NCBI GenBank assembly: GCA_945860865.1
Contig: CAMARW010000001.1
Span: forward strand, 136,154-200,153
DNA: 64,000 bases
Direction: 5' to 3'
Origin: Chitinophaga pinensis
Lineage (GTDB): Bacteria > Bacteroidota > Bacteroidia > UKL13-3
In this document: positions 1-64,000 of the stretch, piece after piece
Numbering within the stretch: position 1 is the first letter of the stretch
Layout: each line of letters opens with the position of its first letter
The notes under the pieces: generated by a model
Databases searched by the model: none
Told to the model about the DNA's origin: nothing
What the model saw: the letters and a program-made list of their open reading frames with translations, nothing else
Made by a program: the position numbers and the translations under genes

Positions 1-931
1 CATTATCTAATCCGAGCCAAAGATTTTTATTTTTATCAGCGAATAAGCTCAGTACATTGTTGTTTTGGAGTCCGGTTTGAATATTCATTTTAGAGATTAC
101 GGTCCCATTTTCATCTAAAAAGAAAATACCAGATCTGCTCGTTCCGAGCACAATTTTATTGCCATATTTACATGCCCTGTATACCCTATACTTCTTTAAT
201 TCTTCATCATTAAAAGGTGCTTTACTTAGGATATTATTTTTGTAAACATATAAACCATTTTTATGAGTACAAATAAGTAGGGTTTGGCTATTTAAATCAA
301 TGATTGCAGATATGTCTAAGTTACTAGCTGGAATAATTTGTTTAAAAGCGATATTTTCTAGTTCAAAAACAGCACCAGCAGCATCATAAACATATAATTT
401 TTGATTGGCTAATTGCATTTTCTCTAGCGATTGCTCGCTAGGTTTAATCAAATTCATTTTATTATTTTGGAAAGCAAAAATGGTTTTACTGGTCTGAAAG
501 TAGACGATTCCATTTTTCTGCATAATGGTCCAAACATCTTCAAAACCTTTATATTCTTTGGGAAGCAAATGAGCGAGAGAAACGAAGTTTAAGTCGCCAC
601 TTTTAGTATATCCATAATATCCTATTTCATTTTGACCACCAGCATAAATTCTGTGTGAGATAGAATCATATAAAATAGATCGGAGTATGGTTTTACCGGG
701 TAATGGAAAATTTGTAAAAGTTCTTCCATCGAAAACGAGTAGTCCATTATTATTAGCGAAGAAAACTAGTCCTTTATGATCTTCACAAATGTCCCATGTT
801 TGCGTTCCACCTTGGTACATTTGTTTGGTATAGTTTTTAACCAAGGGGGCTGTATTGATGGGTTGTGATGCCAGTTTTAGTATGCCAAGCACGAAACAAT
901 AAAATAGTAAATATATTCCTTTTTTTGGCAT
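1..931 (-). CDS. Sensor/regulator with two-component-regulator beta-propeller repeats; N-terminal part only, 3' end runs off the window
   Basis: Not in the ORF track. My own reverse-strand translation from ATG (929-931) stays open to base 1: MPKKGIYLLFYCFVLGILKLASQPINTAPLVKNYTKQMYQGGTQTWDICEDHKGLVFFANNNGLLVFDGRTFTNFPLPGKTILRSILYDS... It has a signal/anchor followed by the repeated Y..G.Q.W.I.ED..G..FAN..GLL.FDG pattern. That pattern is typical of the periplasmic propeller of Bacteroidota Y_Y_Y/hybrid two-component regulators that sit divergent to glycan loci. Confidence 0.6.
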   Translation of the reverse strand, partial: MPKKGIYLLFYCFVLGILKLASQPINTAPLVKNYTKQMYQGGTQTWDICEDHKGLVFFANNNGLLVFDGRTFTNFPLPGKTILRSILYDSISHRIYAGGQNEIGYYGYTKSGDLNFVSLAHLLPKEYKGFEDVWTIMQKNGIVYFQTSKTIFAFQNNKMNLIKPSEQSLEKMQLANQKLYVYDAAGAVFELENIAFKQIIPASNLDISAIIDLNSQTLLICTHKNGLYVYKNNILSKAPFNDEELKKYRVYRACKYGNKIVLGTSRSGIFFLDENGTVISKMNIQTGLQNNNVLSLFADKNKNLWLGLDN

Positions 932-1129
932 TCAGTGTTAATCAATTAGTGGCAAAAGGTATGAAAAATGATAGTGCTTGTCAAGTAATAAATATTTTAC
1001 AATCAGTAATTTGGCATTTTTTGTAGTAGCAATGTAGTAGAATAATATTTCATTGATGTAAGTGAGTAGGGTTTTAAAAAAATGTTTTTCAAATTTTTAT
1101 ATTGAAGTTAGCAGCATAATTCAATCTCA

Positions 1130-3049
1130 TTGAAAGCTAAGCTACGTATTTATTTTTATGTTGTTCAGGTGATTTTTTGTCTGCTGGATCCATGTATTGT
1201 AGCTGCTCAGGAGCTGGATTCAAGTTTTCAAGACCGACCTATTTCTTCGAATAAGGCAAGTATATTGCCATTAAAAAAACTAACAATTGGTGGGTATTAC
1301 AGGTTTTTTGGAATTAATCGTAGTTTAGAACAAGCGTTTACAGTTATTCCGGGAAATCCTTATGCAAGTGCGCCAGCTTTTGTGCTGGGCACGGGCGATG
1401 TATATCGCGATCCTCCGCTCATGTTGCTTAATGTTTCGGTTCAGCCAACTTCTAAAACATACATTGGTATGGATTACGCTTTATACCACAATTTTTCTGG
1501 TAGGCCAGGTGAAAGTCCTATGAATTTGAATTTAGGAATAAACCTTACAGGAAGTATTCAAACTGATATTGGAAAATTTACTGCGCACATGGGTGGTATT
1601 AATTGGATTGAATTGAGCGGGATGGTCTTCAGTAGTTTTGTGGGTTACCAGCGGTTTAGTATTTATGAACGTTGGCCTTGGGAAGGCAATGAAATTTCAT
1701 TTGACCGGGCATCTAACTATTACAATTATGGTAATATTAGCAGAGACATGCGCTTTGGAATGCAACCATTTAGAGGTTTGATGGTAGATGGCCAAGAATT
1801 ACCGGGTAATATTGAACTTCGATTGTTATATGGAACTACCCCAGCACAAGCCTTTCTTACCAATCAAATTCCTTCTTATACAATGGGAGGTAGAATTAGG
1901 AAAAAGATAGGGAATCATACTATAGGTGCACAGTTTATAGATTATAGGTTGTATCCAGATTCTATAGCAAAAGAGGAAGCTGGTATACAATTGCATACCT
2001 TAAGCTATGATGGCACCATTAAGGATTTTAAAATAACTACAGAATTTGGAAGGGGAAGATTATATTCTGAGGTACAGGAAGCAGGCTGGGGAAATGCCGC
2101 GCGATTAAGCATTCGTACACCAGAGAAATACACTTTTTTTCCGCTAGAGGTAGAGGGCTTTTATGTAAGTCCAGAGTTTATTAACTATTACGGTAATTTT
2201 TTAAGCGGCAATACCAATATTGTAAGCTCTGCTGCCGTAAACCAAAGTGGTTCTACTTTGGGAGGAAGCGGTGGTATAAGCAACTTTGCCGGTTCTATCA
2301 CAGATGTTGGGCAGGTAAGTAGTAATAGAAAAGGATTTAGCATAAATGCTTGGTTTGATTTAACAAAAACAACCAAGTTAAATATAGGTAATATGAGTGC
2401 TACAGAAATACGCAGTTTAGGAAATGAGCTTGCGTTTGGACATAAAATAAACGCCTTGCCCTTTTCTAGGTTTAGTCCGTTTACCAATAATATTGGTGCT
2501 TATGGAAATTGGACTAGCTATTTTAGAGGCTTCTCTCAAAGTATGTTTATAACAGATACCAATGCCCTAGGCTTGGCCAATTCTTTACTGGGTTTTAACA
2601 TGCTTCAACTTCAATTAAAGCAATTTATTAATACGCCATTTTTACCATTTTATCTATTATATGTGGGTTCGTTTGGTTCGGCTCAAGAAGGCTTTAGGTT
2701 TTTACCCGTAACTGGCAATAAAGCTATGTTAAGAACGCATTACCATGAGTTAGATGCTATCTTTAAACTGAGCAAATACATGAGTTTAGTTACTACCTTT
2801 GGTAAAGAATATATTAAAGGTAATAATCAATTAAACCGTGGTGATAATGTGGATGGAATATTGGGCAGTTTGGCTAATGACCCAGTTAACCAAGAAGGAA
2901 CTTTATTTGGATTAGGAATTGATTATAGAATAAGCAATAATACCTATTTATATGCCCGTAAAAGGTGGTTTAATCAGCAAGATAAGAGTTTTGTAAAAGA
3001 CCAGATAAAGGGAACAGAAACCACCATAGAACTTAAAGTATTTTTTTAG
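1130..3049 (+). CDS. Predicted outer-membrane beta-barrel protein, family not recognised; no TonB plug signature
   Basis: 639-aa ORF with a TTG start and a signal peptide ending IVAAQE. The composition is rich in G/N/Y/S/T. The C-terminus IELKVFF resembles an OMP beta-signal with a terminal Phe. It is the first gene of a tightly packed operon, with a 1-nt gap to the next gene. Confidence 0.45.
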   Translation: MKAKLRIYFYVVQVIFCLLDPCIVAAQELDSSFQDRPISSNKASILPLKKLTIGGYYRFFGINRSLEQAFTVIPGNPYASAPAFVLGTGDVYRDPPLMLLNVSVQPTSKTYIGMDYALYHNFSGRPGESPMNLNLGINLTGSIQTDIGKFTAHMGGINWIELSGMVFSSFVGYQRFSIYERWPWEGNEISFDRASNYYNYGNISRDMRFGMQPFRGLMVDGQELPGNIELRLLYGTTPAQAFLTNQIPSYTMGGRIRKKIGNHTIGAQFIDYRLYPDSIAKEEAGIQLHTLSYDGTIKDFKITTEFGRGRLYSEVQEAGWGNAARLSIRTPEKYTFFPLEVEGFYVSPEFINYYGNFLSGNTNIVSSAAVNQSGSTLGGSGGISNFAGSITDVGQVSSNRKGFSINAWFDLTKTTKLNIGNMSATEIRSLGNELAFGHKINALPFSRFSPFTNNIGAYGNWTSYFRGFSQSMFITDTNALGLANSLLGFNMLQLQLKQFINTPFLPFYLLYVGSFGSAQEGFRFLPVTGNKAMLRTHYHELDAIFKLSKYMSLVTTFGKEYIKGNNQLNRGDNVDGILGSLANDPVNQEGTLFGLGIDYRISNNTYLYARKRWFNQQDKSFVKDQIKGTETTIELKVFF

Positions 3050-3050
3050 T

Positions 3051-4772
3051 ATGAAAAAACACATTTCCTATTTTACCTGTATACTTCTTATGCTACCCAT
3101 TGTATTGGTTGCACAAGAAAAGAAAATAGATTTTTTTGGTTCGGGCCGTTTTGCTCTAAACAATGGTAGTATAAACGGAGCCTTATTAAACACCGATTCT
3201 GTAACACCTAGAAAGCAGATGCGAGGCAGTACCCTGTTTGATTTGGGCTTTCATATTAAGCCTAGTGCCGAAACTGAAATTAAGGCTATAACGCGTGTAA
3301 CCAATGATATCAATGGATTTTGGGGGGGAGGCATTGTAATGAATGTGCGTGAATTGTATTTACGTGGCTTGTTGTTAAAGAAATTTAAATACCAAGTTGG
3401 AGATTTAAATACCCGTATGACACCTTTTACTTTGTACAATGCCGAAGGTGAGTTATCGCTTCACAATCCAGAGGCATTAAACACTTTTTCGGAAGTGATT
3501 GCGTATGATAAATTTTATGGAGAAAATTCTTGGCGTCAGCAAGGTGCGCAGATAGATTTTGGGTTTAAGTTTAATGAGGTATTTAATTCCATGAAAATAA
3601 AAGGATTGATTGCCAAAAATCGACAAACCGATTATTTTAGCACGCCAGATCGGCTATTTTCTGCAGCTACAGCAGACTTCACTTTCTTTAAAAATCTAGG
3701 CTTACAGTATAACTTGGCCCATATTTTTGATGTTAGAGAATCTGCTATGTTTTCTGATGCAAGGTTTAGTAATACGGTGCATAGTTTCGGACTTACAGAA
3801 AGTTTTTCTATCAAACAATTTCAATTTAAATTGAGTGGCGAGGCTGGTTTTTCCAAAGTGGCTTATGAAAATATGCTAGCTGCTCCCAATATTCCAAGGG
3901 GCAATTTTGCCACTGCTAGTTTAACTTTTAATCCGTCTAAAGCATGGTATGTAAAGTTACACGCCAATAGAGTAGAAACCCATTTTAGAAGCATGGGTGC
4001 ACAGAGCAGAAGGGTAAACTTTAATGCAGTTGCCAGCGAGTATGCATACTATACGAATAGAGAGAGCGTGCGACCGGCCAATATGTTAGATATCCTTACT
4101 GATGGTAATTATTATAACCTATTTTTAACTCCCAATCTTCAAGGGTTTAATCCTGTTTATGAAAATATTTTGCCTTATGGCCAAGCAACGCCAAATAGGC
4201 AAGGTGCGCAAGCAGAACTTGGATTTAGAACTAAAGCACAATTAGGTTTATTTACAAGCAATATGCGTGTTTCACGCTACAATGAAATAAGCGGACAAGG
4301 CACTATAAATACGAGAAATTTTTCAGAGATTCAATGGGATGCCAATAGTAATATAAACCATTTTTACCATGGCAAACGCAGGCTGAACCTAAGCGTATTT
4401 TATCGACTTCAAAATACCCAACGTGAGGGGATAAAAAATATAGAGGAAATACAACTTAATACAAGTCAGGTAAAGCTAGGTGTAGCTTATGAAGTGGTTC
4501 CAAAATTACATCTACAAATGGGCTTGTTGTTGGTTCAAGCAAAAGGGAATGAATTTATGCCTACTAGAAATGCGTTTAATCAAGTTGTATTTTTTGAAAG
4601 AAGTAATTACAATTTAAATGAAACCTTATTTTTAGGTGGAATAAACTATCAATTTAGCAAACACAATTGCCTTAAAATTCAGTGGCAACAGGTAAATTGG
4701 AATAATGAGTTATTGCCACAAAACCAATACGGAATAAATAGACTTTCGGTACTTTATAATTTATTTTTCTAG
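3051..4772 (+). CDS. Predicted outer-membrane beta-barrel / porin-like protein, family not recognised
   Basis: 573-aa ORF with signal peptide MLPIVLVAQE. The C-terminus SVLYNLFF ends in an aromatic residue, as in an OMP beta-signal. I see no carboxypeptidase-regulatory, plug or TonB-box signature of the kind visible in the true SusC at 48033-51245. Confidence 0.45.
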   Translation: MKKHISYFTCILLMLPIVLVAQEKKIDFFGSGRFALNNGSINGALLNTDSVTPRKQMRGSTLFDLGFHIKPSAETEIKAITRVTNDINGFWGGGIVMNVRELYLRGLLLKKFKYQVGDLNTRMTPFTLYNAEGELSLHNPEALNTFSEVIAYDKFYGENSWRQQGAQIDFGFKFNEVFNSMKIKGLIAKNRQTDYFSTPDRLFSAATADFTFFKNLGLQYNLAHIFDVRESAMFSDARFSNTVHSFGLTESFSIKQFQFKLSGEAGFSKVAYENMLAAPNIPRGNFATASLTFNPSKAWYVKLHANRVETHFRSMGAQSRRVNFNAVASEYAYYTNRESVRPANMLDILTDGNYYNLFLTPNLQGFNPVYENILPYGQATPNRQGAQAELGFRTKAQLGLFTSNMRVSRYNEISGQGTINTRNFSEIQWDANSNINHFYHGKRRLNLSVFYRLQNTQREGIKNIEEIQLNTSQVKLGVAYEVVPKLHLQMGLLLVQAKGNEFMPTRNAFNQVVFFERSNYNLNETLFLGGINYQFSKHNCLKIQWQQVNWNNELLPQNQYGINRLSVLYNLFF

Positions 4773-4776
4773 AACT

Positions 4777-5811
4777 ATGAAAAAGCTTTTAATAATTTTT
4801 ATTGGGGTTTATTTAATTCTCTTCATGGGTTGTAAAAAAGATACAGCAATTGAAGGCCCAGAATTAATTGATTTATTTGGCGAATTTGCCTTGCTTGAAC
4901 CTATTCGTGCGTCAGTAAAAACGGTGAATTTTGCAAACCAAGAACAGGTGCTATTTAAGGGTAAATTAAGTATCCGTACTCAGTGGACTGTTGATATAAT
5001 TGGCTTAAATAGTGGGGCAATAAAAACTTTTACCGGCAACGAAAAAGACTTTAATACATTTCCTATTACTTGGAATGGTACCATTACCTATGCTCCTTTT
5101 TTTAGAAAAAATGAACCCTGTGTTGCTCGTTTGCGTTTTGAGAATTATCCTGATACCATTTATTCTGATACGATAACTATCACAGATATTCGTCCAACGC
5201 CAAGTGTAGATATTTTAATAGACGATTTTGAAAGTCCGCAAAGGCCTTACAATACTTTTACTGAAGGTCAGCAAACCTTTAATGGAACATCGGTAAATTA
5301 CCAAGGCGTATCGCCAACAGAAAAAACGAGATTCTATGTACTCGCCGGAAATCGTGGTCCAACGGCCAGTTTATTTTTATGCGGTATGAACCTAAGTGCG
5401 CGAGTAAGTCAAGGTTTAGGGTCTAATTATTTTTCATTTGCCACTGAAAATCCGAATAATATTTTTTTCAATGCTTATATATATGGTTGGGGCGATAACA
5501 AGCCAGAGTTGAGTATTGAGTTTCAGGAAGACGACAATAAAGATGGTGTTTATCAGCCTGCAGAAGAAGGGGCTTATAATTTTCGTTTACCCATAAATTG
5601 GAAGGGTTGGAAATTAGTTAGTTTCTCCTACGGCGATACCCGCATATCTACTTCCGGAGGATTTGGTAATGTAGATAGAACAGGCAAGAAAGATCCTGAT
5701 AGAATAATTGCAGCTCAGTTTTTACTTTTATCTCAGCCAGGCACCAGTGGCATAACTCGTGTGGGAATTGATTACGCTAATTTCACTTATTATAAACCAT
5801 TTCAACCCTAA
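4777..5811 (+). CDS. Lipoprotein with a CBM-like C-terminal beta-sandwich; candidate surface glycan-binding protein
   Basis: 344 aa with a lipobox (LILFMGC). The C-terminal half begins IDDFESP and contains NWKGWKLVSFSY, then ends GIDYANFTY. This is the DDFE...GW.xV pattern common in CBM4/11-like modules. Confidence 0.5.
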   Translation: MKKLLIIFIGVYLILFMGCKKDTAIEGPELIDLFGEFALLEPIRASVKTVNFANQEQVLFKGKLSIRTQWTVDIIGLNSGAIKTFTGNEKDFNTFPITWNGTITYAPFFRKNEPCVARLRFENYPDTIYSDTITITDIRPTPSVDILIDDFESPQRPYNTFTEGQQTFNGTSVNYQGVSPTEKTRFYVLAGNRGPTASLFLCGMNLSARVSQGLGSNYFSFATENPNNIFFNAYIYGWGDNKPELSIEFQEDDNKDGVYQPAEEGAYNFRLPINWKGWKLVSFSYGDTRISTSGGFGNVDRTGKKDPDRIIAAQFLLLSQPGTSGITRVGIDYANFTYYKPFQP

Positions 5812-6998
5812 TGAAAAGCCTCATTTATTTTTGTTGTGGTTTATTTATGCTAGCTGCATGTGGTGTGCAGATGCAAACACAAAACTTAGTGGATGAGTGG
5901 GGAAATACTTATGACCAAGAACAACAACAAGTTTTTACAGATAAGGAAGTATTTAGCAACCAAACGGCAGATGTTTGGGGCTTAGAAAAAACAGATTGTA
6001 AGCATTTTAGTAGGATAGATACGCTTGCTTACAAAGGCAAATCGAGCATTAAATTGCAATGGAATAAAACAGGTTCTTGTGCTTGGTTAGGTTTTGGAAT
6101 TGGTTGGAACGGTTATGCCGCCAAGGATTTAACTCCGGTTATGCAAAATGGCAAGATTACGTTTTTTATTAGAGCAATTAAAGGCACTCAATTTGTGCCT
6201 ACTTTAATTTTTTTGTTAGAAGATTACAGCGGCATACAAACAGCTACCCTATTTAAAGCTAAATACCTAGAACGATATCCGATAGATGAAGCATGGCAGA
6301 AGGTTAGCATACCTTTATCGGGTTTTTTAGAGGCAGCTGGGCCTAAAAGTGATTTTAGCAATATCAAAAGTTTAAATGTGGAATGCCAAGGTGAAGGCGC
6401 TATTTTAATAGATGAAATATACATTGAAGAAGGCAGTAAATTAAATGGCGGGGTAAGTAAAAAGTTTGGTCAAACCATTACCCAAACTTTCCCAGCACTA
6501 ATATTTGAAGATGATATGCAATATGCTTGGGGTTTAGGGAATTATTTGGGCAGAAATATACAAATAGACTCGCAAGTTTATCTCATGGGAAGTAAAGCTT
6601 TACACATGCAATGGAATATTACAACTTTACCAAATGTAAACAACCAATTAGGTTTTAATTGGGAACGTTGGCAGGCTATTGCCTTATATGATTCTGTGGT
6701 AGCTTATAGCTTAAGTATGTATATTTATGCACCCAACAAATTAAACCTAAATATGCTACAAATAGGCTTTGAATCATATGCTGGAGAGCAGGTAAATATT
6801 GGGCTGAACCAAACCTATGTGAGTAATACGGAATTTACAGATAAGCAAGGAAATAAATGGCTAAAAGTACGCATACCTTTAGCTGCATTTGATTGGGAAA
6901 AGACGCAATTTAATGTCCAAAAGTTTAAACAATTATTGATAACATTTACGCAAGAAGGAGAGTTATGGATAGATCATATACAATTAGAAAAAAACTAG
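5811..6998 (+). CDS. Lipoprotein with two CBM-like modules; candidate surface glycan-binding protein
   Basis: 395 aa with a lipobox (MLAACG). It has two internally similar halves: KGKSSIKLQWN...WQKVSIPLSGF...ILIDEIYIE and GSKALHMQWN...WLKVRIPLAAF...LWIDHIQLE. Its start overlaps the upstream stop by 1 nt (TAATG). Confidence 0.5.
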   Translation: MKSLIYFCCGLFMLAACGVQMQTQNLVDEWGNTYDQEQQQVFTDKEVFSNQTADVWGLEKTDCKHFSRIDTLAYKGKSSIKLQWNKTGSCAWLGFGIGWNGYAAKDLTPVMQNGKITFFIRAIKGTQFVPTLIFLLEDYSGIQTATLFKAKYLERYPIDEAWQKVSIPLSGFLEAAGPKSDFSNIKSLNVECQGEGAILIDEIYIEEGSKLNGGVSKKFGQTITQTFPALIFEDDMQYAWGLGNYLGRNIQIDSQVYLMGSKALHMQWNITTLPNVNNQLGFNWERWQAIALYDSVVAYSLSMYIYAPNKLNLNMLQIGFESYAGEQVNIGLNQTYVSNTEFTDKQGNKWLKVRIPLAAFDWEKTQFNVQKFKQLLITFTQEGELWIDHIQLEKN

Positions 6999-9250
6999 GT
7001 TCGAACCAAATTATTTGGGGCATATTTACTTTATTGTTGGCTATACTATCGTGCAAGCCGGTCAAAGAAAAATTGCCAGAAGAGCGCGCCCAAGCTATTT
7101 TAAATGAGATGAGTTTGGAAGAAAAAGCTGGGCAAATGACTCAGCTTAGTATTGAGATGATTTTGCAGGGCAAAGACCAATTTAATTTAACTAAGCCGCA
7201 TGCCTTAGATACTGTTAGGCTAAAAAAAGTATTGGTAGAAATGGGTGTAGGTTCTATATTAAATGTACCAGGCAATACTTTTACATTAGCCCAGTGGAAA
7301 GAAGTGAGCGATGCTTTGCATGCCTATCGGATGCAAACGAGACTTCAAATACCCGTATTGTATGGCATAGACGCGATACATGGCGCTAACTATACTGCAG
7401 GTGCAACCTTGTACCCGCAGCAAATCAATTTAGCAGCTAGTTTTAATTCAGATTTGATAGCAGAAATGGCTACCTACACTGCCAATGATGTGCGCGCAAG
7501 TGGTCTTGCTTGGAACTTTTCTCCAGTGTTAGATGTTGCTAGAAACCCAAGGTGGCCTAGGTTTTGGGAAACATTTGGTGAAGACCCAATAGTGGCTGCA
7601 TGTTTAGGATCGAGCATGGTTAAAGCCTATCAAATGCCTTCAAAAAATGGACTGCCCGGAGTAGCAGCTTGTTTAAAACACTATGTTGGTTATGGAGATG
7701 CCCGCAGTGGAATGGATAGAACTCCTGCCTATATACCAGAAAGGCAATTGCGCGAAATTTTTTTACCGCCCTTTGCTAAAGCCATTGAGGCTGGCGCCCA
7801 AACTATTATGATAAACTCTGGTGAAGTAAATGGCGAGCCTGTTCATGCCAGTAAGTTTTTATTACAAACTATTTTGCGCGAAGAATTAAAGTTTAAAGGG
7901 ATAACGGTAACAGATTGGGAAGACATTAAAAATTTGTATGAGCGACATAAAATAGTATCAACCTATAAAGAAGCGGTTGCCGTGGCAATTAATGCTGGAA
8001 TTGATATGGCTATGGTTCCTTTAGATACTTTATTTACGCATTACCTAATTGAAAATGTAAAGGAAGGAAACATTTCAATGACGCGCATAAATCAATCTGT
8101 TTTGCGGATATTAACCCTTAAATTTAAACTAGGTTTATTTGAAAACTCACCTGCAAATAGCAGTAAATATGACTCAATTGGTTCAGACCAAAGTAAAAAA
8201 TTATCCTTGACATTAGCTACACAAAGTTTAGTTTTATTAAAGAATTCTAATCAAGCTTTACCATTATCTCCAACTGAAAAGATTTTAGTTACGGGTGCCA
8301 ATGCACATTATATAAATGCGTTAAATGGCGGTTGGACACATACCTGGCAAGGTAGAGATACCACTTATAATTCTGAGGTTCCAACTTGTTTGGAGGCATT
8401 GCAAAAAATTCATGGGATGGATAAAGTGGTTTATTTACCTGGTAATACTTACGATACCAATTTGTCTGATGAAACATTGCTTGCAGCGGCAAAAAATGTA
8501 GCTTCAGTGGTATTATTTTTAGGCGAAGATACCTACACAGAAAAACCAGGAGATATATTGGATTTAGAACTATCTGCAACTCAACAACACCTCATTAAAG
8601 TATATAAAAAAGCAGGGAAAAAGGTGATTGTAGTTTTATTGGAAGGAAGGCCTAGAACCTTTGCTAACTTGGAGCCTTTGTGTGATGCTATTATTTTTGC
8701 AGGTTTACCTGGAGATGCCGGCGGAACTGCCCTAGCTAATGTATTGTGTGGCCTATCTAATCCCTCAGGGAAATTGCCCTTTACCTATCCAAGATATTCG
8801 GGTTTTCATTTAACTTACGATTGTAAATATACGGAGGTGTTGAACAAAGATTTTAAGCCATTGGGCTTTAATCCATTGTTTGAGTTTGGTTCAGGCCTGA
8901 GTTATACAGATTATGTTTATAGTAATTTTACTTGTGATAAAGAAAGTTATACGCTTACAGACACTATCAAAATGAATGTTACCATAAGCAATACAGGCGC
9001 CATGGAGGGTTTGCACACCGCATTATTTTATAGTAAAGATGAGGTGGCAAGTATTACACCATCGGTAAAAAAGTTGCGTGCATTTCGAAAGATTTTCTTG
9101 AAACCAGGTGCAAGTGAAATTGTTTCAATAGAATTACCTGTGCAACATTTAGCATTTGTTGGACTATCAAATAAATGGGGCGTTGAGCCCGGCTCATTTA
9201 AACTTTCAGTAGATACCTTAATTCAAAACATAACTATTACCAACAAATGA
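6965..9250 (+). CDS. bglX: Glycoside hydrolase family 3 beta-glucosidase, lipoprotein-type N-terminus
   Basis: 761 aa carrying GH3 hallmarks: GIDAIHG, KHYVGYG, GITVTDWED, and a C-terminal fibronectin-like domain. The N-terminus LLLAILSC is lipobox-like. Confidence 0.88.
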   Translation: MDRSYTIRKKLGSNQIIWGIFTLLLAILSCKPVKEKLPEERAQAILNEMSLEEKAGQMTQLSIEMILQGKDQFNLTKPHALDTVRLKKVLVEMGVGSILNVPGNTFTLAQWKEVSDALHAYRMQTRLQIPVLYGIDAIHGANYTAGATLYPQQINLAASFNSDLIAEMATYTANDVRASGLAWNFSPVLDVARNPRWPRFWETFGEDPIVAACLGSSMVKAYQMPSKNGLPGVAACLKHYVGYGDARSGMDRTPAYIPERQLREIFLPPFAKAIEAGAQTIMINSGEVNGEPVHASKFLLQTILREELKFKGITVTDWEDIKNLYERHKIVSTYKEAVAVAINAGIDMAMVPLDTLFTHYLIENVKEGNISMTRINQSVLRILTLKFKLGLFENSPANSSKYDSIGSDQSKKLSLTLATQSLVLLKNSNQALPLSPTEKILVTGANAHYINALNGGWTHTWQGRDTTYNSEVPTCLEALQKIHGMDKVVYLPGNTYDTNLSDETLLAAAKNVASVVLFLGEDTYTEKPGDILDLELSATQQHLIKVYKKAGKKVIVVLLEGRPRTFANLEPLCDAIIFAGLPGDAGGTALANVLCGLSNPSGKLPFTYPRYSGFHLTYDCKYTEVLNKDFKPLGFNPLFEFGSGLSYTDYVYSNFTCDKESYTLTDTIKMNVTISNTGAMEGLHTALFYSKDEVASITPSVKKLRAFRKIFLKPGASEIVSIELPVQHLAFVGLSNKWGVEPGSFKLSVDTLIQNITITNK

Positions 9251-11061
9251 AATACCTAAAAGCATATATATTTTTAATAGTTGGTTTGAACCCAATTTTT
9301 AGCCAAGCACAAGAGTTTTTGCGTTGGAGTGATGAGTTTAATGGGAATAACTTAGATACCAATTTTTGGAGTTACCAGATAGGGAATGGATGTCCTAACT
9401 TATGCGGTTGGGGTAATAATGAACTACAATTTTACAAGCAAGAAAATGTGAAGGTTCAGAATGGTATTTTGAATATTTCTGCTGAAAAAGAAACGGTGGG
9501 TTCAAATACTTATACCTCTGCTCGCATCAGAACATTAAATAAAGTTGATTTTGCCTCTGGTAGAATTGAAGTACGTGCGCGTATACCTGTTGGACGAGGA
9601 TATTGGCCAGCGGTGTGGTTTTTGCCATCTGAAAATCATTATGGTATTTGGCCATTGAGTGGAGAAATAGATTTAATGGAAGCGAAGGGTCAAGAACCGC
9701 AAACAACGCATGGCACCATTCATTATGGCGCCTACGTACCCAACAATAGATATACCGGTAATACCTATTCTTTGAGCAATGGAAGTTTTGCAAGCGATTT
9801 TCATGTTTACACTTTAAAGTGGAACGAAAACGCCATAGAATGGTATGTGGATGATATTTTATATTGTACTAAAACACGCATAAATACCAATCCTTTTTGG
9901 TGGCCGTTTGATAGAAATTTTCATGTAATTATGAACTTGGCTGTGGGCGGTAATTTTTTAGGTAATCCAGATACTTCTACGCCTGATACGGCGAGTTTAC
10001 AGGTAGATTATATAAGAGTTTATCAAGATCTTTCTCAAATTTTTATTAGTGGTCCAGATGCTATTTTACGAAAAGATGTAAACCAGAGTTTTTACACCCA
10101 AAAATTGCCGGGCGCCACTTATTTATGGGAGGTTCCAGCAGGGGCAAAAATTAGAAGCGGCGCTATTTTGGATCAGGCTAAAATAGATTGGGGATTAAAA
10201 AGCGATTCTATTTTTGTTACCATAACCCATAATGGAAAATCAAAGAAGATAGCAAAATGGGTTCGGGCCCTTCCAGATACTTGTGAGGGATTAATAGATA
10301 ATTTGGAGAATCTTAGGAGTGTTTATTGGGTGGGTGGCACAGGAACCTTTGCTGGGAGTATTACCAATCCAGCCAAAGATTCTGTGAATAATAGCAATAG
10401 TGTAAATAGGTATTATAGAAATTCAGGTGTGCCATACGATGCATTGTTGCTCAAGGCTGATGCTATTAAATCAGCAACAGCATTTGAACTGGGAAACATG
10501 GTTCTAAAAATGAAGGTTTATACAACGGCTCCTGTGGGTACAGAATTAAATATAAACTTTGAAAATAGGGCTCGCGCTGGTTCAGATTACCCCATGGGTA
10601 GACGTTGTGTTTTGCAAGCGAAAACTACCAGAAGTAGGGCTTGGGAAGAGCTTACATTTAAATTAATTCTTAAGCCTGATCCAAATACTTTAGATGGTAG
10701 CATAGACCAATTAGTGATGTTGTTGGCGCCAAATACCAATACGAATGATGTGTATTTCTTTGATGATTTTTACCTAGAGGAAAAACCCTGTAAGGATCTG
10801 CAGATAGGCACAAATGAGCTAGAAGGTGGCAATTTCGGAATTAAGGTTTATCCTAATCCGATTACGGATGAATTGCATCTAGATTTGCCTTTTGAGCCCA
10901 ATGCTTTTGAGCTGTTTGATATGCACGGAAAATCCATTATTTCTGTAAGTAATTTAATAGATTTAAATAAGCAATTGCCGGGTATTTCAAGCGGTATATA
11001 TTGGTTGCAAGTAGGAAATGAAACTAAACAAGGGCGAGTTAAATTAGTTAAAACACAATAG
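9247..11061 (+). CDS. GH16 laminarinase-type endo-beta-1,3-glucanase with a CBM-like module and a T9SS C-terminal sorting domain
   Basis: 604 aa. The GH16 catalytic motif E-x-D-x-x-E is present as GEIDLMEAKG, with WSDEFNG upstream. The C-terminus reads KVYPNPITDELHLDL...GIYWLQV...VKLVK, a T9SS CTD pattern. There is an ATGA overlap with the GH3 stop. Confidence 0.85.
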   Translation: MKYLKAYIFLIVGLNPIFSQAQEFLRWSDEFNGNNLDTNFWSYQIGNGCPNLCGWGNNELQFYKQENVKVQNGILNISAEKETVGSNTYTSARIRTLNKVDFASGRIEVRARIPVGRGYWPAVWFLPSENHYGIWPLSGEIDLMEAKGQEPQTTHGTIHYGAYVPNNRYTGNTYSLSNGSFASDFHVYTLKWNENAIEWYVDDILYCTKTRINTNPFWWPFDRNFHVIMNLAVGGNFLGNPDTSTPDTASLQVDYIRVYQDLSQIFISGPDAILRKDVNQSFYTQKLPGATYLWEVPAGAKIRSGAILDQAKIDWGLKSDSIFVTITHNGKSKKIAKWVRALPDTCEGLIDNLENLRSVYWVGGTGTFAGSITNPAKDSVNNSNSVNRYYRNSGVPYDALLLKADAIKSATAFELGNMVLKMKVYTTAPVGTELNINFENRARAGSDYPMGRRCVLQAKTTRSRAWEELTFKLILKPDPNTLDGSIDQLVMLLAPNTNTNDVYFFDDFYLEEKPCKDLQIGTNELEGGNFGIKVYPNPITDELHLDLPFEPNAFELFDMHGKSIISVSNLIDLNKQLPGISSGIYWLQVGNETKQGRVKLVKTQ

Positions 11062-11065
11062 ATTT

Positions 11066-12331
11066 ATGAAGCATGTGCTAGTAATTTGTTTTCTCTTTTT
11101 TTTATTTACAGGCGGGGTGTTTGCACAACCAGTAGCTGTTGCCATTAAAACAGATGAAGCAGGTAATTTTACAATGTTCAGAAATAATACACCTTATTAT
11201 GTAAAGGGTGTAGGCGGACATGTTTATATGGATATTGCACAAGCTTCTGGTGCTAATTCTGTTAGGTTGTGGGGAGCAGAGAATGCAAAGGAGGTTTTAG
11301 ATGAAGCGCATCAGCGTGGGTTAACGGTTATGCTTGGCTTATGGATGCCACCCGAAAGGCATGGTTTTGATTACAGTGATAAATGGGCTTGTTTGGATCA
11401 GTTAAATCAATTTAGAAGCATCGTGAAGCGTTACAAAGACCATCCAGCTTTATTGTTATGGGGTGTAGGTAATGAGGTAGATTTATTTTATACTGATTTT
11501 GCTGTTTGGGACGCAGTACAAAACATAGCAGCTATGATTCATGCAGAAGATAAAAATCACCCTACTTGTGTGGTAACAGCTGGTATTGATGCGCCAGAAG
11601 TTTCACTAATTAAAGAGAAGTGTAAGGATATAGATATCTTAGGTGTAAATACATATGGTGATTTGCCAGCTTTGGCACAAAAAATTCGTTTGTATGGTTG
11701 GAATAAACCCTACATGGTAACAGAATGGGGTCCGAATGGCCATTGGGAGGTGGCTAAAACGAGTTGGTTAGCGCCAATAGAACAAACATCTACAGAGAAG
11801 GCAATTACCTACCAAACACGATACCGGGAACATATATTAGCAGATAGTGCCAATTGCTTGGGGTCTTATGTGTTTTTATGGGGACAGAAACAAGAAACAA
11901 CCCCTACTTGGTATGGTGTTTTTATTGATAATAAATATGGTGAATGTGTGCAGGTATTGCAACAAGAATGGAGCAATAAAACCCCTGAAATGGCAGCACC
12001 CAAAATTAAGCAATATCTTTTAAATGGCATGGCAGCAGCGGCTAGTGTAAAGTTGGCCAAGCGATCCATAGTTTCAGTTTTGCTTGATTTAGAACATTCT
12101 ACAAAAGAAAGTTTGCAATACAAATGGGAGCTTATGCCAGAAAGTGAGTATACGCTTTCGGGTGGAGATGCAGAACGCAAGCCCGATGCCTTGCCTATAA
12201 ACGTTAACAAAAGCGGTAATTTTTTCACCTTTAAAGCTCCCTCCCAAAGCGGCTCTTATCGCTTGTTTGTTTATGTAATGGATAACAAAAACCAAATTGC
12301 TTATGGAAATTTTCCATTTTATGTGAAATAG
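11066..12331 (+). CDS. Clan GH-A TIM-barrel glycosidase with a C-terminal Ig-like domain, GH158-like (putative endo-beta-1,3-glucanase)
   Basis: 421 aa with a signal peptide. The acid/base motif is GVGNEVD (Glu at residue 137 of this ORF). The nucleophile motif is MVTEWGP (Glu at residue 220). The C-terminal ~90 aa form a beta-sandwich-like tail. The gene co-occurs with GH16 and GH3. Confidence 0.55.
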   Translation: MKHVLVICFLFFLFTGGVFAQPVAVAIKTDEAGNFTMFRNNTPYYVKGVGGHVYMDIAQASGANSVRLWGAENAKEVLDEAHQRGLTVMLGLWMPPERHGFDYSDKWACLDQLNQFRSIVKRYKDHPALLLWGVGNEVDLFYTDFAVWDAVQNIAAMIHAEDKNHPTCVVTAGIDAPEVSLIKEKCKDIDILGVNTYGDLPALAQKIRLYGWNKPYMVTEWGPNGHWEVAKTSWLAPIEQTSTEKAITYQTRYREHILADSANCLGSYVFLWGQKQETTPTWYGVFIDNKYGECVQVLQQEWSNKTPEMAAPKIKQYLLNGMAAAASVKLAKRSIVSVLLDLEHSTKESLQYKWELMPESEYTLSGGDAERKPDALPINVNKSGNFFTFKAPSQSGSYRLFVYVMDNKNQIAYGNFPFYVK

Positions 12332-12508
12332 TATTTTACTAATTTGAAGCGTATAAAAATTGATCCGCTGTTAAATTTATAATTCACAATAATTTTAATT
12401 ACAAAATTACAGTGCTAGCAAACGCTGCTTTTGTTTAATTTTGTTGAAGTTTTTTGCCTTTTCTTTAAACTAAATATTGGCTGTATTTACTTTAAATGCT
12501 AATCGCCT

Positions 12509-12535
12509 TATTATTTGCAGTTTATGCAAATAATA
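12509..12535. promoter_or_regulatory. Perfect 11-bp inverted repeat TATTATTTGCA-N5-TGCAAATAATA; candidate operator or weak terminator
   Basis: Read directly from the sequence: arms at 12509-12519 and 12525-12535, with spacer GTTTA. It lies in the 443-bp AT-rich gap between the glucan operon and the rhodopsin gene. Confidence 0.3.
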
Positions 12536-12698
12536 CCTTTTTAGTTTGGAAAAATTGATTTTTTTCATTAAAATAATAAATTTTTTTAAATTTTCGTAAT
12601 ACCTTATTTATGAGCTAATTATTTTTATAAATTTCTTTTTTTTGGACTTTTTTAACCGATTTATTTACAGAAAAGGGAATAATATTAAAAATAAAATT

Positions 12699-12729
12699 TT
12701 TGATTTTAAAACTTAAACAACTAAGCTTG
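12699..12729 (+). promoter_or_regulatory. Putative Bacteroidota sigma-A promoter for the rhodopsin gene
   Basis: TTTG (12699-12702), then 19 nt, then TAAGCTTG (12722-12729). This is one mismatch from the Bacteroides-type -33 TTTG / -7 TAnnTTTG consensus. It sits about 45 nt upstream of the ATG at 12775. Confidence 0.3.
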
Positions 12730-12774
12730 TGTTGATTCTTTTTTTAAATTTATTAAACTAAACAACTTAAACAC

Positions 12775-13509
12775 ATGATGAATTTTTTACTAAACATTGT
12801 GGCAATTCCGGTAGATGATCCAATTGCTTTCACCTTCTTTACTGGCTACATGGCTATGCTTGCAGCTTCAGTATTTTTCTTCTTTGAGCGTTCAAGCGTT
12901 TCTAAAAAGTGGAAATTATCTTTGTTAATTTCTGGTTTAATCACAGGTATCGCAGCAGTACATTACTACTACATGCGTGATTATTATTTGGCTACTGGCC
13001 AAAATCCTACCGCATTGCGTTACATCGACTGGACATTAACTGTTCCTTTGATGTGTGTTGAGTTTTATTTATTAACTAAAGCTGCTGGAGCTAAAATTTC
13101 ATTGTTATGGAAATTATTAGCTGCTTCTGTTTGGATGTTAGTTGCTGGATACATCGGAGAAGCATTTACAGATGGTTCTTCTAGTCATTCAGTAATCTGG
13201 GGCTTCTTATCAACAATCGGTTATGTATATATTTTATACACTGCTTGGTTTGGTGAAGTTGCTCAGTTAGCTGAGAAAAGTGGTAACGAAACAGTTGTTA
13301 AAGGTGTTCGTATTTTAGCTTGGTTTGTATTAGTAGGTTGGGCTATCTACCCTATTGGTTACATGTGTATGCCAGGTGGTTGGTTAAACACAGGTTTAGG
13401 TTGGAGCAGTTCTAACGTAGATTTGTTTTACAACATTGCTGATGCTATCAACAAAATTGGATTCGGTTTAGTAGTTTACAGCGTAGCTGTTGCTAACTCA
13501 AACGACTAA
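12775..13509 (+). CDS. Proteorhodopsin-type light-driven proton pump (microbial rhodopsin, DTE motif)
   Basis: 244 aa with 7 hydrophobic segments. RYIDWTLTVPLMCVE aligns to proteorhodopsin RYIDWLLTVPLLICE. That alignment gives D85/T89/E96 (the DTE motif), Met93 at the L/Q105 tuning position, and His63 (H75 equivalent). NIADAINKIGFGL supplies D223 and the Schiff-base Lys227. Confidence 0.93.
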   Translation: MMNFLLNIVAIPVDDPIAFTFFTGYMAMLAASVFFFFERSSVSKKWKLSLLISGLITGIAAVHYYYMRDYYLATGQNPTALRYIDWTLTVPLMCVEFYLLTKAAGAKISLLWKLLAASVWMLVAGYIGEAFTDGSSSHSVIWGFLSTIGYVYILYTAWFGEVAQLAEKSGNETVVKGVRILAWFVLVGWAIYPIGYMCMPGGWLNTGLGWSSSNVDLFYNIADAINKIGFGLVVYSVAVANSND

Positions 13510-13526
13510 TTAAATTAAAATATTTC

Positions 13527-13559
13527 AAAAAAGGCTGCACTTAGGTGCGGCCTTTTTTG
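13527..13559 (+). terminator. Rho-independent terminator after the rhodopsin gene
   Basis: Hairpin GGCTGCAC-TTAG-GTGCGGCC (one G-U pair) followed by TTTTTTG. Confidence 0.6.
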
Positions 13560-13652
13560 TTTTAGCTTAACATCTTCTTTACAAACAAGTATTGTTTTGG
13601 TAACGTGTAATTTACCATTTGTTAGCATTGTACTCAGAAATTCACAGATGAA

Positions 13653-16600
13653 TTGAAATACAACAATGTTAACAATTTTTACAAACAAAATATGATTAGT
13701 TTATTAAAGAAGAAAGCGCTCTTGCTTGCACTAGCAGCGGGCCTGTCGGGTTTTCTGCAAGCCCAAATTAACATGCAGTTTTCGGGGAGATTTTCTACTG
13801 GGTTTTATGATAAAGCAGCAGCAGAAATTACTGCCTACGATGCAGTAACCAAACGCCTATTTATTACCAATGGCCCAGATTCGAGCTTTAAAATAGTGAA
13901 TGCTAGCAACCCTGCTAACCCTGTTTTAATTAGCTCTATCAGCATCAAGCCTTACGGTATTGACCTTACTTCTGTAGCAGTTAAAAATGGCGTAGTAGCC
14001 ATTACTGTGATAGATTCTTTGGGCAAAACTGAAAATGGTAAAGTGGTATTTTTTGGCGTAAATGGTAACTACTTAAACCAAGTAGATGTGGGCCCAAATC
14101 CAGATATGCTGATCTTTACTCCAGATGGAAAGAAAATACTGGTTGCCAACGAAGGTGAACCTAATGATGGTTATACCATAGACCCAGAAGGTTCTGTTTC
14201 TATAATAGATGTTTCGGGTGGCATTGCCGGTTTGAACCAATCAAATGTGCAACGCGCAGGCTTCACCCAATTTAATACCGGACCTATAGATTATAAAATT
14301 AAGATTACGGGTAGAATACAATCGGGTGGAAACTTTTTACGTAATTCTACAGTTGCTGAAGATTTAGAGCCAGAATATATAGCTGTTTCTGATGATGGAA
14401 ATACCGCTTGGGTTACTTGTCAAGAAAACAATTGTTTGGCCGAGTTAAACATTGTTACCGGAACTTTTACCCGTTTAATTCCACTTGGATTTAAGAACCA
14501 CAATTTGCCTGGAAATGGCTTAGATGCTTCCGATCAAGGTGGTGTTGTAAATATTGCTAACCGTCCGGTTTTTGGTATGTACCAGCCAGATGCCATTGCC
14601 AGTTATAAGGCAGGTAATACTACCTTTTTAGTAACTGCTAACGAAGGTGATGCCCGCGCAGATTGGGGTGCAGCCAATGTAGAGGATGTTAGATTTGGAG
14701 CCGTAACTTACACAGTAGATACCAATAAATTTGGCGGTGCCGCTGCGGTTGCAGCATTAAAAGCAAACACGGCAATGGGCAGGTTAAATGTTTCTAATAA
14801 ATACGGTGATTTTAACAACGACGGTTTATTTGATAGTATTTTTTGTTTTGGTGCAAGGTCTTTCTCTATATGGAATGGAACAACAGGCCAATTAGTTTGG
14901 GATAGCAAAGACCAATTTGAGCAATTAACCAAAACTTTATTCCCAACAAACTTTAATGCAAGCAGCACCAGCAATACTTTAAAAAATAGAAGTGATGATA
15001 AAGGTCCGGAACCAGAAGCCATTACAATTGGTAAAATCTTGGATTCAACTTATGCCTTTATTGGTCTAGAAAGAATTGGTGGTATTATGATTTATAATAT
15101 TACTAACCCAGCTAATCCTTATTTTGTTCAATACGTAAATACGCGTGTTTTCACGCAAACACCAGGTTTAAACTTGGGTGGCGATTTGGCTCCAGAGGGA
15201 ATTATTTTTGTACCTGCTAATCAAAGTGCAAACGGTAAACCTATGTTGGTTGTATCTTTTGAAACCAGCGGAACAGTAGTAATGTTCGAGATAAATAGCC
15301 GTAGCGATTTTCAATTACAAGTATTGCATTCATCTGATATGGAGAGCAGCGTTAGCGCTACTGTTGATGCACCAAACTTTGCTGCTATTGTAGATAAGTT
15401 AGAAGATGAATATCCTAATTCAATTTTACTATCATCTGGTGATAACGTTTTACCTGGTCCATTCCTTTCATCTGGTGAAGATCCTTCGTTACAAACGCCT
15501 TTAAGAACCACTGCCGCTTCTTACTATGCAGGCAATGGCAACCAATTGCGCCCTGCCATTGGTAGAACAGATATTGCTATTATGAACGTTATGGGTTACA
15601 ACGCCTCTGCTATGGGTAACCACGAATTTGACTTAGGAACCACTGAGTTAAACGGACAAATTGGTGTAGATATCAGAAGTAACGGTGCCGATAAAAGATG
15701 GATTGGTGCACAATTTCCTTTTGTTAGCTGTAACCTAAATTATTCGCAAGACGTTAACTTAAGCTATCTATTTACTAACCAAATTTTAAGAGATACTGCT
15801 TTTAAAACAGCAGCTAATATTACTGCTAACAGCCAAAAAAAGGGTATTGCTCCATCGGTTGTTATTGAACGTAACGGACAAAAAATTGGTGTGGTAGGTA
15901 TCACTACTCAAATTTTAGCGCAAATTAGTTCGCCGGGTGCTACTACTATGGTAGGACCATCAAGCAATGATATGCCTGCTTTGGCTCAAATTATGCAGCC
16001 ATTCATCGATTCATTGAGAGTAAAAGAAGGTATCAATAAAATTATTGTATTGTCGCACTTACAGCAAATTAATTTAGAAATTAGCTTGGCTCCACTTTTA
16101 AAAGGAGTAGACATTATTATTGCCGGGGGTAACCATGAGTTATTAGCAGATGGTACAGATAGATTAAGAGGCGGACAAGCTGTTTATGGCACTTATCCAA
16201 TGATGCTAAATAACTTTGATAATGAGCCATTGTTATTAATTAACTCCACTTCTGAGTGGAAATATGTAAACCGTTTGGTTGTTGATTTTGATGTTACTGG
16301 AAAAATTATTGTAAGTGCATTAGATTCTACTATCAATGGTGTTTACGCTGCAGATTCGGCTATGGTAACTCAGTTATACGGTTCGTATGCAGCAGGTTTT
16401 ACTGCGGGTTCTAAAGGACAACAAGTAAGGTTATTATGCGCAGCAGTAGCTAATGTTATCAATTTAAAAGATGGCAATGTATTGGGTAAATCAAAAGTGT
16501 TTTTAGAAGGTCGTCGTAATTTGGTTCGAACCGAAGAAACCAATTTAGGTAACGTATCCTCAGATGCTAATTTGTGGTATGCACAACAATATGATCCTGA

Positions 16601-18935
16601 AGTAAAAATCTCTATCAAAAATGGTGGTGGTATTCGTTCGGCGGTAGGATTTGTAAATGCAGTAGGAAGTAATGTATTACTTGAACCAAACCAAGCCAAC
16701 CCAGGCGCAGGTAAATTAGCTGGTGATATCTCTCAATTAGACATAGAAAACTCATTGCGTTTTAACAACAGGCTGGTTATTTTGAGCACCAATGTGGGTG
16801 GATTACGTAGGATTATGGAGCATGGTTTTGCTTCTACTAGACCGGGATTAACACCTGGCCAGTTTCCTCAAATTGGGGGATTAGCTTTAAGTTATGATAC
16901 CACATTGGCTTTAGGTAGTAAAATTAGATCTATGGTAACCATAGATGCCAACGGAAACCGTGTGGATACTTTGGTTAGAAATGGTGCGTTGGTAGGTGAT
17001 ACAACCCGCATCTTTAAATTAGTTACGTTAAACTTTTTGGCTAACCCATCTGGCGCAGGATCGCCGATTGGTGGTGATGGTTTTCCTTTCCCTTCTAATA
17101 CCTTTAACAGAGTGGATTTAGATACTGCCATTAAAACGGTAGGTACATCTAATTTTACAGCAATAGGTGGTGAGCAGGATGCCTTTGCCGAATTTTTACA
17201 AGCTAAACATGCAACGGCTCAAACAGCATATGCGGTTAGAGACACTAATTTGTTTGGAGATAGAAGAATTCAGTTATTGAATACAAGACCAGACGCTATA
17301 TTCCCTGAAACTAATCCTGCTAGAACTATTTTAGCTGCCAGAAACACTGCACCAAATCAATTGGTAAGAGTACGTGGTGTGGTAAGTAGAGCTTGGGGTA
17401 GATTTATATACATACAAGATGCAACAGGTGGTATTGGTGTGCGCCAAAGCAGTGGTGCAATGGTAGATGCCATAACTGCTGGAAATCTTGTTAAAGGAGA
17501 TAGCGTAGAAGTAATTGGTTTACGTAATGAGTTTAATAACTATGCACAAATACAATTAAACACGGGTGCTTATTCTGGAGTTAATACTGTTGTAAAATTA
17601 GGTTCAGGCAAAACTGTAACACCAGTTGTAGTAACTGTGAAGCAATTATTAGCTAATGCTGAATTGTATGAAAGCGTTTTGGTTAGAATAAATGGCTTAC
17701 GTACTGCTGCTACTGGAAATTTTGCTGCTAGTACTAATTACACTATTTGGGATGGAAACACCGTTGGTGATACTACTTTATTACGCGTAATTGCCGCAGC
17801 AGATACTGAAATGGAGGATGCTCCAGCTTTAGCTATACCTACAGATACTTTTACTTTTGAAGGAATAGTGGCTCAGTTTTGTAGCAGTCCGGCCAATAAT
17901 TGTGGCTCAGGCTACCAATTATATGGCGTAAGAAAAGCAGATGTTATTTTTACACCTCCTACTTTAAAGCCGTTTAATTTGCTTACACCAGCTAATAACG
18001 CTTCGGTGTTTGTAACTGCCGGCAGTACAGCACCTGTTGAAATTAAATTTGGTTCAGCCAAATTACCTGCAGCCAGATATAAGTGGAAAGCAGCTTTAGC
18101 CGCTGGTAGTTTAAATATGCCTTTGCTAACCTTAAATACAGATAAAAACGGAGCAGATACAGTGCTAACTTTAATAGCTGGAAATGTTGATGCTTTATTG
18201 GCTTCATTGGGATTAAATAAACGTGATTCTGTGCTTTTAAAATGGACAGTATACGCTTATAATGGATCAGATTCATTAATGGCCACAGAAGAGAGATTAA
18301 TTACTCTTGGTAGAAACCGTACATTGAGTGCATTTAACTTATTAAATCCAATGAATAATGCGCGTGTAGTGGTAGAGAAAGCCAATACTACACCGGTAAT
18401 CATTAGCTGGCAAACTTCAAATACTGCTACTAAATATACTTGGTTTTTAGATGTGCCAAGTGGTAATTTTAGTAAGCCAGTTGTAAAATTAAATGCTGAT
18501 TTAAACGGAGCCGACAACCAATTAACTTTAACTAGTGGTGCTATAGATGCAGTGGCAGAAGCTGCTGGTGTGGTTGCGGGCGATAGTATTAATTTAAAAT
18601 GGACTGTTAAGGCTTATGAAGGAACAGATTCTTTGTTTGCTGCTGCACCATTTAATATTAAAGTTGTAAGAGCTAAGTTGGTTGGTTTAAGTGAGAAAGA
18701 TTACGCGCAAGTAATAACACTTTATCCTAATCCGGTTAACAATTATTTAAAGATTAACTCTGGTATAGATTTAAATGGTTCACATTACGAAATAGCCACT
18801 TTAGATGGAAAACAAGTAATGAATGGTACTTATACAGGTGAAGAAATTTCTTTAATTGGAATGCAAAGTGGTCTTTACATTATTAAGATTACCTACGGGC
18901 AAAGTGCTATCTACAAAAAAATAATAAAAGAGTAG
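13653..18935 (+). CDS. Giant T9SS-secreted multidomain phosphoesterase: choice-of-anchor-I-like propeller + 5'-nucleotidase/metallophosphatase + OB-fold module + two tandem ~105-aa repeats + T9SS CTD
   Basis: 1760-aa ORF from a TTG. The more likely start is the ATG at 13692 (MISLLKKKALLLALAAGLSGFLQAQ). The N-terminal ~540 aa carry LEPEYIAVSDDGNTAWVTCQENN, VTANEGDAR and GPEPEAI motifs. The metallophosphatase motifs are LHSSDMES, SGDNVLPG and GNHEFDLG, followed by a 5'-NT C-terminal domain (ETNLGNVSSDA). An OB-like segment reads LVRVRGVVSRAWGRFIYIQDATGGIGV. There are repeats FNLLTPANNA.../FNLLNPMNNA... The CTD reads LYPNPVNNYLKIN...GLYIIKI. Confidence 0.8.
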   Translation: MKYNNVNNFYKQNMISLLKKKALLLALAAGLSGFLQAQINMQFSGRFSTGFYDKAAAEITAYDAVTKRLFITNGPDSSFKIVNASNPANPVLISSISIKPYGIDLTSVAVKNGVVAITVIDSLGKTENGKVVFFGVNGNYLNQVDVGPNPDMLIFTPDGKKILVANEGEPNDGYTIDPEGSVSIIDVSGGIAGLNQSNVQRAGFTQFNTGPIDYKIKITGRIQSGGNFLRNSTVAEDLEPEYIAVSDDGNTAWVTCQENNCLAELNIVTGTFTRLIPLGFKNHNLPGNGLDASDQGGVVNIANRPVFGMYQPDAIASYKAGNTTFLVTANEGDARADWGAANVEDVRFGAVTYTVDTNKFGGAAAVAALKANTAMGRLNVSNKYGDFNNDGLFDSIFCFGARSFSIWNGTTGQLVWDSKDQFEQLTKTLFPTNFNASSTSNTLKNRSDDKGPEPEAITIGKILDSTYAFIGLERIGGIMIYNITNPANPYFVQYVNTRVFTQTPGLNLGGDLAPEGIIFVPANQSANGKPMLVVSFETSGTVVMFEINSRSDFQLQVLHSSDMESSVSATVDAPNFAAIVDKLEDEYPNSILLSSGDNVLPGPFLSSGEDPSLQTPLRTTAASYYAGNGNQLRPAIGRTDIAIMNVMGYNASAMGNHEFDLGTTELNGQIGVDIRSNGADKRWIGAQFPFVSCNLNYSQDVNLSYLFTNQILRDTAFKTAANITANSQKKGIAPSVVIERNGQKIGVVGITTQILAQISSPGATTMVGPSSNDMPALAQIMQPFIDSLRVKEGINKIIVLSHLQQINLEISLAPLLKGVDIIIAGGNHELLADGTDRLRGGQAVYGTYPMMLNNFDNEPLLLINSTSEWKYVNRLVVDFDVTGKIIVSALDSTINGVYAADSAMVTQLYGSYAAGFTAGSKGQQVRLLCAAVANVINLKDGNVLGKSKVFLEGRRNLVRTEETNLGNVSSDANLWYAQQYDPEVKISIKNGGGIRSAVGFVNAVGSNVLLEPNQANPGAGKLAGDISQLDIENSLRFNNRLVILSTNVGGLRRIMEHGFASTRPGLTPGQFPQIGGLALSYDTTLALGSKIRSMVTIDANGNRVDTLVRNGALVGDTTRIFKLVTLNFLANPSGAGSPIGGDGFPFPSNTFNRVDLDTAIKTVGTSNFTAIGGEQDAFAEFLQAKHATAQTAYAVRDTNLFGDRRIQLLNTRPDAIFPETNPARTILAARNTAPNQLVRVRGVVSRAWGRFIYIQDATGGIGVRQSSGAMVDAITAGNLVKGDSVEVIGLRNEFNNYAQIQLNTGAYSGVNTVVKLGSGKTVTPVVVTVKQLLANAELYESVLVRINGLRTAATGNFAASTNYTIWDGNTVGDTTLLRVIAAADTEMEDAPALAIPTDTFTFEGIVAQFCSSPANNCGSGYQLYGVRKADVIFTPPTLKPFNLLTPANNASVFVTAGSTAPVEIKFGSAKLPAARYKWKAALAAGSLNMPLLTLNTDKNGADTVLTLIAGNVDALLASLGLNKRDSVLLKWTVYAYNGSDSLMATEERLITLGRNRTLSAFNLLNPMNNARVVVEKANTTPVIISWQTSNTATKYTWFLDVPSGNFSKPVVKLNADLNGADNQLTLTSGAIDAVAEAAGVVAGDSINLKWTVKAYEGTDSLFAAAPFNIKVVRAKLVGLSEKDYAQVITLYPNPVNNYLKINSGIDLNGSHYEIATLDGKQVMNGTYTGEEISLIGMQSGLYIIKITYGQSAIYKKIIKE

Positions 18936-18954
18936 ATTCAATTTAATTGGAGAT

Positions 18955-18996
18955 AAAAAAGGGGGAACAACTAGTAAAGTTGTTCCCCCTTTTGTG
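18955..18996. terminator. Bidirectional rho-independent terminator between convergent genes
   Basis: Perfect 12-bp stem GGGGGAACAACT (18961-18972) / AGTTGTTCCCCC (18978-18989) with loop AGTAA. It is flanked by an A-run upstream and a T-run downstream. Confidence 0.7.
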
Positions 18997-19054
18997 TTTT
19001 AAATAGCTTTTGATTAAGGCGCATTACTCCACCTAAATTTTGTTGCTGAGCTTA

Positions 19055-19471
19055 TTAAACCTTAGCTATAAACCAATCAAAAATGGCTGTTAACACTTTT
19101 GTTTCTGATGCATCAAATAGGGTTGCTTTTACTTGCAACTGTGCCCTACCTTTCTGATTTAAATCTTGTAAAAATTGTTCTTTATCTATCTCCACAAATT
19201 GCACTTGAGATTGTAACAAACCCAAGGCAGGTTTGTGGTATTTGGCCTCAGTTTTTCTAACCATGGGGGCTAGGTTAAAGCCTACATGAGAAAATTCTCG
19301 CAATAAAAATTCGCCTGCACTAGCTTCGGCTAAGGTAAGCTGAACACAAGCATGGTAATTGCCCAAGTGGTTTAAAAAGGAGGGCTGTTCTGCTATTTCA
19401 AAAATATAGGCATTATTAGCTGCTTTTTTAATTTGCAGCATTTGATGAAATGGAATTTTTAATACGTCCAT
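19055..19471 (-). CDS. Hotdog-fold (PaaI/YiiD_C-like) thioesterase
   Basis: 138 aa. Size and sequence pattern (NHLGNYHACVQLTLAEASAGEFL) fit small hotdog thioesterases. The family assignment is by recollection only. Confidence 0.45.
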   Translation of the reverse strand: MDVLKIPFHQMLQIKKAANNAYIFEIAEQPSFLNHLGNYHACVQLTLAEASAGEFLLREFSHVGFNLAPMVRKTEAKYHKPALGLLQSQVQFVEIDKEQFLQDLNQKGRAQLQVKATLFDASETKVLTAIFDWFIAKV

Positions 19472-19476
19472 ATTAT

Positions 19477-19740
19477 CTAGTTAATTGGCGGCAATTCATT
19501 TCTTTCTTTTTGCGCCTCTTTGCGTTTTACATACAAAAATAAACTTTCCACTTTGGTTCTAGCCCAAGGTGTTTTGCGCAAGAACTTTAGGCAAGAATTA
19601 ATACTTGGGTTGTGCTGAAAACAATTGATATTTACGGCTTCTCCCAAATATTCCCAACCTTTGGTAACAACCAAATACTCCATAATATCTTTGAGTGCTA
19701 TACCATGTAGTGGATTGTTCTTTTGTTTATTTTCTTCCAT
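19477..19740 (-). CDS. DUF2132 / VF530-family small DNA-binding-like protein
   Basis: 87 aa. NPLHGIALKDIMEYLV..GWEYLGE.VNINCF...PSINSCLKFLRKTPWARTKVE matches my memory of the DUF2132 signature. Confidence 0.55.
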   Translation of the reverse strand: MEENKQKNNPLHGIALKDIMEYLVVTKGWEYLGEAVNINCFQHNPSINSCLKFLRKTPWARTKVESLFLYVKRKEAQKERNELPPIN

Positions 19741-19744
19741 CCAC

Positions 19745-22123
19745 CTATTTCTTTTTCTTCATTGGGTTATCTTCTGTACTTTGTCCGCGCACTGCTGTCT
19801 TGGCTTTAAACAATTCTATGCGGGTAGGAGTGGCGGTGGCAGGCCAAGTGTTGTTAGCTTCATTAATATCGGCAGTTTCTTTAAAAGGGTCTATCAAAAT
19901 AGCGCTCACTTTTTTAGATTTAGCAAAGGTTTTTACTACCTTGTTTTCATCTTTACGCCAAATATAAGCACTAATCCTATCTACTTCTTTACTACCATCT
20001 TCAAATTGCCATTCAATAATAACCGGCATCACTAGTCCGCCCTTGTTACTTAAATGCAACTCATAATAATAATTACCAGCATAAACATTTAGCTCTTCTT
20101 CGTTTACTACACTAATATTCTCGTAGCGATTAACGGTTTTAGTTGTTTCTGGCTCTTCTTCTGGTTTATAATAATAGTAAAAATCGCGCAAACTGGTGTC
20201 TTGGTCAACCAAAAATAATTGTCCGCTTTCTTTATTTCTTAAGCGCGAAACATGGATGTATTCTACTTTATTTTTTTTGCCTCCACGCTTTACCGTTTCA
20301 TTGCGTTCTAAGGCTTTTTCTGGCTTGCTAACTTGTATTACTGAAACGCTATCTAAGGCTATATCAACCGGTTCTATATCGTAAAACCAACCACGCCAAA
20401 ACCAATCTAAATCTACACCCGATGCATCTTCCATACTTCTAAAAAAATCTGCGGGAGCTGGGTGTTTAAATGCCCACCTGCGGCAATATTCTTTAAAGGC
20501 ATAATCAAATAACTCTCTGCCCATAACTGTTTCGCGCAAAACATTTAATGCTGTGGCAGGTTTGCCATAAGCGTTTGAACCAAATTGATTGATGTTTTCG
20601 CTGTTGGTCATGATGGGTTCTAACTCATCTTTGGGTAGTTTCATATAGTCTACAATTTTGTGAGCAGGACCTCTGCTGCTGGGGTAATTATTATCAAAAG
20701 CTTGCTCGGTTAAAAACTGAACAAAAGTATTTAAGCCCTCATCCATCCAACTACAATTGCGCTCATCGCTGTTAATAATCATAGGGAAGAAATTATGTCC
20801 TACCTCATGAATAATTACGCCTAACATGCCGTATTTGGTTCGTTCTGCGTAGGTGCCATCTTCATCGGTTCTACCAAAATTAAAGCAAATCATGGGGTAT
20901 TCCATGCCACTGGCTGCTTCTACGCTAATGGCCACTGGGTATGGGTAAGGAATAGTAAATTTAGAGTAGGTTCTTAGGGTATGTGCTACTGTTTTAGTTG
21001 AGTATTTTCTATATAAAATGTATGCCTCTTTAGGGTAATAACTCATGGCCATTACCGGTTTGTTTGCAATAGGAACAACCATGGCATCCCAAATAAATTT
21101 GCGCGAACTTCCCCAGGCAAAATCGCGTACATTTTGTGCTTTGTATTTCCAGGTTTTGTAAGCTTTTAAATCGGTATTTGGGTTTAGTTCTTTGTATTTT
21201 GCTTCTTCCAATGTAACCACTTCTATGGGGTCTGTTGTAATATTTTGTTCACTAGAAATAGTGTTTTGAGCTTGTTTCCAGCGGGCTAATTGGGCCGGAC
21301 TTAATACCTCTGCATAATTGCTACAAGTTCCGGTAGAAGCCACAATATGGTCTGCGGGCACTTTCATGTTTACCTCAAAATTGCCAAACACCAACGAAAA
21401 TTCACCTCTTCCGGTAAATTGCTTGTTGTTCCAGCCTTGGTAATCGCTGTATACACACATTCTTGGGTACCATTGAGAAATGGTAAAGGTACAATTACTG
21501 TCTGAACCAAATCGCTCATAACCGCCTCTGCCGCCAATTTTCATTCGCTCTGGAATTTTATAATTCCATTTGATGCGAAAGGCTATCTTTTGTTTAGACT
21601 TAAGTGGCGTAAGCAAATCAATACGCATCATGGTATAGTTGATGGTATAAGATAAAGGCTTGCCTAAGGTATCTGTAACCGATAAAATATTAACGCCATA
21701 TCCTGCCAAATTTTTCTGCGGATTTAATCCGTCAAGTTGCGATGTGGTTAAGGGTTTATAAAGCTTATTGCCATCAAAGAAATTTGATTCTGCATTGGGT
21801 TGGTGCTGGTTTTCATCTAGCTGTAACCATAAATAAGTAAGCACATCTGGAGAATTATTGTGGTAAGTTATTACCTCATCGCCATGTAAACGCAAATCTT
21901 GCTCGTCTAAAAAAGCATTTATTTTATAATCTGCTTGTTGTTGCCAATAGCCGGCTCCTGGAGCACCAGAGGCTGTTCTGTAAGTATTGGCATCGGGCAA
22001 AATGGTGCTCAATTGTTCAAATTTGTTTCCATGATTTGAATTGGGATTATTGCGTAAATTCTGCGCAGAAACCAAGTTTAGGTTCAAACCGAAAAGAACC
22101 ATTGATAGTATATATTTTTGCAT
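19745..22123 (-). CDS. M1-family zinc metallopeptidase (gluzincin)
   Basis: HEVGH followed by 18 residues and then E (WMDEGLNTF) gives the HExxH-x18-E motif. The ORF runs to 22168. The ATG at 22123 yields a clean signal peptide (MQKYILSMVLFGLNLNLVSAQ) and removes the overlap with the upstream gene. Confidence 0.85.
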   Translation of the reverse strand: MQKYILSMVLFGLNLNLVSAQNLRNNPNSNHGNKFEQLSTILPDANTYRTASGAPGAGYWQQQADYKINAFLDEQDLRLHGDEVITYHNNSPDVLTYLWLQLDENQHQPNAESNFFDGNKLYKPLTTSQLDGLNPQKNLAGYGVNILSVTDTLGKPLSYTINYTMMRIDLLTPLKSKQKIAFRIKWNYKIPERMKIGGRGGYERFGSDSNCTFTISQWYPRMCVYSDYQGWNNKQFTGRGEFSLVFGNFEVNMKVPADHIVASTGTCSNYAEVLSPAQLARWKQAQNTISSEQNITTDPIEVVTLEEAKYKELNPNTDLKAYKTWKYKAQNVRDFAWGSSRKFIWDAMVVPIANKPVMAMSYYPKEAYILYRKYSTKTVAHTLRTYSKFTIPYPYPVAISVEAASGMEYPMICFNFGRTDEDGTYAERTKYGMLGVIIHEVGHNFFPMIINSDERNCSWMDEGLNTFVQFLTEQAFDNNYPSSRGPAHKIVDYMKLPKDELEPIMTNSENINQFGSNAYGKPATALNVLRETVMGRELFDYAFKEYCRRWAFKHPAPADFFRSMEDASGVDLDWFWRGWFYDIEPVDIALDSVSVIQVSKPEKALERNETVKRGGKKNKVEYIHVSRLRNKESGQLFLVDQDTSLRDFYYYYKPEEEPETTKTVNRYENISVVNEEELNVYAGNYYYELHLSNKGGLVMPVIIEWQFEDGSKEVDRISAYIWRKDENKVVKTFAKSKKVSAILIDPFKETADINEANNTWPATATPTRIELFKAKTAVRGQSTEDNPMKKKK

Positions 22124-22131
22124 AGTATAGA

Positions 22132-22719
22132 TTAAATAATTGCCGAAAAGCGCTCTGCCATTAGCCATAAACTGAGTATGGCACCTAAAATAGATAGTAA
22201 TTGTTTTTGCAGAACTTCTTTTTTTGGCGCCATTAATTTTAAGCTTGTAGTAAGGATAAGCAAGGCAATAATAATAAAAATTTGTCCAAGTTCTAGTCCA
22301 AGGTTAAATGCCAGTAGCGGCATTGCTAGGCTGTTTGTTTCGCCCAGCAAGGAGCGTAGTAAAAAAGAAAATCCCAAACCATGAATAAATCCAAAGCATA
22401 AAGTAAGGGCATAATTGGTTTGTAGCGAAAGCGGATTTTGTTTGTAAACGGCAATAATATTTTGAATAGCCGTAATAAAAATGCTGAGCGGAATTAAAAA
22501 TTCTATCAAGGCAACATTGGGTTTAAACCAGCCCATAACCGCAATGGCTAACGAAAGACTATGGCCCAGCGTAAAAGAACTAACTAGCCACAATAAGGGC
22601 ATTTTGTGTTGCCAAGAAAAAGGGATACACAGCACCCATAAAAACAGGATATGATCATACCCATTTATATCTGCTATATGTGCTAAACCGGTTTCAAACC
22701 AAACCCAAAATTCTTGCAT
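22132..22719 (-). CDS. HupE/UreJ-family membrane protein
   Basis: 195 aa, polytopic and His-rich at the N-terminus (GLAHIADINGYDHILFL). The pattern is typical of the HupE/UreJ_2 family. Confidence 0.65.
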   Translation of the reverse strand: MQEFWVWFETGLAHIADINGYDHILFLWVLCIPFSWQHKMPLLWLVSSFTLGHSLSLAIAVMGWFKPNVALIEFLIPLSIFITAIQNIIAVYKQNPLSLQTNYALTLCFGFIHGLGFSFLLRSLLGETNSLAMPLLAFNLGLELGQIFIIIALLILTTSLKLMAPKKEVLQKQLLSILGAILSLWLMAERFSAII

Positions 22720-22739
22720 GCTTTTTATATATTTGAAAC

Positions 22740-23255
22740 GTGCAAACTAAAAAAAAATATCTAAATCTGATACTGCTCTGCTTGCTGCTTATTATTAGTT
22801 TTGGGTTTAACACTAAAAAACATCCTTTTTATTTGAGCGTAACAGAGTTAACTATCAACTCGCAATCAAAAGAGGTAGCACTTAGTTGTAAAATTTTTAC
22901 CGACGATTTGCAATTGGGCCTGCATCAAATGCATAATAAAGCCATAAACCTTGAAAAACATAGTCGCCTCAACGATTCTTTATTGGCCATTTTTGCACGT
23001 AAAAACCTGCAAGTTTTTGTTGGTAATAAACCAGTATTATTTACCTATTTGGGCTATGAAATTATAGAAGAAGCGGTTTGGTTTTATTTAGAAGGAGCTT
23101 TACCCAAAGGTACTATCTCTGAGGTGCGTGTGCAGAACAATATTTTATGTAACGCTATAACTAGCCAAAGCAACTTGGTTCATTGCACGTTGAATAAAAT
23201 GCGCCAAAGTCATAAACTAAATTGCCCAGAGAAGGAGTTTGTTTTTAAGTTTTAA
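22740..23255 (+). CDS. Hypothetical secreted protein (DUF6702-like by recollection)
   Basis: 171-aa ORF with a GTG start. The signal-like N-terminus is followed by HPFYLSVTELTIN. It lies divergent to the HupE gene. Confidence 0.4.
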   Translation: MQTKKKYLNLILLCLLLIISFGFNTKKHPFYLSVTELTINSQSKEVALSCKIFTDDLQLGLHQMHNKAINLEKHSRLNDSLLAIFARKNLQVFVGNKPVLFTYLGYEIIEEAVWFYLEGALPKGTISEVRVQNNILCNAITSQSNLVHCTLNKMRQSHKLNCPEKEFVFKF

Positions 23256-23329
23256 ACCCTTCTGCAACATCTGTTACATAGTACTTTTTTTTAGAGGGTC
23301 ATCTTTGCTGCACCAAAAATAATAGTACT

Positions 23330-23608
23330 ATGCAAAATTTAGCACAAGAATTTGCCAATGGCAAATTAAAAATTGTAGATGTTAGAACGCCTCAAGAGTT
23401 TATGGGCGGACATGTAGCGGGAAGTATAAATGTTCCTTTAAATGAGTTGCCAGAGCGAATGAATGAACTTAAATCTATGGAAAATATTTTGTTATGTTGT
23501 GCCTCGGGTGGCAGAAGTATGCAAGCAACGGATTACCTGCGCAACAATGGAATTGATTGCCAAAATGGAGGTTCATGGTTACAAGTAAATTTTGAATTAA
23601 CCGCGTAA
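23330..23608 (+). CDS. Single-domain rhodanese sulfurtransferase
   Basis: 92 aa with VDVRTPQEF and the active-site loop CASGGRS. Confidence 0.8.
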   Translation: MQNLAQEFANGKLKIVDVRTPQEFMGGHVAGSINVPLNELPERMNELKSMENILLCCASGGRSMQATDYLRNNGIDCQNGGSWLQVNFELTA

Positions 23609-23609
23609 T

Positions 23610-23879
23610 ATGAATATATTTTCAATAGAAAATCTGAAGAGTCATTGGAGCTTTATCAAGATTTTTAAGGTTGCTTTGGCACTTATGGTTTTGGTTCAGG
23701 CCTATATGGCAAATGAGCCTTTTTTAGCAATATTTGCTTTGTTTTTTATGGGACAAACCATACTTAATGTAGGCTGCGGATCGCCGGCTGGTTGTGGTGT
23801 ACCTAGCACAAATAAAATAGAAAAATCAACAGAAGACATTACTTTTACCGAGGTAATTTCAAATAAAAATGAAAAATAA
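23610..23879 (+). CDS. Small two-TM membrane protein with a Cys-rich loop
   Basis: 89 aa with two hydrophobic segments followed by VGCGSPAGCGVP. It lies between two rhodanese genes, with a 1-nt gap upstream and an 11-nt overlap downstream. Confidence 0.4.
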   Translation: MNIFSIENLKSHWSFIKIFKVALALMVLVQAYMANEPFLAIFALFFMGQTILNVGCGSPAGCGVPSTNKIEKSTEDITFTEVISNKNEK

Positions 23880-24606
23880 TATGAGCAGGATAAATCAAAA
23901 ATTGGGTGTTTTGTTGGCAATAGTAGTGGTATTGTTTAGTGCTTGTTCGCAGCAAAGTAGCAAGGGCGGCAAGGTTTCTCCAGATGAGTTTGAGAAGTTA
24001 ATTACTAGCACGGATGGTGCGCAAATTATAGATGTGCGCACGGCAGAAGAATATGCTTCTGGACATGTAGCTAAAGCAGTTAATATGGACATTAATGCGT
24101 CAGATTTTGAACAAAAAATAGCTGCTTTGGATAAAGCTAAACCTGTTTTTGTTTATTGTTTATCGGGGGGTAGAAGCGCAGGTGCTGTGTCTATGATGCA
24201 AAAATCTGGTTTTACTACCATTTACGAAATGCCTGGCATGATTGCCTGGAACAGCGCCAATAAACCGGTTGAAACTGTTGAATCTGTTGCTGGTCCAAAG
24301 GTAAAGGGTTTAACCGAACCAGAATACTTAGAAACAGTAAAGAGCGATAAATATGTTTTGGTAGATTTTAATGCCGTTTGGTGTGGCCCCTGCAAAAAAT
24401 TAACGCCTATCTTAGATAAAATTGCCGAAGACAAAAAAGATAAATTGATACTCCTTAAAATTGATGCAGATGAAAATCCTGAATTATTGCAATCTAAAGG
24501 CATAGAGGGTATTCCTTACCTAGAACTTTATAAGGATGGCAAATTGGTATGGAGTTACAAGGGTTTTATTAGCGAAAGCGAAATATTGGCTCAAACGAAG
24601 TTATAG
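23869..24606 (+). CDS. Lipoprotein fusion of rhodanese and thioredoxin domains
   Basis: 245 aa with lipobox LFSAC, rhodanese loop CLSGGRS and the thioredoxin motif WCGPC. Confidence 0.8.
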   Translation: MKNNMSRINQKLGVLLAIVVVLFSACSQQSSKGGKVSPDEFEKLITSTDGAQIIDVRTAEEYASGHVAKAVNMDINASDFEQKIAALDKAKPVFVYCLSGGRSAGAVSMMQKSGFTTIYEMPGMIAWNSANKPVETVESVAGPKVKGLTEPEYLETVKSDKYVLVDFNAVWCGPCKKLTPILDKIAEDKKDKLILLKIDADENPELLQSKGIEGIPYLELYKDGKLVWSYKGFISESEILAQTKL

Positions 24607-24632
24607 CGAATAGGGTCCAGATTCTGGACTCT

Positions 24633-26210
24633 TTATTCAGAAATAGTATGAAACTCAATATCTGGGTAATCGTTTTTAGATAAAGTTACATTCCATTCGC
24701 TTTCGGCTAAGAATACGGGGTTGCCTTCTTTATCGTGCACAATGGCGTAAGATTTTCTATGCATAAAGGTGTCGAGCATTTTTTTATCGCTGCAAGTTAC
24801 CCAGAACGCTTTCCAAAATTTAAGCGGAATAAAAGCACATTTTGCGCCATATTCATGTTCAAGTCTAAATTGAATTACTTCAAATTGTAGCTCGCCCACG
24901 GTGCCAATTATTTTTCTATTTCCTGGATTTTGAATAAACAACTGCGCCACACCTTCTTCGCTTAATTGCGAGATACCCTTTTCTAGCTGTTTAGTTTTCA
25001 TGGGGTCGCGGTTTTCTAACTCCTTAAAGATTTCGGGCGAAAAGCTGGGAATTCCTTTAAAATGGAGGTTTTCTCCTTCTGTTAAGGTGTCGCCAATTTT
25101 AAAATTACCGCTATCGTATAAACCAATTACATCGCCCGGATATGCCTCACTGGTAAGTATTTTTTCGTTGGCCATAAAGGTGGCAGGGTTGGCAAATTTT
25201 AGCTTTTTGTTGGTACGCGTGTGGTAGTAAAACGTATTGCGTTCAAACTTGCCAGAGCATATACGCATAAAGGCAATTCTATCTCTGTGGTTAGGGTCTA
25301 GGTTGGCGTGTATCTTAAAAACAAAACCGCTTAGTTTGGGCTCATCTGCGGCCACCATGCGCTCTAGCGCTTCGCGGTTGCGCGGACTAGGAGCAATTTC
25401 CAAGAAAGTTTCGAGTAATTCTTGTATGCCAAAATTATTAATGGCCGATCCAAAAAATACAGGAGCCAACAAACCACTTTGATACAATTCGATATCAAAG
25501 GGTTCAAAAACACCGTTTATTAAATCAACATCTTCACGCAGTTTTTGCGTGTCTTTTATGCTCACATAATTTAAAATCTCGTCACCGTTAACATCGGCAA
25601 TGTTTATTACCTCATCTGCCAGTTGGGTTTTGTTCGATTCAAATAAATTTAAGCTGTTTCTATATAAATTATATACACCCTTAAAAGTGGCACCTTGGTT
25701 GATAGGCCAAGTGAGTGGCCTAGTTTGTATGTGCAGGGTTTGGTCAATTTCTTCAATTAAATCAAAGGGGTCTTTCCCCTCGCGGTCCATTTTATTAATA
25801 AAAATAATTACCGGAGTATTGCGCATGCGGCAAACTTCTACCAAACGTTTGGTTTGCTCTTCTACCCCTTTCACAGAATCTATCACTAAAATCACACTGT
25901 CAACCGCCGTTAAGGTTCGGTAAGTATCTTCTGCAAAATCTTTGTGGCCAGGTGTATCTAAAATATTTACACGCTTATCTAAATATTCAAAAGCCATAAC
26001 CGAAGTAGCTACCGAGATACCACGTTGTTTTTCTATTTCCATAAAATCGGAAGTAGATGTTTTCTTTATCTTGTTACTTTTAACAGCGCCTGCCACCTGA
26101 ATGGCTCCGCCAAATAATAGAAACTTTTCTGTTAAAGTTGTTTTTCCCGCATCTGGGTGAGAAATAATCGCGAAGGTTTTTCTCTTATCAATTTCTTTTT
26201 TAAGACTCAT
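24633..26210 (-). CDS. prfC: Peptide chain release factor 3
   Basis: 525 aa with the GTPase motifs [19 protein letters not shown] and NKMD. Length and overall pattern fit RF3. Confidence 0.95.
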
Positions 26211-26323
26211 GTGTGTTATAATTGCCTAACTTGGCGCCAACAAAGGCTTTAAAGTTGGCCTGCGAAAGTATTGCTTTTCAATCTTTTTTCTAGATTAGTA
26301 ATTCAACATCGTAAAATGTTGAC

Positions 26324-28474
26324 TTATATAAATTGTATTACTTTCAACCCATACTTAAAAATTAAATAGCTTATTATGCTAATGGTAAGTAATATAAACA
26401 AAGCTAGTTTCCATGGTTTCACCCTTTTTTTGCTAAAGGGGTCGTTTAGGTTTAATTCTGCATCAATGGGCATGCTGGCTATTTGAGTAAGTAGGTTTCC
26501 AAATTTAATATTTACTGTAGCGCGTGCATTAATTGCCCATCCATTGGCATCTAGAAGTGGAGCTAAATTACGCTTCCTTAGTTTAAGATAAGCTATAAGC
26601 ATAGAGGGGCCAGATATAAGTAATATGATACCCAAAATAGCCAAAGGTATTTTCCACCAAATAAGGGCCATAAATCCACCAATAAGCGATGCTAATGCAC
26701 CTCCTAAGGCTCCAAGGGCTAAACTTATAGCAGCAAAAATTCCTACAAATTTGCCAATATCAAAAGGTGTTGCTGGCGCAGTGGGTTTTTCTGCACTTTC
26801 TTTTGCATTTTCTGTGGCTTTGATAATTTTATTGTTGGCTTCAAGCTGCTCCTTATTATCTTGTGCTATTGCAAAATTATTAACTTGTGTACTTATAAAG
26901 TTTGATATCTTTCTGTAAGGCGTAAAAAAGGCTTGTCTTATACTAATAGGGTTGTCTATAATTTTTATGATGGTAGCATCCCAATCTTGCCCACTTCTAT
27001 CGTAAAACAAAGCGTTTCTTCCTACAATTAAATTATCTATATCGCCATTGGTAAGGGCGGCTACAATAATCATTTCTTCAGAAGTTGATTTAGAGACACA
27101 TTTACAATAAATCAAAAACATACCACTAAAACTTACCAAAGCATTATGCCTATCCATATCGTTTACCTTTAAACATAAATCACAACTTCTTTGGTCTATA
27201 AAAAGGGTGCCCGATTGAAAAATTGCTTTTTTGCCAGGTAAGTAAAAATCATTAAAGCTTACAAAATTCCTTAGTAGTGTAAATAAGTCTCTGTTATAAT
27301 GAGCTAATTTATTAACAAGCATAATACTTTCTGCCTCTTTGTTTAGGGCAGAGTCTTCAATCATTAGTTGGGCTAATTCTGCCCTATAATTACTGTGCAG
27401 AATTTCCTTTATTCTAAACATGCCTAATGTGGCCACTTCATTTCCTGTTTCTTTATTGCGCCATTGCTCATAGCCAGTAAAGGTAACTTTGAGCGCATGC
27501 CAAGCAGTTTCTGTAAGGGTTTCTTGGTTCGAACCAAATAGGATTTGCGAAAATTGCTTCAGTTCATTTTGCCAAATGGGATTAATGCCCACCTTTAAGT
27601 TAAGTGCCTTGCCTGCTTCAATTTTAGCTAATGGATAATTGCGCATTTCATCCATTTTAAAGTTTAAATCTTCATTCGCAATGTCTGCCACACGGGCATT
27701 TAATTGGTTAAGTATGTTAGTTGTTTCTGGGTCAAATGCAGCTAAATTACACCTTAAAAAGAAATCATCTATTTTAGATTTTACAGCTAAATAAGCTTGG
27801 TGCGCATTTGGTGTATCTATGCCAAATGGCATTATTTCGGAGGCCTTTTCTTGTGCTTCTATTTGCCATGAATAATAGTTTTCACAGGCCTCAAAAAAAG
27901 TTTGAAGCAGTTCCAAATCTATTCCATATTTACCGCCTCTATCTTGTTTTGAACCCACAGTTAAGCAGATTTCTTCGATTAATTGCTGTAGCTCATTGCG
28001 GCGCGTGCTGTCTGTAGTGATAATGCCATCTCCATTAAAAGATGTGCCAGCAAAAATCTTCACAATATCTAGGGTGTCTTCAATGGCAATGTAATCTTGA
28101 TCCCTTTTTCCAAGGTTATTTAAAATTGTTTTGGCACTTGCGTAAATCTCTTTGCCTTCAATTGTTTCTGTATTAATGGCGTCTAAATAAAGGTAACTAG
28201 ACCCAGCTAATAAATCATCTGGGTTTTTCAACAGGTTTAATACCCATTTTACAGCCGCTAAAATTTCGGGAACCCTAATTTTTTGGTCATTATTGGTATC
28301 AATTAATTGCAGGGTTTGTGGATCAATTTCTAATCCATTTACTGGGCAGCTTAGGGCTGTCCACAGTTTTTGATCTAATGTTTCTAAGGCCAATAAATCT
28401 GCACCCGAATCTAAATTAACGCGCTTAACTCCGCCAATGGTGGCGAATCGCCAAATATGATTGTTGGTTTCCAT
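26324..28474 (-). CDS. Large conserved-looking hypothetical protein: soluble N-terminal ~560 aa with EF-hand-like loops, and C-terminal multi-TM anchor
   Basis: 716 aa. DTNNDQKIRVPE fits a DxNxDxxIxxxE calcium loop, and there is a second NGDGIITTD loop. The C-terminal part has Gly/Ala-rich TM segments (FVGIFAAISLALGALGGALASLIGGFMALIWWKIPLAILGIILLISGP) and a final TM. Confidence 0.6.
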   Translation of the reverse strand: METNNHIWRFATIGGVKRVNLDSGADLLALETLDQKLWTALSCPVNGLEIDPQTLQLIDTNNDQKIRVPEILAAVKWVLNLLKNPDDLLAGSSYLYLDAINTETIEGKEIYASAKTILNNLGKRDQDYIAIEDTLDIVKIFAGTSFNGDGIITTDSTRRNELQQLIEEICLTVGSKQDRGGKYGIDLELLQTFFEACENYYSWQIEAQEKASEIMPFGIDTPNAHQAYLAVKSKIDDFFLRCNLAAFDPETTNILNQLNARVADIANEDLNFKMDEMRNYPLAKIEAGKALNLKVGINPIWQNELKQFSQILFGSNQETLTETAWHALKVTFTGYEQWRNKETGNEVATLGMFRIKEILHSNYRAELAQLMIEDSALNKEAESIMLVNKLAHYNRDLFTLLRNFVSFNDFYLPGKKAIFQSGTLFIDQRSCDLCLKVNDMDRHNALVSFSGMFLIYCKCVSKSTSEEMIIVAALTNGDIDNLIVGRNALFYDRSGQDWDATIIKIIDNPISIRQAFFTPYRKISNFISTQVNNFAIAQDNKEQLEANNKIIKATENAKESAEKPTAPATPFDIGKFVGIFAAISLALGALGGALASLIGGFMALIWWKIPLAILGIILLISGPSMLIAYLKLRKRNLAPLLDANGWAINARATVNIKFGNLLTQIASMPIDAELNLNDPFSKKRVKPWKLALFILLTISIISYLIFKYGLKVIQFI

Positions 28475-28760
28475 AGTAAATTCTTATTTGGCCTGAACCA
28501 AATTATCAGAGCAAGTTAATCTTTGCTGTTTAATTAGACAAATTTGGTTTTTGCTTGTTTGTGTTTATCGGTGTTTACTAGTTTTTCTACACGTCTTTTT
28601 ACAAAGATTATCATGTGTATAATTATAGGCATAAATTAAGTATTAGTAAAAGAAAATCAGTGCTTTATAAAGTTATTGGTGCTTTTACAGCTTAATAGTG
28701 CTTCTTATTTTAGGATTTTAATAGCTGTTTTTATCCAATATAAGGGGGCATATTTTTCGA

Positions 28761-28832
28761 TGTTTACTAATTTTAGTACAAGGGTGTTTACTAATTTCGC
28801 TACATTTGCGTTTACTAATATTGTTCCGGTTT
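28761..28832. repeat. Three contiguous 24-bp direct repeats with core (T/C)GTTTACTAAT; candidate operator or iteron array upstream of fic
   Basis: Units are tgtttactaattttagtacaaggg (28761), tgtttactaatttcgctacatttg (28785) and cgtttactaatattgttccggttt (28809). A further copy, GTGTTTACTAGTTTTTCTAC, lies at 28571-28590, and a degenerate GTGTTTATCG lies at 28561. Confidence 0.7.
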
Positions 28833-28889
28833 TAAATACTACATTTATAACCTATTTTTAAACTCAGTTTGGTGTATAATTAATTAAGA

Positions 28890-30467
28890 ATGGCAACTTC
28901 AAATTCCCTTTTTGCGGAAGCATTAAAAGTGCTAAAAAGTATTCAAGATAATGCTGTTGTTGGGATTCATACTACTGATATTCCCAAAGACATTTATCGT
29001 AAAATATTGCTTAAAGAGGGCTTTTTGCGTGAGGTTACTAAAGGTTGGTATATTGCTTGCAATCCAGCCGAAAAGTATGGCGAAACCAGCTCTTGGTATA
29101 GCTCTTATTGGGATTTTATAGGGCAATATTTAAATCATAAGTATGGAGATAATTGGTGTGTATCCGCCGATCAGTCGGTTTTGTTACACGCAGGTAATTG
29201 GTCTGTACCCCAACAACTATTTGTTCGGTCGCCGCTTGGAAACAATAATCCTACGCCGCTCCCCAATCGAATATCTTTGTTTAATTTGAAAACTGCTTTG
29301 CCTCCAACTTATCAAATGTTGGTGATTAGGGGAATAAGGGTATATAAGTTACAGTCCTCGCTCATATATAGCACTCCATCATTGTATGCTCACAATCCCA
29401 TAGATGCGCGCACTGCTTTATCTTTAATAAGGGATGCTTCTGAGGTTTTGCCTATATTGTTGGAGAATGGTCATACCACCATTGCAGGTCGTTTAGCAGG
29501 GGCTTTCCGAAATATTAAGCGAGAATCTATTGCCAATCAAATTTTGGATACCTTTAAGCAAGCGTATTATGAAATGAGAGAAGATGATCCGTTTGCAACT
29601 AAGTTAGCCATTGATTTTAATTCGAGAGAGCGTTCTCCTTATGCCACACGTATTAGGCTCATGTGGATGGAAATGAGGGAGGTGGTGATAGCACATTTCC
29701 CTCCTGCACCTGGTTTACCTGCAAGTAAAGACGATTTTATTCAGTCGATTGAAGATATTTATATTACCGATGCCTACCATTCTTTATCTATCGAAAAGTA
29801 CAAAGTTACTCCTCAATTAATTGAAAAAGTAAGTTCTGGAAAATGGGATGCCAAGGAGAATGAGCAAGATAAACAGCAAAAAGATGCCATGGCTGCAAGA
29901 GGATATTATCAGTGTTTTCAGTCGGTTAAAGGATCTATACATGCCATTTTAGAGGATGCTAATGCGGGTGCGCAAGTAAATAAGGATCATGCAAAATGGT
30001 ACAGAGAATTGTTCGACCCAAGCGTAGCCTCGGGCTTATTAAAAGCTTCGGATTTGTCGGGTTACAGAAACCACCAAGTATATATAGGAAACTCTAAACA
30101 TGTACCCCTTCCTGTAGATGCCATGCGCGATGCCATGCCAGTGCTTTTTGAGTTATTAGAACAAGAGCCGGAGGCTTCTGTGCGTGCCGTATTAGGGCAT
30201 TTTATTTTTGTTTTTATTCATCCATATATGGATGGCAACGGGAGAATTGGAAGATTTCTAATGAATGCTATGTTGGCTTCTGGTGGGTATACCTGGACGG
30301 TTATTCCGGTAGAATCGAGGAATGAATATATGTACACTTTAGAAAAAGCAAGTGCCGAACAAAACATTGTGCCTTTTGTTAAATTTCTGGCCTATTTGGT
30401 TACAGAGAGTTTGTCTGGTAACGTGGTGGCAGAACTTCCAGCTTATTATAGTCGAATGAATGATTAA
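28890..30467 (+). CDS. Fic-family protein (AMPylase-type fold) with a long N-terminal extension
   Basis: 525 aa. The Fic core HPYMDGNGRIGR matches HxFx(D/E)GNGRxxR with F replaced by Y. Confidence 0.85.
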   Translation: MATSNSLFAEALKVLKSIQDNAVVGIHTTDIPKDIYRKILLKEGFLREVTKGWYIACNPAEKYGETSSWYSSYWDFIGQYLNHKYGDNWCVSADQSVLLHAGNWSVPQQLFVRSPLGNNNPTPLPNRISLFNLKTALPPTYQMLVIRGIRVYKLQSSLIYSTPSLYAHNPIDARTALSLIRDASEVLPILLENGHTTIAGRLAGAFRNIKRESIANQILDTFKQAYYEMREDDPFATKLAIDFNSRERSPYATRIRLMWMEMREVVIAHFPPAPGLPASKDDFIQSIEDIYITDAYHSLSIEKYKVTPQLIEKVSSGKWDAKENEQDKQQKDAMAARGYYQCFQSVKGSIHAILEDANAGAQVNKDHAKWYRELFDPSVASGLLKASDLSGYRNHQVYIGNSKHVPLPVDAMRDAMPVLFELLEQEPEASVRAVLGHFIFVFIHPYMDGNGRIGRFLMNAMLASGGYTWTVIPVESRNEYMYTLEKASAEQNIVPFVKFLAYLVTESLSGNVVAELPAYYSRMND

Positions 30468-30539
30468 CTTTTGATTTACTTATTCTATACCAATACTAGT
30501 GCGCTTCACCTACCTTTGCGACCTTAAATTACAGAAATT

Positions 30540-33023
30540 TTGAAGTTTGATATTACAAGTATACATCTACCCATAACTGCCATTGTTTCTGATGTTAAAA
30601 CGCAGTTATTAAATCAAAATACGCTTTTGGTTCAAGCCCCGCCTGGAGCTGGTAAAAGCACCATATTGCCGCTCGCTCTCTTGGATGAACCTTATTTGCA
30701 AGGAAAGAAAATTATAGTTTTAGAGCCTCGCCGTTTGGCTACGCGTAGCATTGCTTATCGTTTGGCAGAGCTATTAAACGAAGAGATTGGTGAAACGGTA
30801 GGCTATCGCATTCGTTTCGAAAGCAGGGTAGGTCCAAACAATAAAATTATAGTGGTTACAGAGGGCATTCTTACGCGTATGCTGCAATCTGATAATGCAT
30901 TGGAGGAGGTAGGCTTGGTTATTTTTGATGAGTTTCATGAGCGTAGCATTCATGCCGATTTATCTTTGGCTTTATGCAGAGAATCGCAGCAAGTTTTAAG
31001 GCCAGATTTACGCATTCTTATTATGAGCGCAACTTTAAATGCGCAGGCTATAAACGAACAATTGCAAGCGCCTGTTTTAACCAGTGAGGGCAAACAATAT
31101 CCGGTAGATATTTTCTATGCGGGCGAGCAAGATGATAGGATGCTGCCAGAAATGACAGCACGTTTGGTGCTAGAAGCAGCTAAAAAACATGTGGGCGATA
31201 TCTTGGTATTTTTGCCGGGTGAAGGAAATATCAGAAAAACAGCAGAATTACTGCAATCAGGTACGCGCGAGTTTGCCATTCATCCTTTATATGGCATGTT
31301 GCCGCAAGCCCAGCAATATGCCGCTATTATGCCCAATAAATCGGGTAAAAGGAAACTTGTTTTGGCTACTTCCATTGCCGAAACAAGTTTAACTATTGAA
31401 GGGGTTAAAATTGTAATCGACTCTGGCTTTAGTAAAATGCAACGGTTTGATCCAAAAAGTGGTTTGAGCCGATTGGAAACGATACAAATTGCCAAAGATT
31501 CTGCCGATCAACGTGCGGGTAGGGCAGGTAGGTTAAGTGCAGGTGTGTGTTATAGAATGTGGACACCCGCTACGCAAGCTCGCTTACAAGCGCACCGTGT
31601 GCCCGAAATTATGGAGGCAGATTTAGCACCCTTGTTGCTCGATTTAGCTCAGTGGGGAATAACAGAAATTCATCAGCTTAATTGGATCAGCCAGCCCCCA
31701 AAAGCACATGTGGCACAGGCAAAAGAGGTATTGGAGCAAATTGGGGCTTTGGCCAATAATAAAATTACTGAGCATGGTAAACAAATTCACCAGTTGGCTT
31801 GTCACCCTCGGATTGCCCACATGCTGCTTTTAGCGCCCAATTTAACTGCCAAACAATTGGCTTGCGATGTGGCTGCGGTACTCGAAGAAAGAGATCCGCT
31901 GGGAAGAGATGCGGGTATAGATATTAATTTAAGGGTGGAGGCGCTGCGCCGCGCTAGGCAAAATAATATGCTTAGTAAAGGATTTAGTAGAATAGAAAAA
32001 GTAGCAGAATCGTATCGTAGGCTGTTGGCAATTGATGCAAACAATGGTGCGTATGATGCTTTTGAAACGGGACTGTTACTAGCGTATGCTTATCCAGAGC
32101 GTATTGCATGTGCTAGGGTTGGCAATAATGCCCAGTTTCAATTGGCTAATGGCAAAATTGCTGCGGCCGGACACAGAGATGATTTGGCACATGAGCCTTG
32201 GTTGGCGGTTGCTAATATGGATACGCGGGATGGTTTGGGTAAAATCTTTTTAGCTGCTCCGCTTAATCCTACCGATTTAAGGAGCCTGGTTAAAACAGTA
32301 GAGGTTGTTACCTGGGATACTAGAAAAGGGGGCTTAATAGCTAGCACAGATTTGCGTATTGGGAGCATTGTTTTGCAATCTAAACCATTGGCACAGGTAG
32401 ATAAAAATTTAGCCGTGAATGCGATTTGTAAAGCCCTACAAAATGAGGGTAAGCAATTACTTGATTTTGATGACCAAGTAACCCAACTCCAAAACAGGAT
32501 ATTGAGTTTAGGTATTTGGAACCCCGAAGAAAATTGGCCAAATGTGGGTTCTGAAAATCTATTGCAAAACCCGGCATTATGGCTGGCACCATTTTTACTA
32601 GATGTAAAGCGCATTGATGATTGTAAGAAAATTGATTTGGTTCAGGCCATATTAAGTATTTTACCCTATGAAATGCAGCTTAAGTTAAACACCTTAGCTC
32701 CTGCAAAAATAACTGTTCCTAGCGGTTCGGCTATTGCTATAGGCTATTTTGAAAGGGGCGAAACGCCGGTGCTTGCAGTTCGTTTACAGGAGGTGTTTGG
32801 CTTGCCAGATACACCCAAAATAAATGCCGGCAAAACAGCAGTCGTTTTACATTTGCTTTCGCCCGGGTTTAAACCTGTGCAAGTTACATCAGACCTCAGA
32901 AGCTTTTGGGATAATACCTATCATGAGGTTAAAAAAGAGCTTAAACGCAGGTATCCAAAACATGCTTGGCCAGACGATCCATGGAGTGAGAAACCGGTGG
33001 CAAAGGGTAAGCCTCGAACTTAG
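30540..33023 (+). CDS. hrpB: ATP-dependent DEAH-box RNA helicase HrpB
   Basis: 827 aa with a TTG start. It carries PPGAGKST, FDEFHERS, SATL and QRAGRAGR, plus the HrpB-type C-terminal domain. Confidence 0.9.
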   Translation: MKFDITSIHLPITAIVSDVKTQLLNQNTLLVQAPPGAGKSTILPLALLDEPYLQGKKIIVLEPRRLATRSIAYRLAELLNEEIGETVGYRIRFESRVGPNNKIIVVTEGILTRMLQSDNALEEVGLVIFDEFHERSIHADLSLALCRESQQVLRPDLRILIMSATLNAQAINEQLQAPVLTSEGKQYPVDIFYAGEQDDRMLPEMTARLVLEAAKKHVGDILVFLPGEGNIRKTAELLQSGTREFAIHPLYGMLPQAQQYAAIMPNKSGKRKLVLATSIAETSLTIEGVKIVIDSGFSKMQRFDPKSGLSRLETIQIAKDSADQRAGRAGRLSAGVCYRMWTPATQARLQAHRVPEIMEADLAPLLLDLAQWGITEIHQLNWISQPPKAHVAQAKEVLEQIGALANNKITEHGKQIHQLACHPRIAHMLLLAPNLTAKQLACDVAAVLEERDPLGRDAGIDINLRVEALRRARQNNMLSKGFSRIEKVAESYRRLLAIDANNGAYDAFETGLLLAYAYPERIACARVGNNAQFQLANGKIAAAGHRDDLAHEPWLAVANMDTRDGLGKIFLAAPLNPTDLRSLVKTVEVVTWDTRKGGLIASTDLRIGSIVLQSKPLAQVDKNLAVNAICKALQNEGKQLLDFDDQVTQLQNRILSLGIWNPEENWPNVGSENLLQNPALWLAPFLLDVKRIDDCKKIDLVQAILSILPYEMQLKLNTLAPAKITVPSGSAIAIGYFERGETPVLAVRLQEVFGLPDTPKINAGKTAVVLHLLSPGFKPVQVTSDLRSFWDNTYHEVKKELKRRYPKHAWPDDPWSEKPVAKGKPRT

Positions 33024-33172
33024 GCGGAATTATTGCCGTATTTAGATTAGAAAGTGCGCCTTAGTGCTGTTATGTAAATTACACAATGTAAACGCATTGC
33101 ATATTATTATTAAATATAAATAGAATTTTTTTGGATAAATGATACTAAATCTTAATTTTGCCCTCCCCTAAT

Positions 33173-33245
33173 GGTGCGGTAGCTCAGTCGGTAGAGCAAA
33201 AGACTGAAAATCTTTGTGTCGGGGGTTCGATTCCCTCCCACACCA
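33173..33245 (+). tRNA. tRNA-Phe (anticodon GAA)
   Basis: Hand-folded 73-nt cloverleaf. Acceptor GGTGCGG/CCACACC has one C-A mismatch. The D arm is GCTC-AGTCGGTA-GAGC. The anticodon stem is AAAGA/TCTTT with loop CTGAAAA. The variable loop is GTGTC and the T arm is GGGGG-TTCGATT-CCCTC. The discriminator is A and no CCA is encoded. Confidence 0.9.
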
Positions 33246-33257
33246 CAAATAGAAAAC

Positions 33258-33296
33258 AAAAAGCCCTGAATATTAAGTTATTCAGGGCTTTTTTAT
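33258..33296 (+). terminator. Rho-independent terminator after tRNA-Phe
   Basis: Perfect 11-bp stem AGCCCTGAATA (33262-33272) / TATTCAGGGCT (33279-33289) with loop TTAAGT, followed by TTTTTT. Confidence 0.65.
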
Positions 33297-33563
33297 TGGT
33301 TTACCAATATCATTTAATGGGTAACTGAAATAAACGGATTCTGCCAGACATACTTAATGACTGTTTTACAATTAATTTAGGTGATAAATAAATCACAAAT
33401 TGGTTATTGAAGACTTTATTACCAAAAAAATGAAAATGTTTAACACAAATTATTTTCGTTTTACTGAGATTGTTTAAAACTTAAAATTTTTTTAGGAAAT
33501 TATATTAAATGCAAATTTTTATTACATTTGGTAAATTTTAATATCAAAAATAATATAAATAAC

Positions 33564-34136
33564 ATGAAATATTTTTTCACAACTTTATCTTTAATCACAC
33601 TTACCATTGTAGTAAATGCTCAGACCCAAAAAGATAGAATGCGAATTATGATAGGTATTGGTGCACCCAATATACCTGCTGCTGTATTAGAAAATGTAGA
33701 TACGAAAACAGGGCCACTGCAAATTGGCTACAAAGTTTTTTTAACGCCACGATTGAGTGTTGGTTTGTTATATAACTATTCAAGTGCAAAAACAAAACCT
33801 GCTTTGAGTTACACTGAAAATTTTACACCCTATATCTTTTCATCAAATGTTAAGTTCAATACTTTTTTATCGCAACTAGATTTTGCTTGGATTAATAAAC
33901 CCAATTATAATTGGTATTCAGGTGTGAGTTTAGGGTGGGTTAATTCATCTTACCAATATAATTTAATTGATGGTAATGTAGATATAGATGAAAAGGTAAA
34001 AACAAGAGGATCGGCATATCACATAACATTGGTTGGTTACCATGGAACTTTAGGAAAAGGAATTGGTGTGTATTCTGAATTGGGATTTGGATTTAATGGG
34101 ATTTGGAATGGTGGTTTTACTTATTCATTTAATTAG
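33564..34136 (+). CDS. Small outer-membrane beta-barrel protein (OmpW/porin-family-like)
   Basis: The ORF begins at 33528. The ATG at 33564 gives signal peptide MKYFFTTLSLITLTIVVNAQ. The rest is alternating aromatic/Gly-rich strands, ending in Phe-Asn. Confidence 0.5.
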   Translation: MKYFFTTLSLITLTIVVNAQTQKDRMRIMIGIGAPNIPAAVLENVDTKTGPLQIGYKVFLTPRLSVGLLYNYSSAKTKPALSYTENFTPYIFSSNVKFNTFLSQLDFAWINKPNYNWYSGVSLGWVNSSYQYNLIDGNVDIDEKVKTRGSAYHITLVGYHGTLGKGIGVYSELGFGFNGIWNGGFTYSFN

Positions 34137-34433
34137 TAAAATTTTAGCTAATTGACTTTTGTTGGTTTAAAAATAAATAAAACCAAATTACCCTCTGCAA
34201 TAGTCAAATAGTTATATCATAACCCATTGTTTATTGCGAATAATTGCAATAGCGCATAAATTATTTTCGTAACTTTTTTTTCGGCTACGGCCTTAAACGA
34301 TACGTATCTTATTCTTTATTCAAAACCACGCAGGTTGTGGGTCGAGCTGAATTAGTTTTAAAAGGAATGATCACAAAGGAGGGACAGGGAAAATCAACAG
34401 GGTATTTTGTGGTTTAATAAGATAGATTTTGTT

Positions 34434-35783
34434 TTATTGCTTATTTACATTTAGCCATTTCGCAGTAGCAATAGCATCCATGGGTTTTGCTACTATTTTA
34501 TTTTCGGCATCCAATACAAAAATACTTGGGCTTGCAAAAACATAATAATTTTTAACATTGGGACTTCCCCAGCCTTTAAAATCGCAAGTGTTGATAAATG
34601 GCAAATCCTTTATATAGGCATCATACTTTTCTTTATCCGTATCTAGCGAAACAAAAATTATTTCGGCATCGTATATTGTTTTAAATAGTTGTGCATATTC
34701 TTTAAACTGGGGCATTTCCTTGGTGCATGCTTCGCACCAAGTGGCGCCAAACACCACTACTTTGTACTTCCCGGGCACTTCTGATAATTTTTTGTACTTC
34801 AGGCCTGCACTAAATACCATGTCGGCTGCTGTATTGCCAATAGCCATTTTCTTATACTGTTCCAGTAGGGGTAAGGTTTTATCGTTAATGATGCATTTGT
34901 TATCGCCTAATAACGACAAGGCCAAGTGTTCTGCACATCTAATGAGTCCAAATTTTTCGTATTCCTTCATTAGGTATTCGCAATAATGGTTGAGGGCTTT
35001 GGTATTGCCTTGACTACTTTTTTTAAGCACATCCGAAAAGGCATTTAGTTTGGATACAATTAGGGCTTCTTCTTGTAGGGTGAAGGTATGCTTAAGATAG
35101 GCATCAAACAACTCTTTGGCCAAGCCCGAATAGAATAAACTTTCGTCACTAAAATCAACTTTCAAGAGCGTATTTTCTCCATCCCTTGCTTCTATTTCGG
35201 TCTTGTTTACTTTTTGTAGCTTTTGCAAAACAGCCCGATACGTTAGGTACGCTTTGGCATAACTTGTATGGGGTATTTTTTTTAGATATACATCAAACCT
35301 GCTGTTTTCACTCGTAATCTCTTGTTCCAGTTGTGCAGTTAATTCTTTTTTGGTGGGATCCATTTTATAGAAAGGCAACAAGTAGGTAAGTCCTGCTAAT
35401 TTTTTCTGGGCATCCATATTGATTGTGTAGGCATCTTGAAATAATTCGTTTTCTTTAGATTTAGTGAACTGCACACCCGTAAAATCTTTGAAGTCGGCCC
35501 ATGTGATCTCAAAATTTTCATTATTCAACAATACAATCAAGCTGGTCATTTCTTTTACTTGAAGGTTAGCGGCACCTTTGTATCTTTTGGGATAATTTAA
35601 CTGAAAATTGCCCGAAGCATCGGTTTTGGTTTGAGCGAGCAAGGTGTCTTTAGTACCTATAAATCCCATCAGGCGGATTTCTGTTTCTTTAGCGGCACTA
35701 AAACAGCCTTTGAGTACCATACTGTTTTGAGCAGATGCCTGTAAAACAATAAAATAGAGTACAATAAAAATGCTTTTTTTCAT
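34434..35783 (-). CDS. TlpA/AhpC-like thiol-disulfide oxidoreductase with an N-terminal accessory domain
   Basis: 449 aa with a signal peptide. The C-terminal thioredoxin fold carries FGATWCEACTKEMP (a CxxC motif). Confidence 0.75.
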   Translation of the reverse strand: MKKSIFIVLYFIVLQASAQNSMVLKGCFSAAKETEIRLMGFIGTKDTLLAQTKTDASGNFQLNYPKRYKGAANLQVKEMTSLIVLLNNENFEITWADFKDFTGVQFTKSKENELFQDAYTINMDAQKKLAGLTYLLPFYKMDPTKKELTAQLEQEITSENSRFDVYLKKIPHTSYAKAYLTYRAVLQKLQKVNKTEIEARDGENTLLKVDFSDESLFYSGLAKELFDAYLKHTFTLQEEALIVSKLNAFSDVLKKSSQGNTKALNHYCEYLMKEYEKFGLIRCAEHLALSLLGDNKCIINDKTLPLLEQYKKMAIGNTAADMVFSAGLKYKKLSEVPGKYKVVVFGATWCEACTKEMPQFKEYAQLFKTIYDAEIIFVSLDTDKEKYDAYIKDLPFINTCDFKGWGSPNVKNYYVFASPSIFVLDAENKIVAKPMDAIATAKWLNVNKQ

Positions 35784-35845
35784 ACGTTATACTGTGTTTG
35801 CGTTTATGCTCATCGCTTTCTCTTTTGCCTATACAAGAACCCAAT

Positions 35846-37093
35846 TTAGCTTTTGAATGCTCCGCTCATTATTTCTTGCTCAAATTTTGAAATTCCAATT
35901 TCATTAGCTAGAATTTTCCACTGCTTTACAGCTAGTTTTACTTCTTCAATACTATTATTCATGGCGGTATTATTTAATCTAAAATACTCCCCAACACTTT
36001 TAGCAAGTTCTATATCCAAATCATTATTGTCCATGTCTATATTTAAAGATAAACCGTTTTTATCTATAGATGGGTTGATGTCATAAGCAGGAGAAAGCAA
36101 CCATCCTTTATCACTAAGAATAAAACCATGGTTTCTTAAATGGTCATCTGTATTTGAAATTAAAATATTGAATACAATCCGTTTCCATAATTGGGCTAAA
36201 TCTTCTTTAACATTTGCGCCATATTGTTGAATTACTTCTGCTATGTCGAGATAACTTGCTGTTGTATTTCGGAGTATGTCTTCATTATTGCCAGTCATGG
36301 TCATAGCCGAGGCAAAATGAATGCGTTCACTTTTTATCCTGTCAAAGCGTTTGGTGAAAAAAGTATTATACTTCCCGGATACCTTACTTATTTTTGATTC
36401 AGACATGTTAATCCCCGCTTTTAATGCCAATTGATAGCTTACATATTCCCAAGCGGCTTTGTCTATGGTGTCGTTTTTTGAAGGGAATTTGGCAATCCAT
36501 AAGTGTTTATGCTCGTCTAGTATATTGGCTTTAGGCCTGGCGCCGCCTAATGATGAACCCGGTGCAATCAATTGTGCTAACCATTTTTGTACTTCATCAT
36601 TGTCTCGATCGCTTTCTATGCAGTCTACCGCATGTTGGAGCTGCCCCACTGATGACCATGGCGGTGTAGGACTATGTAATGAATTATCTAAAAAATAACC
36701 CTGGGGATCCAATTTAAATCTCAAAGCACCCATTCTACTTTCATCATAAACACCCAACAAAAAATCTATTTCGTATAAATTTGATGGCGATTTTCCTTGC
36801 TTTTTAGCTAGAGAATGTGCTCTTCTTTTTAGTAAAGTTCTCCCCCAAGTATCTGGCATACTATCCAAGAAAATACCGAAATTTTCTTTTGAATCAGGAA
36901 ATTGCGGTCCCGAATAATGTTGAATATCAGGATCTAGTAAAAAAGCTTGATTCGATGTTAACCAGTCTTTTTCATACTCAAAACTAAATGATTTTCTCCC
37001 TTTGCCTTGATGGGCTGATAAAACGCCTATAAGCTTAGCTTCAGTCATTCCTAACCAATGTGCATACACAAATATGTCGGTTTTATTAGCCAT
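35846..37093 (-). CDS. hipA: Type II toxin HipA-family serine/threonine kinase
   Basis: 415 aa with SLGGARPK, the catalytic region NTDDHLRNHGF and PAYDINP. These are the classic HipA N- and C-terminal domain motifs. Confidence 0.85.
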   Translation of the reverse strand: MANKTDIFVYAHWLGMTEAKLIGVLSAHQGKGRKSFSFEYEKDWLTSNQAFLLDPDIQHYSGPQFPDSKENFGIFLDSMPDTWGRTLLKRRAHSLAKKQGKSPSNLYEIDFLLGVYDESRMGALRFKLDPQGYFLDNSLHSPTPPWSSVGQLQHAVDCIESDRDNDEVQKWLAQLIAPGSSLGGARPKANILDEHKHLWIAKFPSKNDTIDKAAWEYVSYQLALKAGINMSESKISKVSGKYNTFFTKRFDRIKSERIHFASAMTMTGNNEDILRNTTASYLDIAEVIQQYGANVKEDLAQLWKRIVFNILISNTDDHLRNHGFILSDKGWLLSPAYDINPSIDKNGLSLNIDMDNNDLDIELAKSVGEYFRLNNTAMNNSIEEVKLAVKQWKILANEIGISKFEQEIMSGAFKS

Positions 37094-37104
37094 TGTTACA
37101 ACGA

Positions 37105-37392
37105 TTAAAGAAGTTTAATGTCTTGTAATTTGCGCCCAAGTTCGTCATCAGAAGCCAGTTTTAAAAAATCATTTTGAAGTCCTAGGGTTTTTAGCACATT
37201 AAAATAGGCTCCCATCGCTACTTTAGGACTTCCCTTTTCTATTTCATATAAGGTTGACCTGGCAATATCTGCTCTTTCCGCCACTTGAATAGTAGTTAAG
37301 TTCCTGCGTTTTCTTGCCAACTTCAGATTCTCGCCTAATGTTTCCAAAATAGAATGGTATTTAGGAGATAATATTTGTTTTTTGCTAGCCAT
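37105..37392 (-). CDS. hipB: XRE-family HTH antitoxin (HipB-like)
   Basis: The ORF runs to 37443, but the ATG at 37392 (MASKKQILS...) is the plausible start. The HTH is LKLARKRRNLTTIQVAERADIARSTLYEIEKG. Its stop lies 11 nt upstream of the hipA start. Confidence 0.75.
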   Translation of the reverse strand: MASKKQILSPKYHSILETLGENLKLARKRRNLTTIQVAERADIARSTLYEIEKGSPKVAMGAYFNVLKTLGLQNDFLKLASDDELGRKLQDIKLL

Positions 37393-37431
37393 TTGTTCGT
37401 TATTTTGTACAAATGTATTAATTCTGATTGT

Positions 37432-37573
37432 ATTAACGAACATTATTTGAATTAACTTTAAAGTATAAGGTGTTTGCTAAATCACTTTCTTTTACTTGTG
37501 TCTTGTTTTCTTTTTGTAAATTTTTCAAAACAGCCCGATACCTATAAAATACTTTGGTGCCATTCGATGAAAG
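37432..37573 (-). pseudogene. Relic of a TlpA-like paralog (internal fragment only)
   Basis: The reverse-strand translation is LSSNGTKVFYRYRAVLKNLQKENKTQVKESDLANTLYFKVNSNN. This parallels residues of the intact gene at 34434-35783 (YAKAYLTYRAVLQKLQKVNKTEIEARDGENTLLKVDFSD). At the DNA level, 37501-37562 aligns with 35201-35262, including the identical 19-mer CAAAACAGCCCGATAC. Confidence 0.55.
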
Positions 37574-38389
37574 TTAGTTTGTGGTCCTACTAAAGCTACA
37601 ATTAGGGCTTGTATTTAAAGTAAATGAATTAGTACCTGCTGCGGTTGGTGTTCCGGTAGCGGTAAGCACAATGTTTTGTGCACCGGTAGCACTAAAAGTG
37701 CCTGAACCATTAAAGGTTACCCCATTAGCTGTGGTAGTAGAAATACTGTACGTTCCCACTGTGGTAACCGTAGCCGTAATGGTTTGGGTTACTCCTGAGA
37801 CGGCAATACCTTTAGTCATAGTACCTGCCGAAGCGGTGGAACAAGTATATGCTGAAACGACTGCGGTACCATTAGAAGAAGTACTAAATATATATCGGAT
37901 GATGACGATGCCGGCACCAGCTGCAGGAGCTGCACTTCCACTTTCATCGCGCATACCGCCCGAACCGCCCTCACGATTGGCTGGTGCGTTTGAAGTGCCC
38001 CCGTCAGACGCGGCAACGCCAGCATTATTGGCAATGCCAGTGCAGCCACCACCTCCACCGGCATATCCAATGGCTGTTCCTGTGATGCTTGAAATAACGC
38101 CGGAACCTCCGGCACCACCAACTAGCCCAACATTACTAGAACCAGCAGAACCGGCACCGCCACCTCCGGCACCTGGCCAATGCTGAGATCCGGTAACGCT
38201 GCCACCGTTGTTGCCTTGCGATGGTGTATTTGCTGGTGTATTACCTGCGCCTCCAGTACCTTGGCTGGTACTTACTAAGTCTAATGCCGTATTTGCATTG
38301 GGCGAGTTTGTACCTATTCCTACTTGCGCATAACTTTTAACAGTAGTTAATAAAAAGGCTAAAATAATTAGGAACAGGTATTTTTTCAT
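37574..38389 (-). CDS. Secreted glycine-rich paralog: shared signal peptide and start of the head module, Gly-rich core, and a shared Ig-like module
   Basis: 271 aa. The N-terminus MKKYLFLIILAFLLTTVKSYAQVGIGTNSPNAN is nearly identical to that of the next gene. The core is GAGGGGAGSAG...GGAGGSG...YAGGGGG...GGSGG...GIVIIRY. The C-terminal SNGTAVVSAYTCSTASAGTMT...LTATGTPTAAGTNSFTLNTSPNCS is shared with the two FISUMP genes. Confidence 0.6.
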   Translation of the reverse strand: MKKYLFLIILAFLLTTVKSYAQVGIGTNSPNANTALDLVSTSQGTGGAGNTPANTPSQGNNGGSVTGSQHWPGAGGGGAGSAGSSNVGLVGGAGGSGVISSITGTAIGYAGGGGGCTGIANNAGVAASDGGTSNAPANREGGSGGMRDESGSAAPAAGAGIVIIRYIFSTSSNGTAVVSAYTCSTASAGTMTKGIAVSGVTQTITATVTTVGTYSISTTTANGVTFNGSGTFSATGAQNIVLTATGTPTAAGTNSFTLNTSPNCSFSRTTN

Positions 38390-38437
38390 AAGCTTTAATC
38401 TATTGTAGGGGATTTGATAAATTTTATTCTTTAGATA

Positions 38438-40189
38438 TTAATCTTTAATGCAACGCACAGACCGCCCGTCTGCTCGGTTAAGGGTGTGCATTTGAACACT
38501 GCCGCTATTAAAGTACAAGTAGCTCGAATATGTGCTATTTGCCACCCCAAACGTACTGGCCCAATAGCCAGCGCCAGAATTAACAGCTGCGAATGAACCT
38601 GGCCCTCCTGAGCGAGCCCCTGGCAATGAGAATTTAAGCGGAGATGCCAAACCTGCTATTGAGGTGAAGCTGCTCCATGAAAGTGCTTGATTATACAGTT
38701 CTGTAATGGTAGGTAGACGATACCCAATTGGGCAAGGGTTGTTAGTTCCGGAAACCCCTTGCCATAAGTTGTCATCTTGTGGAGTGCGCCAGTCGTTAGG
38801 AGCTGTGGAATTTGTGATAAAGTTAGTTGAAGTCCATGGTGTTGCAATAGGGCCAGCTGTGTTTCCGCTAGTTCTAAATTCATGCCCATCAGCCCCTCTA
38901 CCCCATTGGAATAAAGAACCATAAGCGTTCGCATCGGTAGAACCGCTAGCTTGTGCCGCAGGGTTAAAAGCACCGTTGGTGGTATTTGCATAATTAGCCC
39001 CCAAGTTGTTGTTGAGCCATGTTCTGCCATCGGCTCCTAAAACAGGCATATAAAACATCACATGGTTGGCATCCGCAATATTGCGGTCTGGAATAGCTGC
39101 TATGTTTCTAAATTGAAAGTTTGCAGTACCGGTGGTGTTGTTAGTGGCATAAGTAAACTGTGCTAACAAGTAACCTAAATAATCGTTGCCAATACCTGTT
39201 TGTATGTCTAATTTTTTGGCATTCAAGGTGCCACCAACTGCTTGTAAAGTAACCATAATATTTCCACTACTCGCAGCCAACGAAGCTGCACCATAAGAAA
39301 AAGTAACATCTCTTGAAATACCATCCTCTGTAAAGGAAGCAGGTACATTGATGGTTTGGCTAAATGCGGGTAAACTTACCGTGCTAGATGACACTGTGTA
39401 AGGAATTTTTAACATTACTCCGGTAGTGGTTAAACTACCTTGAACATTAAGCGCACTACCTTCGTTTGTACCGTTAGCTGCTTGTGCCGTAGCTAAACTT
39501 GCCGATACCGTAGGAGCAGTATAAGGTAAGTAATCTTGGTCGAACACAGATGCTACAAAAAAAGGACTAATGGCAGATAGCGTTATGTTAGCAGGCAGTG
39601 GTGCTGGGTTCGTTATTCTACTATAGCTGCAATTTGGCGTAGTATTTAAAGTAAAGGAACTACTACCTACTGCAGTAGGCGTTCCGGTAGCGGTAAGTAA
39701 AATATCTTGAGCACCTGTAGCTGCAAAATTGCCTGAACCTGCAAATGTTACCCCATTGGCACTGATAGAAATGCTATAAGTTCCAGCGGTACTTACGGTA
39801 GCAGTAATGGTTTGTGTTACACCTGAAACAACAGAACCTGCAGTCATTGTACCAGCCGATGCGGTGTTACAAGTAAATGCAGAAACAATGGCTGTTCCAT
39901 TAGACGAGGGTGAAAGGCCTAAACATTTCCAATTCACTGTTGTGCTGCTACCTATATTGGTTTGGATGCAATTTAGGGTGGTATTAAAAATGCTTAAGCC
40001 CTTTGCTGGACTGCTTATAGCATCTCGCTGTGCCGTGGTCATGCGCGGCAATAACATTCCTTGGCTGTTGCTTAATACGTCTAGGGACGCATTGGCATTG
40101 GGGCTGTTGGTGCCTATACCTACTTGCGCATTACTCGTAATTGTAGTTAGTAGAAAGGCTAAAATAATTAGGAATAGGCATTTTTTCAT
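38438..40189 (-). CDS. Secreted FISUMP-domain (Fibrobacter succinogenes major paralogous domain) protein with an N-terminal GIGT head module and an Ig-like module
   Basis: 583 aa. The C-terminal domain carries WLNNNLGANY, YGSLFQWGRGADGH, NNPCPIGYRLPT, GYWAST and SVRCIKD. This is the canonical FISUMP pattern (YG.LYQWGR..DGH / CP.G..LP / YWS / VRC). Confidence 0.75.
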   Translation of the reverse strand: MKKCLFLIILAFLLTTITSNAQVGIGTNSPNANASLDVLSNSQGMLLPRMTTAQRDAISSPAKGLSIFNTTLNCIQTNIGSSTTVNWKCLGLSPSSNGTAIVSAFTCNTASAGTMTAGSVVSGVTQTITATVSTAGTYSISISANGVTFAGSGNFAATGAQDILLTATGTPTAVGSSSFTLNTTPNCSYSRITNPAPLPANITLSAISPFFVASVFDQDYLPYTAPTVSASLATAQAANGTNEGSALNVQGSLTTTGVMLKIPYTVSSSTVSLPAFSQTINVPASFTEDGISRDVTFSYGAASLAASSGNIMVTLQAVGGTLNAKKLDIQTGIGNDYLGYLLAQFTYATNNTTGTANFQFRNIAAIPDRNIADANHVMFYMPVLGADGRTWLNNNLGANYANTTNGAFNPAAQASGSTDANAYGSLFQWGRGADGHEFRTSGNTAGPIATPWTSTNFITNSTAPNDWRTPQDDNLWQGVSGTNNPCPIGYRLPTITELYNQALSWSSFTSIAGLASPLKFSLPGARSGGPGSFAAVNSGAGYWASTFGVANSTYSSYLYFNSGSVQMHTLNRADGRSVRCIKD

Positions 40190-40237
40190 AAGCTTTAATC
40201 TATTGTATGTAATTTGATAAATTTTATTTTTTTGAAA

Positions 40238-41974
40238 TCAATCCTTAAGGCAACGTACAGATAATCCGCTACCTCGGTAAAAGTCGCCCACGGAGGCATC
40301 ACTGCTACTTAAGTTCAAGCCGCGCGAAAGGGTACTGCTAATCATATTGCTCCAATAGAAGCCGATGGTACCGATATTGTTAATCGAACCATCTACGCGG
40401 TAACGGCTGCCCGGCAGGGGTAATCTGAGGGGAGAGGCAATTGCACCTGCTGCGGTGTTGGCAGACCATGAAAGTCTTTGATTATTTAATTCTGTTTCGG
40501 TAGGTAAACGATACCCAATAGGGCAAGGATTGTTAGTTCCGGAAACCCCTTGCCACAAATTAACGTCTTGTGGCGTGCGCCAATCATATGGATTTGAGGA
40601 AGTTGTAATAAAATTAGTTGAAATCCATGGTGTTGAAATACGGCCAGCTGTTTCTCCACTGTTTCTAAATTCATGCCCATCAGCCCCTCTACCCCATTGA
40701 AATAAAGAACCATAAGCTTTCGCATCGGTAGAACTACTAGCTTGTGCCGCAGGGTTAAAAGCACCGTTGGTGGTATTAGCATAATTAGCTCCTAAGTTAT
40801 TGTTGAGCCATGTTTTACCGTCAAGTCCTGCAACAGGAACATAAAGCATTCTGTGATTGGCATCCGCTATATTGCGGTCTGGGATAGGTGCTATGTTTCT
40901 AAAGTCAAAGTTTGCAGTACCGCCACTATTGTTGGAAGCATAGGTAAACTGTGCCAACAAGAAACCTAAATTATCGCTACCAATCCCTGTTTGTAGGTCT
41001 AATTTCTTAGCATTTAAGGTGCCACTAATAGCTTTTAAATTAGCGTTAATCGTTCCTTTACCCACAACCAACGTAGCTCCAATGTATGAAAAAGTTACAT
41101 CTCTTGCAATACCATCTTCTGTAAAGGAAGCAGGAATATTTATTGTTTGACTAAATGCTGGTAAACTTACCGAAGCCGTTACCACTGTATAAGGAATTTT
41201 TATTGTTACCCCAGTTGTGGTTAAAATCCCTTGAATATTAAGCGTAAAAGTTTCGTTTGTGCCGTTAGCTGCTTGTGCCGTAGCTAAACTTGCCTCTCCT
41301 GTTGGAGCAGTATAAGGTAAGTAATCTTGGTCGAACACAGATGCTACAAAATAAGGGCTAATGGCTGATAGCGTAATGTTAGCAGGCAGTGGTGCTAAAG
41401 TTGTTCTTAAAAAGCTACAATTAGGCGTAGTATTTAAAGTAAAGGTGTTACTACCCGCAGCAGTTGGGGTTCCGGTAGCGGTTAGTACAATGTTTTGTCC
41501 ACTACCTACAGTTAAAGATCCCGAACCTGAAAAAGTTACCCCGTTGGCCGTAGTAGAAATAATGTACGTTCCTGCAGTAGTTACGTTAGCAGTTATGGTT
41601 TGTGTTACACCTGATACGGCAACTCCAGCAGTCATATTACCTGCCGAAGCGGTAGAACAAGTATATGCTGAAACTATCCCGGTACCATTGGTAGAAGGTT
41701 GGGCTGCAAAACATTTCCAATTGGGTGAACCGGCTGTGCCTAAATTGGTTTGTATACAATTTAGGGTGGTATTAAAAATGCTTAAGCCTTTGGCAGGACT
41801 AGCAATTACATCTCGCTCTGCAGTGGTCATACGAGGAAATAACATACCTTGGCTGTTGCTTACTGCGTCTAGGGCCGCATTGGCATTGGGGCTGTTGGTG
41901 CCTATACCTACTTGCGCCATGCTTGCTAGCGAGCAAAATATTGCTACAAGGGTTAGTGTAAAATTATTAATCAT
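40238..41974 (-). CDS. Secreted FISUMP-domain protein, tandem paralog of 38438-40189
   Basis: The ORF runs to 42016. The ATG at 41974 gives signal peptide MINNFTLTLVAIFCSLASMAQ. The architecture matches its neighbour and long stretches are identical, for example APLPANITLSAISP.FVASVFDQDYLPYTAPT and WLNNNLGANYANTTNGAFNPAAQAS. It ends SVRCLKD. Confidence 0.75.
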   Translation of the reverse strand: MINNFTLTLVAIFCSLASMAQVGIGTNSPNANAALDAVSNSQGMLFPRMTTAERDVIASPAKGLSIFNTTLNCIQTNLGTAGSPNWKCFAAQPSTNGTGIVSAYTCSTASAGNMTAGVAVSGVTQTITANVTTAGTYIISTTANGVTFSGSGSLTVGSGQNIVLTATGTPTAAGSNTFTLNTTPNCSFLRTTLAPLPANITLSAISPYFVASVFDQDYLPYTAPTGEASLATAQAANGTNETFTLNIQGILTTTGVTIKIPYTVVTASVSLPAFSQTINIPASFTEDGIARDVTFSYIGATLVVGKGTINANLKAISGTLNAKKLDLQTGIGSDNLGFLLAQFTYASNNSGGTANFDFRNIAPIPDRNIADANHRMLYVPVAGLDGKTWLNNNLGANYANTTNGAFNPAAQASSSTDAKAYGSLFQWGRGADGHEFRNSGETAGRISTPWISTNFITTSSNPYDWRTPQDVNLWQGVSGTNNPCPIGYRLPTETELNNQRLSWSANTAAGAIASPLRLPLPGSRYRVDGSINNIGTIGFYWSNMISSTLSRGLNLSSSDASVGDFYRGSGLSVRCLKD

Positions 41975-41994
41975 AGTTTCTACTTTAAGCAGAA

Positions 41995-42516
41995 TCAATT
42001 TGTTAACGTAATCCAACTTGTACCATTATATAATTTCACTATATCAGTGGTGGTATTGTAATAGATCATACCTTCAACACCCGTTGGGTCACTGCTTGCC
42101 TGTGGTAACAAAACACCTTTTGTTGTTGAGCTTACATCCAAAACAGCATTGGCATTTGGCGTATTAGTGCCTATGCCTATTTTTCCTGTGGAGCTGGTAG
42201 CACCTGATGCCACAGCAGTGGTAGTTCCATTTACTATGTTTACCCATAAAGAACCACTGATGGCTACTTCTAAAACTTTGGTAGTGCTATTATAAATAAC
42301 TAAACCCGCACTTGGCGATTTAATAGTGGCATCGCGCTCTGCCGTGGTAAGCCTTGGTAACAATAAACCAACGGCTGAGCCGCTAGCTTTAATGTCTAAA
42401 GCTGCCGAAGCATCTGGCGTATTGGTTCCTATGCCTATTTGTGCATTTACATTGCTTAAAAGTAGGGCTATTAATCCTAGGGTTATTATTAAACCTTTAA
42501 CTATTGTGTTTTTCAT
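41995..42516 (-). CDS. Small secreted protein made of two copies of the shared GIGT head module
   Basis: 173 aa with a signal peptide. Copy 1 is AQIGIGTNTPDASAALDI...GLLLPRLTTAERDA...GLVIYNSTT. Copy 2 is KIGIGTNTPNANAVLDV...GVLLPQ...GMIYYNTTT. Confidence 0.6.
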   Translation of the reverse strand: MKNTIVKGLIITLGLIALLLSNVNAQIGIGTNTPDASAALDIKASGSAVGLLLPRLTTAERDATIKSPSAGLVIYNSTTKVLEVAISGSLWVNIVNGTTTAVASGATSSTGKIGIGTNTPNANAVLDVSSTTKGVLLPQASSDPTGVEGMIYYNTTTDIVKLYNGTSWITLTN

Positions 42517-42720
42517 CTATGCTTGTTTTTTTTCTTGGTTAGCCATGTTTTTGCTTTTTTTAATGCCATAAGCTAAGGCCGCACCTGCTAAAATGGAAAC
42601 AAAACCATCAACTGGGGTATCTTGAACATCATCATCAAAACCAGGTTGGGCATTTACTGCAACACTGGTAATTAGAGCAAGGCTAAAAGCTAAAGAAAGT
42701 CTTAAAATATATTTTTTCAT
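42517..42720 (-). CDS. Mini-protein consisting only of a signal peptide plus a C-terminal sorting-signal-like tail (PVDG motif, TM helix, basic cluster)
   Basis: The ORF runs to 42744, but the likely start is 42720 (MKKYILRLSLAFSLALITSVAVNAQ). The mature part is PGFDDDVQDTPVDGFVSILAGAALAYGIKKSKNMANQEKKQA. Its stop abuts the next gene's ATG with no gap. Confidence 0.5.
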   Translation of the reverse strand: MKKYILRLSLAFSLALITSVAVNAQPGFDDDVQDTPVDGFVSILAGAALAYGIKKSKNMANQEKKQA

Positions 42721-42744
42721 TTTTGTGATGATTACTCGTTTCAA

Positions 42745-44610
42745 TTATTTGATGAATTGGATGGTTTGTGATTGGTTGCCATTGGTAATTTTGAGGAAGT
42801 AAACCCCGTTGCTTATTTCTTGGGTATTTATGCTAGCCGGTTTGCCATTGGCCAACATTAAATCTCCTGAAAGTATGGTTTGACCTAATTGGTTTAACAC
42901 CGTGTAGGTATAGTTTCCTTCTTTTGAAGAGCTTAATGCAATATTTAAAATATCTGTAGTAGGATTAGGGTAAATAGAGCAGAAGCTTTCCTTGGCCATT
43001 TCATTTACCGCAGTTCCCATAGTAGTGGTTAAATAGAAGCGATCTGAACCAAAAGTATTTTGATTATTTGCATCAATCGTAAATGTGTATTTGAATTTAG
43101 CATCAACTTTAATGGTTTTGTTGGTAAATTGATCAACAAAGAATAAGTCTTTACCAGCAGGTAAATCAACGGTTGTGGCATTAATTTCTACCTCGGTAGA
43201 TCCACTTTTTATATTGGTAAATAATTTAATCTTTCCTTCATTCATAAAAGGGCGAAAATCTGTACACACATATTCACCATTGCTGGTTATAGCACTAAAA
43301 TTAAATGAGTCATTGCTCAATTTAATGGCATCGTACTTATTTTCAAAAAGAGAGCTAGCATTTTCGTCAAAACCAATATTTAAATTATCATAAACTACAC
43401 CTCCAATTTTAAATTCAAAAAGGGCAATATTGGTTAAGCCATTTTTAAAGGTAGTTAAACTAGAAGTTGTTGCTTTTCTTGCCTCAGTAAAAGGTAATGT
43501 TACATTTCCTGCTCCAATATTTCTTATAAATACAGCAGCATAAGATGGAATGCTATAAGGTGTGCCACTAGCTAACAATTGCGGTGTATATGACCCTGTC
43601 TGAGGATTACGTGTACAAACAGTTGGATTGATATCTAATACTCCAGTAGAAGCAAACACAACTGCACTAATGTCAACCGGAGAAGGGTAAGGATTTCCAA
43701 CAAGGTTAAATCCAGAATTATTTCCTGTGCCACCCGTTACCAAAGATAAATTTACATTTCCTGTGTTAACAGCACCTGTCATATCTAGTGTTAAGGCTGA
43801 AGGAATGTAAGAAACATTTGGTGACTCTAATCCTTGCCCTTTAGCACCTCTAATTAAAACACGGATACCTTGACCCACTTCCCAAGTATTGTTTAAACCA
43901 GAACCATCAGCAGCAGTAAATGCTTTCCAGCCGCCATTACTCGCATTGTCATTGGCGTCGGCAGTACTAAAACGAAATGCACTGGGATTATTTAATAACA
44001 CGGCTGTAAAGCCAGTACCAACTGTTTTAGAAGTATTATTATCAGTCACACCAGTTGTATTTCCAGTAATATCAATATTGTCTGTTATTATACTTAAGTT
44101 TTGGCCAGTAGAAAATGGATGGGCCATTAAACGGAATTTGCGTGCCCCAGGAATATATCTTTCTATTGTTACATTGCCAGAGATGGTTCCTGCAGAATTT
44201 GCAATTGATGCGGTTCCAGAGACATCAGATTTAAGCGTTAGGCTACCACTTGCAGCAATGGTTAAAGTACCATTCACGGTTAGTGCGTTGCTCATTCTTA
44301 TATTACCTCCACTTGGTATACTTGTGTTTGAACCAGCATTAATATTTAAATTTGTAAACGTACCTGTACCAGAAATGCTTTGCGTGGTGCCTGAAAAACG
44401 GACTGAACCGGCTCCAGTTATTCCATTGGTGTTTTGTATATCAAGGTTAGATTGTACACTTAAAATATCAGTGGCACTAGTAGTTAAAATAGAACCTGCG
44501 CCCAGATATAAATCTTGTGCAGATAATTGGGCGATAGAAAAAAACAGAAGCAGTAGAAACTTAGTTTTAAAATTTAGTTTCAAAATTTTTGATAAATAGG
44601 CTATTTTCAT
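42745..44610 (-). CDS. T9SS-secreted surface protein (beta-helix-like N-terminal region plus T9SS C-terminal sorting domain)
   Basis: 621 aa with a signal peptide. The N-terminal part is rich in G/S/T/N repeats (GAGSILTTSATDILSVQSNLDIQNTNGITGAGSVRFSG...). The CTD reads IYPNPTTDILNIAL...GVYFLKITNGNQSQTIQFIK. Confidence 0.7.
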   Translation of the reverse strand: MKIAYLSKILKLNFKTKFLLLLFFSIAQLSAQDLYLGAGSILTTSATDILSVQSNLDIQNTNGITGAGSVRFSGTTQSISGTGTFTNLNINAGSNTSIPSGGNIRMSNALTVNGTLTIAASGSLTLKSDVSGTASIANSAGTISGNVTIERYIPGARKFRLMAHPFSTGQNLSIITDNIDITGNTTGVTDNNTSKTVGTGFTAVLLNNPSAFRFSTADANDNASNGGWKAFTAADGSGLNNTWEVGQGIRVLIRGAKGQGLESPNVSYIPSALTLDMTGAVNTGNVNLSLVTGGTGNNSGFNLVGNPYPSPVDISAVVFASTGVLDINPTVCTRNPQTGSYTPQLLASGTPYSIPSYAAVFIRNIGAGNVTLPFTEARKATTSSLTTFKNGLTNIALFEFKIGGVVYDNLNIGFDENASSLFENKYDAIKLSNDSFNFSAITSNGEYVCTDFRPFMNEGKIKLFTNIKSGSTEVEINATTVDLPAGKDLFFVDQFTNKTIKVDAKFKYTFTIDANNQNTFGSDRFYLTTTMGTAVNEMAKESFCSIYPNPTTDILNIALSSSKEGNYTYTVLNQLGQTILSGDLMLANGKPASINTQEISNGVYFLKITNGNQSQTIQFIK

Positions 44611-45322
44611 ATGATGGGTATTGGTTTAGTAAAGGCTATTAAAATTCTATTAATGTAGAGCTATTTGCGGTAAGCGATGCTACTGCTGTACCGTTTATGG
44701 ATAAATTTGCTTACATTGTTGTAGCACCAAGTGTTTTGGTTCCCCTTCCTAATAAAATTAAATTATTTTAGGTAACAACTGCAACTGTTTGTGATCTAGT
44801 TGGTTTAATTGGCAAATCGGTTAAATTGGTGCTGTGGGTAGATTTATTTTTTATATACGCTGTTCAATTAATTTGAAATTAAGGTAATTGTATTGTTATG
44901 TTTCATGATTTAAACTACAAATAAATAGTATTCAAAACATTATTTTTGAAGCGCTAGTTGATTTAATATCTTATGAGATACGATTCATTTATTTTAAACT
45001 ATCATTTTTTTATTTTCAATACTTTTAAGTGGTTAAAAATGCAGTAAAAATTGAATTTTATGCTCAAATTTTAACAGGATAACTTTAACCTTATAATGCG
45101 ATTTTTAAAAGACCGTAATCATCAAAAAATTAATTAATTTGATGTCAAAAAAGCATTAAACTTCTTTTTTGATACTTATTTCAATTATTTTGAGATGCGA
45201 ATCAACCCTTTTAGGGGCTGTTTTTTTGAAGAACCTGTTTTTATTAAGGTACTTTGCAATGCGATAATTGTAAAAATTAGAGTCAATATTTTTTTAGCTT
45301 TATTTATTTAATACCCCAAATT

Positions 45323-46474
45323 ATGTTTGCCAATATAATTTTCTTTATTACCGCCTCCTTTGGATTTTTAGTTATTGCTAAACTCTTTGGAATAAACACA
45401 CAACAAGAGCACTCGCTCATTAATAAATACCTATTTATAATTATTGCCGCTAATGCGGTTAGGTTTTTATTTCATGGGATTTCCATCATTTTCCCTGAAA
45501 TCTATATTACTAAATTCACAAAAATTTTAGATATTGGTGCTGTTATGTTAATGCCTTGTTTCTATCTCTATTTTTATAATATAATTTATGAAGACAAGTT
45601 TGAACCAAAGAATTTGCTGCATTTTTTAGTGCCTTTTTTGTTGGGATGCATATTTATAATGGCATATTTTGTTGAATCTTTTAAAATAGATTTGGTTCAG
45701 AAATTATTTTTCTCTGTAAGCATTATACTCTATTTAATGTATGCTATTTTTATGTTTCTGTTATTGTACAAAAATGTTTGGAACCGTAAAGCCGAAATCA
45801 AAGTTGTTCAAAAACAAAATAATGTGATAAAAAATTGGACTATTTTTCTGTATGTATGTTTAGTAATGCTGCTTTTAATTGTTATTATAAAAAGTCTTAT
45901 TTTTAAAAATCCCACTTTTAGTGACAATTACCTTTGGATTTCTTCAATAGTATGGATGAGCTTATTTTTAAAATTAATTCTTTCCCCCGAAATACTTTAT
46001 GGTTATAATTTTTTAAATAAAACCATAAAAACAGAAGCTAAAGATTTGTTTCTCAATAATGTTTGGCTCATTGAGGGTAATGCAATTCCAATTATTATAG
46101 GGCGTGAAAAAATATTAGCCCCCAAGATTAAACTACAATTGATGGAATATCTTCATCAGATAGAAGAATTGTCTTTTCATAACCAAGCTTTTAGAAATCC
46201 GGATTATGGTCTTAACGATATGGCTTTAGCTTTGAATATTCCTGTGAGCCATATTAATTTTATTTTTAAATACCATTGTAGTGAGAGCTTTTCCGATTTT
46301 AAAAAGATTGTTCGCATCCACGATGCAAGCCAATTGTTAGAAAATGGGTACCTCAATAACCATAAAGTAGAAACGCTAGCTACTCATGTAGGTTTTGCGT
46401 CTTACAATACCTTCATTATAGCATTCAAAAGTATTACTGGAGTTACTACACAAGAGTATTTGAAACGAATTTGA
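45323..46474 (+). CDS. Membrane-anchored AraC-family transcriptional regulator
   Basis: 383 aa. The N-terminal ~215 aa hold about 6-7 hydrophobic helices. The C-terminal AraC HTH reads LNDMALALNIPVSHINFIFK...ETLATHVGFASYNTFIIAFKSITGVTTQEY. Confidence 0.8.
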   Translation: MFANIIFFITASFGFLVIAKLFGINTQQEHSLINKYLFIIIAANAVRFLFHGISIIFPEIYITKFTKILDIGAVMLMPCFYLYFYNIIYEDKFEPKNLLHFLVPFLLGCIFIMAYFVESFKIDLVQKLFFSVSIILYLMYAIFMFLLLYKNVWNRKAEIKVVQKQNNVIKNWTIFLYVCLVMLLLIVIIKSLIFKNPTFSDNYLWISSIVWMSLFLKLILSPEILYGYNFLNKTIKTEAKDLFLNNVWLIEGNAIPIIIGREKILAPKIKLQLMEYLHQIEELSFHNQAFRNPDYGLNDMALALNIPVSHINFIFKYHCSESFSDFKKIVRIHDASQLLENGYLNNHKVETLATHVGFASYNTFIIAFKSITGVTTQEYLKRI

Positions 46475-46555
46475 GGTGTAACAATACTTTAGAAACTCAG
46501 CTTTTACTTTTTTCCAACTTTTCTAGATAAGCCATAAGCCAGTCCACAAGCATTA

Positions 46556-46597
46556 AACAAAAAACGAGCCTTCACAGGAAGACTCGTTTTTTGTTTT
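46556..46597. terminator. Bidirectional terminator between the convergent AraC-like and SusD-like genes
   Basis: Hairpin ACGAG-C-CTTC-ACAG-GAAG-A-CTCGT, flanked by an A-run upstream and a T-run downstream. Confidence 0.5.
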
Positions 46598-46619
46598 TGA
46601 AAATTTGTGTGCTACACGT

Positions 46620-48014
46620 TTAATTATCCCACCAAACTGACATTCTAATGTCTGTGATTTTTGGTGATTTTGAATTGTATAAACGCTCATCTAATACAGT
46701 TGGCAATCTGCGTGGCACAATTGGATCATTGGCATTAGTATTTGCCTTTAGTTTAGGAAAGTTAGTTCTTCTCCAATCATTATATGTTTCAATCTGACCA
46801 AATAAAGAAAGATATTTTTGCCACATAATTTTTTCTAAACTGATAGAAGTGGCCGTTTCGCTGGCATAGGCTGTTACATAACTTGTATCCGCATCAGCGC
46901 TGGTTACTTGTTGAATGCTTGCCTTAACAGCGTCATTAAATGCTGAAGCTGCACCTGCTGCATCAGATTTTCTTAGCTTAGCTTCTGATTCAATAAACTT
47001 GGCTTCTGCATAGGAAACAAGTGGAAAAGCAGCATTTTGTTTAGCTAAATAAATACCAATATCAGATACAGTAGAGTTTCCTTCATCTACATCACTTCCA
47101 CTATAATTTCCGCTGTCGTCTGGCAGGGCATAAAAATCTAAACGAGGGTCGTTCATGGCATTTAATGTATCTGTTACCATGCTTCCCATTCTAACATAGC
47201 CTCTACGGTCAACTTTTGTATAGGCATACCATTGGTTGTACTCATTGCTATTGGTTCCAAAATTAGCATTACAATTAGCAGCATTACTTGTAAAACCTGC
47301 AGCGTATGCATCTGCTAAAGCTGTTAAAGCATTATCCGCAGAACCTCCTGCATCGCGTTTACTTAAGCGGTTATAATAACGTGCTTTTAAAACACTCGCT
47401 GTTGCTTTCCAAGCAGCTACATCTCCTGCAAAAATTAAGTCATCGTTACCAGGTAAGATTGCATTTTCGGCTTCAGCTTTACTTAATAGCGTAATTGCTT
47501 CGCTTAAATATAACTGAATATCTTTGATAACATCTTCTTGCTTATCATAAGCTGGATTAACAGTTCCTTCCAATCCATTCACTGCCTCTCTATTGGGAAT
47601 ATCACCCCATAAGTCTGATGCAGTGCCTAAAAACATAGCCGTTAATACCCTAGAAATTCCTTGGTAATATGGATTTTTTGTGCCTGCTTGGGTATACAAT
47701 TGCTTTAAATTTACTAAACCATTGGTATAAATTACATCCCATTCATTTCCATTTGTATTTTCATCAATTTGGTAGTCGTTTACATCTTTTGCCTGAAATT
47801 CTAATCCAACTACTTGCTGTGTTAAGATGGCAGATTGACGAGATAATTGACCATTCATGGTTGAGAAATATGCCACTTGCGCATTAGACAATAATAATTG
47901 TGGCGTTACTGCAGATGGGCTATTAGGACTCTCGTCGTATCCATCTACAAACTTCTTACAACCAGTTGTGGTAAGAAGCGATATTGCTATTAATACTGAT
48001 ATTATTTTTTTCAT
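46620..48014 (-). CDS. SusD/RagB-family nutrient-binding outer-membrane lipoprotein
   Basis: 464 aa with lipobox LLTTTGC. The helical TPR-like composition, its position immediately downstream of SusC, and the C-terminus WWDN are typical of the family. Confidence 0.85.
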   Translation of the reverse strand: MKKIISVLIAISLLTTTGCKKFVDGYDESPNSPSAVTPQLLLSNAQVAYFSTMNGQLSRQSAILTQQVVGLEFQAKDVNDYQIDENTNGNEWDVIYTNGLVNLKQLYTQAGTKNPYYQGISRVLTAMFLGTASDLWGDIPNREAVNGLEGTVNPAYDKQEDVIKDIQLYLSEAITLLSKAEAENAILPGNDDLIFAGDVAAWKATASVLKARYYNRLSKRDAGGSADNALTALADAYAAGFTSNAANCNANFGTNSNEYNQWYAYTKVDRRGYVRMGSMVTDTLNAMNDPRLDFYALPDDSGNYSGSDVDEGNSTVSDIGIYLAKQNAAFPLVSYAEAKFIESEAKLRKSDAAGAASAFNDAVKASIQQVTSADADTSYVTAYASETATSISLEKIMWQKYLSLFGQIETYNDWRRTNFPKLKANTNANDPIVPRRLPTVLDERLYNSKSPKITDIRMSVWWDN

Positions 48015-48032
48015 AATATTTTCTTTTAAAAA

Positions 48033-51000
48033 TTAGAATGATGCTCTTACAGAGAATGTGTATGATTTTGTACCTGGGTTATTAAAATAATCCCATCCGC
48101 CAATGTTAGAACCGGCTCCAGTTAAACTAGTTTCAGGATCAACACCTTTATAAGGAGTACTTAACCAGATGTTTCTTCCAACAAATCCTACTGTTAAGTT
48201 TTTAACTACTTTTTGGGCTTTAGCGTTTAAGGTAAAGGTATAGTTGATACCGATATCACGTAGCCTTATCCAACTACCATCTTGAATAGCATTTTCAGCT
48301 GCATAGCTTCCGCCATCACCTTTATAAGTTCTGTAGTAATTAAATGCTGAAATGTATTTGGTATTGTCTGCATAAACCGGAGATCCATCTGGATTGGTTC
48401 CTGTAATAACTTTACCTGGAATTAAGTAGGCTTCTTCTCTGCCTTCACCAGACTCATCTGTTTGTCCAATTTGGTTCAAACGAGCCCAAGTACCATTCCA
48501 TACTTTTCCGCCACTACGTCTGTCGATTAAGAAAGTAACCGAAATATTTTTGTAGGTAAATGTATTTCTTAGTCCGCCAAACCAGTTAGGGTAAGGGTTT
48601 CCAAGGTTTCCGTTGGTACCGCCACCTTCAAGTGTTGGTAAGCCAGTTGTGCCATTAATAATTAGTTCTCCATTGGCTGTTCTTGCCCAACGTGTTCCAT
48701 AAAAAACACCATAAGGTTGACCTTTAATAGCGTAGTTTCCGATAGAAGCAAAACCTGCTTCTAGGTTAATTTCGTCTACACCAGGAGCTAAAGTTATTAC
48801 CTCATTACGCACACGGGTCCAGTTTAAGTTTACATCCCAAGTAAAGTTTTTCTTTTGAACAGGCGTTAAGGTTAAAACCAACTCGTGACCTTTGTTCACC
48901 ATTTCGCCTAGGTTTTCGTAGCTAGAGCTAAATCCAGAAGAAGGCGCAATTGGTCTAAACACTAATAAATCTGTAGAAATTTGATTAAAATAGGTATAAT
49001 CAATGCCAATTCTATTTTCGAAGAAACGCAAATCTAATCCAAATTCTCTAGCGGTATTTCTTTCAGGTTTAAGATTTTTATTACCTAAAGCAGAAGAGTA
49101 ACCGTAACCGTTAACACCTAAATAAGGGAATGATAAACCATCTGTAAAACCATCTGTATAAGTAGACCTAGTGAAATAGGTTCTTGTACCGTATGGACTA
49201 GGATTGATACCGGCTTGTGCATAAGCAACCCTTACTTTACCAAACGACATTTTTGGAATGGAAACGAGTTCAGAGAATACAAATGATAAGCTTGTTGATG
49301 GGTAAAAGAAATTATTTTTAGCTGTTCCAAATGTAGATGCCCATTCATTTCTTCCAGAAACACCTAAGAACAAATAGTTTTTATAAGATAGGTTCAAGTC
49401 AAAAAATAAGGCAGCAGTTCTTACGGTAGCATTTCCTTCGCTTGCATATAAATTAGCAGCATTGCCTAAGTTATAATTATTAGGAACGCCTAAATCGCGG
49501 CCCCTACTGTATGAGTCTTTGTTGAAGCGGTGATTTAAGTTATTACCTACTAATAAAGACGACTTAATATTTTTAGTTAAGTCTTTTTTAAATGTAACTA
49601 ATAAATCTGAATAATATTCTTGGTAGGTCAATATGTTTTCATTGATTTCTCCGCCTGGTGCATTACTTGGTTGGTTTGAACCAACAGCAAATACAGATTT
49701 ACGTATATCTGTGTATACATCTGTACCTACGCGATAGGTAACCGACATCCATTCAACGGGATCTATGGTTGTATAAATATTACCCAAAACCCTGTTTACA
49801 TTATCTACTGCTGGATTTTCATATACAGACCAATATGGGTTATCGTATGGTGCAAAATAGCTACGTTGGGTTCCATCAGGGTTTTTCCAACCTGGTGCGT
49901 CTAGGTTATCAAAAGCGCCAATCGCATTATCGTTTAGCTTATATGAGTTAGGTGTGCGCAATAGCGCCAACATTACTCCAGATAAGTTACTTCCGTTTTG
50001 AGCGCGGGTACCACCTGAATTAATATAGTTAATGGTTCCACCCATAGTAATTTTCTTATTCAAACGTGTATCAGCCGTTAAGCGCACAGAAGTACGGTTA
50101 AAATCTGTATTAGGCACCACACCATTTTGGTTTAAGCGACCTACAGAAAATCTAACAGAGCTGTTTTCGCTGTTATTGGTAATAGAAATATTATTGTTAA
50201 ACGTATAGGCATTTTGGAAAAATTCTTCCATGTTATTTGTTGGGTCAATGCCTGCGGTTTCTTTGGTTAACGCGCCCCAGCTTTGCGGGGTAATACCTGG
50301 CTCATATTTTCCTTCTGCTATAGAATAATATCTTTTTGCTACCGAGTCGTATGCCAATCGGCCGCCACCTGTAGCAGATGCGCCGCGTCCTTGGCTATAT
50401 TTATTTTGTAGGTTTGGTAATTTGTTAACCTGACTCATTTCAACGGATGAGCTAACATCAACGCTAAAACTTTTAACTCCTTTTCTGCCTTTTTTGGTGG
50501 TAATAATGATGGCACCAGCACCAGCACGAACTCCATAAAGAGCCGCAGCTGCAGGGCCTTTCAAAATATTAACGCTTTCAATATCTTCTGGATTAATATC
50601 GATACCACGATTAGAATTGTTTACTCCTTGAAGGTTTGAGTTAAATGGATAATCACCAGGTGTAGTTTGGGTGGTGCTATTATCAATTGGCACACCATCT
50701 ACTACCATCAAAGGTTGGTTATTTCCATTAAAAGTTACATTTCCCCTCAATAAAACTTTTGAAGAAGCACCTGGTGTACCACCAGAACCCTGAACAAGCA
50801 CACCTGCAGCTTTACCTGAAAGTGATTGTACGAAGTTTTGTTCTCCAGATTTTCGCATTTCATCGCCAGAAACCTTTTGTTGCGAGTAACCTAGGGTTTT
50901 TCTTTCTCTCTCAATGCCAAAGGCAGTAACTACCATCTCATTTAAGTTTACATTGTCTGCCTCAAGGGTTACATTAATCTCAGACAAGCCTGCAATGCTT

Positions 51001-51245
51001 ACTTCACGGGTTTTTAAACCCACTCCTTTTACAATAATAGCGGTGGCATCTGCTGGTACATTTAATACATACCTGCCGTTTGCATCTGTTGCAGTCCCAA
51101 TTGAGCTGCCCTTTACTTGAACTGATGAACCAATTACTGGTTCTTTTCCATCTGATACAAGCCCGGTAATTTGCCGTGTTTGTGCCCATAATGCCGACAT
51201 GGAAACCGCCCATGCTAGCAATAAAGTTAGTAGCTTTTTTCTCAT
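48033..51245 (-). CDS. SusC/RagA-family TonB-dependent outer-membrane transporter
   Basis: 1070 aa. The N-terminal carboxypeptidase-regulatory-like domain is ITGLVSDGKEPVIGSSVQVKGSSIGTATDANGRYVLNVP. It is followed by the plug (EMVVTAFGIERERKTLGYS, ILKGPAAAALYG.RAGAGAIIITTKKG), a long barrel and a terminal Phe. Confidence 0.92.
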   Translation of the reverse strand: MRKKLLTLLLAWAVSMSALWAQTRQITGLVSDGKEPVIGSSVQVKGSSIGTATDANGRYVLNVPADATAIIVKGVGLKTREVSIAGLSEINVTLEADNVNLNEMVVTAFGIERERKTLGYSQQKVSGDEMRKSGEQNFVQSLSGKAAGVLVQGSGGTPGASSKVLLRGNVTFNGNNQPLMVVDGVPIDNSTTQTTPGDYPFNSNLQGVNNSNRGIDINPEDIESVNILKGPAAAALYGVRAGAGAIIITTKKGRKGVKSFSVDVSSSVEMSQVNKLPNLQNKYSQGRGASATGGGRLAYDSVAKRYYSIAEGKYEPGITPQSWGALTKETAGIDPTNNMEEFFQNAYTFNNNISITNNSENSSVRFSVGRLNQNGVVPNTDFNRTSVRLTADTRLNKKITMGGTINYINSGGTRAQNGSNLSGVMLALLRTPNSYKLNDNAIGAFDNLDAPGWKNPDGTQRSYFAPYDNPYWSVYENPAVDNVNRVLGNIYTTIDPVEWMSVTYRVGTDVYTDIRKSVFAVGSNQPSNAPGGEINENILTYQEYYSDLLVTFKKDLTKNIKSSLLVGNNLNHRFNKDSYSRGRDLGVPNNYNLGNAANLYASEGNATVRTAALFFDLNLSYKNYLFLGVSGRNEWASTFGTAKNNFFYPSTSLSFVFSELVSIPKMSFGKVRVAYAQAGINPSPYGTRTYFTRSTYTDGFTDGLSFPYLGVNGYGYSSALGNKNLKPERNTAREFGLDLRFFENRIGIDYTYFNQISTDLLVFRPIAPSSGFSSSYENLGEMVNKGHELVLTLTPVQKKNFTWDVNLNWTRVRNEVITLAPGVDEINLEAGFASIGNYAIKGQPYGVFYGTRWARTANGELIINGTTGLPTLEGGGTNGNLGNPYPNWFGGLRNTFTYKNISVTFLIDRRSGGKVWNGTWARLNQIGQTDESGEGREEAYLIPGKVITGTNPDGSPVYADNTKYISAFNYYRTYKGDGGSYAAENAIQDGSWIRLRDIGINYTFTLNAKAQKVVKNLTVGFVGRNIWLSTPYKGVDPETSLTGAGSNIGGWDYFNNPGTKSYTFSVRASF

Positions 51246-51843
51246 ATGTTTTTTTTATTTGAATTATAAAATTAATTAATTGTTAATCCAATAACAAGGT
51301 CTAGTAAATCGCTAAATACATTTTTAATTTAAAATTAATATGAGTTTTTAAAGGCTGTTTTTTAGGATATTAAAAAGCATTATCTATTTTTCCATTTGAG
51401 AATTATGTCAGTATTTTTCTTGTATCAATAAAGATATTACATGTTCATTAGAAAAATTTATAACAGCGAATGTGTAAAAGCACGCTAGTATTTTTGATTT
51501 AAAGTTTATTTAAATCCCCCCGATACCTAATCAAATTATTTTCCCTAAAAGTTATTAATTTATCACTTTTATGCACTAAGGCAATCAAAATGAGCTTGTT
51601 GCTACTACAAAAGCAATGTGAAAGCTGTTATCAGCAGTTTTTATCCAGTAAATACCATTTGTATATTGAGATACATTTACTCCGCCATAAGAGGGCATTG
51701 CCGTAACTGCTGCGCCATTATTAATAAAATTACAAGAATCTAACTTATGATTGGCAACAATTTAAATGCCAAACATATTTTTTTTGAAAGTATAATATTT
51801 AAAAGAGAGCGAATAATACTAAAAGATGTCTAAAATACTTTTT

Positions 51844-52080
51844 TTAAGTTTGATTTTGCACATATTCATTATCAATCCCTAACAATATTACTATTTTAAC
51901 CTGCATCAAATCTGCAATGTCATTAAGCTTTTTGAGGCTCATGTTCTCAGGTGTTTTTTCTATATTAGAATAGGCTTGTTGGGTAATATTTAGTTTTTTG
52001 GCCATGTAGGCTTAGCTAAAACCCTTTGTTTCTATAATAGACTTGATTATGGTTGATATGTTTTTGTTAAGGTCTTTCAT
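51844..52080 (-). pseudogene. XRE-family HTH gene interrupted by a single in-frame stop
   Basis: My translation is MKDLNKNISTIIKSIIETKGFS*AYMAKKLNITQQAYSNIEKTPENMSLKKLNDIADLMQVKIVILLGIDNEYVQNQT*. The TAA at 52012-52014 sits where XRE HTH proteins usually have Gln (GxSQ), so this looks like a CAA-to-TAA change. A 53-aa remnant ORF from 52005 is possible. Confidence 0.5.
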
Positions 52081-52386
52081 ACTTTAATTTTTTCGGATAA
52101 ATAATCAAATTTTATCCCTTAAATATAATAAAGGTAAAAATATAATTAATAAATTGCTATTTCTACAAATTTAAATTGTTATTTACAAATTAAGTTTGTT
52201 ATAAAACTGTTATTTTATTGGTCAAAAAACAGATAAAAAATAAAGCCTAAGATTTTGGGGTATGATGCCCAAATTTAGATAATAAATGCAAAAGGTAAAC
52301 AGCGTTCTTTATGATACTTACCTTGTTTGAACCCGGGCATTTATTTTTTTGTTTTAAATCAATTCATTAATAGATTTGAACTCGGA

Positions 52387-53685
52387 ATGAATAAACTTTC
52401 TGCCACCCTTATTTTATTTTTCTTCTCCTGGTCATTATATGCGCAGCTTCCTACTTCTATGCTTATAGAGCGGCATAAACTCGACTATCAAATTCAAACA
52501 ACCTTATTGGTTTCAAACCAAATTTTGCAAGAGTTAGTTACTTCAAACATACTTCCAAAGCAAAATTCTACAGAGCAGGTAAGCGATATCCATAATGCAC
52601 AAAAGGCCGAAGATTTTACGGCATATCTCATTCAAGATATGAGTAAGCTAAAAAGGGATACTTTTATTTTGTTATCAAAGGAAGACAAGGGATTTTTGGA
52701 GAGAACTAAAGCAGATTCTGCTAATCCGATAAGAGATAATTTTTTTGCAGACTTTAAGCACAACTCTAGAAAAATTGCGCGTTTACATGGTGTAACAGCT
52801 GTTTCAGTATGGTTTTTGTCTGAGTTTGTTCAAATCATATCAATTCCTGTTACTGCGGCAATTGGAGCGCCAGAAATAGGCCTTATGCTTGTGGCCTCTC
52901 CCCTTAATTTTATAAACATGGCCATAACCATAAAGGCCATAGATATATCCAATCAAATAAACCTTAAGCATGCCTATGGTGGGGCTAAAAATAAAAGAGC
53001 TTCAAATAAAATAAAGAGGAATTTGTATAGAGATTATAAAATTAAAAATGAGAATACGCTATTACACTTTCTTGAATTAAAGAATGATACAAATTATTTT
53101 ATTAGCGTAAATAGAAACAATATTTTCACTGAAATTTTTAGTTTTTTAAGGCTAAACCAACACAAATTGTATTATACAAATCTGAAGCGATTTAGTCGAA
53201 AACAAGTTAATGGAGACACCTTATTAGCTATATTGGATCAAAAGGGAATCTCTAGAGAAATGAGAAGCTTGTACGCAGCAATTTATTTACATCAAACACA
53301 CCCAGAATTGTTTAACCAATTTACTGCCTTATACCATCAATCTATGGTTAAAATAGCATCAAAAAACAAACAATTAATGCTAAGAACAGACGTAAAAAAT
53401 TGGGTTTTTACGGTATGTGAAATTAGAAATATAAAAGAATTGGATTGGGCCTTAAGGCAAATGCCACCGGATGTAAAAGTGCATGAAGTAATGGATTTGT
53501 TTGATGCCATTATTTTAAAATATTGGGCCTTGCACATGAATAAGCAAAATTTTAAAGCTTTCAGAAAAATGATTAAAGGCTTTAAAAAGACCAATTATCA
53601 ATTACTAAATCAGAGTGATGAATATTTTACAGCGGCACATACGGATGTATTGCTGCTTAATTGTGGCTTGTTTTATAGCCTGTAG
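52387..53685 (+). CDS. Hypothetical protein with a signal peptide and a central hydrophobic hairpin; no recognisable family
   Basis: The ORF begins at 52327. The ATG at 52387 gives MNKLSATLILFFFSWSLYAQ. The protein is Lys/Asn-rich, with a hydrophobic stretch VTAVSVWFLSEFVQIISIPVTAAIGAPEIGLMLVASPLNFINMAITI. Confidence 0.45.
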   Translation: MNKLSATLILFFFSWSLYAQLPTSMLIERHKLDYQIQTTLLVSNQILQELVTSNILPKQNSTEQVSDIHNAQKAEDFTAYLIQDMSKLKRDTFILLSKEDKGFLERTKADSANPIRDNFFADFKHNSRKIARLHGVTAVSVWFLSEFVQIISIPVTAAIGAPEIGLMLVASPLNFINMAITIKAIDISNQINLKHAYGGAKNKRASNKIKRNLYRDYKIKNENTLLHFLELKNDTNYFISVNRNNIFTEIFSFLRLNQHKLYYTNLKRFSRKQVNGDTLLAILDQKGISREMRSLYAAIYLHQTHPELFNQFTALYHQSMVKIASKNKQLMLRTDVKNWVFTVCEIRNIKELDWALRQMPPDVKVHEVMDLFDAIILKYWALHMNKQNFKAFRKMIKGFKKTNYQLLNQSDEYFTAAHTDVLLLNCGLFYSL

Positions 53686-53706
53686 GTTGAATAAATAATT
53701 TGTAAA

Positions 53707-54312
53707 TTATGATTGGTACGGAATTCTGCTTAAAATAGATCTGCCTAATGTAATTTCATCGGCATATTCTAATTCTCCTCCTATGGCAATGCCTCTAGAT
53801 ATGGTGCTAATTTTAACAGACATATCTTTCAGTTTTCTGGCAAGATAAAAGCCTGTTGTATCTCCTTCCATAGTGGCACTTAAGGCCATAATAATCTCTT
53901 TAACTTCGTGGTTTTTTACCCGTGCAAACAAATTTTCTATTTTTAATTGATCAGGTCCAACGCCCTGTATAGGATTGATTAAACCGCCTAATACATGATA
54001 AGTACCGAAGTATTGTGCTGTATTTTCTATAGCCATAACATCTCTTAGGTCTTCTACTACGCAAATGGTTTGGGCATCTCTTTTTGGATTAGCACAAATG
54101 TTGCAAATTTGCGCATCGCTTACATTGTTACATTGCTTGCAAAATTGAATTTCTTTCCTGAGTTTACTTATAGCTTCGCCCATTTTAACGGCTAAACTTT
54201 CCTCTTGTTTTAGCAAATACAAGACCATGCGTAGGGCCGATTTTTTGCCAATACCAGGAAATCTAGACAATTCATTTACTGCCTCCTCAATCAATGTTGA
54301 TGGATAATTCAT
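53707..54312 (-). CDS. recR: Recombination protein RecR
   Basis: 201 aa with the HhH motif (FPGIGKKSALRM), a C4 zinc finger (CKQCNNVSDAQICNIC) and a Toprim region. Confidence 0.95.
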   Translation of the reverse strand: MNYPSTLIEEAVNELSRFPGIGKKSALRMVLYLLKQEESLAVKMGEAISKLRKEIQFCKQCNNVSDAQICNICANPKRDAQTICVVEDLRDVMAIENTAQYFGTYHVLGGLINPIQGVGPDQLKIENLFARVKNHEVKEIIMALSATMEGDTTGFYLARKLKDMSVKISTISRGIAIGGELEYADEITLGRSILSRIPYQS

Positions 54313-54384
54313 GCTACGATATTAACAGAATTACTGCAATTTTTCAGCAAGTTTTAACTAATTTTACGCACCAAATAAACCAAT

Positions 54385-55179
54385 ATGGATTTAAAAACAA
54401 TTTGTCAGAATGCTTGTCTAATAGCCGCTGAAGCAGGTAATTTTATTCGCACAGAGAGGCAGCATTTCCAAGCCAATAGTGTGGAGGTAAAAAGCTTTAA
54501 TCAATTGGTTAGCTATGTAGATAAAACTGCCGAAGAAATCCTTGTTAAGGGCTTATTAGCAGCATTACCAGAGGCTGGTTTTATTACGGAAGAGGAAACC
54601 ATTGCTACCCAAAATAAAGAATGGATGTGGGTGATAGACCCCCTAGATGGAACTACTAATTTTATTCATAATTTGCCAGTTTACAGCGTAAGTATTGGAT
54701 TGTTAAAAAATAATAAACCAATGATGGGGATTGTTTATGAGGTAAATAAAGACGAAATGTTTTATGCTTGGAATGGGGGAGGTGCTTTTTTAAACGGACA
54801 GCCTATTTCGGTTAAAACTAATGCCGATTTAGGAAAATCGCTTCTAGCCACTGGCTTCCCTTATTACGATTACCAGCAAATGGATGCCTACCTAGATACG
54901 CTTAAATATTTCATGAAAAACACCCAAGGCATGCGCAGAATGGGTAGTGCTGCTATAGATTTAGCCTACACCGCGTGTGGCAGATTTGACGCTTTTTTTG
55001 AATATGGATTAAGTCCGTGGGATGTAGCAGGTGGCATTTGTTTAATTGAAGAAGCGGGTGGTGTAATTGCTGATTTTGAAGGAGGAAACAATGCCCTTTT
55101 TGGCAGATCCATTATGGGTTCTTCTAAGGCGTTATTCCCTGCTTTTTCGAAAGTTATTAAAGATAACTTTGTGAAATAA
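54385..55179 (+). CDS. suhB: Inositol monophosphatase family protein
   Basis: 264 aa with the IMPase motifs WVIDPLDGTTNF and WDVAGG. Confidence 0.85.
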   Translation: MDLKTICQNACLIAAEAGNFIRTERQHFQANSVEVKSFNQLVSYVDKTAEEILVKGLLAALPEAGFITEEETIATQNKEWMWVIDPLDGTTNFIHNLPVYSVSIGLLKNNKPMMGIVYEVNKDEMFYAWNGGGAFLNGQPISVKTNADLGKSLLATGFPYYDYQQMDAYLDTLKYFMKNTQGMRRMGSAAIDLAYTACGRFDAFFEYGLSPWDVAGGICLIEEAGGVIADFEGGNNALFGRSIMGSSKALFPAFSKVIKDNFVK

Positions 55180-55196
55180 GTTAACTAATTTGCGCT

Positions 55197-56273
55197 ATGA
55201 AGGGACTTTTTTTTTATTCATTCTTACTAGTTAAATTAACAATAAGCGCGCAAGAATCTAGCAGCTTTGTATTGGGTAAAAGTCTTTATTACGGCAATAT
55301 TATAGCTCATTCTAAAGATATTGCCGCTCTGGCCGCAGCCAACCCTTTTGGTGCTTCTTTCTCTGTTGCTTGGCAAAACAATAAACAGGTTGCAACAGAA
55401 TCTTCACCCATAAGAGCAAAACGTGGTTTTAGATTCGCTTATACCCATTTTGGTAACGCGCAACAATTGGGAGAAGTCTATCAAATTACAGCTTTTACAG
55501 AGCCATTTATAGGCTCAAACCGAAAGCTTTTTTTGAGTTTTCCTTTAGATGCTGGAGTGAGTTATTTAACTAAAATTTATCACCCTATTCACAATCCAGA
55601 AAACTTGTTTTTTGGAAGTGCTATCAGTTTTTATTTGGGCGTTGGCGCACAGCTTAATTATAGGTTTGGAAAGCAATCGCTGGCAAATATTGGTGTGTCT
55701 TATCAACATATTTCAAATGGTGGTATTAAGGCTCCTAATAAAGGCATGAACTACCCGTCTTTAAGCGCCTCTTATTGCTATTATTTAAGTCAAGCTAATT
55801 GGCAACGGCTTAACCCAAGCCCTGCTAATGCCGGGCCTGCTAATAATCTATTGCGTTTGTTTTTGTTTGGGTCTTTTAAAACAGTGCCCAACCCAGATTT
55901 ATTGGTACCTATGGGTGGCGCTCAAATTTTATATGCTCGGTCGTTAAACACTTGGCACCATCTTATTTTTGGTTCAGAACTCTTGCACAATACCTTTAAA
56001 AAGGAGTGGCTAAAAAGGCAAGAAATAGAGGTTAATCCTTGGGAAATGAGTGTGCAAGCAGGTTACGAATTGCGCATTGGCAAAACAAGCTTGATACTGC
56101 TTATGGGTGCAGATGCTTTAAACAAAAATAGGCTAAATACTTTGCTCTATCAGCGTTATGCCTTGGTTCAAAAATTAGGTAATAGGTTTTTGTTAGCAGG
56201 TACTTTAAAAGCCAACGGACACGTTGCAGATATTTTTGATTTGCGTTTGGGGTATCAAATTTCTCAAAAGTAG
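55197..56273 (+). CDS. Acyloxyacyl hydrolase (PagL-like lipid A deacylase family) outer-membrane protein
   Basis: 358 aa with a signal peptide and beta-barrel-like composition. It carries the H-x-S-N-G catalytic-type motif (YQHISNGGI). Confidence 0.6.
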   Translation: MKGLFFYSFLLVKLTISAQESSSFVLGKSLYYGNIIAHSKDIAALAAANPFGASFSVAWQNNKQVATESSPIRAKRGFRFAYTHFGNAQQLGEVYQITAFTEPFIGSNRKLFLSFPLDAGVSYLTKIYHPIHNPENLFFGSAISFYLGVGAQLNYRFGKQSLANIGVSYQHISNGGIKAPNKGMNYPSLSASYCYYLSQANWQRLNPSPANAGPANNLLRLFLFGSFKTVPNPDLLVPMGGAQILYARSLNTWHHLIFGSELLHNTFKKEWLKRQEIEVNPWEMSVQAGYELRIGKTSLILLMGADALNKNRLNTLLYQRYALVQKLGNRFLLAGTLKANGHVADIFDLRLGYQISQK

Positions 56274-56280
56274 AGGAAGG

Positions 56281-56931
56281 TTATAAATGCTTTTTTCTAA
56301 TGAGGGTAATGCCATCTCTTATTGGCAATAAAACGGTTTCAACGCGAGGGTCTAACTGCACTTTTTTATTAAAGGCATCTATGAGCTGGGTGTCTTTGTC
56401 TTTTTCCAGTGATTGGTTATCTATTACCTTGCCGCTCCACAATACATTATCGGCTAAAATTACGCCGCCCGGATTTAATTTATCTATTACCAAATCAAAA
56501 TATTTGGCATAACTGGATTTGTCTGCATCTATAAAAACTAAATCAAAACTTTGTGGCAGCGTGCGAATAATCTGGTAGGCATCGCCAATAATCATCTGTA
56601 TCTTGTTTTTATATCCTGCAGATTCTATGTAGTGGTTTACTAAATCTTCTAACTCTGGGTTTACATCAATCGTAATTAACTTGCCGTTTGTATCCATACC
56701 CTCTGCCAAACACAAGGCAGAATATCCCGTGTAGGTACCAATTTCTAAAATATATTTGGGTCGAACCAAATGACTTATCATAGCCAAAAACCTGCCTTGT
56801 AAATGTCCGCTCAACATGCGAGGTTGCAATACTTGCGCATGGGTTTGTCGGTTCAGCTTTTTTAATATTTCTGGCTCATTACTGCTGTGTTGTTCACAGT
56901 ATTTTTGAAGGTCTTCGCTTAAAAATTCCAT
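56281..56931 (-). CDS. Class I SAM-dependent O-methyltransferase (family 3, caffeoyl-CoA OMT-like)
   Basis: 216 aa with the SAM motif LEIGTYTGYSALCLA and FIDADK. Confidence 0.8.
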   Translation of the reverse strand: MEFLSEDLQKYCEQHSSNEPEILKKLNRQTHAQVLQPRMLSGHLQGRFLAMISHLVRPKYILEIGTYTGYSALCLAEGMDTNGKLITIDVNPELEDLVNHYIESAGYKNKIQMIIGDAYQIIRTLPQSFDLVFIDADKSSYAKYFDLVIDKLNPGGVILADNVLWSGKVIDNQSLEKDKDTQLIDAFNKKVQLDPRVETVLLPIRDGITLIRKKHL

Positions 56932-56933
56932 GT

Positions 56934-59900
56934 TTATTGTATGGTGTAGCGCACAGAAAAACCGCCACTTGTAATTACCGTTGGAAATGAATTAGAGGTA
57001 AAAGGATTGGTTCTTCTTCTGTCGTAGAAAATACGTAACATCAGCTTTTCGTTGATATTGTAATCTATGGTAGGCTTTAGGCTTAGCACATTTTGCCCAG
57101 ATACGGGTTCGCTGGTGGCCCTGTCTAAGTTACGCACGCTGGTCTGGTTTTCTCTAATGGTAAAATCAAATCTAAAGTTAATGTCGTTGTTTAGCATCCT
57201 TTTTCTGCCGCCAATTTCAAAAGGCAAAACCAATTTATTGGTTCTGTAGCCAATGCCAATTACAAACTCTTCGCCAAATTGCTCGTTTAATTGCCTGTTG
57301 CCTAAGGCCAAGTTGAGGGTTCTATCTCGGTTATATTTAAAGGTGGTGGTAATGTTGTTTACTAAGGTGATATCAACACCTATAAGTGGGCCAAACCTTT
57401 CCGAAATAGAAATCTGTCTAATTACATATTCTGGCGCAAAATCTGTAGTAAGCGTAGTGTTTCGGCTGGTATCCATTACCGTTTGAAATCCCGCCACATT
57501 ATAATTACTTTGGTATGCCGATTGAATATTTACATTAGAAGCATACTGTTTAATAAATTCAATTTTACTCAATCCGTTGTAAGTTAACCGCCAATTTGGG
57601 ATAGGGAAATTTTGGAACGGACTTATACCTATGCTGCCTGTAGAAACGCCTCTGTATGCAGCTAAAAACGCTGGTATTAAAACATCTTGTTGGTAAGCCC
57701 CAAATCCCTCTGGAAAAGAATCTGGGTTTTCTGGTAAGGGTAAGCCTCTTTCCATAGCCAAGCGACGGGCAATGTCTATACGGTTTGTTTGAAACTGTTT
57801 AAAAACGTCGCTCACTCCATTCTCATCTTGTGGCGAAAAGGCCGTTCTTAAAACACTGTAACTTATGCTGTAACTTCCTTGTTCAATAGGTGCTCCAAAA
57901 TCTCTGTAAATTCCGTCGTTACTATCTGGGTCGTAGCGGAAATAAGCAGTTAAATTTTTTGAGTAATTCTTGGTAGCATTTAATTCAATTCTAAAATCTT
58001 CCAATGGCTCAATTTGTGCACGGGCGGTTATGGCCTCTTGGTAATTTAATATGTACGGACTAACAATCCTAGGGTCGTTGCTAACCCATCCATTTTCTGC
58101 CGCCCTGAACCTAAAATTAGGATCTTGCATACCAAAAATAAAATCATAACCTGGTGCTTTTAAGTCTAAATTCTGACCTAAAATTTGTGTTCTTGGTTGA
58201 AAGCCAGGCAAGGCTGTTCCGTTGGTTGTGCTGTAGGTTCCGCTTACATTTTTTATGGAGGTTAAAAGTCTCACAGGTATAGATGCCCATAAGGGGTATG
58301 TTTCTCTACCTTTATCTTCTTTAGCCTTTTTGCCTTTTGCTTTTGGATCTGTATTTTCTTCTGTATTTTTTGGCTTAGGTGTAGCAGCTTGTTTGGGGCT
58401 CATTATTTTTTTGTAGATGCCAAATTTATTGTAAAGCTGCACAAAGTTTAGGCTTACATTCCACTGTTGTTGCTGAGAATTTTGAATGGTATTACCCAAG
58501 CTATCTGCCGCTGGTGGCGCCTGCAACCATTGGTAGTTTGCATTGTAGTTATACGTAACCTGGCTAACCCATTGCATATACGGCAGTTTGTTTACCGGAA
58601 TATTTACGTTTAAGCGAGCTGTTTGGTCGTATTTGGTGTTTCTACCACCGTTTAAAAAGTTAGTTTTTATACTGTCTCTTTTCTCTATGGTGTTCCTATT
58701 AATTTGCCCATCGGGCTCATCAATACGAGAATCGTTGGTAGCGTTAAAATCTAGCTTAATATTTCTGGTTAAATCGTAGCGCAATTCATAGTTCCTGCGC
58801 ATGGTAAACATTTTATCGTACAATACGGGTAAAACGGTTTCTCTACTATCGTTGTTTCTACTTAAAAGTTCACCATACCTTCTTTCAGATTCTACGCGCA
58901 CACCCCATGAAGCAGGCAAGAGGTTAAAGTTTACATCTCTTATAATTTCAAGATTTTTGTTTTTTACAAACTTCTTAAACGGTTCAATTGGTTTGCTTAT
59001 AAAATTATAGTTGTAGCCTACAATACCTCTATAATTTTCAACTAGGTTGTACTCTAATGTTTGGTTTCGTCTAAATATTTCGGTAAATGAGTAGGTAAAG
59101 TTAAAGTTCTCAATATCCCAAGGGTAAGCTTGTTTTGAACCAACTCTGTTTTTTCTAACATTGGTAAAATTGTAACTTTTACGGGCGGTATAATCATCAG
59201 CCGCTCTGCTAATTTGGTCGCTTCGTTCGGGGTTTCGGGTTTCTTCAATTTCTTTTTGTAAGCGCGTATCTGGATTAAGCGGATTAAAAAATGGCCTTAT
59301 AATAGTATTGCCATAAGAGAAGAAAAATGGAACACTTAAGCCAGAGTTTTTAGGAAGGAATTTGCCTAGTTCAAAATTGGTCTGGAAATCATAAATATAG
59401 TTGTCGGCCATACTTCGTTCCATAAGTTTTTTATCAATGCCACCCCAGCCCACACTCTGGTAGCTACCACTTAATTGAACATTTCCCAAATCAGCTAATT
59501 TGGCCAATACTCTGCCAGTAGCGGCATCTCCACCACGTGTGCTAAAATCTGTCATGCGTAGTTCATTAAACCAAATCTCTGCACATTTTGGCAAGCCATC
59601 GTCTGTGCTGCTTCCAGGCCTTCTTTTTGGGTTACGCACACCCATCATCATAATTCTAAGCTGACTAAAATCTGGCATACCTACAACGGTGTAGGTGCCA
59701 TTTCCAATCTGCCTGCTAAAGGGAGCGGTAAAGGCAAAACCTGCGTTGGTTCGGGCAATTTTAGTATTAATCATTTCTTCTAAAAGAATGGTCATTTCAT
59801 TGCCTCCTGGCCAAATAGCCCCTGGTTCTCTGCTTCCTTCGGGTGTTACTTTTAAGGGTATTTCAAACTCGTAATAATTATTGGTTAAATCTGTTCCAAA

Positions 59901-62900
59901 TCTAAAGAATGCATTTAGCTCATCATCTTTTAAGTTGGCACCTTCTGCATGCACAAACATTCTTAATTTACCATACTGACGTAAATCTACACTGGTATTT
60001 TTAAATACGCCTCTAGCATCACCATCTTTTAGGTTACAAGTTAATAAACTTATAGATTGTTCGTTTTGCTGTATAGGGTTGGGTGAGCTAAAATCTAATT
60101 CGCGCTGTATACCTGGAGGTGCCACATAAACAATGGGTCTGCGGCCCCCATTTTCTACAACATTTACGGTAGATACCACAAATTGAGTATTGTCTGTGGG
60201 GTCAACTGGCCTGTGCTCTCCACCTGCCTCTAAGTTGTTTAAGTATTTGCGCCAATCTGCTCTAACAAGTTGCAGTGAGGCTAAGCGCACAACGGTTGGT
60301 TCTTCAAAACCACGCATAAACATACGTATAAAACGGATAGATTTAAAGTCGTTTATTTCTCCCACTTTGCGGCTGTATTCTCTTATAGGAACTTTAATTT
60401 GATACCATTTTTCTTCGGCAAAATCTCCGTTAATAAATTTAGCACTGGTGGTAAGGGTGTCTGTTACGTAATTTTTGCCAATGGTAAAGGCATCACGTGC
60501 AATTTCTATGCGGTATTGAAAATACTCTTCTACGCCATTTACCGTGTAATCTCTGTTTAAATCTTCGTTATCTGGAACGTTGGTAGCTGCAGTTGGATAG
60601 GTTTCTGGAGATTGGTCTACGGTTGGTGAATTGCCTTGGTGGCGATTAAATTTCTTGTACCTATTCAACAAACCAAGTTGCACACTGTCGAAATCTGTTC
60701 CCAAATAATAGTGATAATTATCATTACTTGGGTCGGCTTCTGCTTGTTGGTAAACGGTTGAGCCTGCACCAAACCTAGCCCTAATTTTTGCCAAATAACT
60801 TTGTTCAAAATGGGCACGTTCATTCACATCATTTAAACCATCTAAACCAATATCTTGGTTTTGCCTTACCACTGGGTCTGCATCAAAGGCATAATTAATA
60901 ACGGGTGCTCTAGACACTCTTCCCCAAACGGTTGAATCTACCAAGGCTGTTTGTTCTGGAGAATTATTCTTTGGTAAGCCATTTTCTGCAATTCTTCTGT
61001 TGTCTCTTAAAATATCTTCCGAAATATTTCCCAAGTTAATATACAAAAAGCCTCTATCAACACTAGCTGGTTTGTCTGCAAAGGGATCCATTACCCACAT
61101 TTCTATATAATCTATGTTGGCTTGTTCAAAGTCGTTTTGATCTACTTTGCGCATAATACCTCCCCAATTAGAACGAGGATTTTTGAGGCTTCCATCTTCG
61201 TTTAAATCGTCTACGTTGTAGTTATACGGACCTCTTTCACTAGGGTAAAAAGATAAATCTAAAGTAGGTAGGGTAGTAGGCAATCCTTGCTGAATCTGAA
61301 TGTTTTTAAAAACATCCTGCTGCAATACTTCTCGCGCAGCATGCAAAGAAAGGGCGTTCGGGTCTTCTCTTAAATGCTGGGGTGTAAAAGGGTCGTTTCG
61401 GTAAAAAGTGGTGGCAATGGTATACCAAGCCAAATTGGCTCTTTTAAAGCCATAATCTAGTTTGTTTAATGTATTTCCCTCCGGAAACATATCTGGCTGT
61501 CCTTGCGGTGTGCTGGCTAAAACCCAAGTATTTCCCATGCGTAAATCAAAGGGTGTTTCTGCTCCTTCAAAATCGTCTAAATAGGCAGTTCCGTTTTGGT
61601 TTAAAGCCCCTTGGATACCTGGTATTAAGCGGGCATATTCCCCCGAGATAGTAAAATTGGATGGCTCCTTTGTTTCTATAAAAGGAAGCTTATCAATTAA
61701 TTTGGTAAGCATACGCGATTGTTTGGTATATGAACCATCTACACCCACAACAATATTTGAAATGGGCTCTTCTCCAATGTTCACCTTTGGCGTTAATGGT
61801 CGCTCATTTAAATACATAAAGGTTGAGCCTAATATTAAATCAGGGCTATATTTATAATCGAAGCGCGCGCCGGTTAAGCTCTTTGACTGAATTTGAAACA
61901 AGTTATTACTTTCAGAAGATACTTTGATAACCGCGCCCGAATTTAACAAGGCCGTGTTTACAATCTTTACCCTACCCAAATTATAATCAACAATAAAATC
62001 TGAATTTTCTGATAGCGGCGCACCATTCGCAGTAACACGCACAGAGCCTCTTGGCACATTGGTTGAACCCAAAGAAATTTCGTTGGTACTGCTTCCCTGG
62101 TAACTGCCTCGCAAAAAGAATTTATTAAATTGAGGCTGTTGTATGGCACTAAATCGGGTTGAATCATACAAAGAATAAAAACAATAATAGTCGGCCAAGG
62201 TTCTATCGTTTACAAACTTTGATGCCAAATAAGAACCAAAGGGCTCAACGGTTGGCAGGTAAACCCTTCCTGTTTGTGAGTTTACTGTAACGCCCTCAAT
62301 ATAATCGAACAAACCATCCGAAACTGCTTCTTGTTGGGTGTTCATTTTATCTACATTAAACACGTTTAACAAAGGCAAATTGCTCAACAAAGGTTCATTT
62401 TTTACAGGCAAATAACTTAAATCTGCCCCACTCGGGTCATCGGCATATACAATGTTTAACTTAAATTCTTTTGATTGAATTTGGAATGAACCTAATGCAT
62501 ATACATTCTTCATCATTAAATCCCAAATGGGTAAATCGGGGCGCATACTTGGGCCTTTCAGCATCTTTAAAAATAGCACCTCTGGGTTATCTACATTTCG
62601 GGGAATATCCTGACTAAAATCTCCTACTTTAAAAGGTATTCCGTTAATAGTTCCTTCGTAAGCTACGCACAATACATCGTCGTTGTTTAGGGTTTGGTTC
62701 AAAGAGATATAACCTAATCTGGAGTTGAAGGTAAATTCGTTTGGACCCAATTGTCTGGAGAAATTGATGTTTTGGTATTGTGAAATGGGTTTCAATCCTG
62801 TTACGGCAAAGTCTTCCGAAAGTTTGTTTTCTATTTGGTAGCTAGCTCTAAATTTGGCTGCATCTGCGGCGTTACCAAATCCATTTAAATAGGTATTTGG

Positions 62901-64000
62901 ATTATTGGGGTCGTACAAATTATTGGCACCATTACCCAAATTTACGTTTTGGTTTACACGCCAAAATTTGTTGTCTAAGCGATTAGATTCGCCCAAATCT
63001 GAAAACCCAATTACATCCCTCGATTGTTCAAATGAGCCACTTCTATTAGTTACCCAAGCCTCTACACGTGTAATTACAACGGGCGACCCATTGAAAGGCA
63101 AATTTCTGAGCCACAATTCGTAATTATCTCTGAAGTAATGAGCCAAAAAATAGTGGCGGTTCATGTCGTAATTATCACCTTGTATATCAAAGCGGGTGGT
63201 GGTAGTACCACCAGATAGTTCTGTTTCTTGGGTCTTTCCTCTCTGTTGCGTTACCACAGCAGTTACCGTAAGTTTACCAAATTGCAAGGTACTTTTTACC
63301 CCAAATAAACTTTGGCTACCCTGAATTAAACTTGAATTTAATGGCAAGCTAACATTTCCAAGCTCTATTTTCTTTATTATATCATCGTCTTTACCCGCAA
63401 AATCAAGCTTCATTTGGTTCTCAAATTCAAAGGTAGCCTCCGTATCATAATTCATGTTTACTTTTAGCTTGTCTCCCACCTGGCCACTTACATTAAGCTG
63501 TATTTTTTGCTTAAAATCAAATTGCCCTGTTCGTTGTTGCCTCAAGCTAAATGCGGGATTTTGAACTTTATTAAAATTACCAGCAAAGATAATTTCGGCA
63601 TTTCCCCTTGGTCTGATATCAACTACGCCGTTGCCAAATATCTTATCAATTACCTTGTTGCCAATATTTATTTGAGGCAAAATACCAGTTCCTTTGGCAA
63701 AATTTTGTGCTTGTGAGCGTTGCCTAAAATATTCTTTATTGCTTTTGTTGCCGTCTTGTTTTAACTGCTCAGAAATAGAACTAGAGGCAGGTAATTTATA
63801 ATCTAAAGTGCCAATTTTGGAAGAGCGATTGTACTGATAATTTTCAGGATCTAGGGAGAAACGTTCTTTAATATTGCTAGGTTCTGGGAGATCTATAGGG
63901 TGTTTTTTATTTTGAAATTCATAGGGCTTTTTATCTTTGATAGGATAAGGGAGTTTTCCTGCGCTATCTGGAGGTAGAATAAGGAAATCTTTAAACCTTC
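56934..64000 (-). CDS. sprA: T9SS translocon / cell-surface protein SprA (5' end beyond the window)
   Basis: The track ORF (2248 aa) starts at an artificial TTG at 63680. My translation of 63681-64000 stays open in the same frame (...YNRSSKIGTLDYKLPASSSISEQLKQDGNKSNKEYFRQRSQAQNFAKGTGI-LPQINIGN...). Giant size, beta-rich composition and the C-terminus GGFSVRYTIQ fit SprA. Confidence 0.9.
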   Translation of the reverse strand, partial: RFKDFLILPPDSAGKLPYPIKDKKPYEFQNKKHPIDLPEPSNIKERFSLDPENYQYNRSSKIGTLDYKLPASSSISEQLKQDGNKSNKEYFRQRSQAQNFAKGTGILPQINIGNKVIDKIFGNGVVDIRPRGNAEIIFAGNFNKVQNPAFSLRQQRTGQFDFKQKIQLNVSGQVGDKLKVNMNYDTEATFEFENQMKLDFAGKDDDIIKKIELGNVSLPLNSSLIQGSQSLFGVKSTLQFGKLTVTAVVTQQRGKTQETELSGGTTTTRFDIQGDNYDMNRHYFLAHYFRDNYELWLRNLPFNGSPVVITRVEAWVTNRSGSFEQSRDVIGFSDLGESNRLDNKFWRVNQNVNLGNGANNLYDPNNPNTYLNGFGNAADAAKFRASYQIENKLSEDFAVTGLKPISQYQNINFSRQLGPNEFTFNSRLGYISLNQTLNNDDVLCVAYEGTINGIPFKVGDFSQDIPRNVDNPEVLFLKMLKGPSMRPDLPIWDLMMKNVYALGSFQIQSKEFKLNIVYADDPSGADLSYLPVKNEPLLSNLPLLNVFNVDKMNTQQEAVSDGLFDYIEGVTVNSQTGRVYLPTVEPFGSYLASKFVNDRTLADYYCFYSLYDSTRFSAIQQPQFNKFFLRGSYQGSSTNEISLGSTNVPRGSVRVTANGAPLSENSDFIVDYNLGRVKIVNTALLNSGAVIKVSSESNNLFQIQSKSLTGARFDYKYSPDLILGSTFMYLNERPLTPKVNIGEEPISNIVVGVDGSYTKQSRMLTKLIDKLPFIETKEPSNFTISGEYARLIPGIQGALNQNGTAYLDDFEGAETPFDLRMGNTWVLASTPQGQPDMFPEGNTLNKLDYGFKRANLAWYTIATTFYRNDPFTPQHLREDPNALSLHAAREVLQQDVFKNIQIQQGLPTTLPTLDLSFYPSERGPYNYNVDDLNEDGSLKNPRSNWGGIMRKVDQNDFEQANIDYIEMWVMDPFADKPASVDRGFLYINLGNISEDILRDNRRIAENGLPKNNSPEQTALVDSTVWGRVSRAPVINYAFDADPVVRQNQDIGLDGLNDVNERAHFEQSYLAKIRARFGAGSTVYQQAEADPSNDNYHYYLGTDFDSVQLGLLNRYKKFNRHQGNSPTVDQSPETYPTAATNVPDNEDLNRDYTVNGVEEYFQYRIEIARDAFTIGKNYVTDTLTTSAKFINGDFAEEKWYQIKVPIREYSRKVGEINDFKSIRFIRMFMRGFEEPTVVRLASLQLVRADWRKYLNNLEAGGEHRPVDPTDNTQFVVSTVNVVENGGRRPIVYVAPPGIQRELDFSSPNPIQQNEQSISLLTCNLKDGDARGVFKNTSVDLRQYGKLRMFVHAEGANLKDDELNAFFRFGTDLTNNYYEFEIPLKVTPEGSREPGAIWPGGNEMTILLEEMINTKIARTNAGFAFTAPFSRQIGNGTYTVVGMPDFSQLRIMMMGVRNPKRRPGSSTDDGLPKCAEIWFNELRMTDFSTRGGDAATGRVLAKLADLGNVQLSGSYQSVGWGGIDKKLMERSMADNYIYDFQTNFELGKFLPKNSGLSVPFFFSYGNTIIRPFFNPLNPDTRLQKEIEETRNPERSDQISRAADDYTARKSYNFTNVRKNRVGSKQAYPWDIENFNFTYSFTEIFRRNQTLEYNLVENYRGIVGYNYNFISKPIEPFKKFVKNKNLEIIRDVNFNLLPASWGVRVESERRYGELLSRNNDSRETVLPVLYDKMFTMRRNYELRYDLTRNIKLDFNATNDSRIDEPDGQINRNTIEKRDSIKTNFLNGGRNTKYDQTARLNVNIPVNKLPYMQWVSQVTYNYNANYQWLQAPPAADSLGNTIQNSQQQQWNVSLNFVQLYNKFGIYKKIMSPKQAATPKPKNTEENTDPKAKGKKAKEDKGRETYPLWASIPVRLLTSIKNVSGTYSTTNGTALPGFQPRTQILGQNLDLKAPGYDFIFGMQDPNFRFRAAENGWVSNDPRIVSPYILNYQEAITARAQIEPLEDFRIELNATKNYSKNLTAYFRYDPDSNDGIYRDFGAPIEQGSYSISYSVLRTAFSPQDENGVSDVFKQFQTNRIDIARRLAMERGLPLPENPDSFPEGFGAYQQDVLIPAFLAAYRGVSTGSIGISPFQNFPIPNWRLTYNGLSKIEFIKQYASNVNIQSAYQSNYNVAGFQTVMDTSRNTTLTTDFAPEYVIRQISISERFGPLIGVDITLVNNITTTFKYNRDRTLNLALGNRQLNEQFGEEFVIGIGYRTNKLVLPFEIGGRKRMLNNDINFRFDFTIRENQTSVRNLDRATSEPVSGQNVLSLKPTIDYNINEKLMLRIFYDRRRTNPFTSNSFPTVITSGGFSVRYTIQ

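Follow-up and report, generated by a model that had tools for sequence, protein, structure and literature searches.

How do the products of a complete β-1,3-glucan-degrading enzyme set cross the outer membrane when their genes are not accompanied by a SusC/SusD pair, the operational definition and counting marker of Bacteroidota glycan loci in genomes, metagenomes and metaproteomes (PMC13543919)? The question is raised by a gene cluster at 1130-12331 of the window, the 64-kb stretch of DNA analysed here. A preliminary description had counted eight co-directional genes in this interval; the ORF list gives seven, all on the + strand, and an eighth is obtained only by including a rhodopsin gene (12775-13509) that lies outside it. 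The genes, namely A (1130-3049), B (3051-4772), C (4777-5811), D (5811-6998) and those of a GH3 (6965-9250), a GH16 (9247-11061) and a GH158 enzyme (11066-12331), meet at junctions of +1, +4, -1, -34, -4 and +4 nt, so that the range of -34 to +5 nt given earlier holds at its lower end, the upper end being +4. A 443-nt AT-rich gap follows, in which a pattern scan detected a terminator-like hairpin and a T-rich run (12410-12427, + strand; weak evidence); because hairpin-type sites are no commoner than in shuffled sequence, the hairpin fits an operon end without establishing one. Scans for sigma-70 promoters and for terminators gave nothing better than shuffled sequence, and sigma-70 promoter scans are not meaningful for Bacteroidota promoters. 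An Rfam search returned nothing but one tRNA. Taken in the broad sense, a PUL is a set of neighbouring CAZyme genes that point the same way and serve a single glycan, together with a regulator and proteins for transport or binding (Grondin 2017; Terrapon 2018, cited in PMC13543919), and the seven overlapping or abutting genes with their divergent regulator, kept across species, form such a PUL or CAZyme cluster. Judged by its sequence, the locus is a complete β-1,3-glucan (laminarin/chrysolaminarin) utilisation operon.

The enzymes proposed earlier, namely a GH16 with an EIDLME motif, a GH3 and a barrel with NE/TEW motifs and an Ig-like tail, were all recovered by Pfam, NCBIfam, PDB sequence comparison and translation. 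The GH3 exo-β-glucosidase (761 aa, lipoprotein-type signal peptide) contains Glyco_hydro_3 (7e-74), GH3_C (6e-39) and an Fn3-like domain in Pfam, and its best NCBIfam match, below the equivalog cut-off, is an exo-beta-1,3/1,6-glucosidase. The 604-aa GH16 protein (PF00722, 2e-21) has the EIDLME sequence in its translation, in agreement with the E-x-D-x-x-E catalytic motif, and its best PDB matches are all laminarinases (3azx, 7e-59; 2vy0, 1e-58), which assigns it to the laminarinase type, putatively that of subfamily 3, closest to endo-β-1,3-glucanases. Its middle region is PKD-like and it ends in a T9SS sorting domain (Por_Secre_tail, PF18962, 3.6e-7; TIGR04183, 1.2e-8), the C-terminal signal of T9SS type A cargo; the T9SS translocon SprA is encoded in the same window (56934-63680). 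The third enzyme (421 aa, type I signal peptide) matched the PDB sequences 9oro, 'GH158(Pro)', over residues 16-420 and so across the (β/α)8 and Ig-like domains (8.4e-94) and 6pal, BuGH158 (3.8e-69), its NE and TEW motifs appear in the translation as GNEVD and TEWGP, and it has an Ig-like C-terminal domain; by these family features it is a true GH158.

As had been noted, the operon is divergent to a propeller-type sensor. Of this regulator (2-931, - strand), 310 aa from the N-terminus are encoded in the window, the gene continuing beyond the window start; this N-terminal, periplasmic sensor part begins with a Reg_prop repeat (8.4e-8, Pfam). On a near-identical contig (L085, A protein 98% identical) the full regulator has 952 aa, with Reg_prop and GerE and no kinase domains. 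BguR, a one-component β-glucan utilisation regulator, is described as a protein of about 850-1050 aa with a periplasmic propeller, a C-terminal GerE HTH and no HisKA/HATPase (bioRxiv 10.64898/2026.01.10.698779). The divergent gene probably encodes a BguR-type propeller/LuxR regulator, the architecture being matched through the L085 orthologue and BguR being compared by its description. About 60-110 nt upstream of A (1022-1071, + strand) lies an operator-like element, TGTAGTAG-N3-TGTAGTAG, a spacer and then TTGATGTAAGTGAGTAGGG, most positions of which are invariant in 12 loci while the rest of those intergenic sequences has diverged, and which we regard as a putative binding site of the regulator.

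The likeness to Bacteroides laminarin PULs suggested in the preliminary description extends to gene order. The 1,3GUL of B. uniformis is arranged HTCS-SusC-SusD-SGBP-B-GH16_3-GH158-GH3 (Dejean et al. 2020, PMC7157763) and has the same GH16, GH158 and GH3 trio, a propeller-type periplasmic sensor and the same succession of regulator, outer-membrane module, glycan-binding lipoproteins and hydrolases. The regulator is an HTCS in 1,3GUL and probably BguR-type here (LuxR HTH, no kinase), and GH16 is lipidated there and T9SS-secreted here. The main difference is that SusC (a TBDT), SusD and SGBP-B stand where A-B-C-D sits, A and B taking the positions ahead of the glycan-binding lipoproteins as had been pointed out, so that two plug-less barrels and two unrelated lipoproteins replace the canonical outer-membrane module.

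Neither Pfam nor NCBIfam detected a SusC/SusD pair in 1-13600, in line with the earlier claim, and the locus thus lacks the adjacent susC-like and susD-like genes by which PULDB defines a canonical PUL. The same searches readily recognised the genuine SusC already noted at 48033-51245, which served as positive control (CarbopepD_reg, Plug and TonB_dep_Rec domains), and its SusD-like partner at 46620-48014. This sole SusCD pair of the window lies 34 kb from the operon and has no CAZyme neighbours. Among 80 related loci examined (L001-L080), neither a SusC nor a SusD was found in the flanks (±10 kb); across all sampled loci, two unpaired TonB-receptor fragments were seen at locus edges, about 7 kb from the cassette (L004 and L087). 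Each locus was searched over ±10 kb, and import may be the work of a more distant SusCD pair or of another TonB-dependent transporter.

The proteins A (639 aa) and B (573 aa) had been singled out as two signal-peptide proteins of about 600 aa with an OMP-type C-terminal Phe. They end in KVFF and NLFF, respectively, and the terminal Phe is invariant across family A and across family B. Neither had a Pfam or NCBIfam match even at E≤0.1, and comparison with PDB sequences, singly and as profiles, returned nothing specific. The carboxypeptidase-regulatory/plug signature was absent from both by the searches that found it in the SusC control, as were the plug (PF07715) and barrel family (PF00593 / TIGR04056) of SusC-like proteins, so neither scores as a TonB-dependent receptor; no TonB_dep_Rec or Plug domain was detected by Pfam in 85 A/B family members at E≤1. 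B falls into no curated family, weak generic OMP_b-brl matches being confined to 5 of 45 relatives. Alignment of A and B with the SusC of the window by hhalign gave a probability of about 1%, a comparison whose sensitivity is limited by the single template sequence. A and B are distant paralogues (hhalign E 1e-5), a relation visible only by profile-profile comparison, as BLASTP of A against B gave no match. Each locus has exactly one A and one B, and B matches 748 clusters at 50% identity (E≤1e-3) among 1.84 billion representatives.

AlphaFold2 models of each protein alone were barrels without a plug domain. The model of B (pLDDT 88.9, pTM 0.83) has 22 strands starting at residue 26 and occupying the entire mature protein, with short, canonical turns; since the strands start directly behind the signal peptide, there is no plug. 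Two long conserved loops span residues 122-160 and 309-382, and the barrel loops are conserved to the same degree as the strands. The model of A, of moderate confidence (pLDDT 76, pTM 0.75), is also a barrel, whose first strand begins at residue 51 after about 28 disordered residues. Both proteins are therefore predicted to be large plug-less outer-membrane β-barrels. Foldseek against the PDB retrieved generic outer-membrane barrels only (TM≤0.40), MtrB, LptD and AlgE among them, with OprD-type chitoporins (TM 0.36-0.37) as top matches of B, and no fold family can consequently be assigned.

Next to the barrels are encoded two lipoproteins. C (344 aa) belongs to a family without a name and carries its lipobox Cys in 76 of 77 orthologues, followed in most by (R/K)(K/R)(D/E), a surface-export-like signal from which the protein is probably surface-exposed. 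C had no Pfam or PDB match and no match outside the A-B-C-D cassette; each of the 22 homologues detected lacks a name or is labelled 'hypothetical', and the only one with a named source, Bacteroidetes bacterium B1(2017), corresponds to gene C in the cassette of L004. D (395 aa) consists of two tandem CBM30-like β-sandwich modules, with residues 40-191 matching CBM30 (1e-13, Pfam) and the two halves homologous to each other (E 8e-7); in distant loci D has a single such module. Its lipobox Cys is present in 41 of 44 sequences, in 35 of those 41 with no acidic residues behind it. A simple porin-plus-SGBP model would lead one to expect a surface-export signal on a glycan-binding protein, and its absence from D is odd in that light. 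The pattern of signals would place C on the outer and D on the inner face of the membrane.

The cassette was found in at least 349 species-level genomes, all of them MAGs, of which the 80 loci mentioned above were examined. A, B, C and D were contiguous in every testable locus (A-B adjacent in 70/70, B-C in 73/73 and C-D in 68/68 loci of other species), with 30-76% identity and gaps or overlaps of 1-4 nt, an arrangement far beyond chance. Around this core, GH158 is the only enzyme present in all 37 loci with full flanks, GH3 being found in 32, and the cassette is kept in loci without a CTD-bearing GH16. Marine and most-divergent members have the same context, the nearby inner-membrane transporter being of the SSF or MFS type and the nearby regulator an HTCS, BguR or NUDIX/AraR protein, and many related loci have T9SS multi-CBM proteins as neighbours. 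The host lineages are aquatic (freshwater and marine) Bacteroidota, comprising hundreds of uncultured species.

From gene position, conservation and predicted fold, we infer that A-B-C-D is an outer-membrane module for the uptake of β-1,3-gluco-oligosaccharides independently of SusCD and probably of TonB, the earlier description having suggested a TonB-independent or otherwise undescribed import module. We assign this reading a probability of roughly 0.55 and consider the cassette a strong candidate for a second means of glycan uptake in Bacteroidota. Under such a scheme, the T9SS-secreted GH16 would cleave the glucan extracellularly and C would help to catch the fragments, probably assisted in many related loci by the neighbouring T9SS multi-CBM proteins. 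The oligosaccharides would then pass the outer membrane via A and B, probably acting as a fixed heteromeric pair. Since a barrel of 22 strands left open would put the cell at risk, a gate of some kind has to be present; our guess is that L3 and L7, the long conserved extracellular loops, constrict the pores and that no TonB-operated plug is involved, in which case passage would be passive, substrate-selective diffusion. On the periplasmic side D, with its CBM30-like modules, would receive or hold the sugars, and GH158 and GH3 would degrade them to glucose, thereby maintaining the gradient. The BguR-type regulator would sense periplasmic oligosaccharide and activate the operon through the upstream repeats. 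A bolder version, which we think less likely than not, sees in A-B-C-D a complete machine for glycan import with an evolutionary origin separate from that of SusCD. Two different plug-less barrels of about 22 strands would form a heteromer in which each has one lipoprotein partner, C being the external lid or binder and D the internal plug or receiver. If true, this would be a low-cost, TonB-free 'selfish' route to the most abundant algal storage glucan, to the benefit of abundant streamlined freshwater and marine Bacteroidota.

Other roles for the four proteins have to be weighed against uptake. The cassette could be an outer-membrane accessory complex, with a SusCD or other TBDT encoded elsewhere acting as importer and the barrels anchoring, flipping or displaying C and D or the secreted enzymes (cf. 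LptD housing LptE) to form a glycan-capture platform. The two-barrel/two-lipoprotein stoichiometry and tight coupling do suggest barrel-lipoprotein complexes, D carries CBM-like modules with no signal for surface export, examples of non-canonical PULs whose SusCD lies elsewhere are on record (PMC13543919) and SusCD pairs are encoded in this genome. However, the only pair in the window lacks CAZyme neighbours, the loci examined have inner-membrane transporters and regulators but no SusC/SusD pair near the cassette, and they would otherwise be devoid of any outer-membrane passage step, which makes this alternative rather unlikely. A role in the outward direction with no part in uptake, in which the barrels would either assist the T9SS as PorP/SprF- or PorV-type OMPs, for instance for the CTD-bearing GH16 and CBM proteins, or act as a porin for polysaccharide export, might be suspected from the T9SS tails of GH16 and many neighbouring proteins and from AlgE among the Foldseek matches, but Pfam and NCBIfam gave no match to the PorP/SprF, PorV, Wzi or AlgE families and the gene context is purely catabolic. 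Given this missing family signal and the persistence of the cassette where no CTD-bearing GH16 is encoded, both the T9SS accessory and the export-porin role were rejected, and we regard them as very improbable.

Descent from TBDTs is a different matter, as A and B could be extremely diverged TBDT barrels that lost the plug and are far relatives of Type S, which would place them in a described class and not in a new family. The Type S barrels of Bacteroides, exemplified by BVU_1662, are reported in a 2025 preprint to lack a lid and often also a plug and to handle short fructans (bioRxiv 2025.11.13.688124 / PMC12642598). In favour of this descent, the 22 strands modelled for B equal the number in TBDT barrels, the TBDT ZnuD ranks first by query-normalised TM-score for A as well as for B (0.40), and Type S barrels likewise go undetected by PF00593 and PF07715, the CAZyme clusters that encode them being SusD-less. 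Yet the models superpose poorly on TBDTs (TM≤0.40, rmsd about 16 Å), no better than on porins, AlgE or MtrB, and no TBDT signal emerged from Pfam (85 members), from profiles against the PDB or from hhalign against SusC. Moreover, Type S proteins are single barrels of about 770 aa without a lipoprotein partner, whereas A and B (573-639 aa) are paired and accompanied by two lipoproteins. Such an origin therefore seems improbable to us.

Set beside known systems, the proposed uptake module shares with SusC/SusD (RagA/RagB) its locus position, a large barrel beside lipoproteins (22 strands are predicted for B) and tight gene coupling. It differs in that A and B, of about 600 aa versus about 1000 aa for SusC, have no plug, carboxypeptidase-regulatory domain, detected TonB box or sequence relation to it, and no member of the SusD fold family occurs in the cassette. 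Type S barrels are also non-SusCD barrels of Bacteroidota CAZyme clusters that Pfam misses and for which import of short oligosaccharides has been proposed or demonstrated, but they are recognisably TBDT-like by Gene3D and PANTHER (2.40.170.20; PTHR32552/PTHR10565) and act on fructans in gut species; A and B, set apart from them by description, belong to β-1,3-glucan loci of aquatic lineages. With LamB/ScrY, ChiP, CymA and KdgM of Proteobacteria the cassette would share the principle of a TonB-independent selective channel beside catabolic genes, although those channels have 12-18 strands, no dedicated lipoproteins and no sequence relation to A or B, and resemble them only as generic barrels (TM 0.36-0.37). 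A and B accordingly group with none of the sugar-specific porins (LamB/ScrY, OprD-type ChiP, KdgM), having no Pfam match and, in B, 22 predicted strands. More speculatively, LptD/LptE and MtrB/MtrA also combine a very large barrel without its own plug with a partner that could fill or gate the lumen, but they serve LPS export and electron transfer, have 26 strands and are unrelated in sequence.

None of the open-access papers and preprints searched contained the cassette of two paired barrels and two lipoproteins or its protein families, and those retrieved on uptake without SusC, on laminarin loci from freshwater, on CAZyme clusters of Crocinitomicaceae and on the context of GH158 do not describe A, B, C or D. 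Within these sources, the earlier label of an undescribed module holds for the cassette and its families; it does not extend to the general idea, which is partly anticipated by the recognised SusCD-less CAZyme clusters (PMC13543919) and by Type S barrels. Should the uptake reading be true, some of the laminarin/chrysolaminarin turnover for which planktonic Bacteroidota are responsible would escape surveys relying on the SusCD marker, the phylum would possess at least one further outer-membrane glycan-uptake architecture, and the unannotated families A, B and C would gain a testable function. In addition, the cassette is a natural test case for whether TonB energisation is required to take up a simple, abundant glucan.

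We class the operon at 1130-12331 as a glycan-utilisation locus whose outer-membrane module is not of the SusCD kind and consists of protein families so far undescribed. Its seven plus-strand ORFs meet at junctions of +1, +4, -1, -34, -4 and +4 nt, a range of +4 to -34 nt that indicates one tightly packed operon; the co-directional tight packing reported in the preliminary description stands, but not its count of eight genes. The first four genes, A (1130-3049, +; 639 aa) and B (3051-4772, +; 573 aa) for a pair of predicted barrels, and C (4777-5811, +) and D (5811-6998, +) for lipoproteins, form a cassette that precedes three glycosyl hydrolase genes. The fifth gene, GH3 (6965-9250, +), has all three Pfam domains and an exo-β-1,3/1,6-glucosidase as its top NCBIfam match, and the sixth, GH16 (9247-11061, +), carries the catalytic motif EIDLME and a T9SS sorting domain at its C-terminal end, its closest solved structures all being laminarinases (3azx, 7e-59). 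The seventh (11066-12331, +) matched 9oro, a processive GH158 (PMC13195107), at 8e-94 and BuGH158 (6pal) at 4e-69 and is, by these similarities, a true GH158. The enzyme calls and motif readings made earlier from the DNA alone were all correct. The enzyme set (GH16_3, GH158 and GH3) is identical to that of 1,3GUL, the Bacteroides uniformis β(1,3)-glucan locus, whose gene order is HTCS-SusC-SusD-SGBP-B-GH16-GH158-GH3 (PMC7157763). A homologue of SprA, of the T9SS translocon, is also encoded in the window (2248 aa, 56934-63680, -; SprA_N, 1e-183), so the organism has the secretion system required by the CTD-bearing GH16.

A and B both have a type I signal peptide and a final Phe, and this OMP-type C-terminal residue, already pointed out from the DNA, is invariant throughout both families. 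Neither protein had a Pfam or NCBIfam match at E<=0.1, and a scan of 85 A and B family members at E<=1 returned neither a TonB-receptor or plug family nor any named porin family, the sole signal being a weak generic OMP_b-brl match in 5 of 45 B relatives. No PDB chain was matched by A or B, either as single sequences or as family profiles, and hhalign of each against the window's own SusC (48033-51245) gave a probability of ~1%. The relation between A and B was invisible to BLASTP; profile-profile comparison aligned the two along their whole length, across 504 columns (E 1e-5), indicating that they are old paralogues. AlphaFold2, run on family alignments, predicted a β-barrel for A (pLDDT 76, pTM 0.75) and for B (pLDDT 88.9, pTM 0.83). 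The B model has 22 strands, the first at residue 26, immediately past the signal peptide; loops past even-numbered strands span 2-10 residues, as expected of periplasmic turns, and those past odd-numbered strands mostly 5-12 residues, with two long conserved exceptions at 122-160 (topologically L3, with a helix inside) and 309-382 (L7). The A model has ~28 disordered residues ahead of strand 1, and neither model leaves space for a plug domain. In Foldseek searches of the PDB, both matched generic outer-membrane barrels only (chitoporins, OccK/OprD, AlgE, MOMP, MtrB, ZnuD and ushers; TM <= 0.40). Neither barrel thus scored as a TonB-dependent receptor or transporter (TBDT), in agreement with the earlier reading of the DNA.

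The lipobox Cys of C is present in 76 of 77 orthologues and is followed in most by (R/K)(K/R)(D/E), which resembles a surface-exposure motif, the lipoprotein export signal of Bacteroidota. C had no match in the known families searched, and all 22 homologues detected are unnamed or 'hypothetical', the one with a named source being the C gene of the cassette in L004, a related locus from another genome. D is likewise a lipoprotein, but in 35 of 41 orthologues no acidic residues follow the Cys. Its two CBM30-like modules are homologous (E 8e-7 between the halves) and represent an internal tandem duplication; the D proteins of distant loci have a single module (~210 aa), some with an extra CBM9.

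Scanning one genome per GTDB species with a degenerate pattern brought up 349 loci that encode a B relative. The best 80 of these 349, which were kept, are all from MAGs, mostly of lakes and rivers and some marine, labelled almost exclusively as Bacteroidota (Bacteroidia, Flavobacteriales, Crocinitomicaceae, Chitinophagales). Cassette-carrying MAG records with the implausible titles Bifidobacterium, Comamonadaceae or Luminiphilus (L010, L013, L020, L022 and L054) probably reflect errors of binning or naming in the public records. A and B each occur exactly once per locus. Where testable, A lay immediately 5' of B (70/70 loci), C immediately 3' of B (73/73) and D next past C (68/68). Among the 37 loci with at least 8 kb on both sides, GH158 was found in all, GH3 in 32, GH16 in 22 and a relative of the window's SusC in none. 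The two prevailing gene orders are A-B-C-D-GH3-GH16-GH158 and GH158-A-B-C-D-GH3, and the marine and most divergent members gave the same picture at gene level (e.g. SSF-A-B-C-D-GH3-GH16-GH158-HTCS); the cassette, GH158 and GH3 are inherited together as one unit. Exhaustive searching of 1.84 billion representatives with an HMM gave 748 clusters of the B family at E<=1e-3 and, at the stricter E<=1e-30, 279. The B family is real, modest in size and, as far as sampled, tied to this one locus type.

Searches with the window's SusC and SusD (phmmer) against all flank ORFs of the related loci found no SusD and a single TBDT fragment, 7 kb off in one locus; another TBDT fragment lies 6.7 kb from the cassette, at the edge of locus L087. 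In a Pfam survey of 92 ORFs from the flanks, the 25 families listed included no TonB-receptor, plug or SusD family; the survey recorded T9SS proteins with CBM48-like repeats, NUDIX/AraR regulators, MFS/SSF sugar transporters and Y_Y_Y/GerE or HTCS regulators, with Por_Secre_tail in 14 ORFs and CBM48-like repeats in ~10. Large T9SS-secreted CBM48/AMPK1_CBM/X25-like repeat proteins flank the cassette in many loci (L085:4073-6871; L001:2146-4920) and, by analogy, may be laminarin-capturing multimodular CBM proteins as in bioRxiv 10.1101/2023.09.07.556657. The GH158-A-B-C-D-GH3 loci encode, 3' of GH3, a conserved protein of ~275-290 aa that matched neither Pfam nor the PDB (L040:15531-16409, L053:16191-17063, L074:15568-16443, L087:15590-16417 and others); one of five orthologues had a sub-threshold GH16 match (E 0.009), and the protein may be very divergent GH16-like, replacing the canonical GH16. 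The window contains a single SusC/SusD pair (46620-51245, -; SusD-like_2 type), which has no adjoining CAZymes and lies between an AraC-type regulator (45323-46474) and a 452-aa protein without a Pfam match.

The loci otherwise hold all steps but outer-membrane passage, namely a secreted endo-glucanase, periplasmic or lipidated exo-enzymes, an inner-membrane symporter and a periplasmic sensor, and the cassette has the position of SusC, SusD and SGBP-B in the archetypal locus. The most economical reading is that A and B provide this passage, and from sequence and models we assign a probability of about 0.55 to their being an import channel for β-1,3-glucan oligosaccharides. C and D would be accessory glycan-binding or gating lipoproteins and, as the plug is absent and no TonB box was detected, sugars would pass by TonB-independent facilitated diffusion driven by hydrolysis in the periplasm. 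The loops of A and B are conserved as much as the strands, which, with the strict 1:1 pairing and translational coupling, suggests that the two form a fixed hetero-complex rather than act as independent porins. Alternatively, the cassette might form a complex for accessory or display functions, the sugars entering by a distal TBDT. We consider this unlikely, although non-canonical PULs with distal SusCD exist (PMC13543919) and the flanks covered here extend +/-10 kb per locus. A part of the barrels in secretion or export is very unlikely.

A September 2026 review still regards SusC/D as the defining feature of Bacteroidota PULs; it mentions that CAZyme clusters without SusCD have been catalogued and names no alternative outer-membrane transporter (PMC13543919). 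The closest published concept to the cassette is that of a November 2025 preprint, in which single ~770-aa lidless, often plug-less barrels ('Type S') import short fructans in gut Bacteroides; these are invisible to Pfam, and such non-canonical barrels accompany many CAZyme clusters (PMC12642598). The barrels of the cassette differ in being smaller and paired, in being always accompanied by two dedicated lipoproteins and in their presumed substrate, and no relation to TBDTs was detectable with the methods used (Pfam, PDB profiles, hhalign). That A and B are highly degenerate TBDT barrels akin to the Type S class we hold to be improbable.

The divergent gene at 2-931 (-) is set apart from the operon by 198 nt and is truncated by the window start, leaving the N-terminal 310 residues of a regulator with a Reg_prop repeat. 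L085, a locus near-identical to that of the window (A 98% identical), has the whole regulator, of 952 aa, with Reg_prop, a C-terminal GerE/LuxR helix-turn-helix and no kinase domain, an architecture like that of BguR, a regulator of β-glucan utilisation (bioRxiv 10.64898/2026.01.10.698779). Upstream of A, at 1022-1071, lies a direct repeat, TGTAGTAG-N3-TGTAGTAG, followed by a spacer and TTGATGTAAGTGAGTAGGG, the downstream box being GTAGGTGAGTTGGG-like. This element is near-invariant in 12 loci, the intergenic DNA around it having diverged; it is likely an operator and promoter region, and the repeat is a candidate binding site of this BguR-type regulator.

Elsewhere in the window, three ORFs had no Pfam match at E<=0.001 (26324-28474, -, 716 aa; 38438-40189, -, 583 aa; 52327-53685, +, 452 aa). 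A HipA-like toxin kinase (35846-37093, -; HipA_C, 3e-52) adjoins a 449-aa thioredoxin-like protein. A 1760-aa T9SS cargo (13653-18935, +) combines choice-of-anchor I, a 5'-nucleotidase C-terminal domain, DUF5689 and a SusE-like domain and may act at the cell surface as a nuclease or phosphatase that scavenges phosphorus. Directly 3' of the glucan operon, past 443 nt of AT-rich DNA containing a weak terminator-like hairpin, lies a microbial rhodopsin gene (12775-13509, +; Bac_rhodopsin, 2.4e-42), also the neighbour in L085, which fits a sunlit planktonic lifestyle.

Follow-up and report, generated by a model that had tools for sequence, protein, structure and literature searches.

Six genes lie in a row on the minus strand of the window (the whole 64-kb stretch of DNA that was analysed), and all six ORFs are found where the earlier note on this DNA had placed them (Table 1). 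Two gene starts needed attention. In public gene calls, g2 begins at the ATG at 42720, giving a product of 67 aa, and the true start of g4 is likely the ATG at 41974 (578 aa), which matches those calls. After start correction the intergenic gaps measure 0-48 nt, as had been described. A promoter and terminator scan of the locus gave results at chance level.

On reading of their sequences, the products of g3 to g6 each carry a Sec signal peptide with an apparent cleavage site between A and Q. The earlier statements that these four proteins have neither a T9SS CTD nor a lipobox hold: profile searches for the CTD returned zero matches, and the cysteine in the g4 signal peptide (AIFC) is non-canonical. 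Some g4 orthologues have VSC or MAC at this place.

The flanks contain a divergent AraC-type regulator and, beyond g6, a HipBA pair followed by the gene for a TlpA/ResA-like periplasmic thiol-disulfide oxidoreductase; SusC/SusD is the other neighbour. The N-terminal half of the AraC-type protein is hydrophobic and probably membrane-spanning, and orthologues occupy an equivalent position in other loci (L018/L019, L025 and L040/L041; L numbers designate loci). It is a candidate for control of the cassette. The HipBA pair separates g6 from the TlpA-like gene; it has an equivalent place in L036 and is absent from L018, L035, L037 and L022, and it is probably an insertion outside the system.

Table 1 Positions of the cassette genes, their modules and neighbouring genes in the window.
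Feature	Position (nt)	Strand	Description
AraC-type regulator	45323..46474	+	383 aa, divergent; HTH_18 at residues 301-382
g1	42745..44610	-	621-aa secreted protein, beta-sandwich chain and T9SS type A CTD
g1 CTD		-	residues ~544-621
g2	42517..42720 (ORF to 42744)	-	67-aa PID-CTERM mini-protein
g3	41995..42516	-	173 aa, signal peptide and two PTL_trimer modules
g3 module 1	42229-42441	-	residues 26-96, head HMM E 6e-32
g3 module 2	41998-42183	-	residues 112-173, head HMM E 5e-29
g4	40238..41974 (ORF to 42016)	-	578 aa, putative fibre protein
g4 head	41732-41914	-	head HMM E 4e-20
g4 FISUMP	40241-40879	-	divergent member or relative
g5	38438..40189	-	583 aa, g4 paralogue
g5 head	39944-40126	-	head HMM E 5e-22
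g5 beta module	39608-39907	-
g5 FISUMP/Lcl_C	38441-39094	-	divergent member or relative
g5 hypervariable tip	38450-38689	-
g6	37574..38389	-	271 aa, head stub, Gly-rich core and beta module
g6 head stub	38258-38326	-	residues 22-44, head HMM E 2.5e-6
g6 Gly-rich core	37880-38257	-	phrog_2295, E 3.6e-12
g6 beta module	37577-37879	-
HipBA pair	35846..37443	-	HipB-like 37105-37443, HipA-like 35846-37093; HipA_C E 3e-52, HTH_19
TlpA/ResA-like oxidoreductase	34434..35783	-	449 aa; Thioredoxin_8, AhpC-TSA, Redoxin and ResA/TlpA matches
sprA	56934-63680		T9SS translocon gene

The shared head module is a PTL_trimer module

Head-module matches were scored with an HMM built here from the module, not with the Pfam PF26696 model. 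By this measure the module occurs in g3 to g6 and in no other ORF within the window. The count of five modules in four proteins given earlier stands for the proteins, but the copies comprise four full modules and one stub of 23 residues in g6. The g3 product is indeed two head modules, of which the second is a variant that is shorter and lacks the TTAERD helix, and in g4 and g5 the module lies right behind the signal peptide.

The module had been presented as undescribed; it is already catalogued as Pfam PF26696 (PTL_trimer), which is present in 46,762 protein clusters. The label is precomputed for P0001, a cluster entry with the sequence of g3, and for a 98%-identical homologue of g5. Searches with g3 found 276 homologues of ~170 aa, and PF26696 is the label of all 120 among the matches listed. 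Single proteins, of up to 4,687 aa, contain 2-15 internal PTL_trimer repeats; one PTL-module protein also bears YadA_head repeats, and a T9SS type A CTD is present in 3 of the 147 top representatives bearing the module, which points to an extracellular destination for proteins of this class. The AF2 model of the g3 monomer has a pLDDT of 85, and a Foldseek comparison with the PDB returned zero matches with E < 1. The weak top matches, to the N-termini of CBA120 tailspikes and to Mtd, had E-values that were not below 1 and were not relied on. When g1, g3, g5, g6 and the g4/g5 family profile were compared with PDB sequences, nothing was significant except the g1 CTD.

A module that recurs at the same place in a set of secreted proteins could be a signal rather than a structure. 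In the Bacteroidota loci examined, the first copy begins ~20-45 residues from the N-terminus, behind the signal peptide, and A|Q(V/I)GIGT is almost invariant; cleavage between A and Q would leave PTL_trimer at the extreme N-terminus of the mature protein. This placement, and the retention in g6 of only the first 23 residues, as though a stub sufficed for something, would suit an N-terminal export or targeting signal for an outer-membrane route rather than an oligomerization unit. We consider such a signal quite improbable, however, since the module is repeated 2-15 times in single proteins, far from the N-terminus, is C-terminal in a cyanophage tail-fibre protein lacking a signal peptide, and makes up g3 in two copies with nothing else. 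The internal repeats in big proteins argue for a structural module and exclude a leader that is merely cleaved off. The earlier suggestion of an oligomerization-type structural unit agrees with the Pfam name and with the homology to phage tail-fibre modules, and from that name and homology we infer that PTL_trimer would form trimers.

g4, g5 and g6 combine the head with different C-terminal domains

In g4, the signal peptide and PTL_trimer head are followed by a beta module bounded by Cys residues, then by a conserved middle domain and, at the C-terminus, by FISUMP. g4 and g5 are 71% identical overall, falling to ~35% across the last 60 residues. Among 28 orthologues of g5, column entropy is 1.6-2.0 bits at residues 501-580 compared with 0.5-0.9 bits mid-protein, and the last ~80 residues of FISUMP are the most variable part of these ~580-aa proteins. 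The cysteines of the fibre proteins occur as conserved pairs.

The FISUMP assignment made earlier is supported by the labels of close homologues (TIGR02145 or PF09603), although the scores of the two proteins fall below the curated cut-offs, both for TIGR02145 (g5 31.3 and g4 24.4 bits; cut-off 41.65) and for PF09603 (g4 21.4 and g5 13.4 bits; cut-off 33.9). The E-values of the FISUMP matches are 3e-7 to 4e-5, and for g5 there is also a match to Lcl_C, a related family. Going by these sequence matches, we treat both C-terminal domains as divergent FISUMP members or relatives. Such domains had been described as having no established function; they are C-type-lectin-like ligand-binding domains, of the CLec2 class targeted by diversity-generating retroelements (DGRs), in which the exposed C-terminus is diversified (PMC5758913).

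g6 has, as had been proposed, a g5-type signal peptide, the start of the head and a Gly-rich core, and its last module shares 78% identity with the one that follows the head in g5. The name "Ig-like" previously given to this module is dropped here, as it has zero Pfam or PDB matches. The Gly-rich core matches a phage protein family (Table 1); a tblastn search of g6 against isolated phages gave zero matches, and the phage likeness of this domain is that of the PHROG profile only.

The module has phage relatives, and the locus has no other virion genes

Matches to 17 PHROG families were found in profile searches. Phage proteins in BFVD match g3 at 34-42% identity over 67-77 residues, with an rmsd of 2-3.6 A and a probability of 1.0. 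In the isolated-phage collection, the nearest relatives of the module are cyanophage fibres. One of them is a 202-aa "tail fiber protein" of Synechococcus phage RN05-S, in which the module is at residues 130-191, at the C-terminal end of a protein without a signal peptide, and whose gene is clustered with others for fibre, carbohydrate-binding and LamG proteins.

Phage homologues of both the head module and the Gly-rich domain, together with a hypervariable tip in a domain type that DGRs target, could be the remains of a prophage or tailocin fibre module, or the mark of a DGR-diversified receptor locus. A prophage or tailocin is expected to have virion, baseplate or lysis neighbours and to lack secretion signals. 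Here the neighbours are HipBA, the TlpA-like oxidoreductase, the AraC-type regulator and SusC/SusD, and all four module proteins carry signal peptides. No capsid, tail, baseplate, integrase or reverse-transcriptase (RT) Pfam domain was detected in the window ORFs scanned, and there were zero PADLOC matches to defence systems. In addition, the flanking AraC-type and oxidoreductase genes are syntenic in relatives of only ~60-70% identity. Both readings were rejected because virion and RT domains are absent from the ORFs scanned, and we regard an origin of either kind as exceedingly improbable.

g1 is a predicted T9SS substrate and g2 a PID-CTERM mini-protein

Type A cargo of the T9SS is expected to have a Sec signal peptide and a C-terminal Por_Secre_tail domain, and to be encoded in a host with a T9SS. 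g1 is the only cassette product with this combination. Its residues 546-616 match Por_Secre_tail PF18962 (E 1e-13; 51.8 bits, cut-off 27), it also matches TIGR04183 (E 2.3e-12; 46.7 bits, cut-off 23), and the presence of sprA in the same window indicates that the host has a T9SS. The AF2 model of g1 is all-beta (pLDDT 79). Its Foldseek matches in the PDB are convincing only for the CTD, with the mirolase CTD, the T9SS-bound NucA CTD and DUF3244 as hits; an S-layer match with a TM of 0.11 was discarded. The g1 family has 173 homologues with zero further Pfam domains.

The g2 product scores 32.4 bits (cut-off 26) against NF046080, the PID-CTERM sorting domain, and is labelled PF28310 PID_CTERM in public gene calls. 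Behind its signal peptide come an acidic conserved peptide, QPGFDDDVQDTPVDG, then a transmembrane helix and finally KKSK; its C-terminus, PVD-GFVSILAGAALAYGI-KKSK, has the P-(I/V)-D motif, transmembrane helix and basic cluster that mark PID-CTERM proteins. The description of this mini-protein as cargo-less had to be abandoned, since a mature peptide of ~15 residues, QP.FDDDV.D.P(V/I)DG, is conserved across distant loci.

Conserved orthologues of g2 adjoin g1-family genes in L021/L035 and in L032/L033. The g1 family and its PID-CTERM partner also occur in operons without PTL proteins, which encode in addition a 230-aa CTD protein, an esterase-like protein, an SDF transporter and an LTD protein. 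One more g1 homologue adjoins two PTL proteins, in a third arrangement.

The cassette recurs across Bacteroidota

The cassette is found in Chitinophagales, in Flavobacterium, with F. succinicans and F. branchiophilum (L005, L006) as examples, and in other Bacteroidota. By its nearest relatives, the chromosome studied here would itself belong to a Chitinophagales-like freshwater member of the phylum. What stays constant in the cassette is a small two-module protein and, after it, at least one module-headed protein whose C-terminal domain is exchangeable; FISUMP, fn3, phage tail Collar, LRR/DUF285 and Gly-rich domains all occur behind the one head. The earlier proposal of interchangeable C-terminal heads is thus borne out, as is the view of the genes as a functionally linked set, given that the arrangement recurs, with the PID-CTERM member present only sometimes. 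A T9SS-CTD protein, the conserved PID-CTERM mini-protein and the TlpA-like oxidoreductase are frequent partners. In 8 of 10 non-redundant loci the two-module gene has the CTD protein as its immediate neighbour (L037 and L038 lack one), and the family of this upstream protein varies (795 aa in L018; 329-336 aa in L024, L025 and L036). When g3 module 1 was compared with adjoining fibre heads, identity was 46.7% within loci and 43.0% between loci, which is no signal. These points count against the adhesin reading proposed below, and the earlier ideas that the module docks onto the g1 product and that g3 is an adaptor are not supported.

The TlpA-like oxidoreductase gene, which the earlier note did not include, is the most constant accessory gene. 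Its homologues adjoin PTL/FISUMP genes in 12 non-redundant loci, including loci in Flavobacterium and Prolixibacteraceae.

Where the g3 to g6 products would reside can be read in more than one way. Since they lack a T9SS CTD and a lipobox, they could be periplasmic. They might then be soluble or periplasmic lectins, or lectins released in vesicles, that are not mounted on a T9SS protein, with g1 and g2 as merely co-regulated neighbours having a function of their own. The lack of any recognised outer-membrane export or anchoring signal in g3 to g6 is consistent with this, as are the conservation of the g1 family and PID-CTERM as a pair in PTL-free operons and the two cassette versions without a CTD protein. 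However, CTD proteins of varying family directly adjoin the two-module gene in most loci, the further g1 homologue has two PTL proteins as neighbours in yet another arrangement, and diversifying lectin tips are expected to face outside (PMC5758913). We consider such unmounted lectins rather unlikely.

A proposed role as phage-fibre-like adhesins

The reading that we put forward is that the cassette specifies cell-encoded, extracytoplasmic fibrous binding proteins that resemble phage tail fibres, that is, trimeric lectin adhesins, a proposal that in our judgement could go either way. PTL_trimer would nucleate the trimer and make the proximal end of the fibre, and the C-type-lectin-like FISUMP domain would form the distal end in g4 and g5. 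Through its hypervariable last ~80 residues, FISUMP would recognise a ligand carried by another cell or by a particle, and this ligand is probably a glycan; with hypervariable ligand-binding tips, g4 and g5 would differ in specificity. g6 would be a third fibre type, bearing a Gly-rich domain that also occurs in phage proteins. The g3 product, always encoded ahead of the fibre genes, could serve as a base or connector and assemble together with the fibre heads, in the manner of the small tail-fibre proteins of cyanophage fibre clusters.

The remaining genes would have supporting roles. g1, which would be exported by the T9SS, may supply surface attachment or an export partner, and g2 may play an accessory part in the membrane or in sorting. 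The TlpA-like oxidoreductase would act in the periplasm on the cysteine pairs that are conserved in the fibre proteins; its tight synteny with the cassette predicts a dedicated disulfide-handling step. In a more specific version, which we think unlikely, the CTD-less lectin trimers assemble periplasmically on g3 and reach the surface, or are kept there, only via a T9SS cargo partner, through co-export or docking, with the PID-CTERM peptide and the TlpA-like oxidoreductase as assembly factors. Because the nearest isolated-phage relatives of the module are cyanophage fibres, freshwater Bacteroidota might use such fibres to attach to cyanobacteria or algae.

If the adhesin reading is correct, Bacteroidota have domesticated phage tail-fibre modules into exchangeable lectin fibres of their own, in parallel to the MAT proteins of Bdellovibrio. 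If periplasmic assembly with a T9SS partner is correct, type IX secretion would have a new accessory branch, one that builds exchangeable adhesive fibres. The locus offers a handle on the ligands of FISUMP domains, on the purpose of the PID-CTERM mini-protein and on the route to the surface of Bacteroidota proteins that have neither a CTD nor a lipid anchor. Each of the domains (PTL_trimer, FISUMP, T9SS CTD and PID-CTERM) is already catalogued; in the literature searched, on PF26696, PTL_trimer, PID-CTERM and phage-fibre-like T9SS adhesins, we found no description of a cassette that combines them.

Comparison with known systems

Among phage tail fibres and receptor-binding proteins, the small and large fibre proteins of T4-like cyanophages such as RN05-S share with the cassette a homologous module of ~65 residues (39% identical to g3), small module-only proteins encoded beside large ones with carbohydrate-binding heads, and exchangeable C-terminal binding domains. 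Unlike these, g3 to g6 have Sec signal peptides and are encoded at a stable chromosomal locus without other virion genes, and the cassette adds a T9SS substrate, a PID-CTERM mini-protein and a TlpA-like oxidoreductase.

The DGR-associated CLec2/DUF1566/Fib_succ_major proteins, among them Legionella LdtA (PMC5758913), have the same class of lectin-like motif and are likewise variable at the extreme C-terminus. LdtA is a lipoprotein, however, whereas g3 to g6 have leaders of the signal peptidase I type and a fibre head, and the ORFs scanned in the window showed no RT. Trimeric autotransporter adhesins (type Vc) are also modular trimeric surface fibres, and YadA_head occurs in one PTL-module protein; in contrast to type Vc adhesins, g3 to g6 have no C-terminal beta-barrel anchor and their conserved part is N-terminal.

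Cell-encoded trimeric fibres related to phage fibres are known from Bdellovibrio bacteriovorus as mosaic adhesive trimer (MAT) proteins (PMC10769870). [quoted passage not shown] A profile search found no Peptidase_S74 domain in the window proteins. The cassette proteins are analogous to the MAT proteins in architecture. They differ in their lectin-like FISUMP tips and in belonging to another phylum, and the link to the T9SS, PID-CTERM and a TlpA-like oxidoreductase is specific to the cassette.

Organization of the cassette

The six tightly spaced minus-strand ORFs reported in the earlier note (g1 to g6, 37574-44610) are present as it described them. Public gene calls place the start of g2 at the ATG at 42720, for a protein of 67 aa labelled PF28310 PID_CTERM. 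This mini-protein had been called cargo-less, but it bears a conserved mature peptide, QP.FDDDV.D.P(V/I)DG. For g4, the ATG at 41974 is most likely the true start, since the overlap with g3 then disappears and public gene calls agree. The C-terminal Cys-bounded module of g6 (~100 residues) is 78% identical to the module behind the head of g5, and its Gly-rich core matches phage family phrog_2295 (E 3.6e-12). The module behind the head, Ig-like in the earlier note, drew no match in Pfam or the PDB.

Features of the cassette and of the surrounding window (window coordinates)
Feature	Coordinates	Strand	Description
g1	42745-44610	-	621 aa; signal peptide and T9SS type A CTD (PF18962 E 1e-13; TIGR04183 E 2.3e-12)
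g2	42517-42744 (ORF)	-	PID-CTERM sorting domain, 32.4 bits (curated cut-off 26)
g3	41995-42516	-	173 aa; signal peptide, then two GIGT modules
g4	40238-42016 (ORF)	-	578 aa from ATG at 41974
g5	38438-40189	-	583 aa; paralogue of g4, 71% identity
g6	37574-38389	-	271 aa; g5-type signal peptide and first 23 module residues, Gly-rich core, Cys-bounded end module
HipB/HipA	35846-37443	-	toxin-antitoxin pair
Oxidoreductase	34434-35783	-	~450 aa; TlpA/ResA-like thiol-disulfide oxidoreductase
SprA homologue	56934-63680	-	2248 aa; T9SS translocon; SprA_N E 1e-183; 12 kb from cassette
Glycan-degradation genes, with the T9SS cargo after them	1130-12331; 13653-18935	+	CBM30, GH3, GH16 with T9SS CTD, GH2-like protein
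Three upstream ORFs of this run	1130-5811		no Pfam match
T9SS cargo after this run			1760 aa; choice-of-anchor I, 5'-nucleotidase C-terminal and SusE-like domains
Microbial rhodopsin	12775-13509	+	244 aa, bacteriorhodopsin-like; Bac_rhodopsin E 2e-42
ORF adjoining Fic/DOC gene	26324-28474		716 aa; no Pfam match
Fic/DOC protein	28890-30467	+	525 aa; C-terminal Fic/DOC domain

The head module is related to phage fibres

A profile HMM of the ~70-aa head module was built from g3-family homologues and run over the whole window. It matched g3 twice (E 6e-32 and 5e-29), g4 (4e-20), g5 (5e-22) and g6 (2.5e-6, residues 22-44 only), and no other protein in the window. These values place the repeat far beyond chance and confirm that four proteins carry the module, the g6 copy being partial. 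The module had been taken as unknown, but it is already named as a widespread phage-fibre module: PF26696, called PTL_trimer (PTL) in gene-context tables, is the precomputed Pfam label on every g3 homologue listed and on head-bearing g5 homologues. Searched with a profile, 1.84 billion representatives yielded 46,762 clusters at E <= 1e-3, of which 12,416 reached E <= 1e-10. The proteins among the best 147 of the 46,762 are up to 4,687 aa long and have 2-15 copies of the module each, ~200-300 residues apart; a T9SS type A CTD is present in three of these representatives and YadA_head repeats in one. The giant proteins P0361-P0376 (2,000-4,700 aa) carry about 6-15 modules at a regular ~200-300-residue spacing; some, such as P0365, have a T9SS CTD, and some, such as P0361, have a charged-residue-rich C-terminal stretch that may be a coiled coil.

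Phage proteins are found by several routes. g3 matches 17 PHROG families; two carry a virion structural protein annotation, and most have no known function. Its AF2 model (pLDDT 85) matches BFVD models from uncultured Caudovirales (34-42% identity over 67-77 residues, rmsd 2-3.6 A); the monomer model had no significant match in the PDB. Cyanophage tail and tail-fibre proteins were found by tblastn, and a 202-aa 'tail fiber protein' of Synechococcus phage RN05-S carries the module at 130-191 (39% identity to g3, HMM E 8e-15), its gene lying among consecutive tail-fibre, carbohydrate-binding and LamG-like genes. The head module is shared with phages and is a structural unit of fibrous proteins. 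In 84 of the best 147 representatives it begins no more than 40 residues from the N-terminus. A rival explanation, held to be unlikely, makes it an export signal. The earlier note had counted it as a refutation of its own reading if the module were merely an extended, cleaved leader. The leader is ruled out because the module recurs internally and is carried by phage proteins that have no signal peptide. By analogy with the general behaviour of phage fibres, and from the Pfam name, this structural unit would trimerise.

Variable lectin-like tips

The end domains of g4 and g5 match FISUMP (TIGR02145, E 4e-5 and 3e-7, respectively), as had been claimed, although both matches fall below curated cut-offs. 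Close homologues are labelled TIGR02145 or PF09603, and g5 also matches the related family Lcl_C/DUF1566. FISUMP domains had been described as lacking an established function, but their fold context is known, since a large survey of diversity-generating retroelements (DGRs) places the FISUMP/DUF1566 motif group in the CLec2 class of C-type-lectin-like variable proteins (PMC5758913). The extreme C-terminus, where CLec2 proteins are diversified, is surface-exposed, and extracellular disulfides are presumed to form from their conserved cysteines (PMC5758913).

The tips themselves are hypervariable. g4 and g5 share 70-92% identity over most of their length and ~35% over the last 60 residues, and across 28 orthologues column entropy is highest in the mature protein at residues 501-580 (1.6-2.0 bits versus 0.5-0.9 mid-protein). 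These sequences fit the CLec2 picture of a diversified C-terminus. A further rival explanation, held to be very unlikely, makes the cassette, with its phage-type head and such a tip, a prophage or DGR remnant. No reverse transcriptase was present among the window ORFs scanned, so that ordinary diversification or recombination seems a likelier source of the variability than a local DGR; a prophage module is rejected, as the window ORFs scanned include no phage structural genes. Variation extends to whole domains: g5 homologues join the same head to fn3, Laminin_G_3, collagen, FGE-sulfatase-type and other domains, and head-bearing proteins at other loci have a phage tail Collar domain or LRR/DUF285. 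The C-terminal parts, FISUMP included, are thus interchangeable, as the earlier note had proposed.

Conserved neighbourhood

Ten non-redundant loci with a g3-type gene were compared, including the window. In all ten, genes for long head-bearing proteins, one to four in number, come directly after the small two-module gene or with a single gene in between. A T9SS-CTD protein adjoins the cassette in eight. In the window, L021/L035 and L022 this protein is orthologous to g1; it is a different protein in L024/L025/L036 (329-336 aa), L001 (at least 244 aa, cut short by a contig end) and L018 (795 aa, with only a weak type C CTD signal). A third arrangement has the g1 homologue P0257 after two PTL proteins, of which one contains a Collar domain. 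The AF2 model of g1 (pLDDT 79) is all-beta, with several sandwich domains before the CTD. Foldseek gave convincing matches for the CTD only (mirolase CTD, substrate CTD in a T9SS complex, DUF3244), and no enzyme fold was recognised in the model, which would fit, if weakly, a structural or surface role.

The PID-CTERM mini-protein lies beside g1 orthologues in the window, L021/L035 and L039-L042. Because the same pair recurs in operons without any PTL genes (L032/L033), the mini-protein is primarily a partner of the g1 family. In these PTL-free operons (L032 9001-18197, L033 9001-18158), the gene for a g1-like protein (857-870 aa) is followed, in this order, by genes for a 230-aa CTD protein, PID-CTERM (63 aa), a 292-aa PHB-depolymerase-like esterase (weak match), an SDF transporter, two ~430-450-aa proteins without known role and a lamin-tail-domain protein.

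The most constant accessory gene, the TlpA/ResA-like oxidoreductase, had been left out of the earlier gene set. In 12 non-redundant loci, among them those of Flavobacterium succinicans, F. branchiophilum and a Prolixibacteraceae genome, a homologue adjoins PTL/FISUMP genes. At some of these 12 loci (L003, L006) the FISUMP proteins have no PTL head, which points to a redox helper dedicated to FISUMP proteins in general. A HipB/HipA pair separates it from the last fibre gene in the window and in L036 (13291-14888); elsewhere among the relatives the pair is absent and the two genes are adjacent. Synteny in several relatives also extends to a divergent AraC-type regulator, whose N-terminal half is hydrophobic and probably spans the membrane. 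In the strain variant L039 (1769-3522), two additional genes stand between g2 and g3, one for a 288-aa PTL-FISUMP protein and the other a second PID-CTERM gene truncated at its 5' end, showing cassette-style turnover. The T9SS is present, as the window encodes a SprA homologue and other T9SS cargo.

Proposed assembly and comparison with known systems

Cleavage of the Sec signal peptides is probably at A|Q; the mature proteins would then carry the module at their N-terminus. Some g4/g5 orthologues (alignment A4) have a possible lipobox (VSC, MAC or MSC, then SL…AQVGIGT) seven residues before A|Q; it is absent in g5, and g4 has a non-canonical AIFC. Some members of this family may therefore be lipoproteins. 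We propose that g4, g5 and g6 would form trimeric fibres, in which the PTL head would nucleate the trimer at the proximal end and the lectin-like or Gly-rich domain would bind a ligand at the distal end. By analogy with small fibre proteins of cyanophage clusters, g3 could be a connector or base piece. Exported via T9SS, g1 would give a surface attachment or export partner, g2 may be an accessory membrane or sorting element, and the oxidoreductase would deal with conserved cysteine pairs.

The weakest step is how fibres without CTD or lipid cross or stay on the outer membrane. A less likely rival explanation has them as periplasmic or soluble lectins, with g1 and g2 mere neighbours; set beside it is the recurrence of an adjoining CTD gene. 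We consider it likely that the products are extracytoplasmic, phage-fibre-like binding proteins. The specific docking and adaptor scheme is tentative and somewhat doubtful, and for the explanation as a whole, binding fibres and docking scheme together, the chances are about even.

None of the component domains is new to the catalogues, and the module belongs to a very large family; we found no paper on this cassette or on the roles of its parts. Its worth lies in the recurring set of partner genes around the fibre genes and in the unexplained export route. The cassette proteins are not trimeric autotransporters. The locus would work like phage receptor-binding fibres and like the Bdellovibrio MAT fibres, which have a similar architecture and whose surface anchor is likewise without identification (PMC10769870), and it shares its class of tip with DGR CLec2 proteins.
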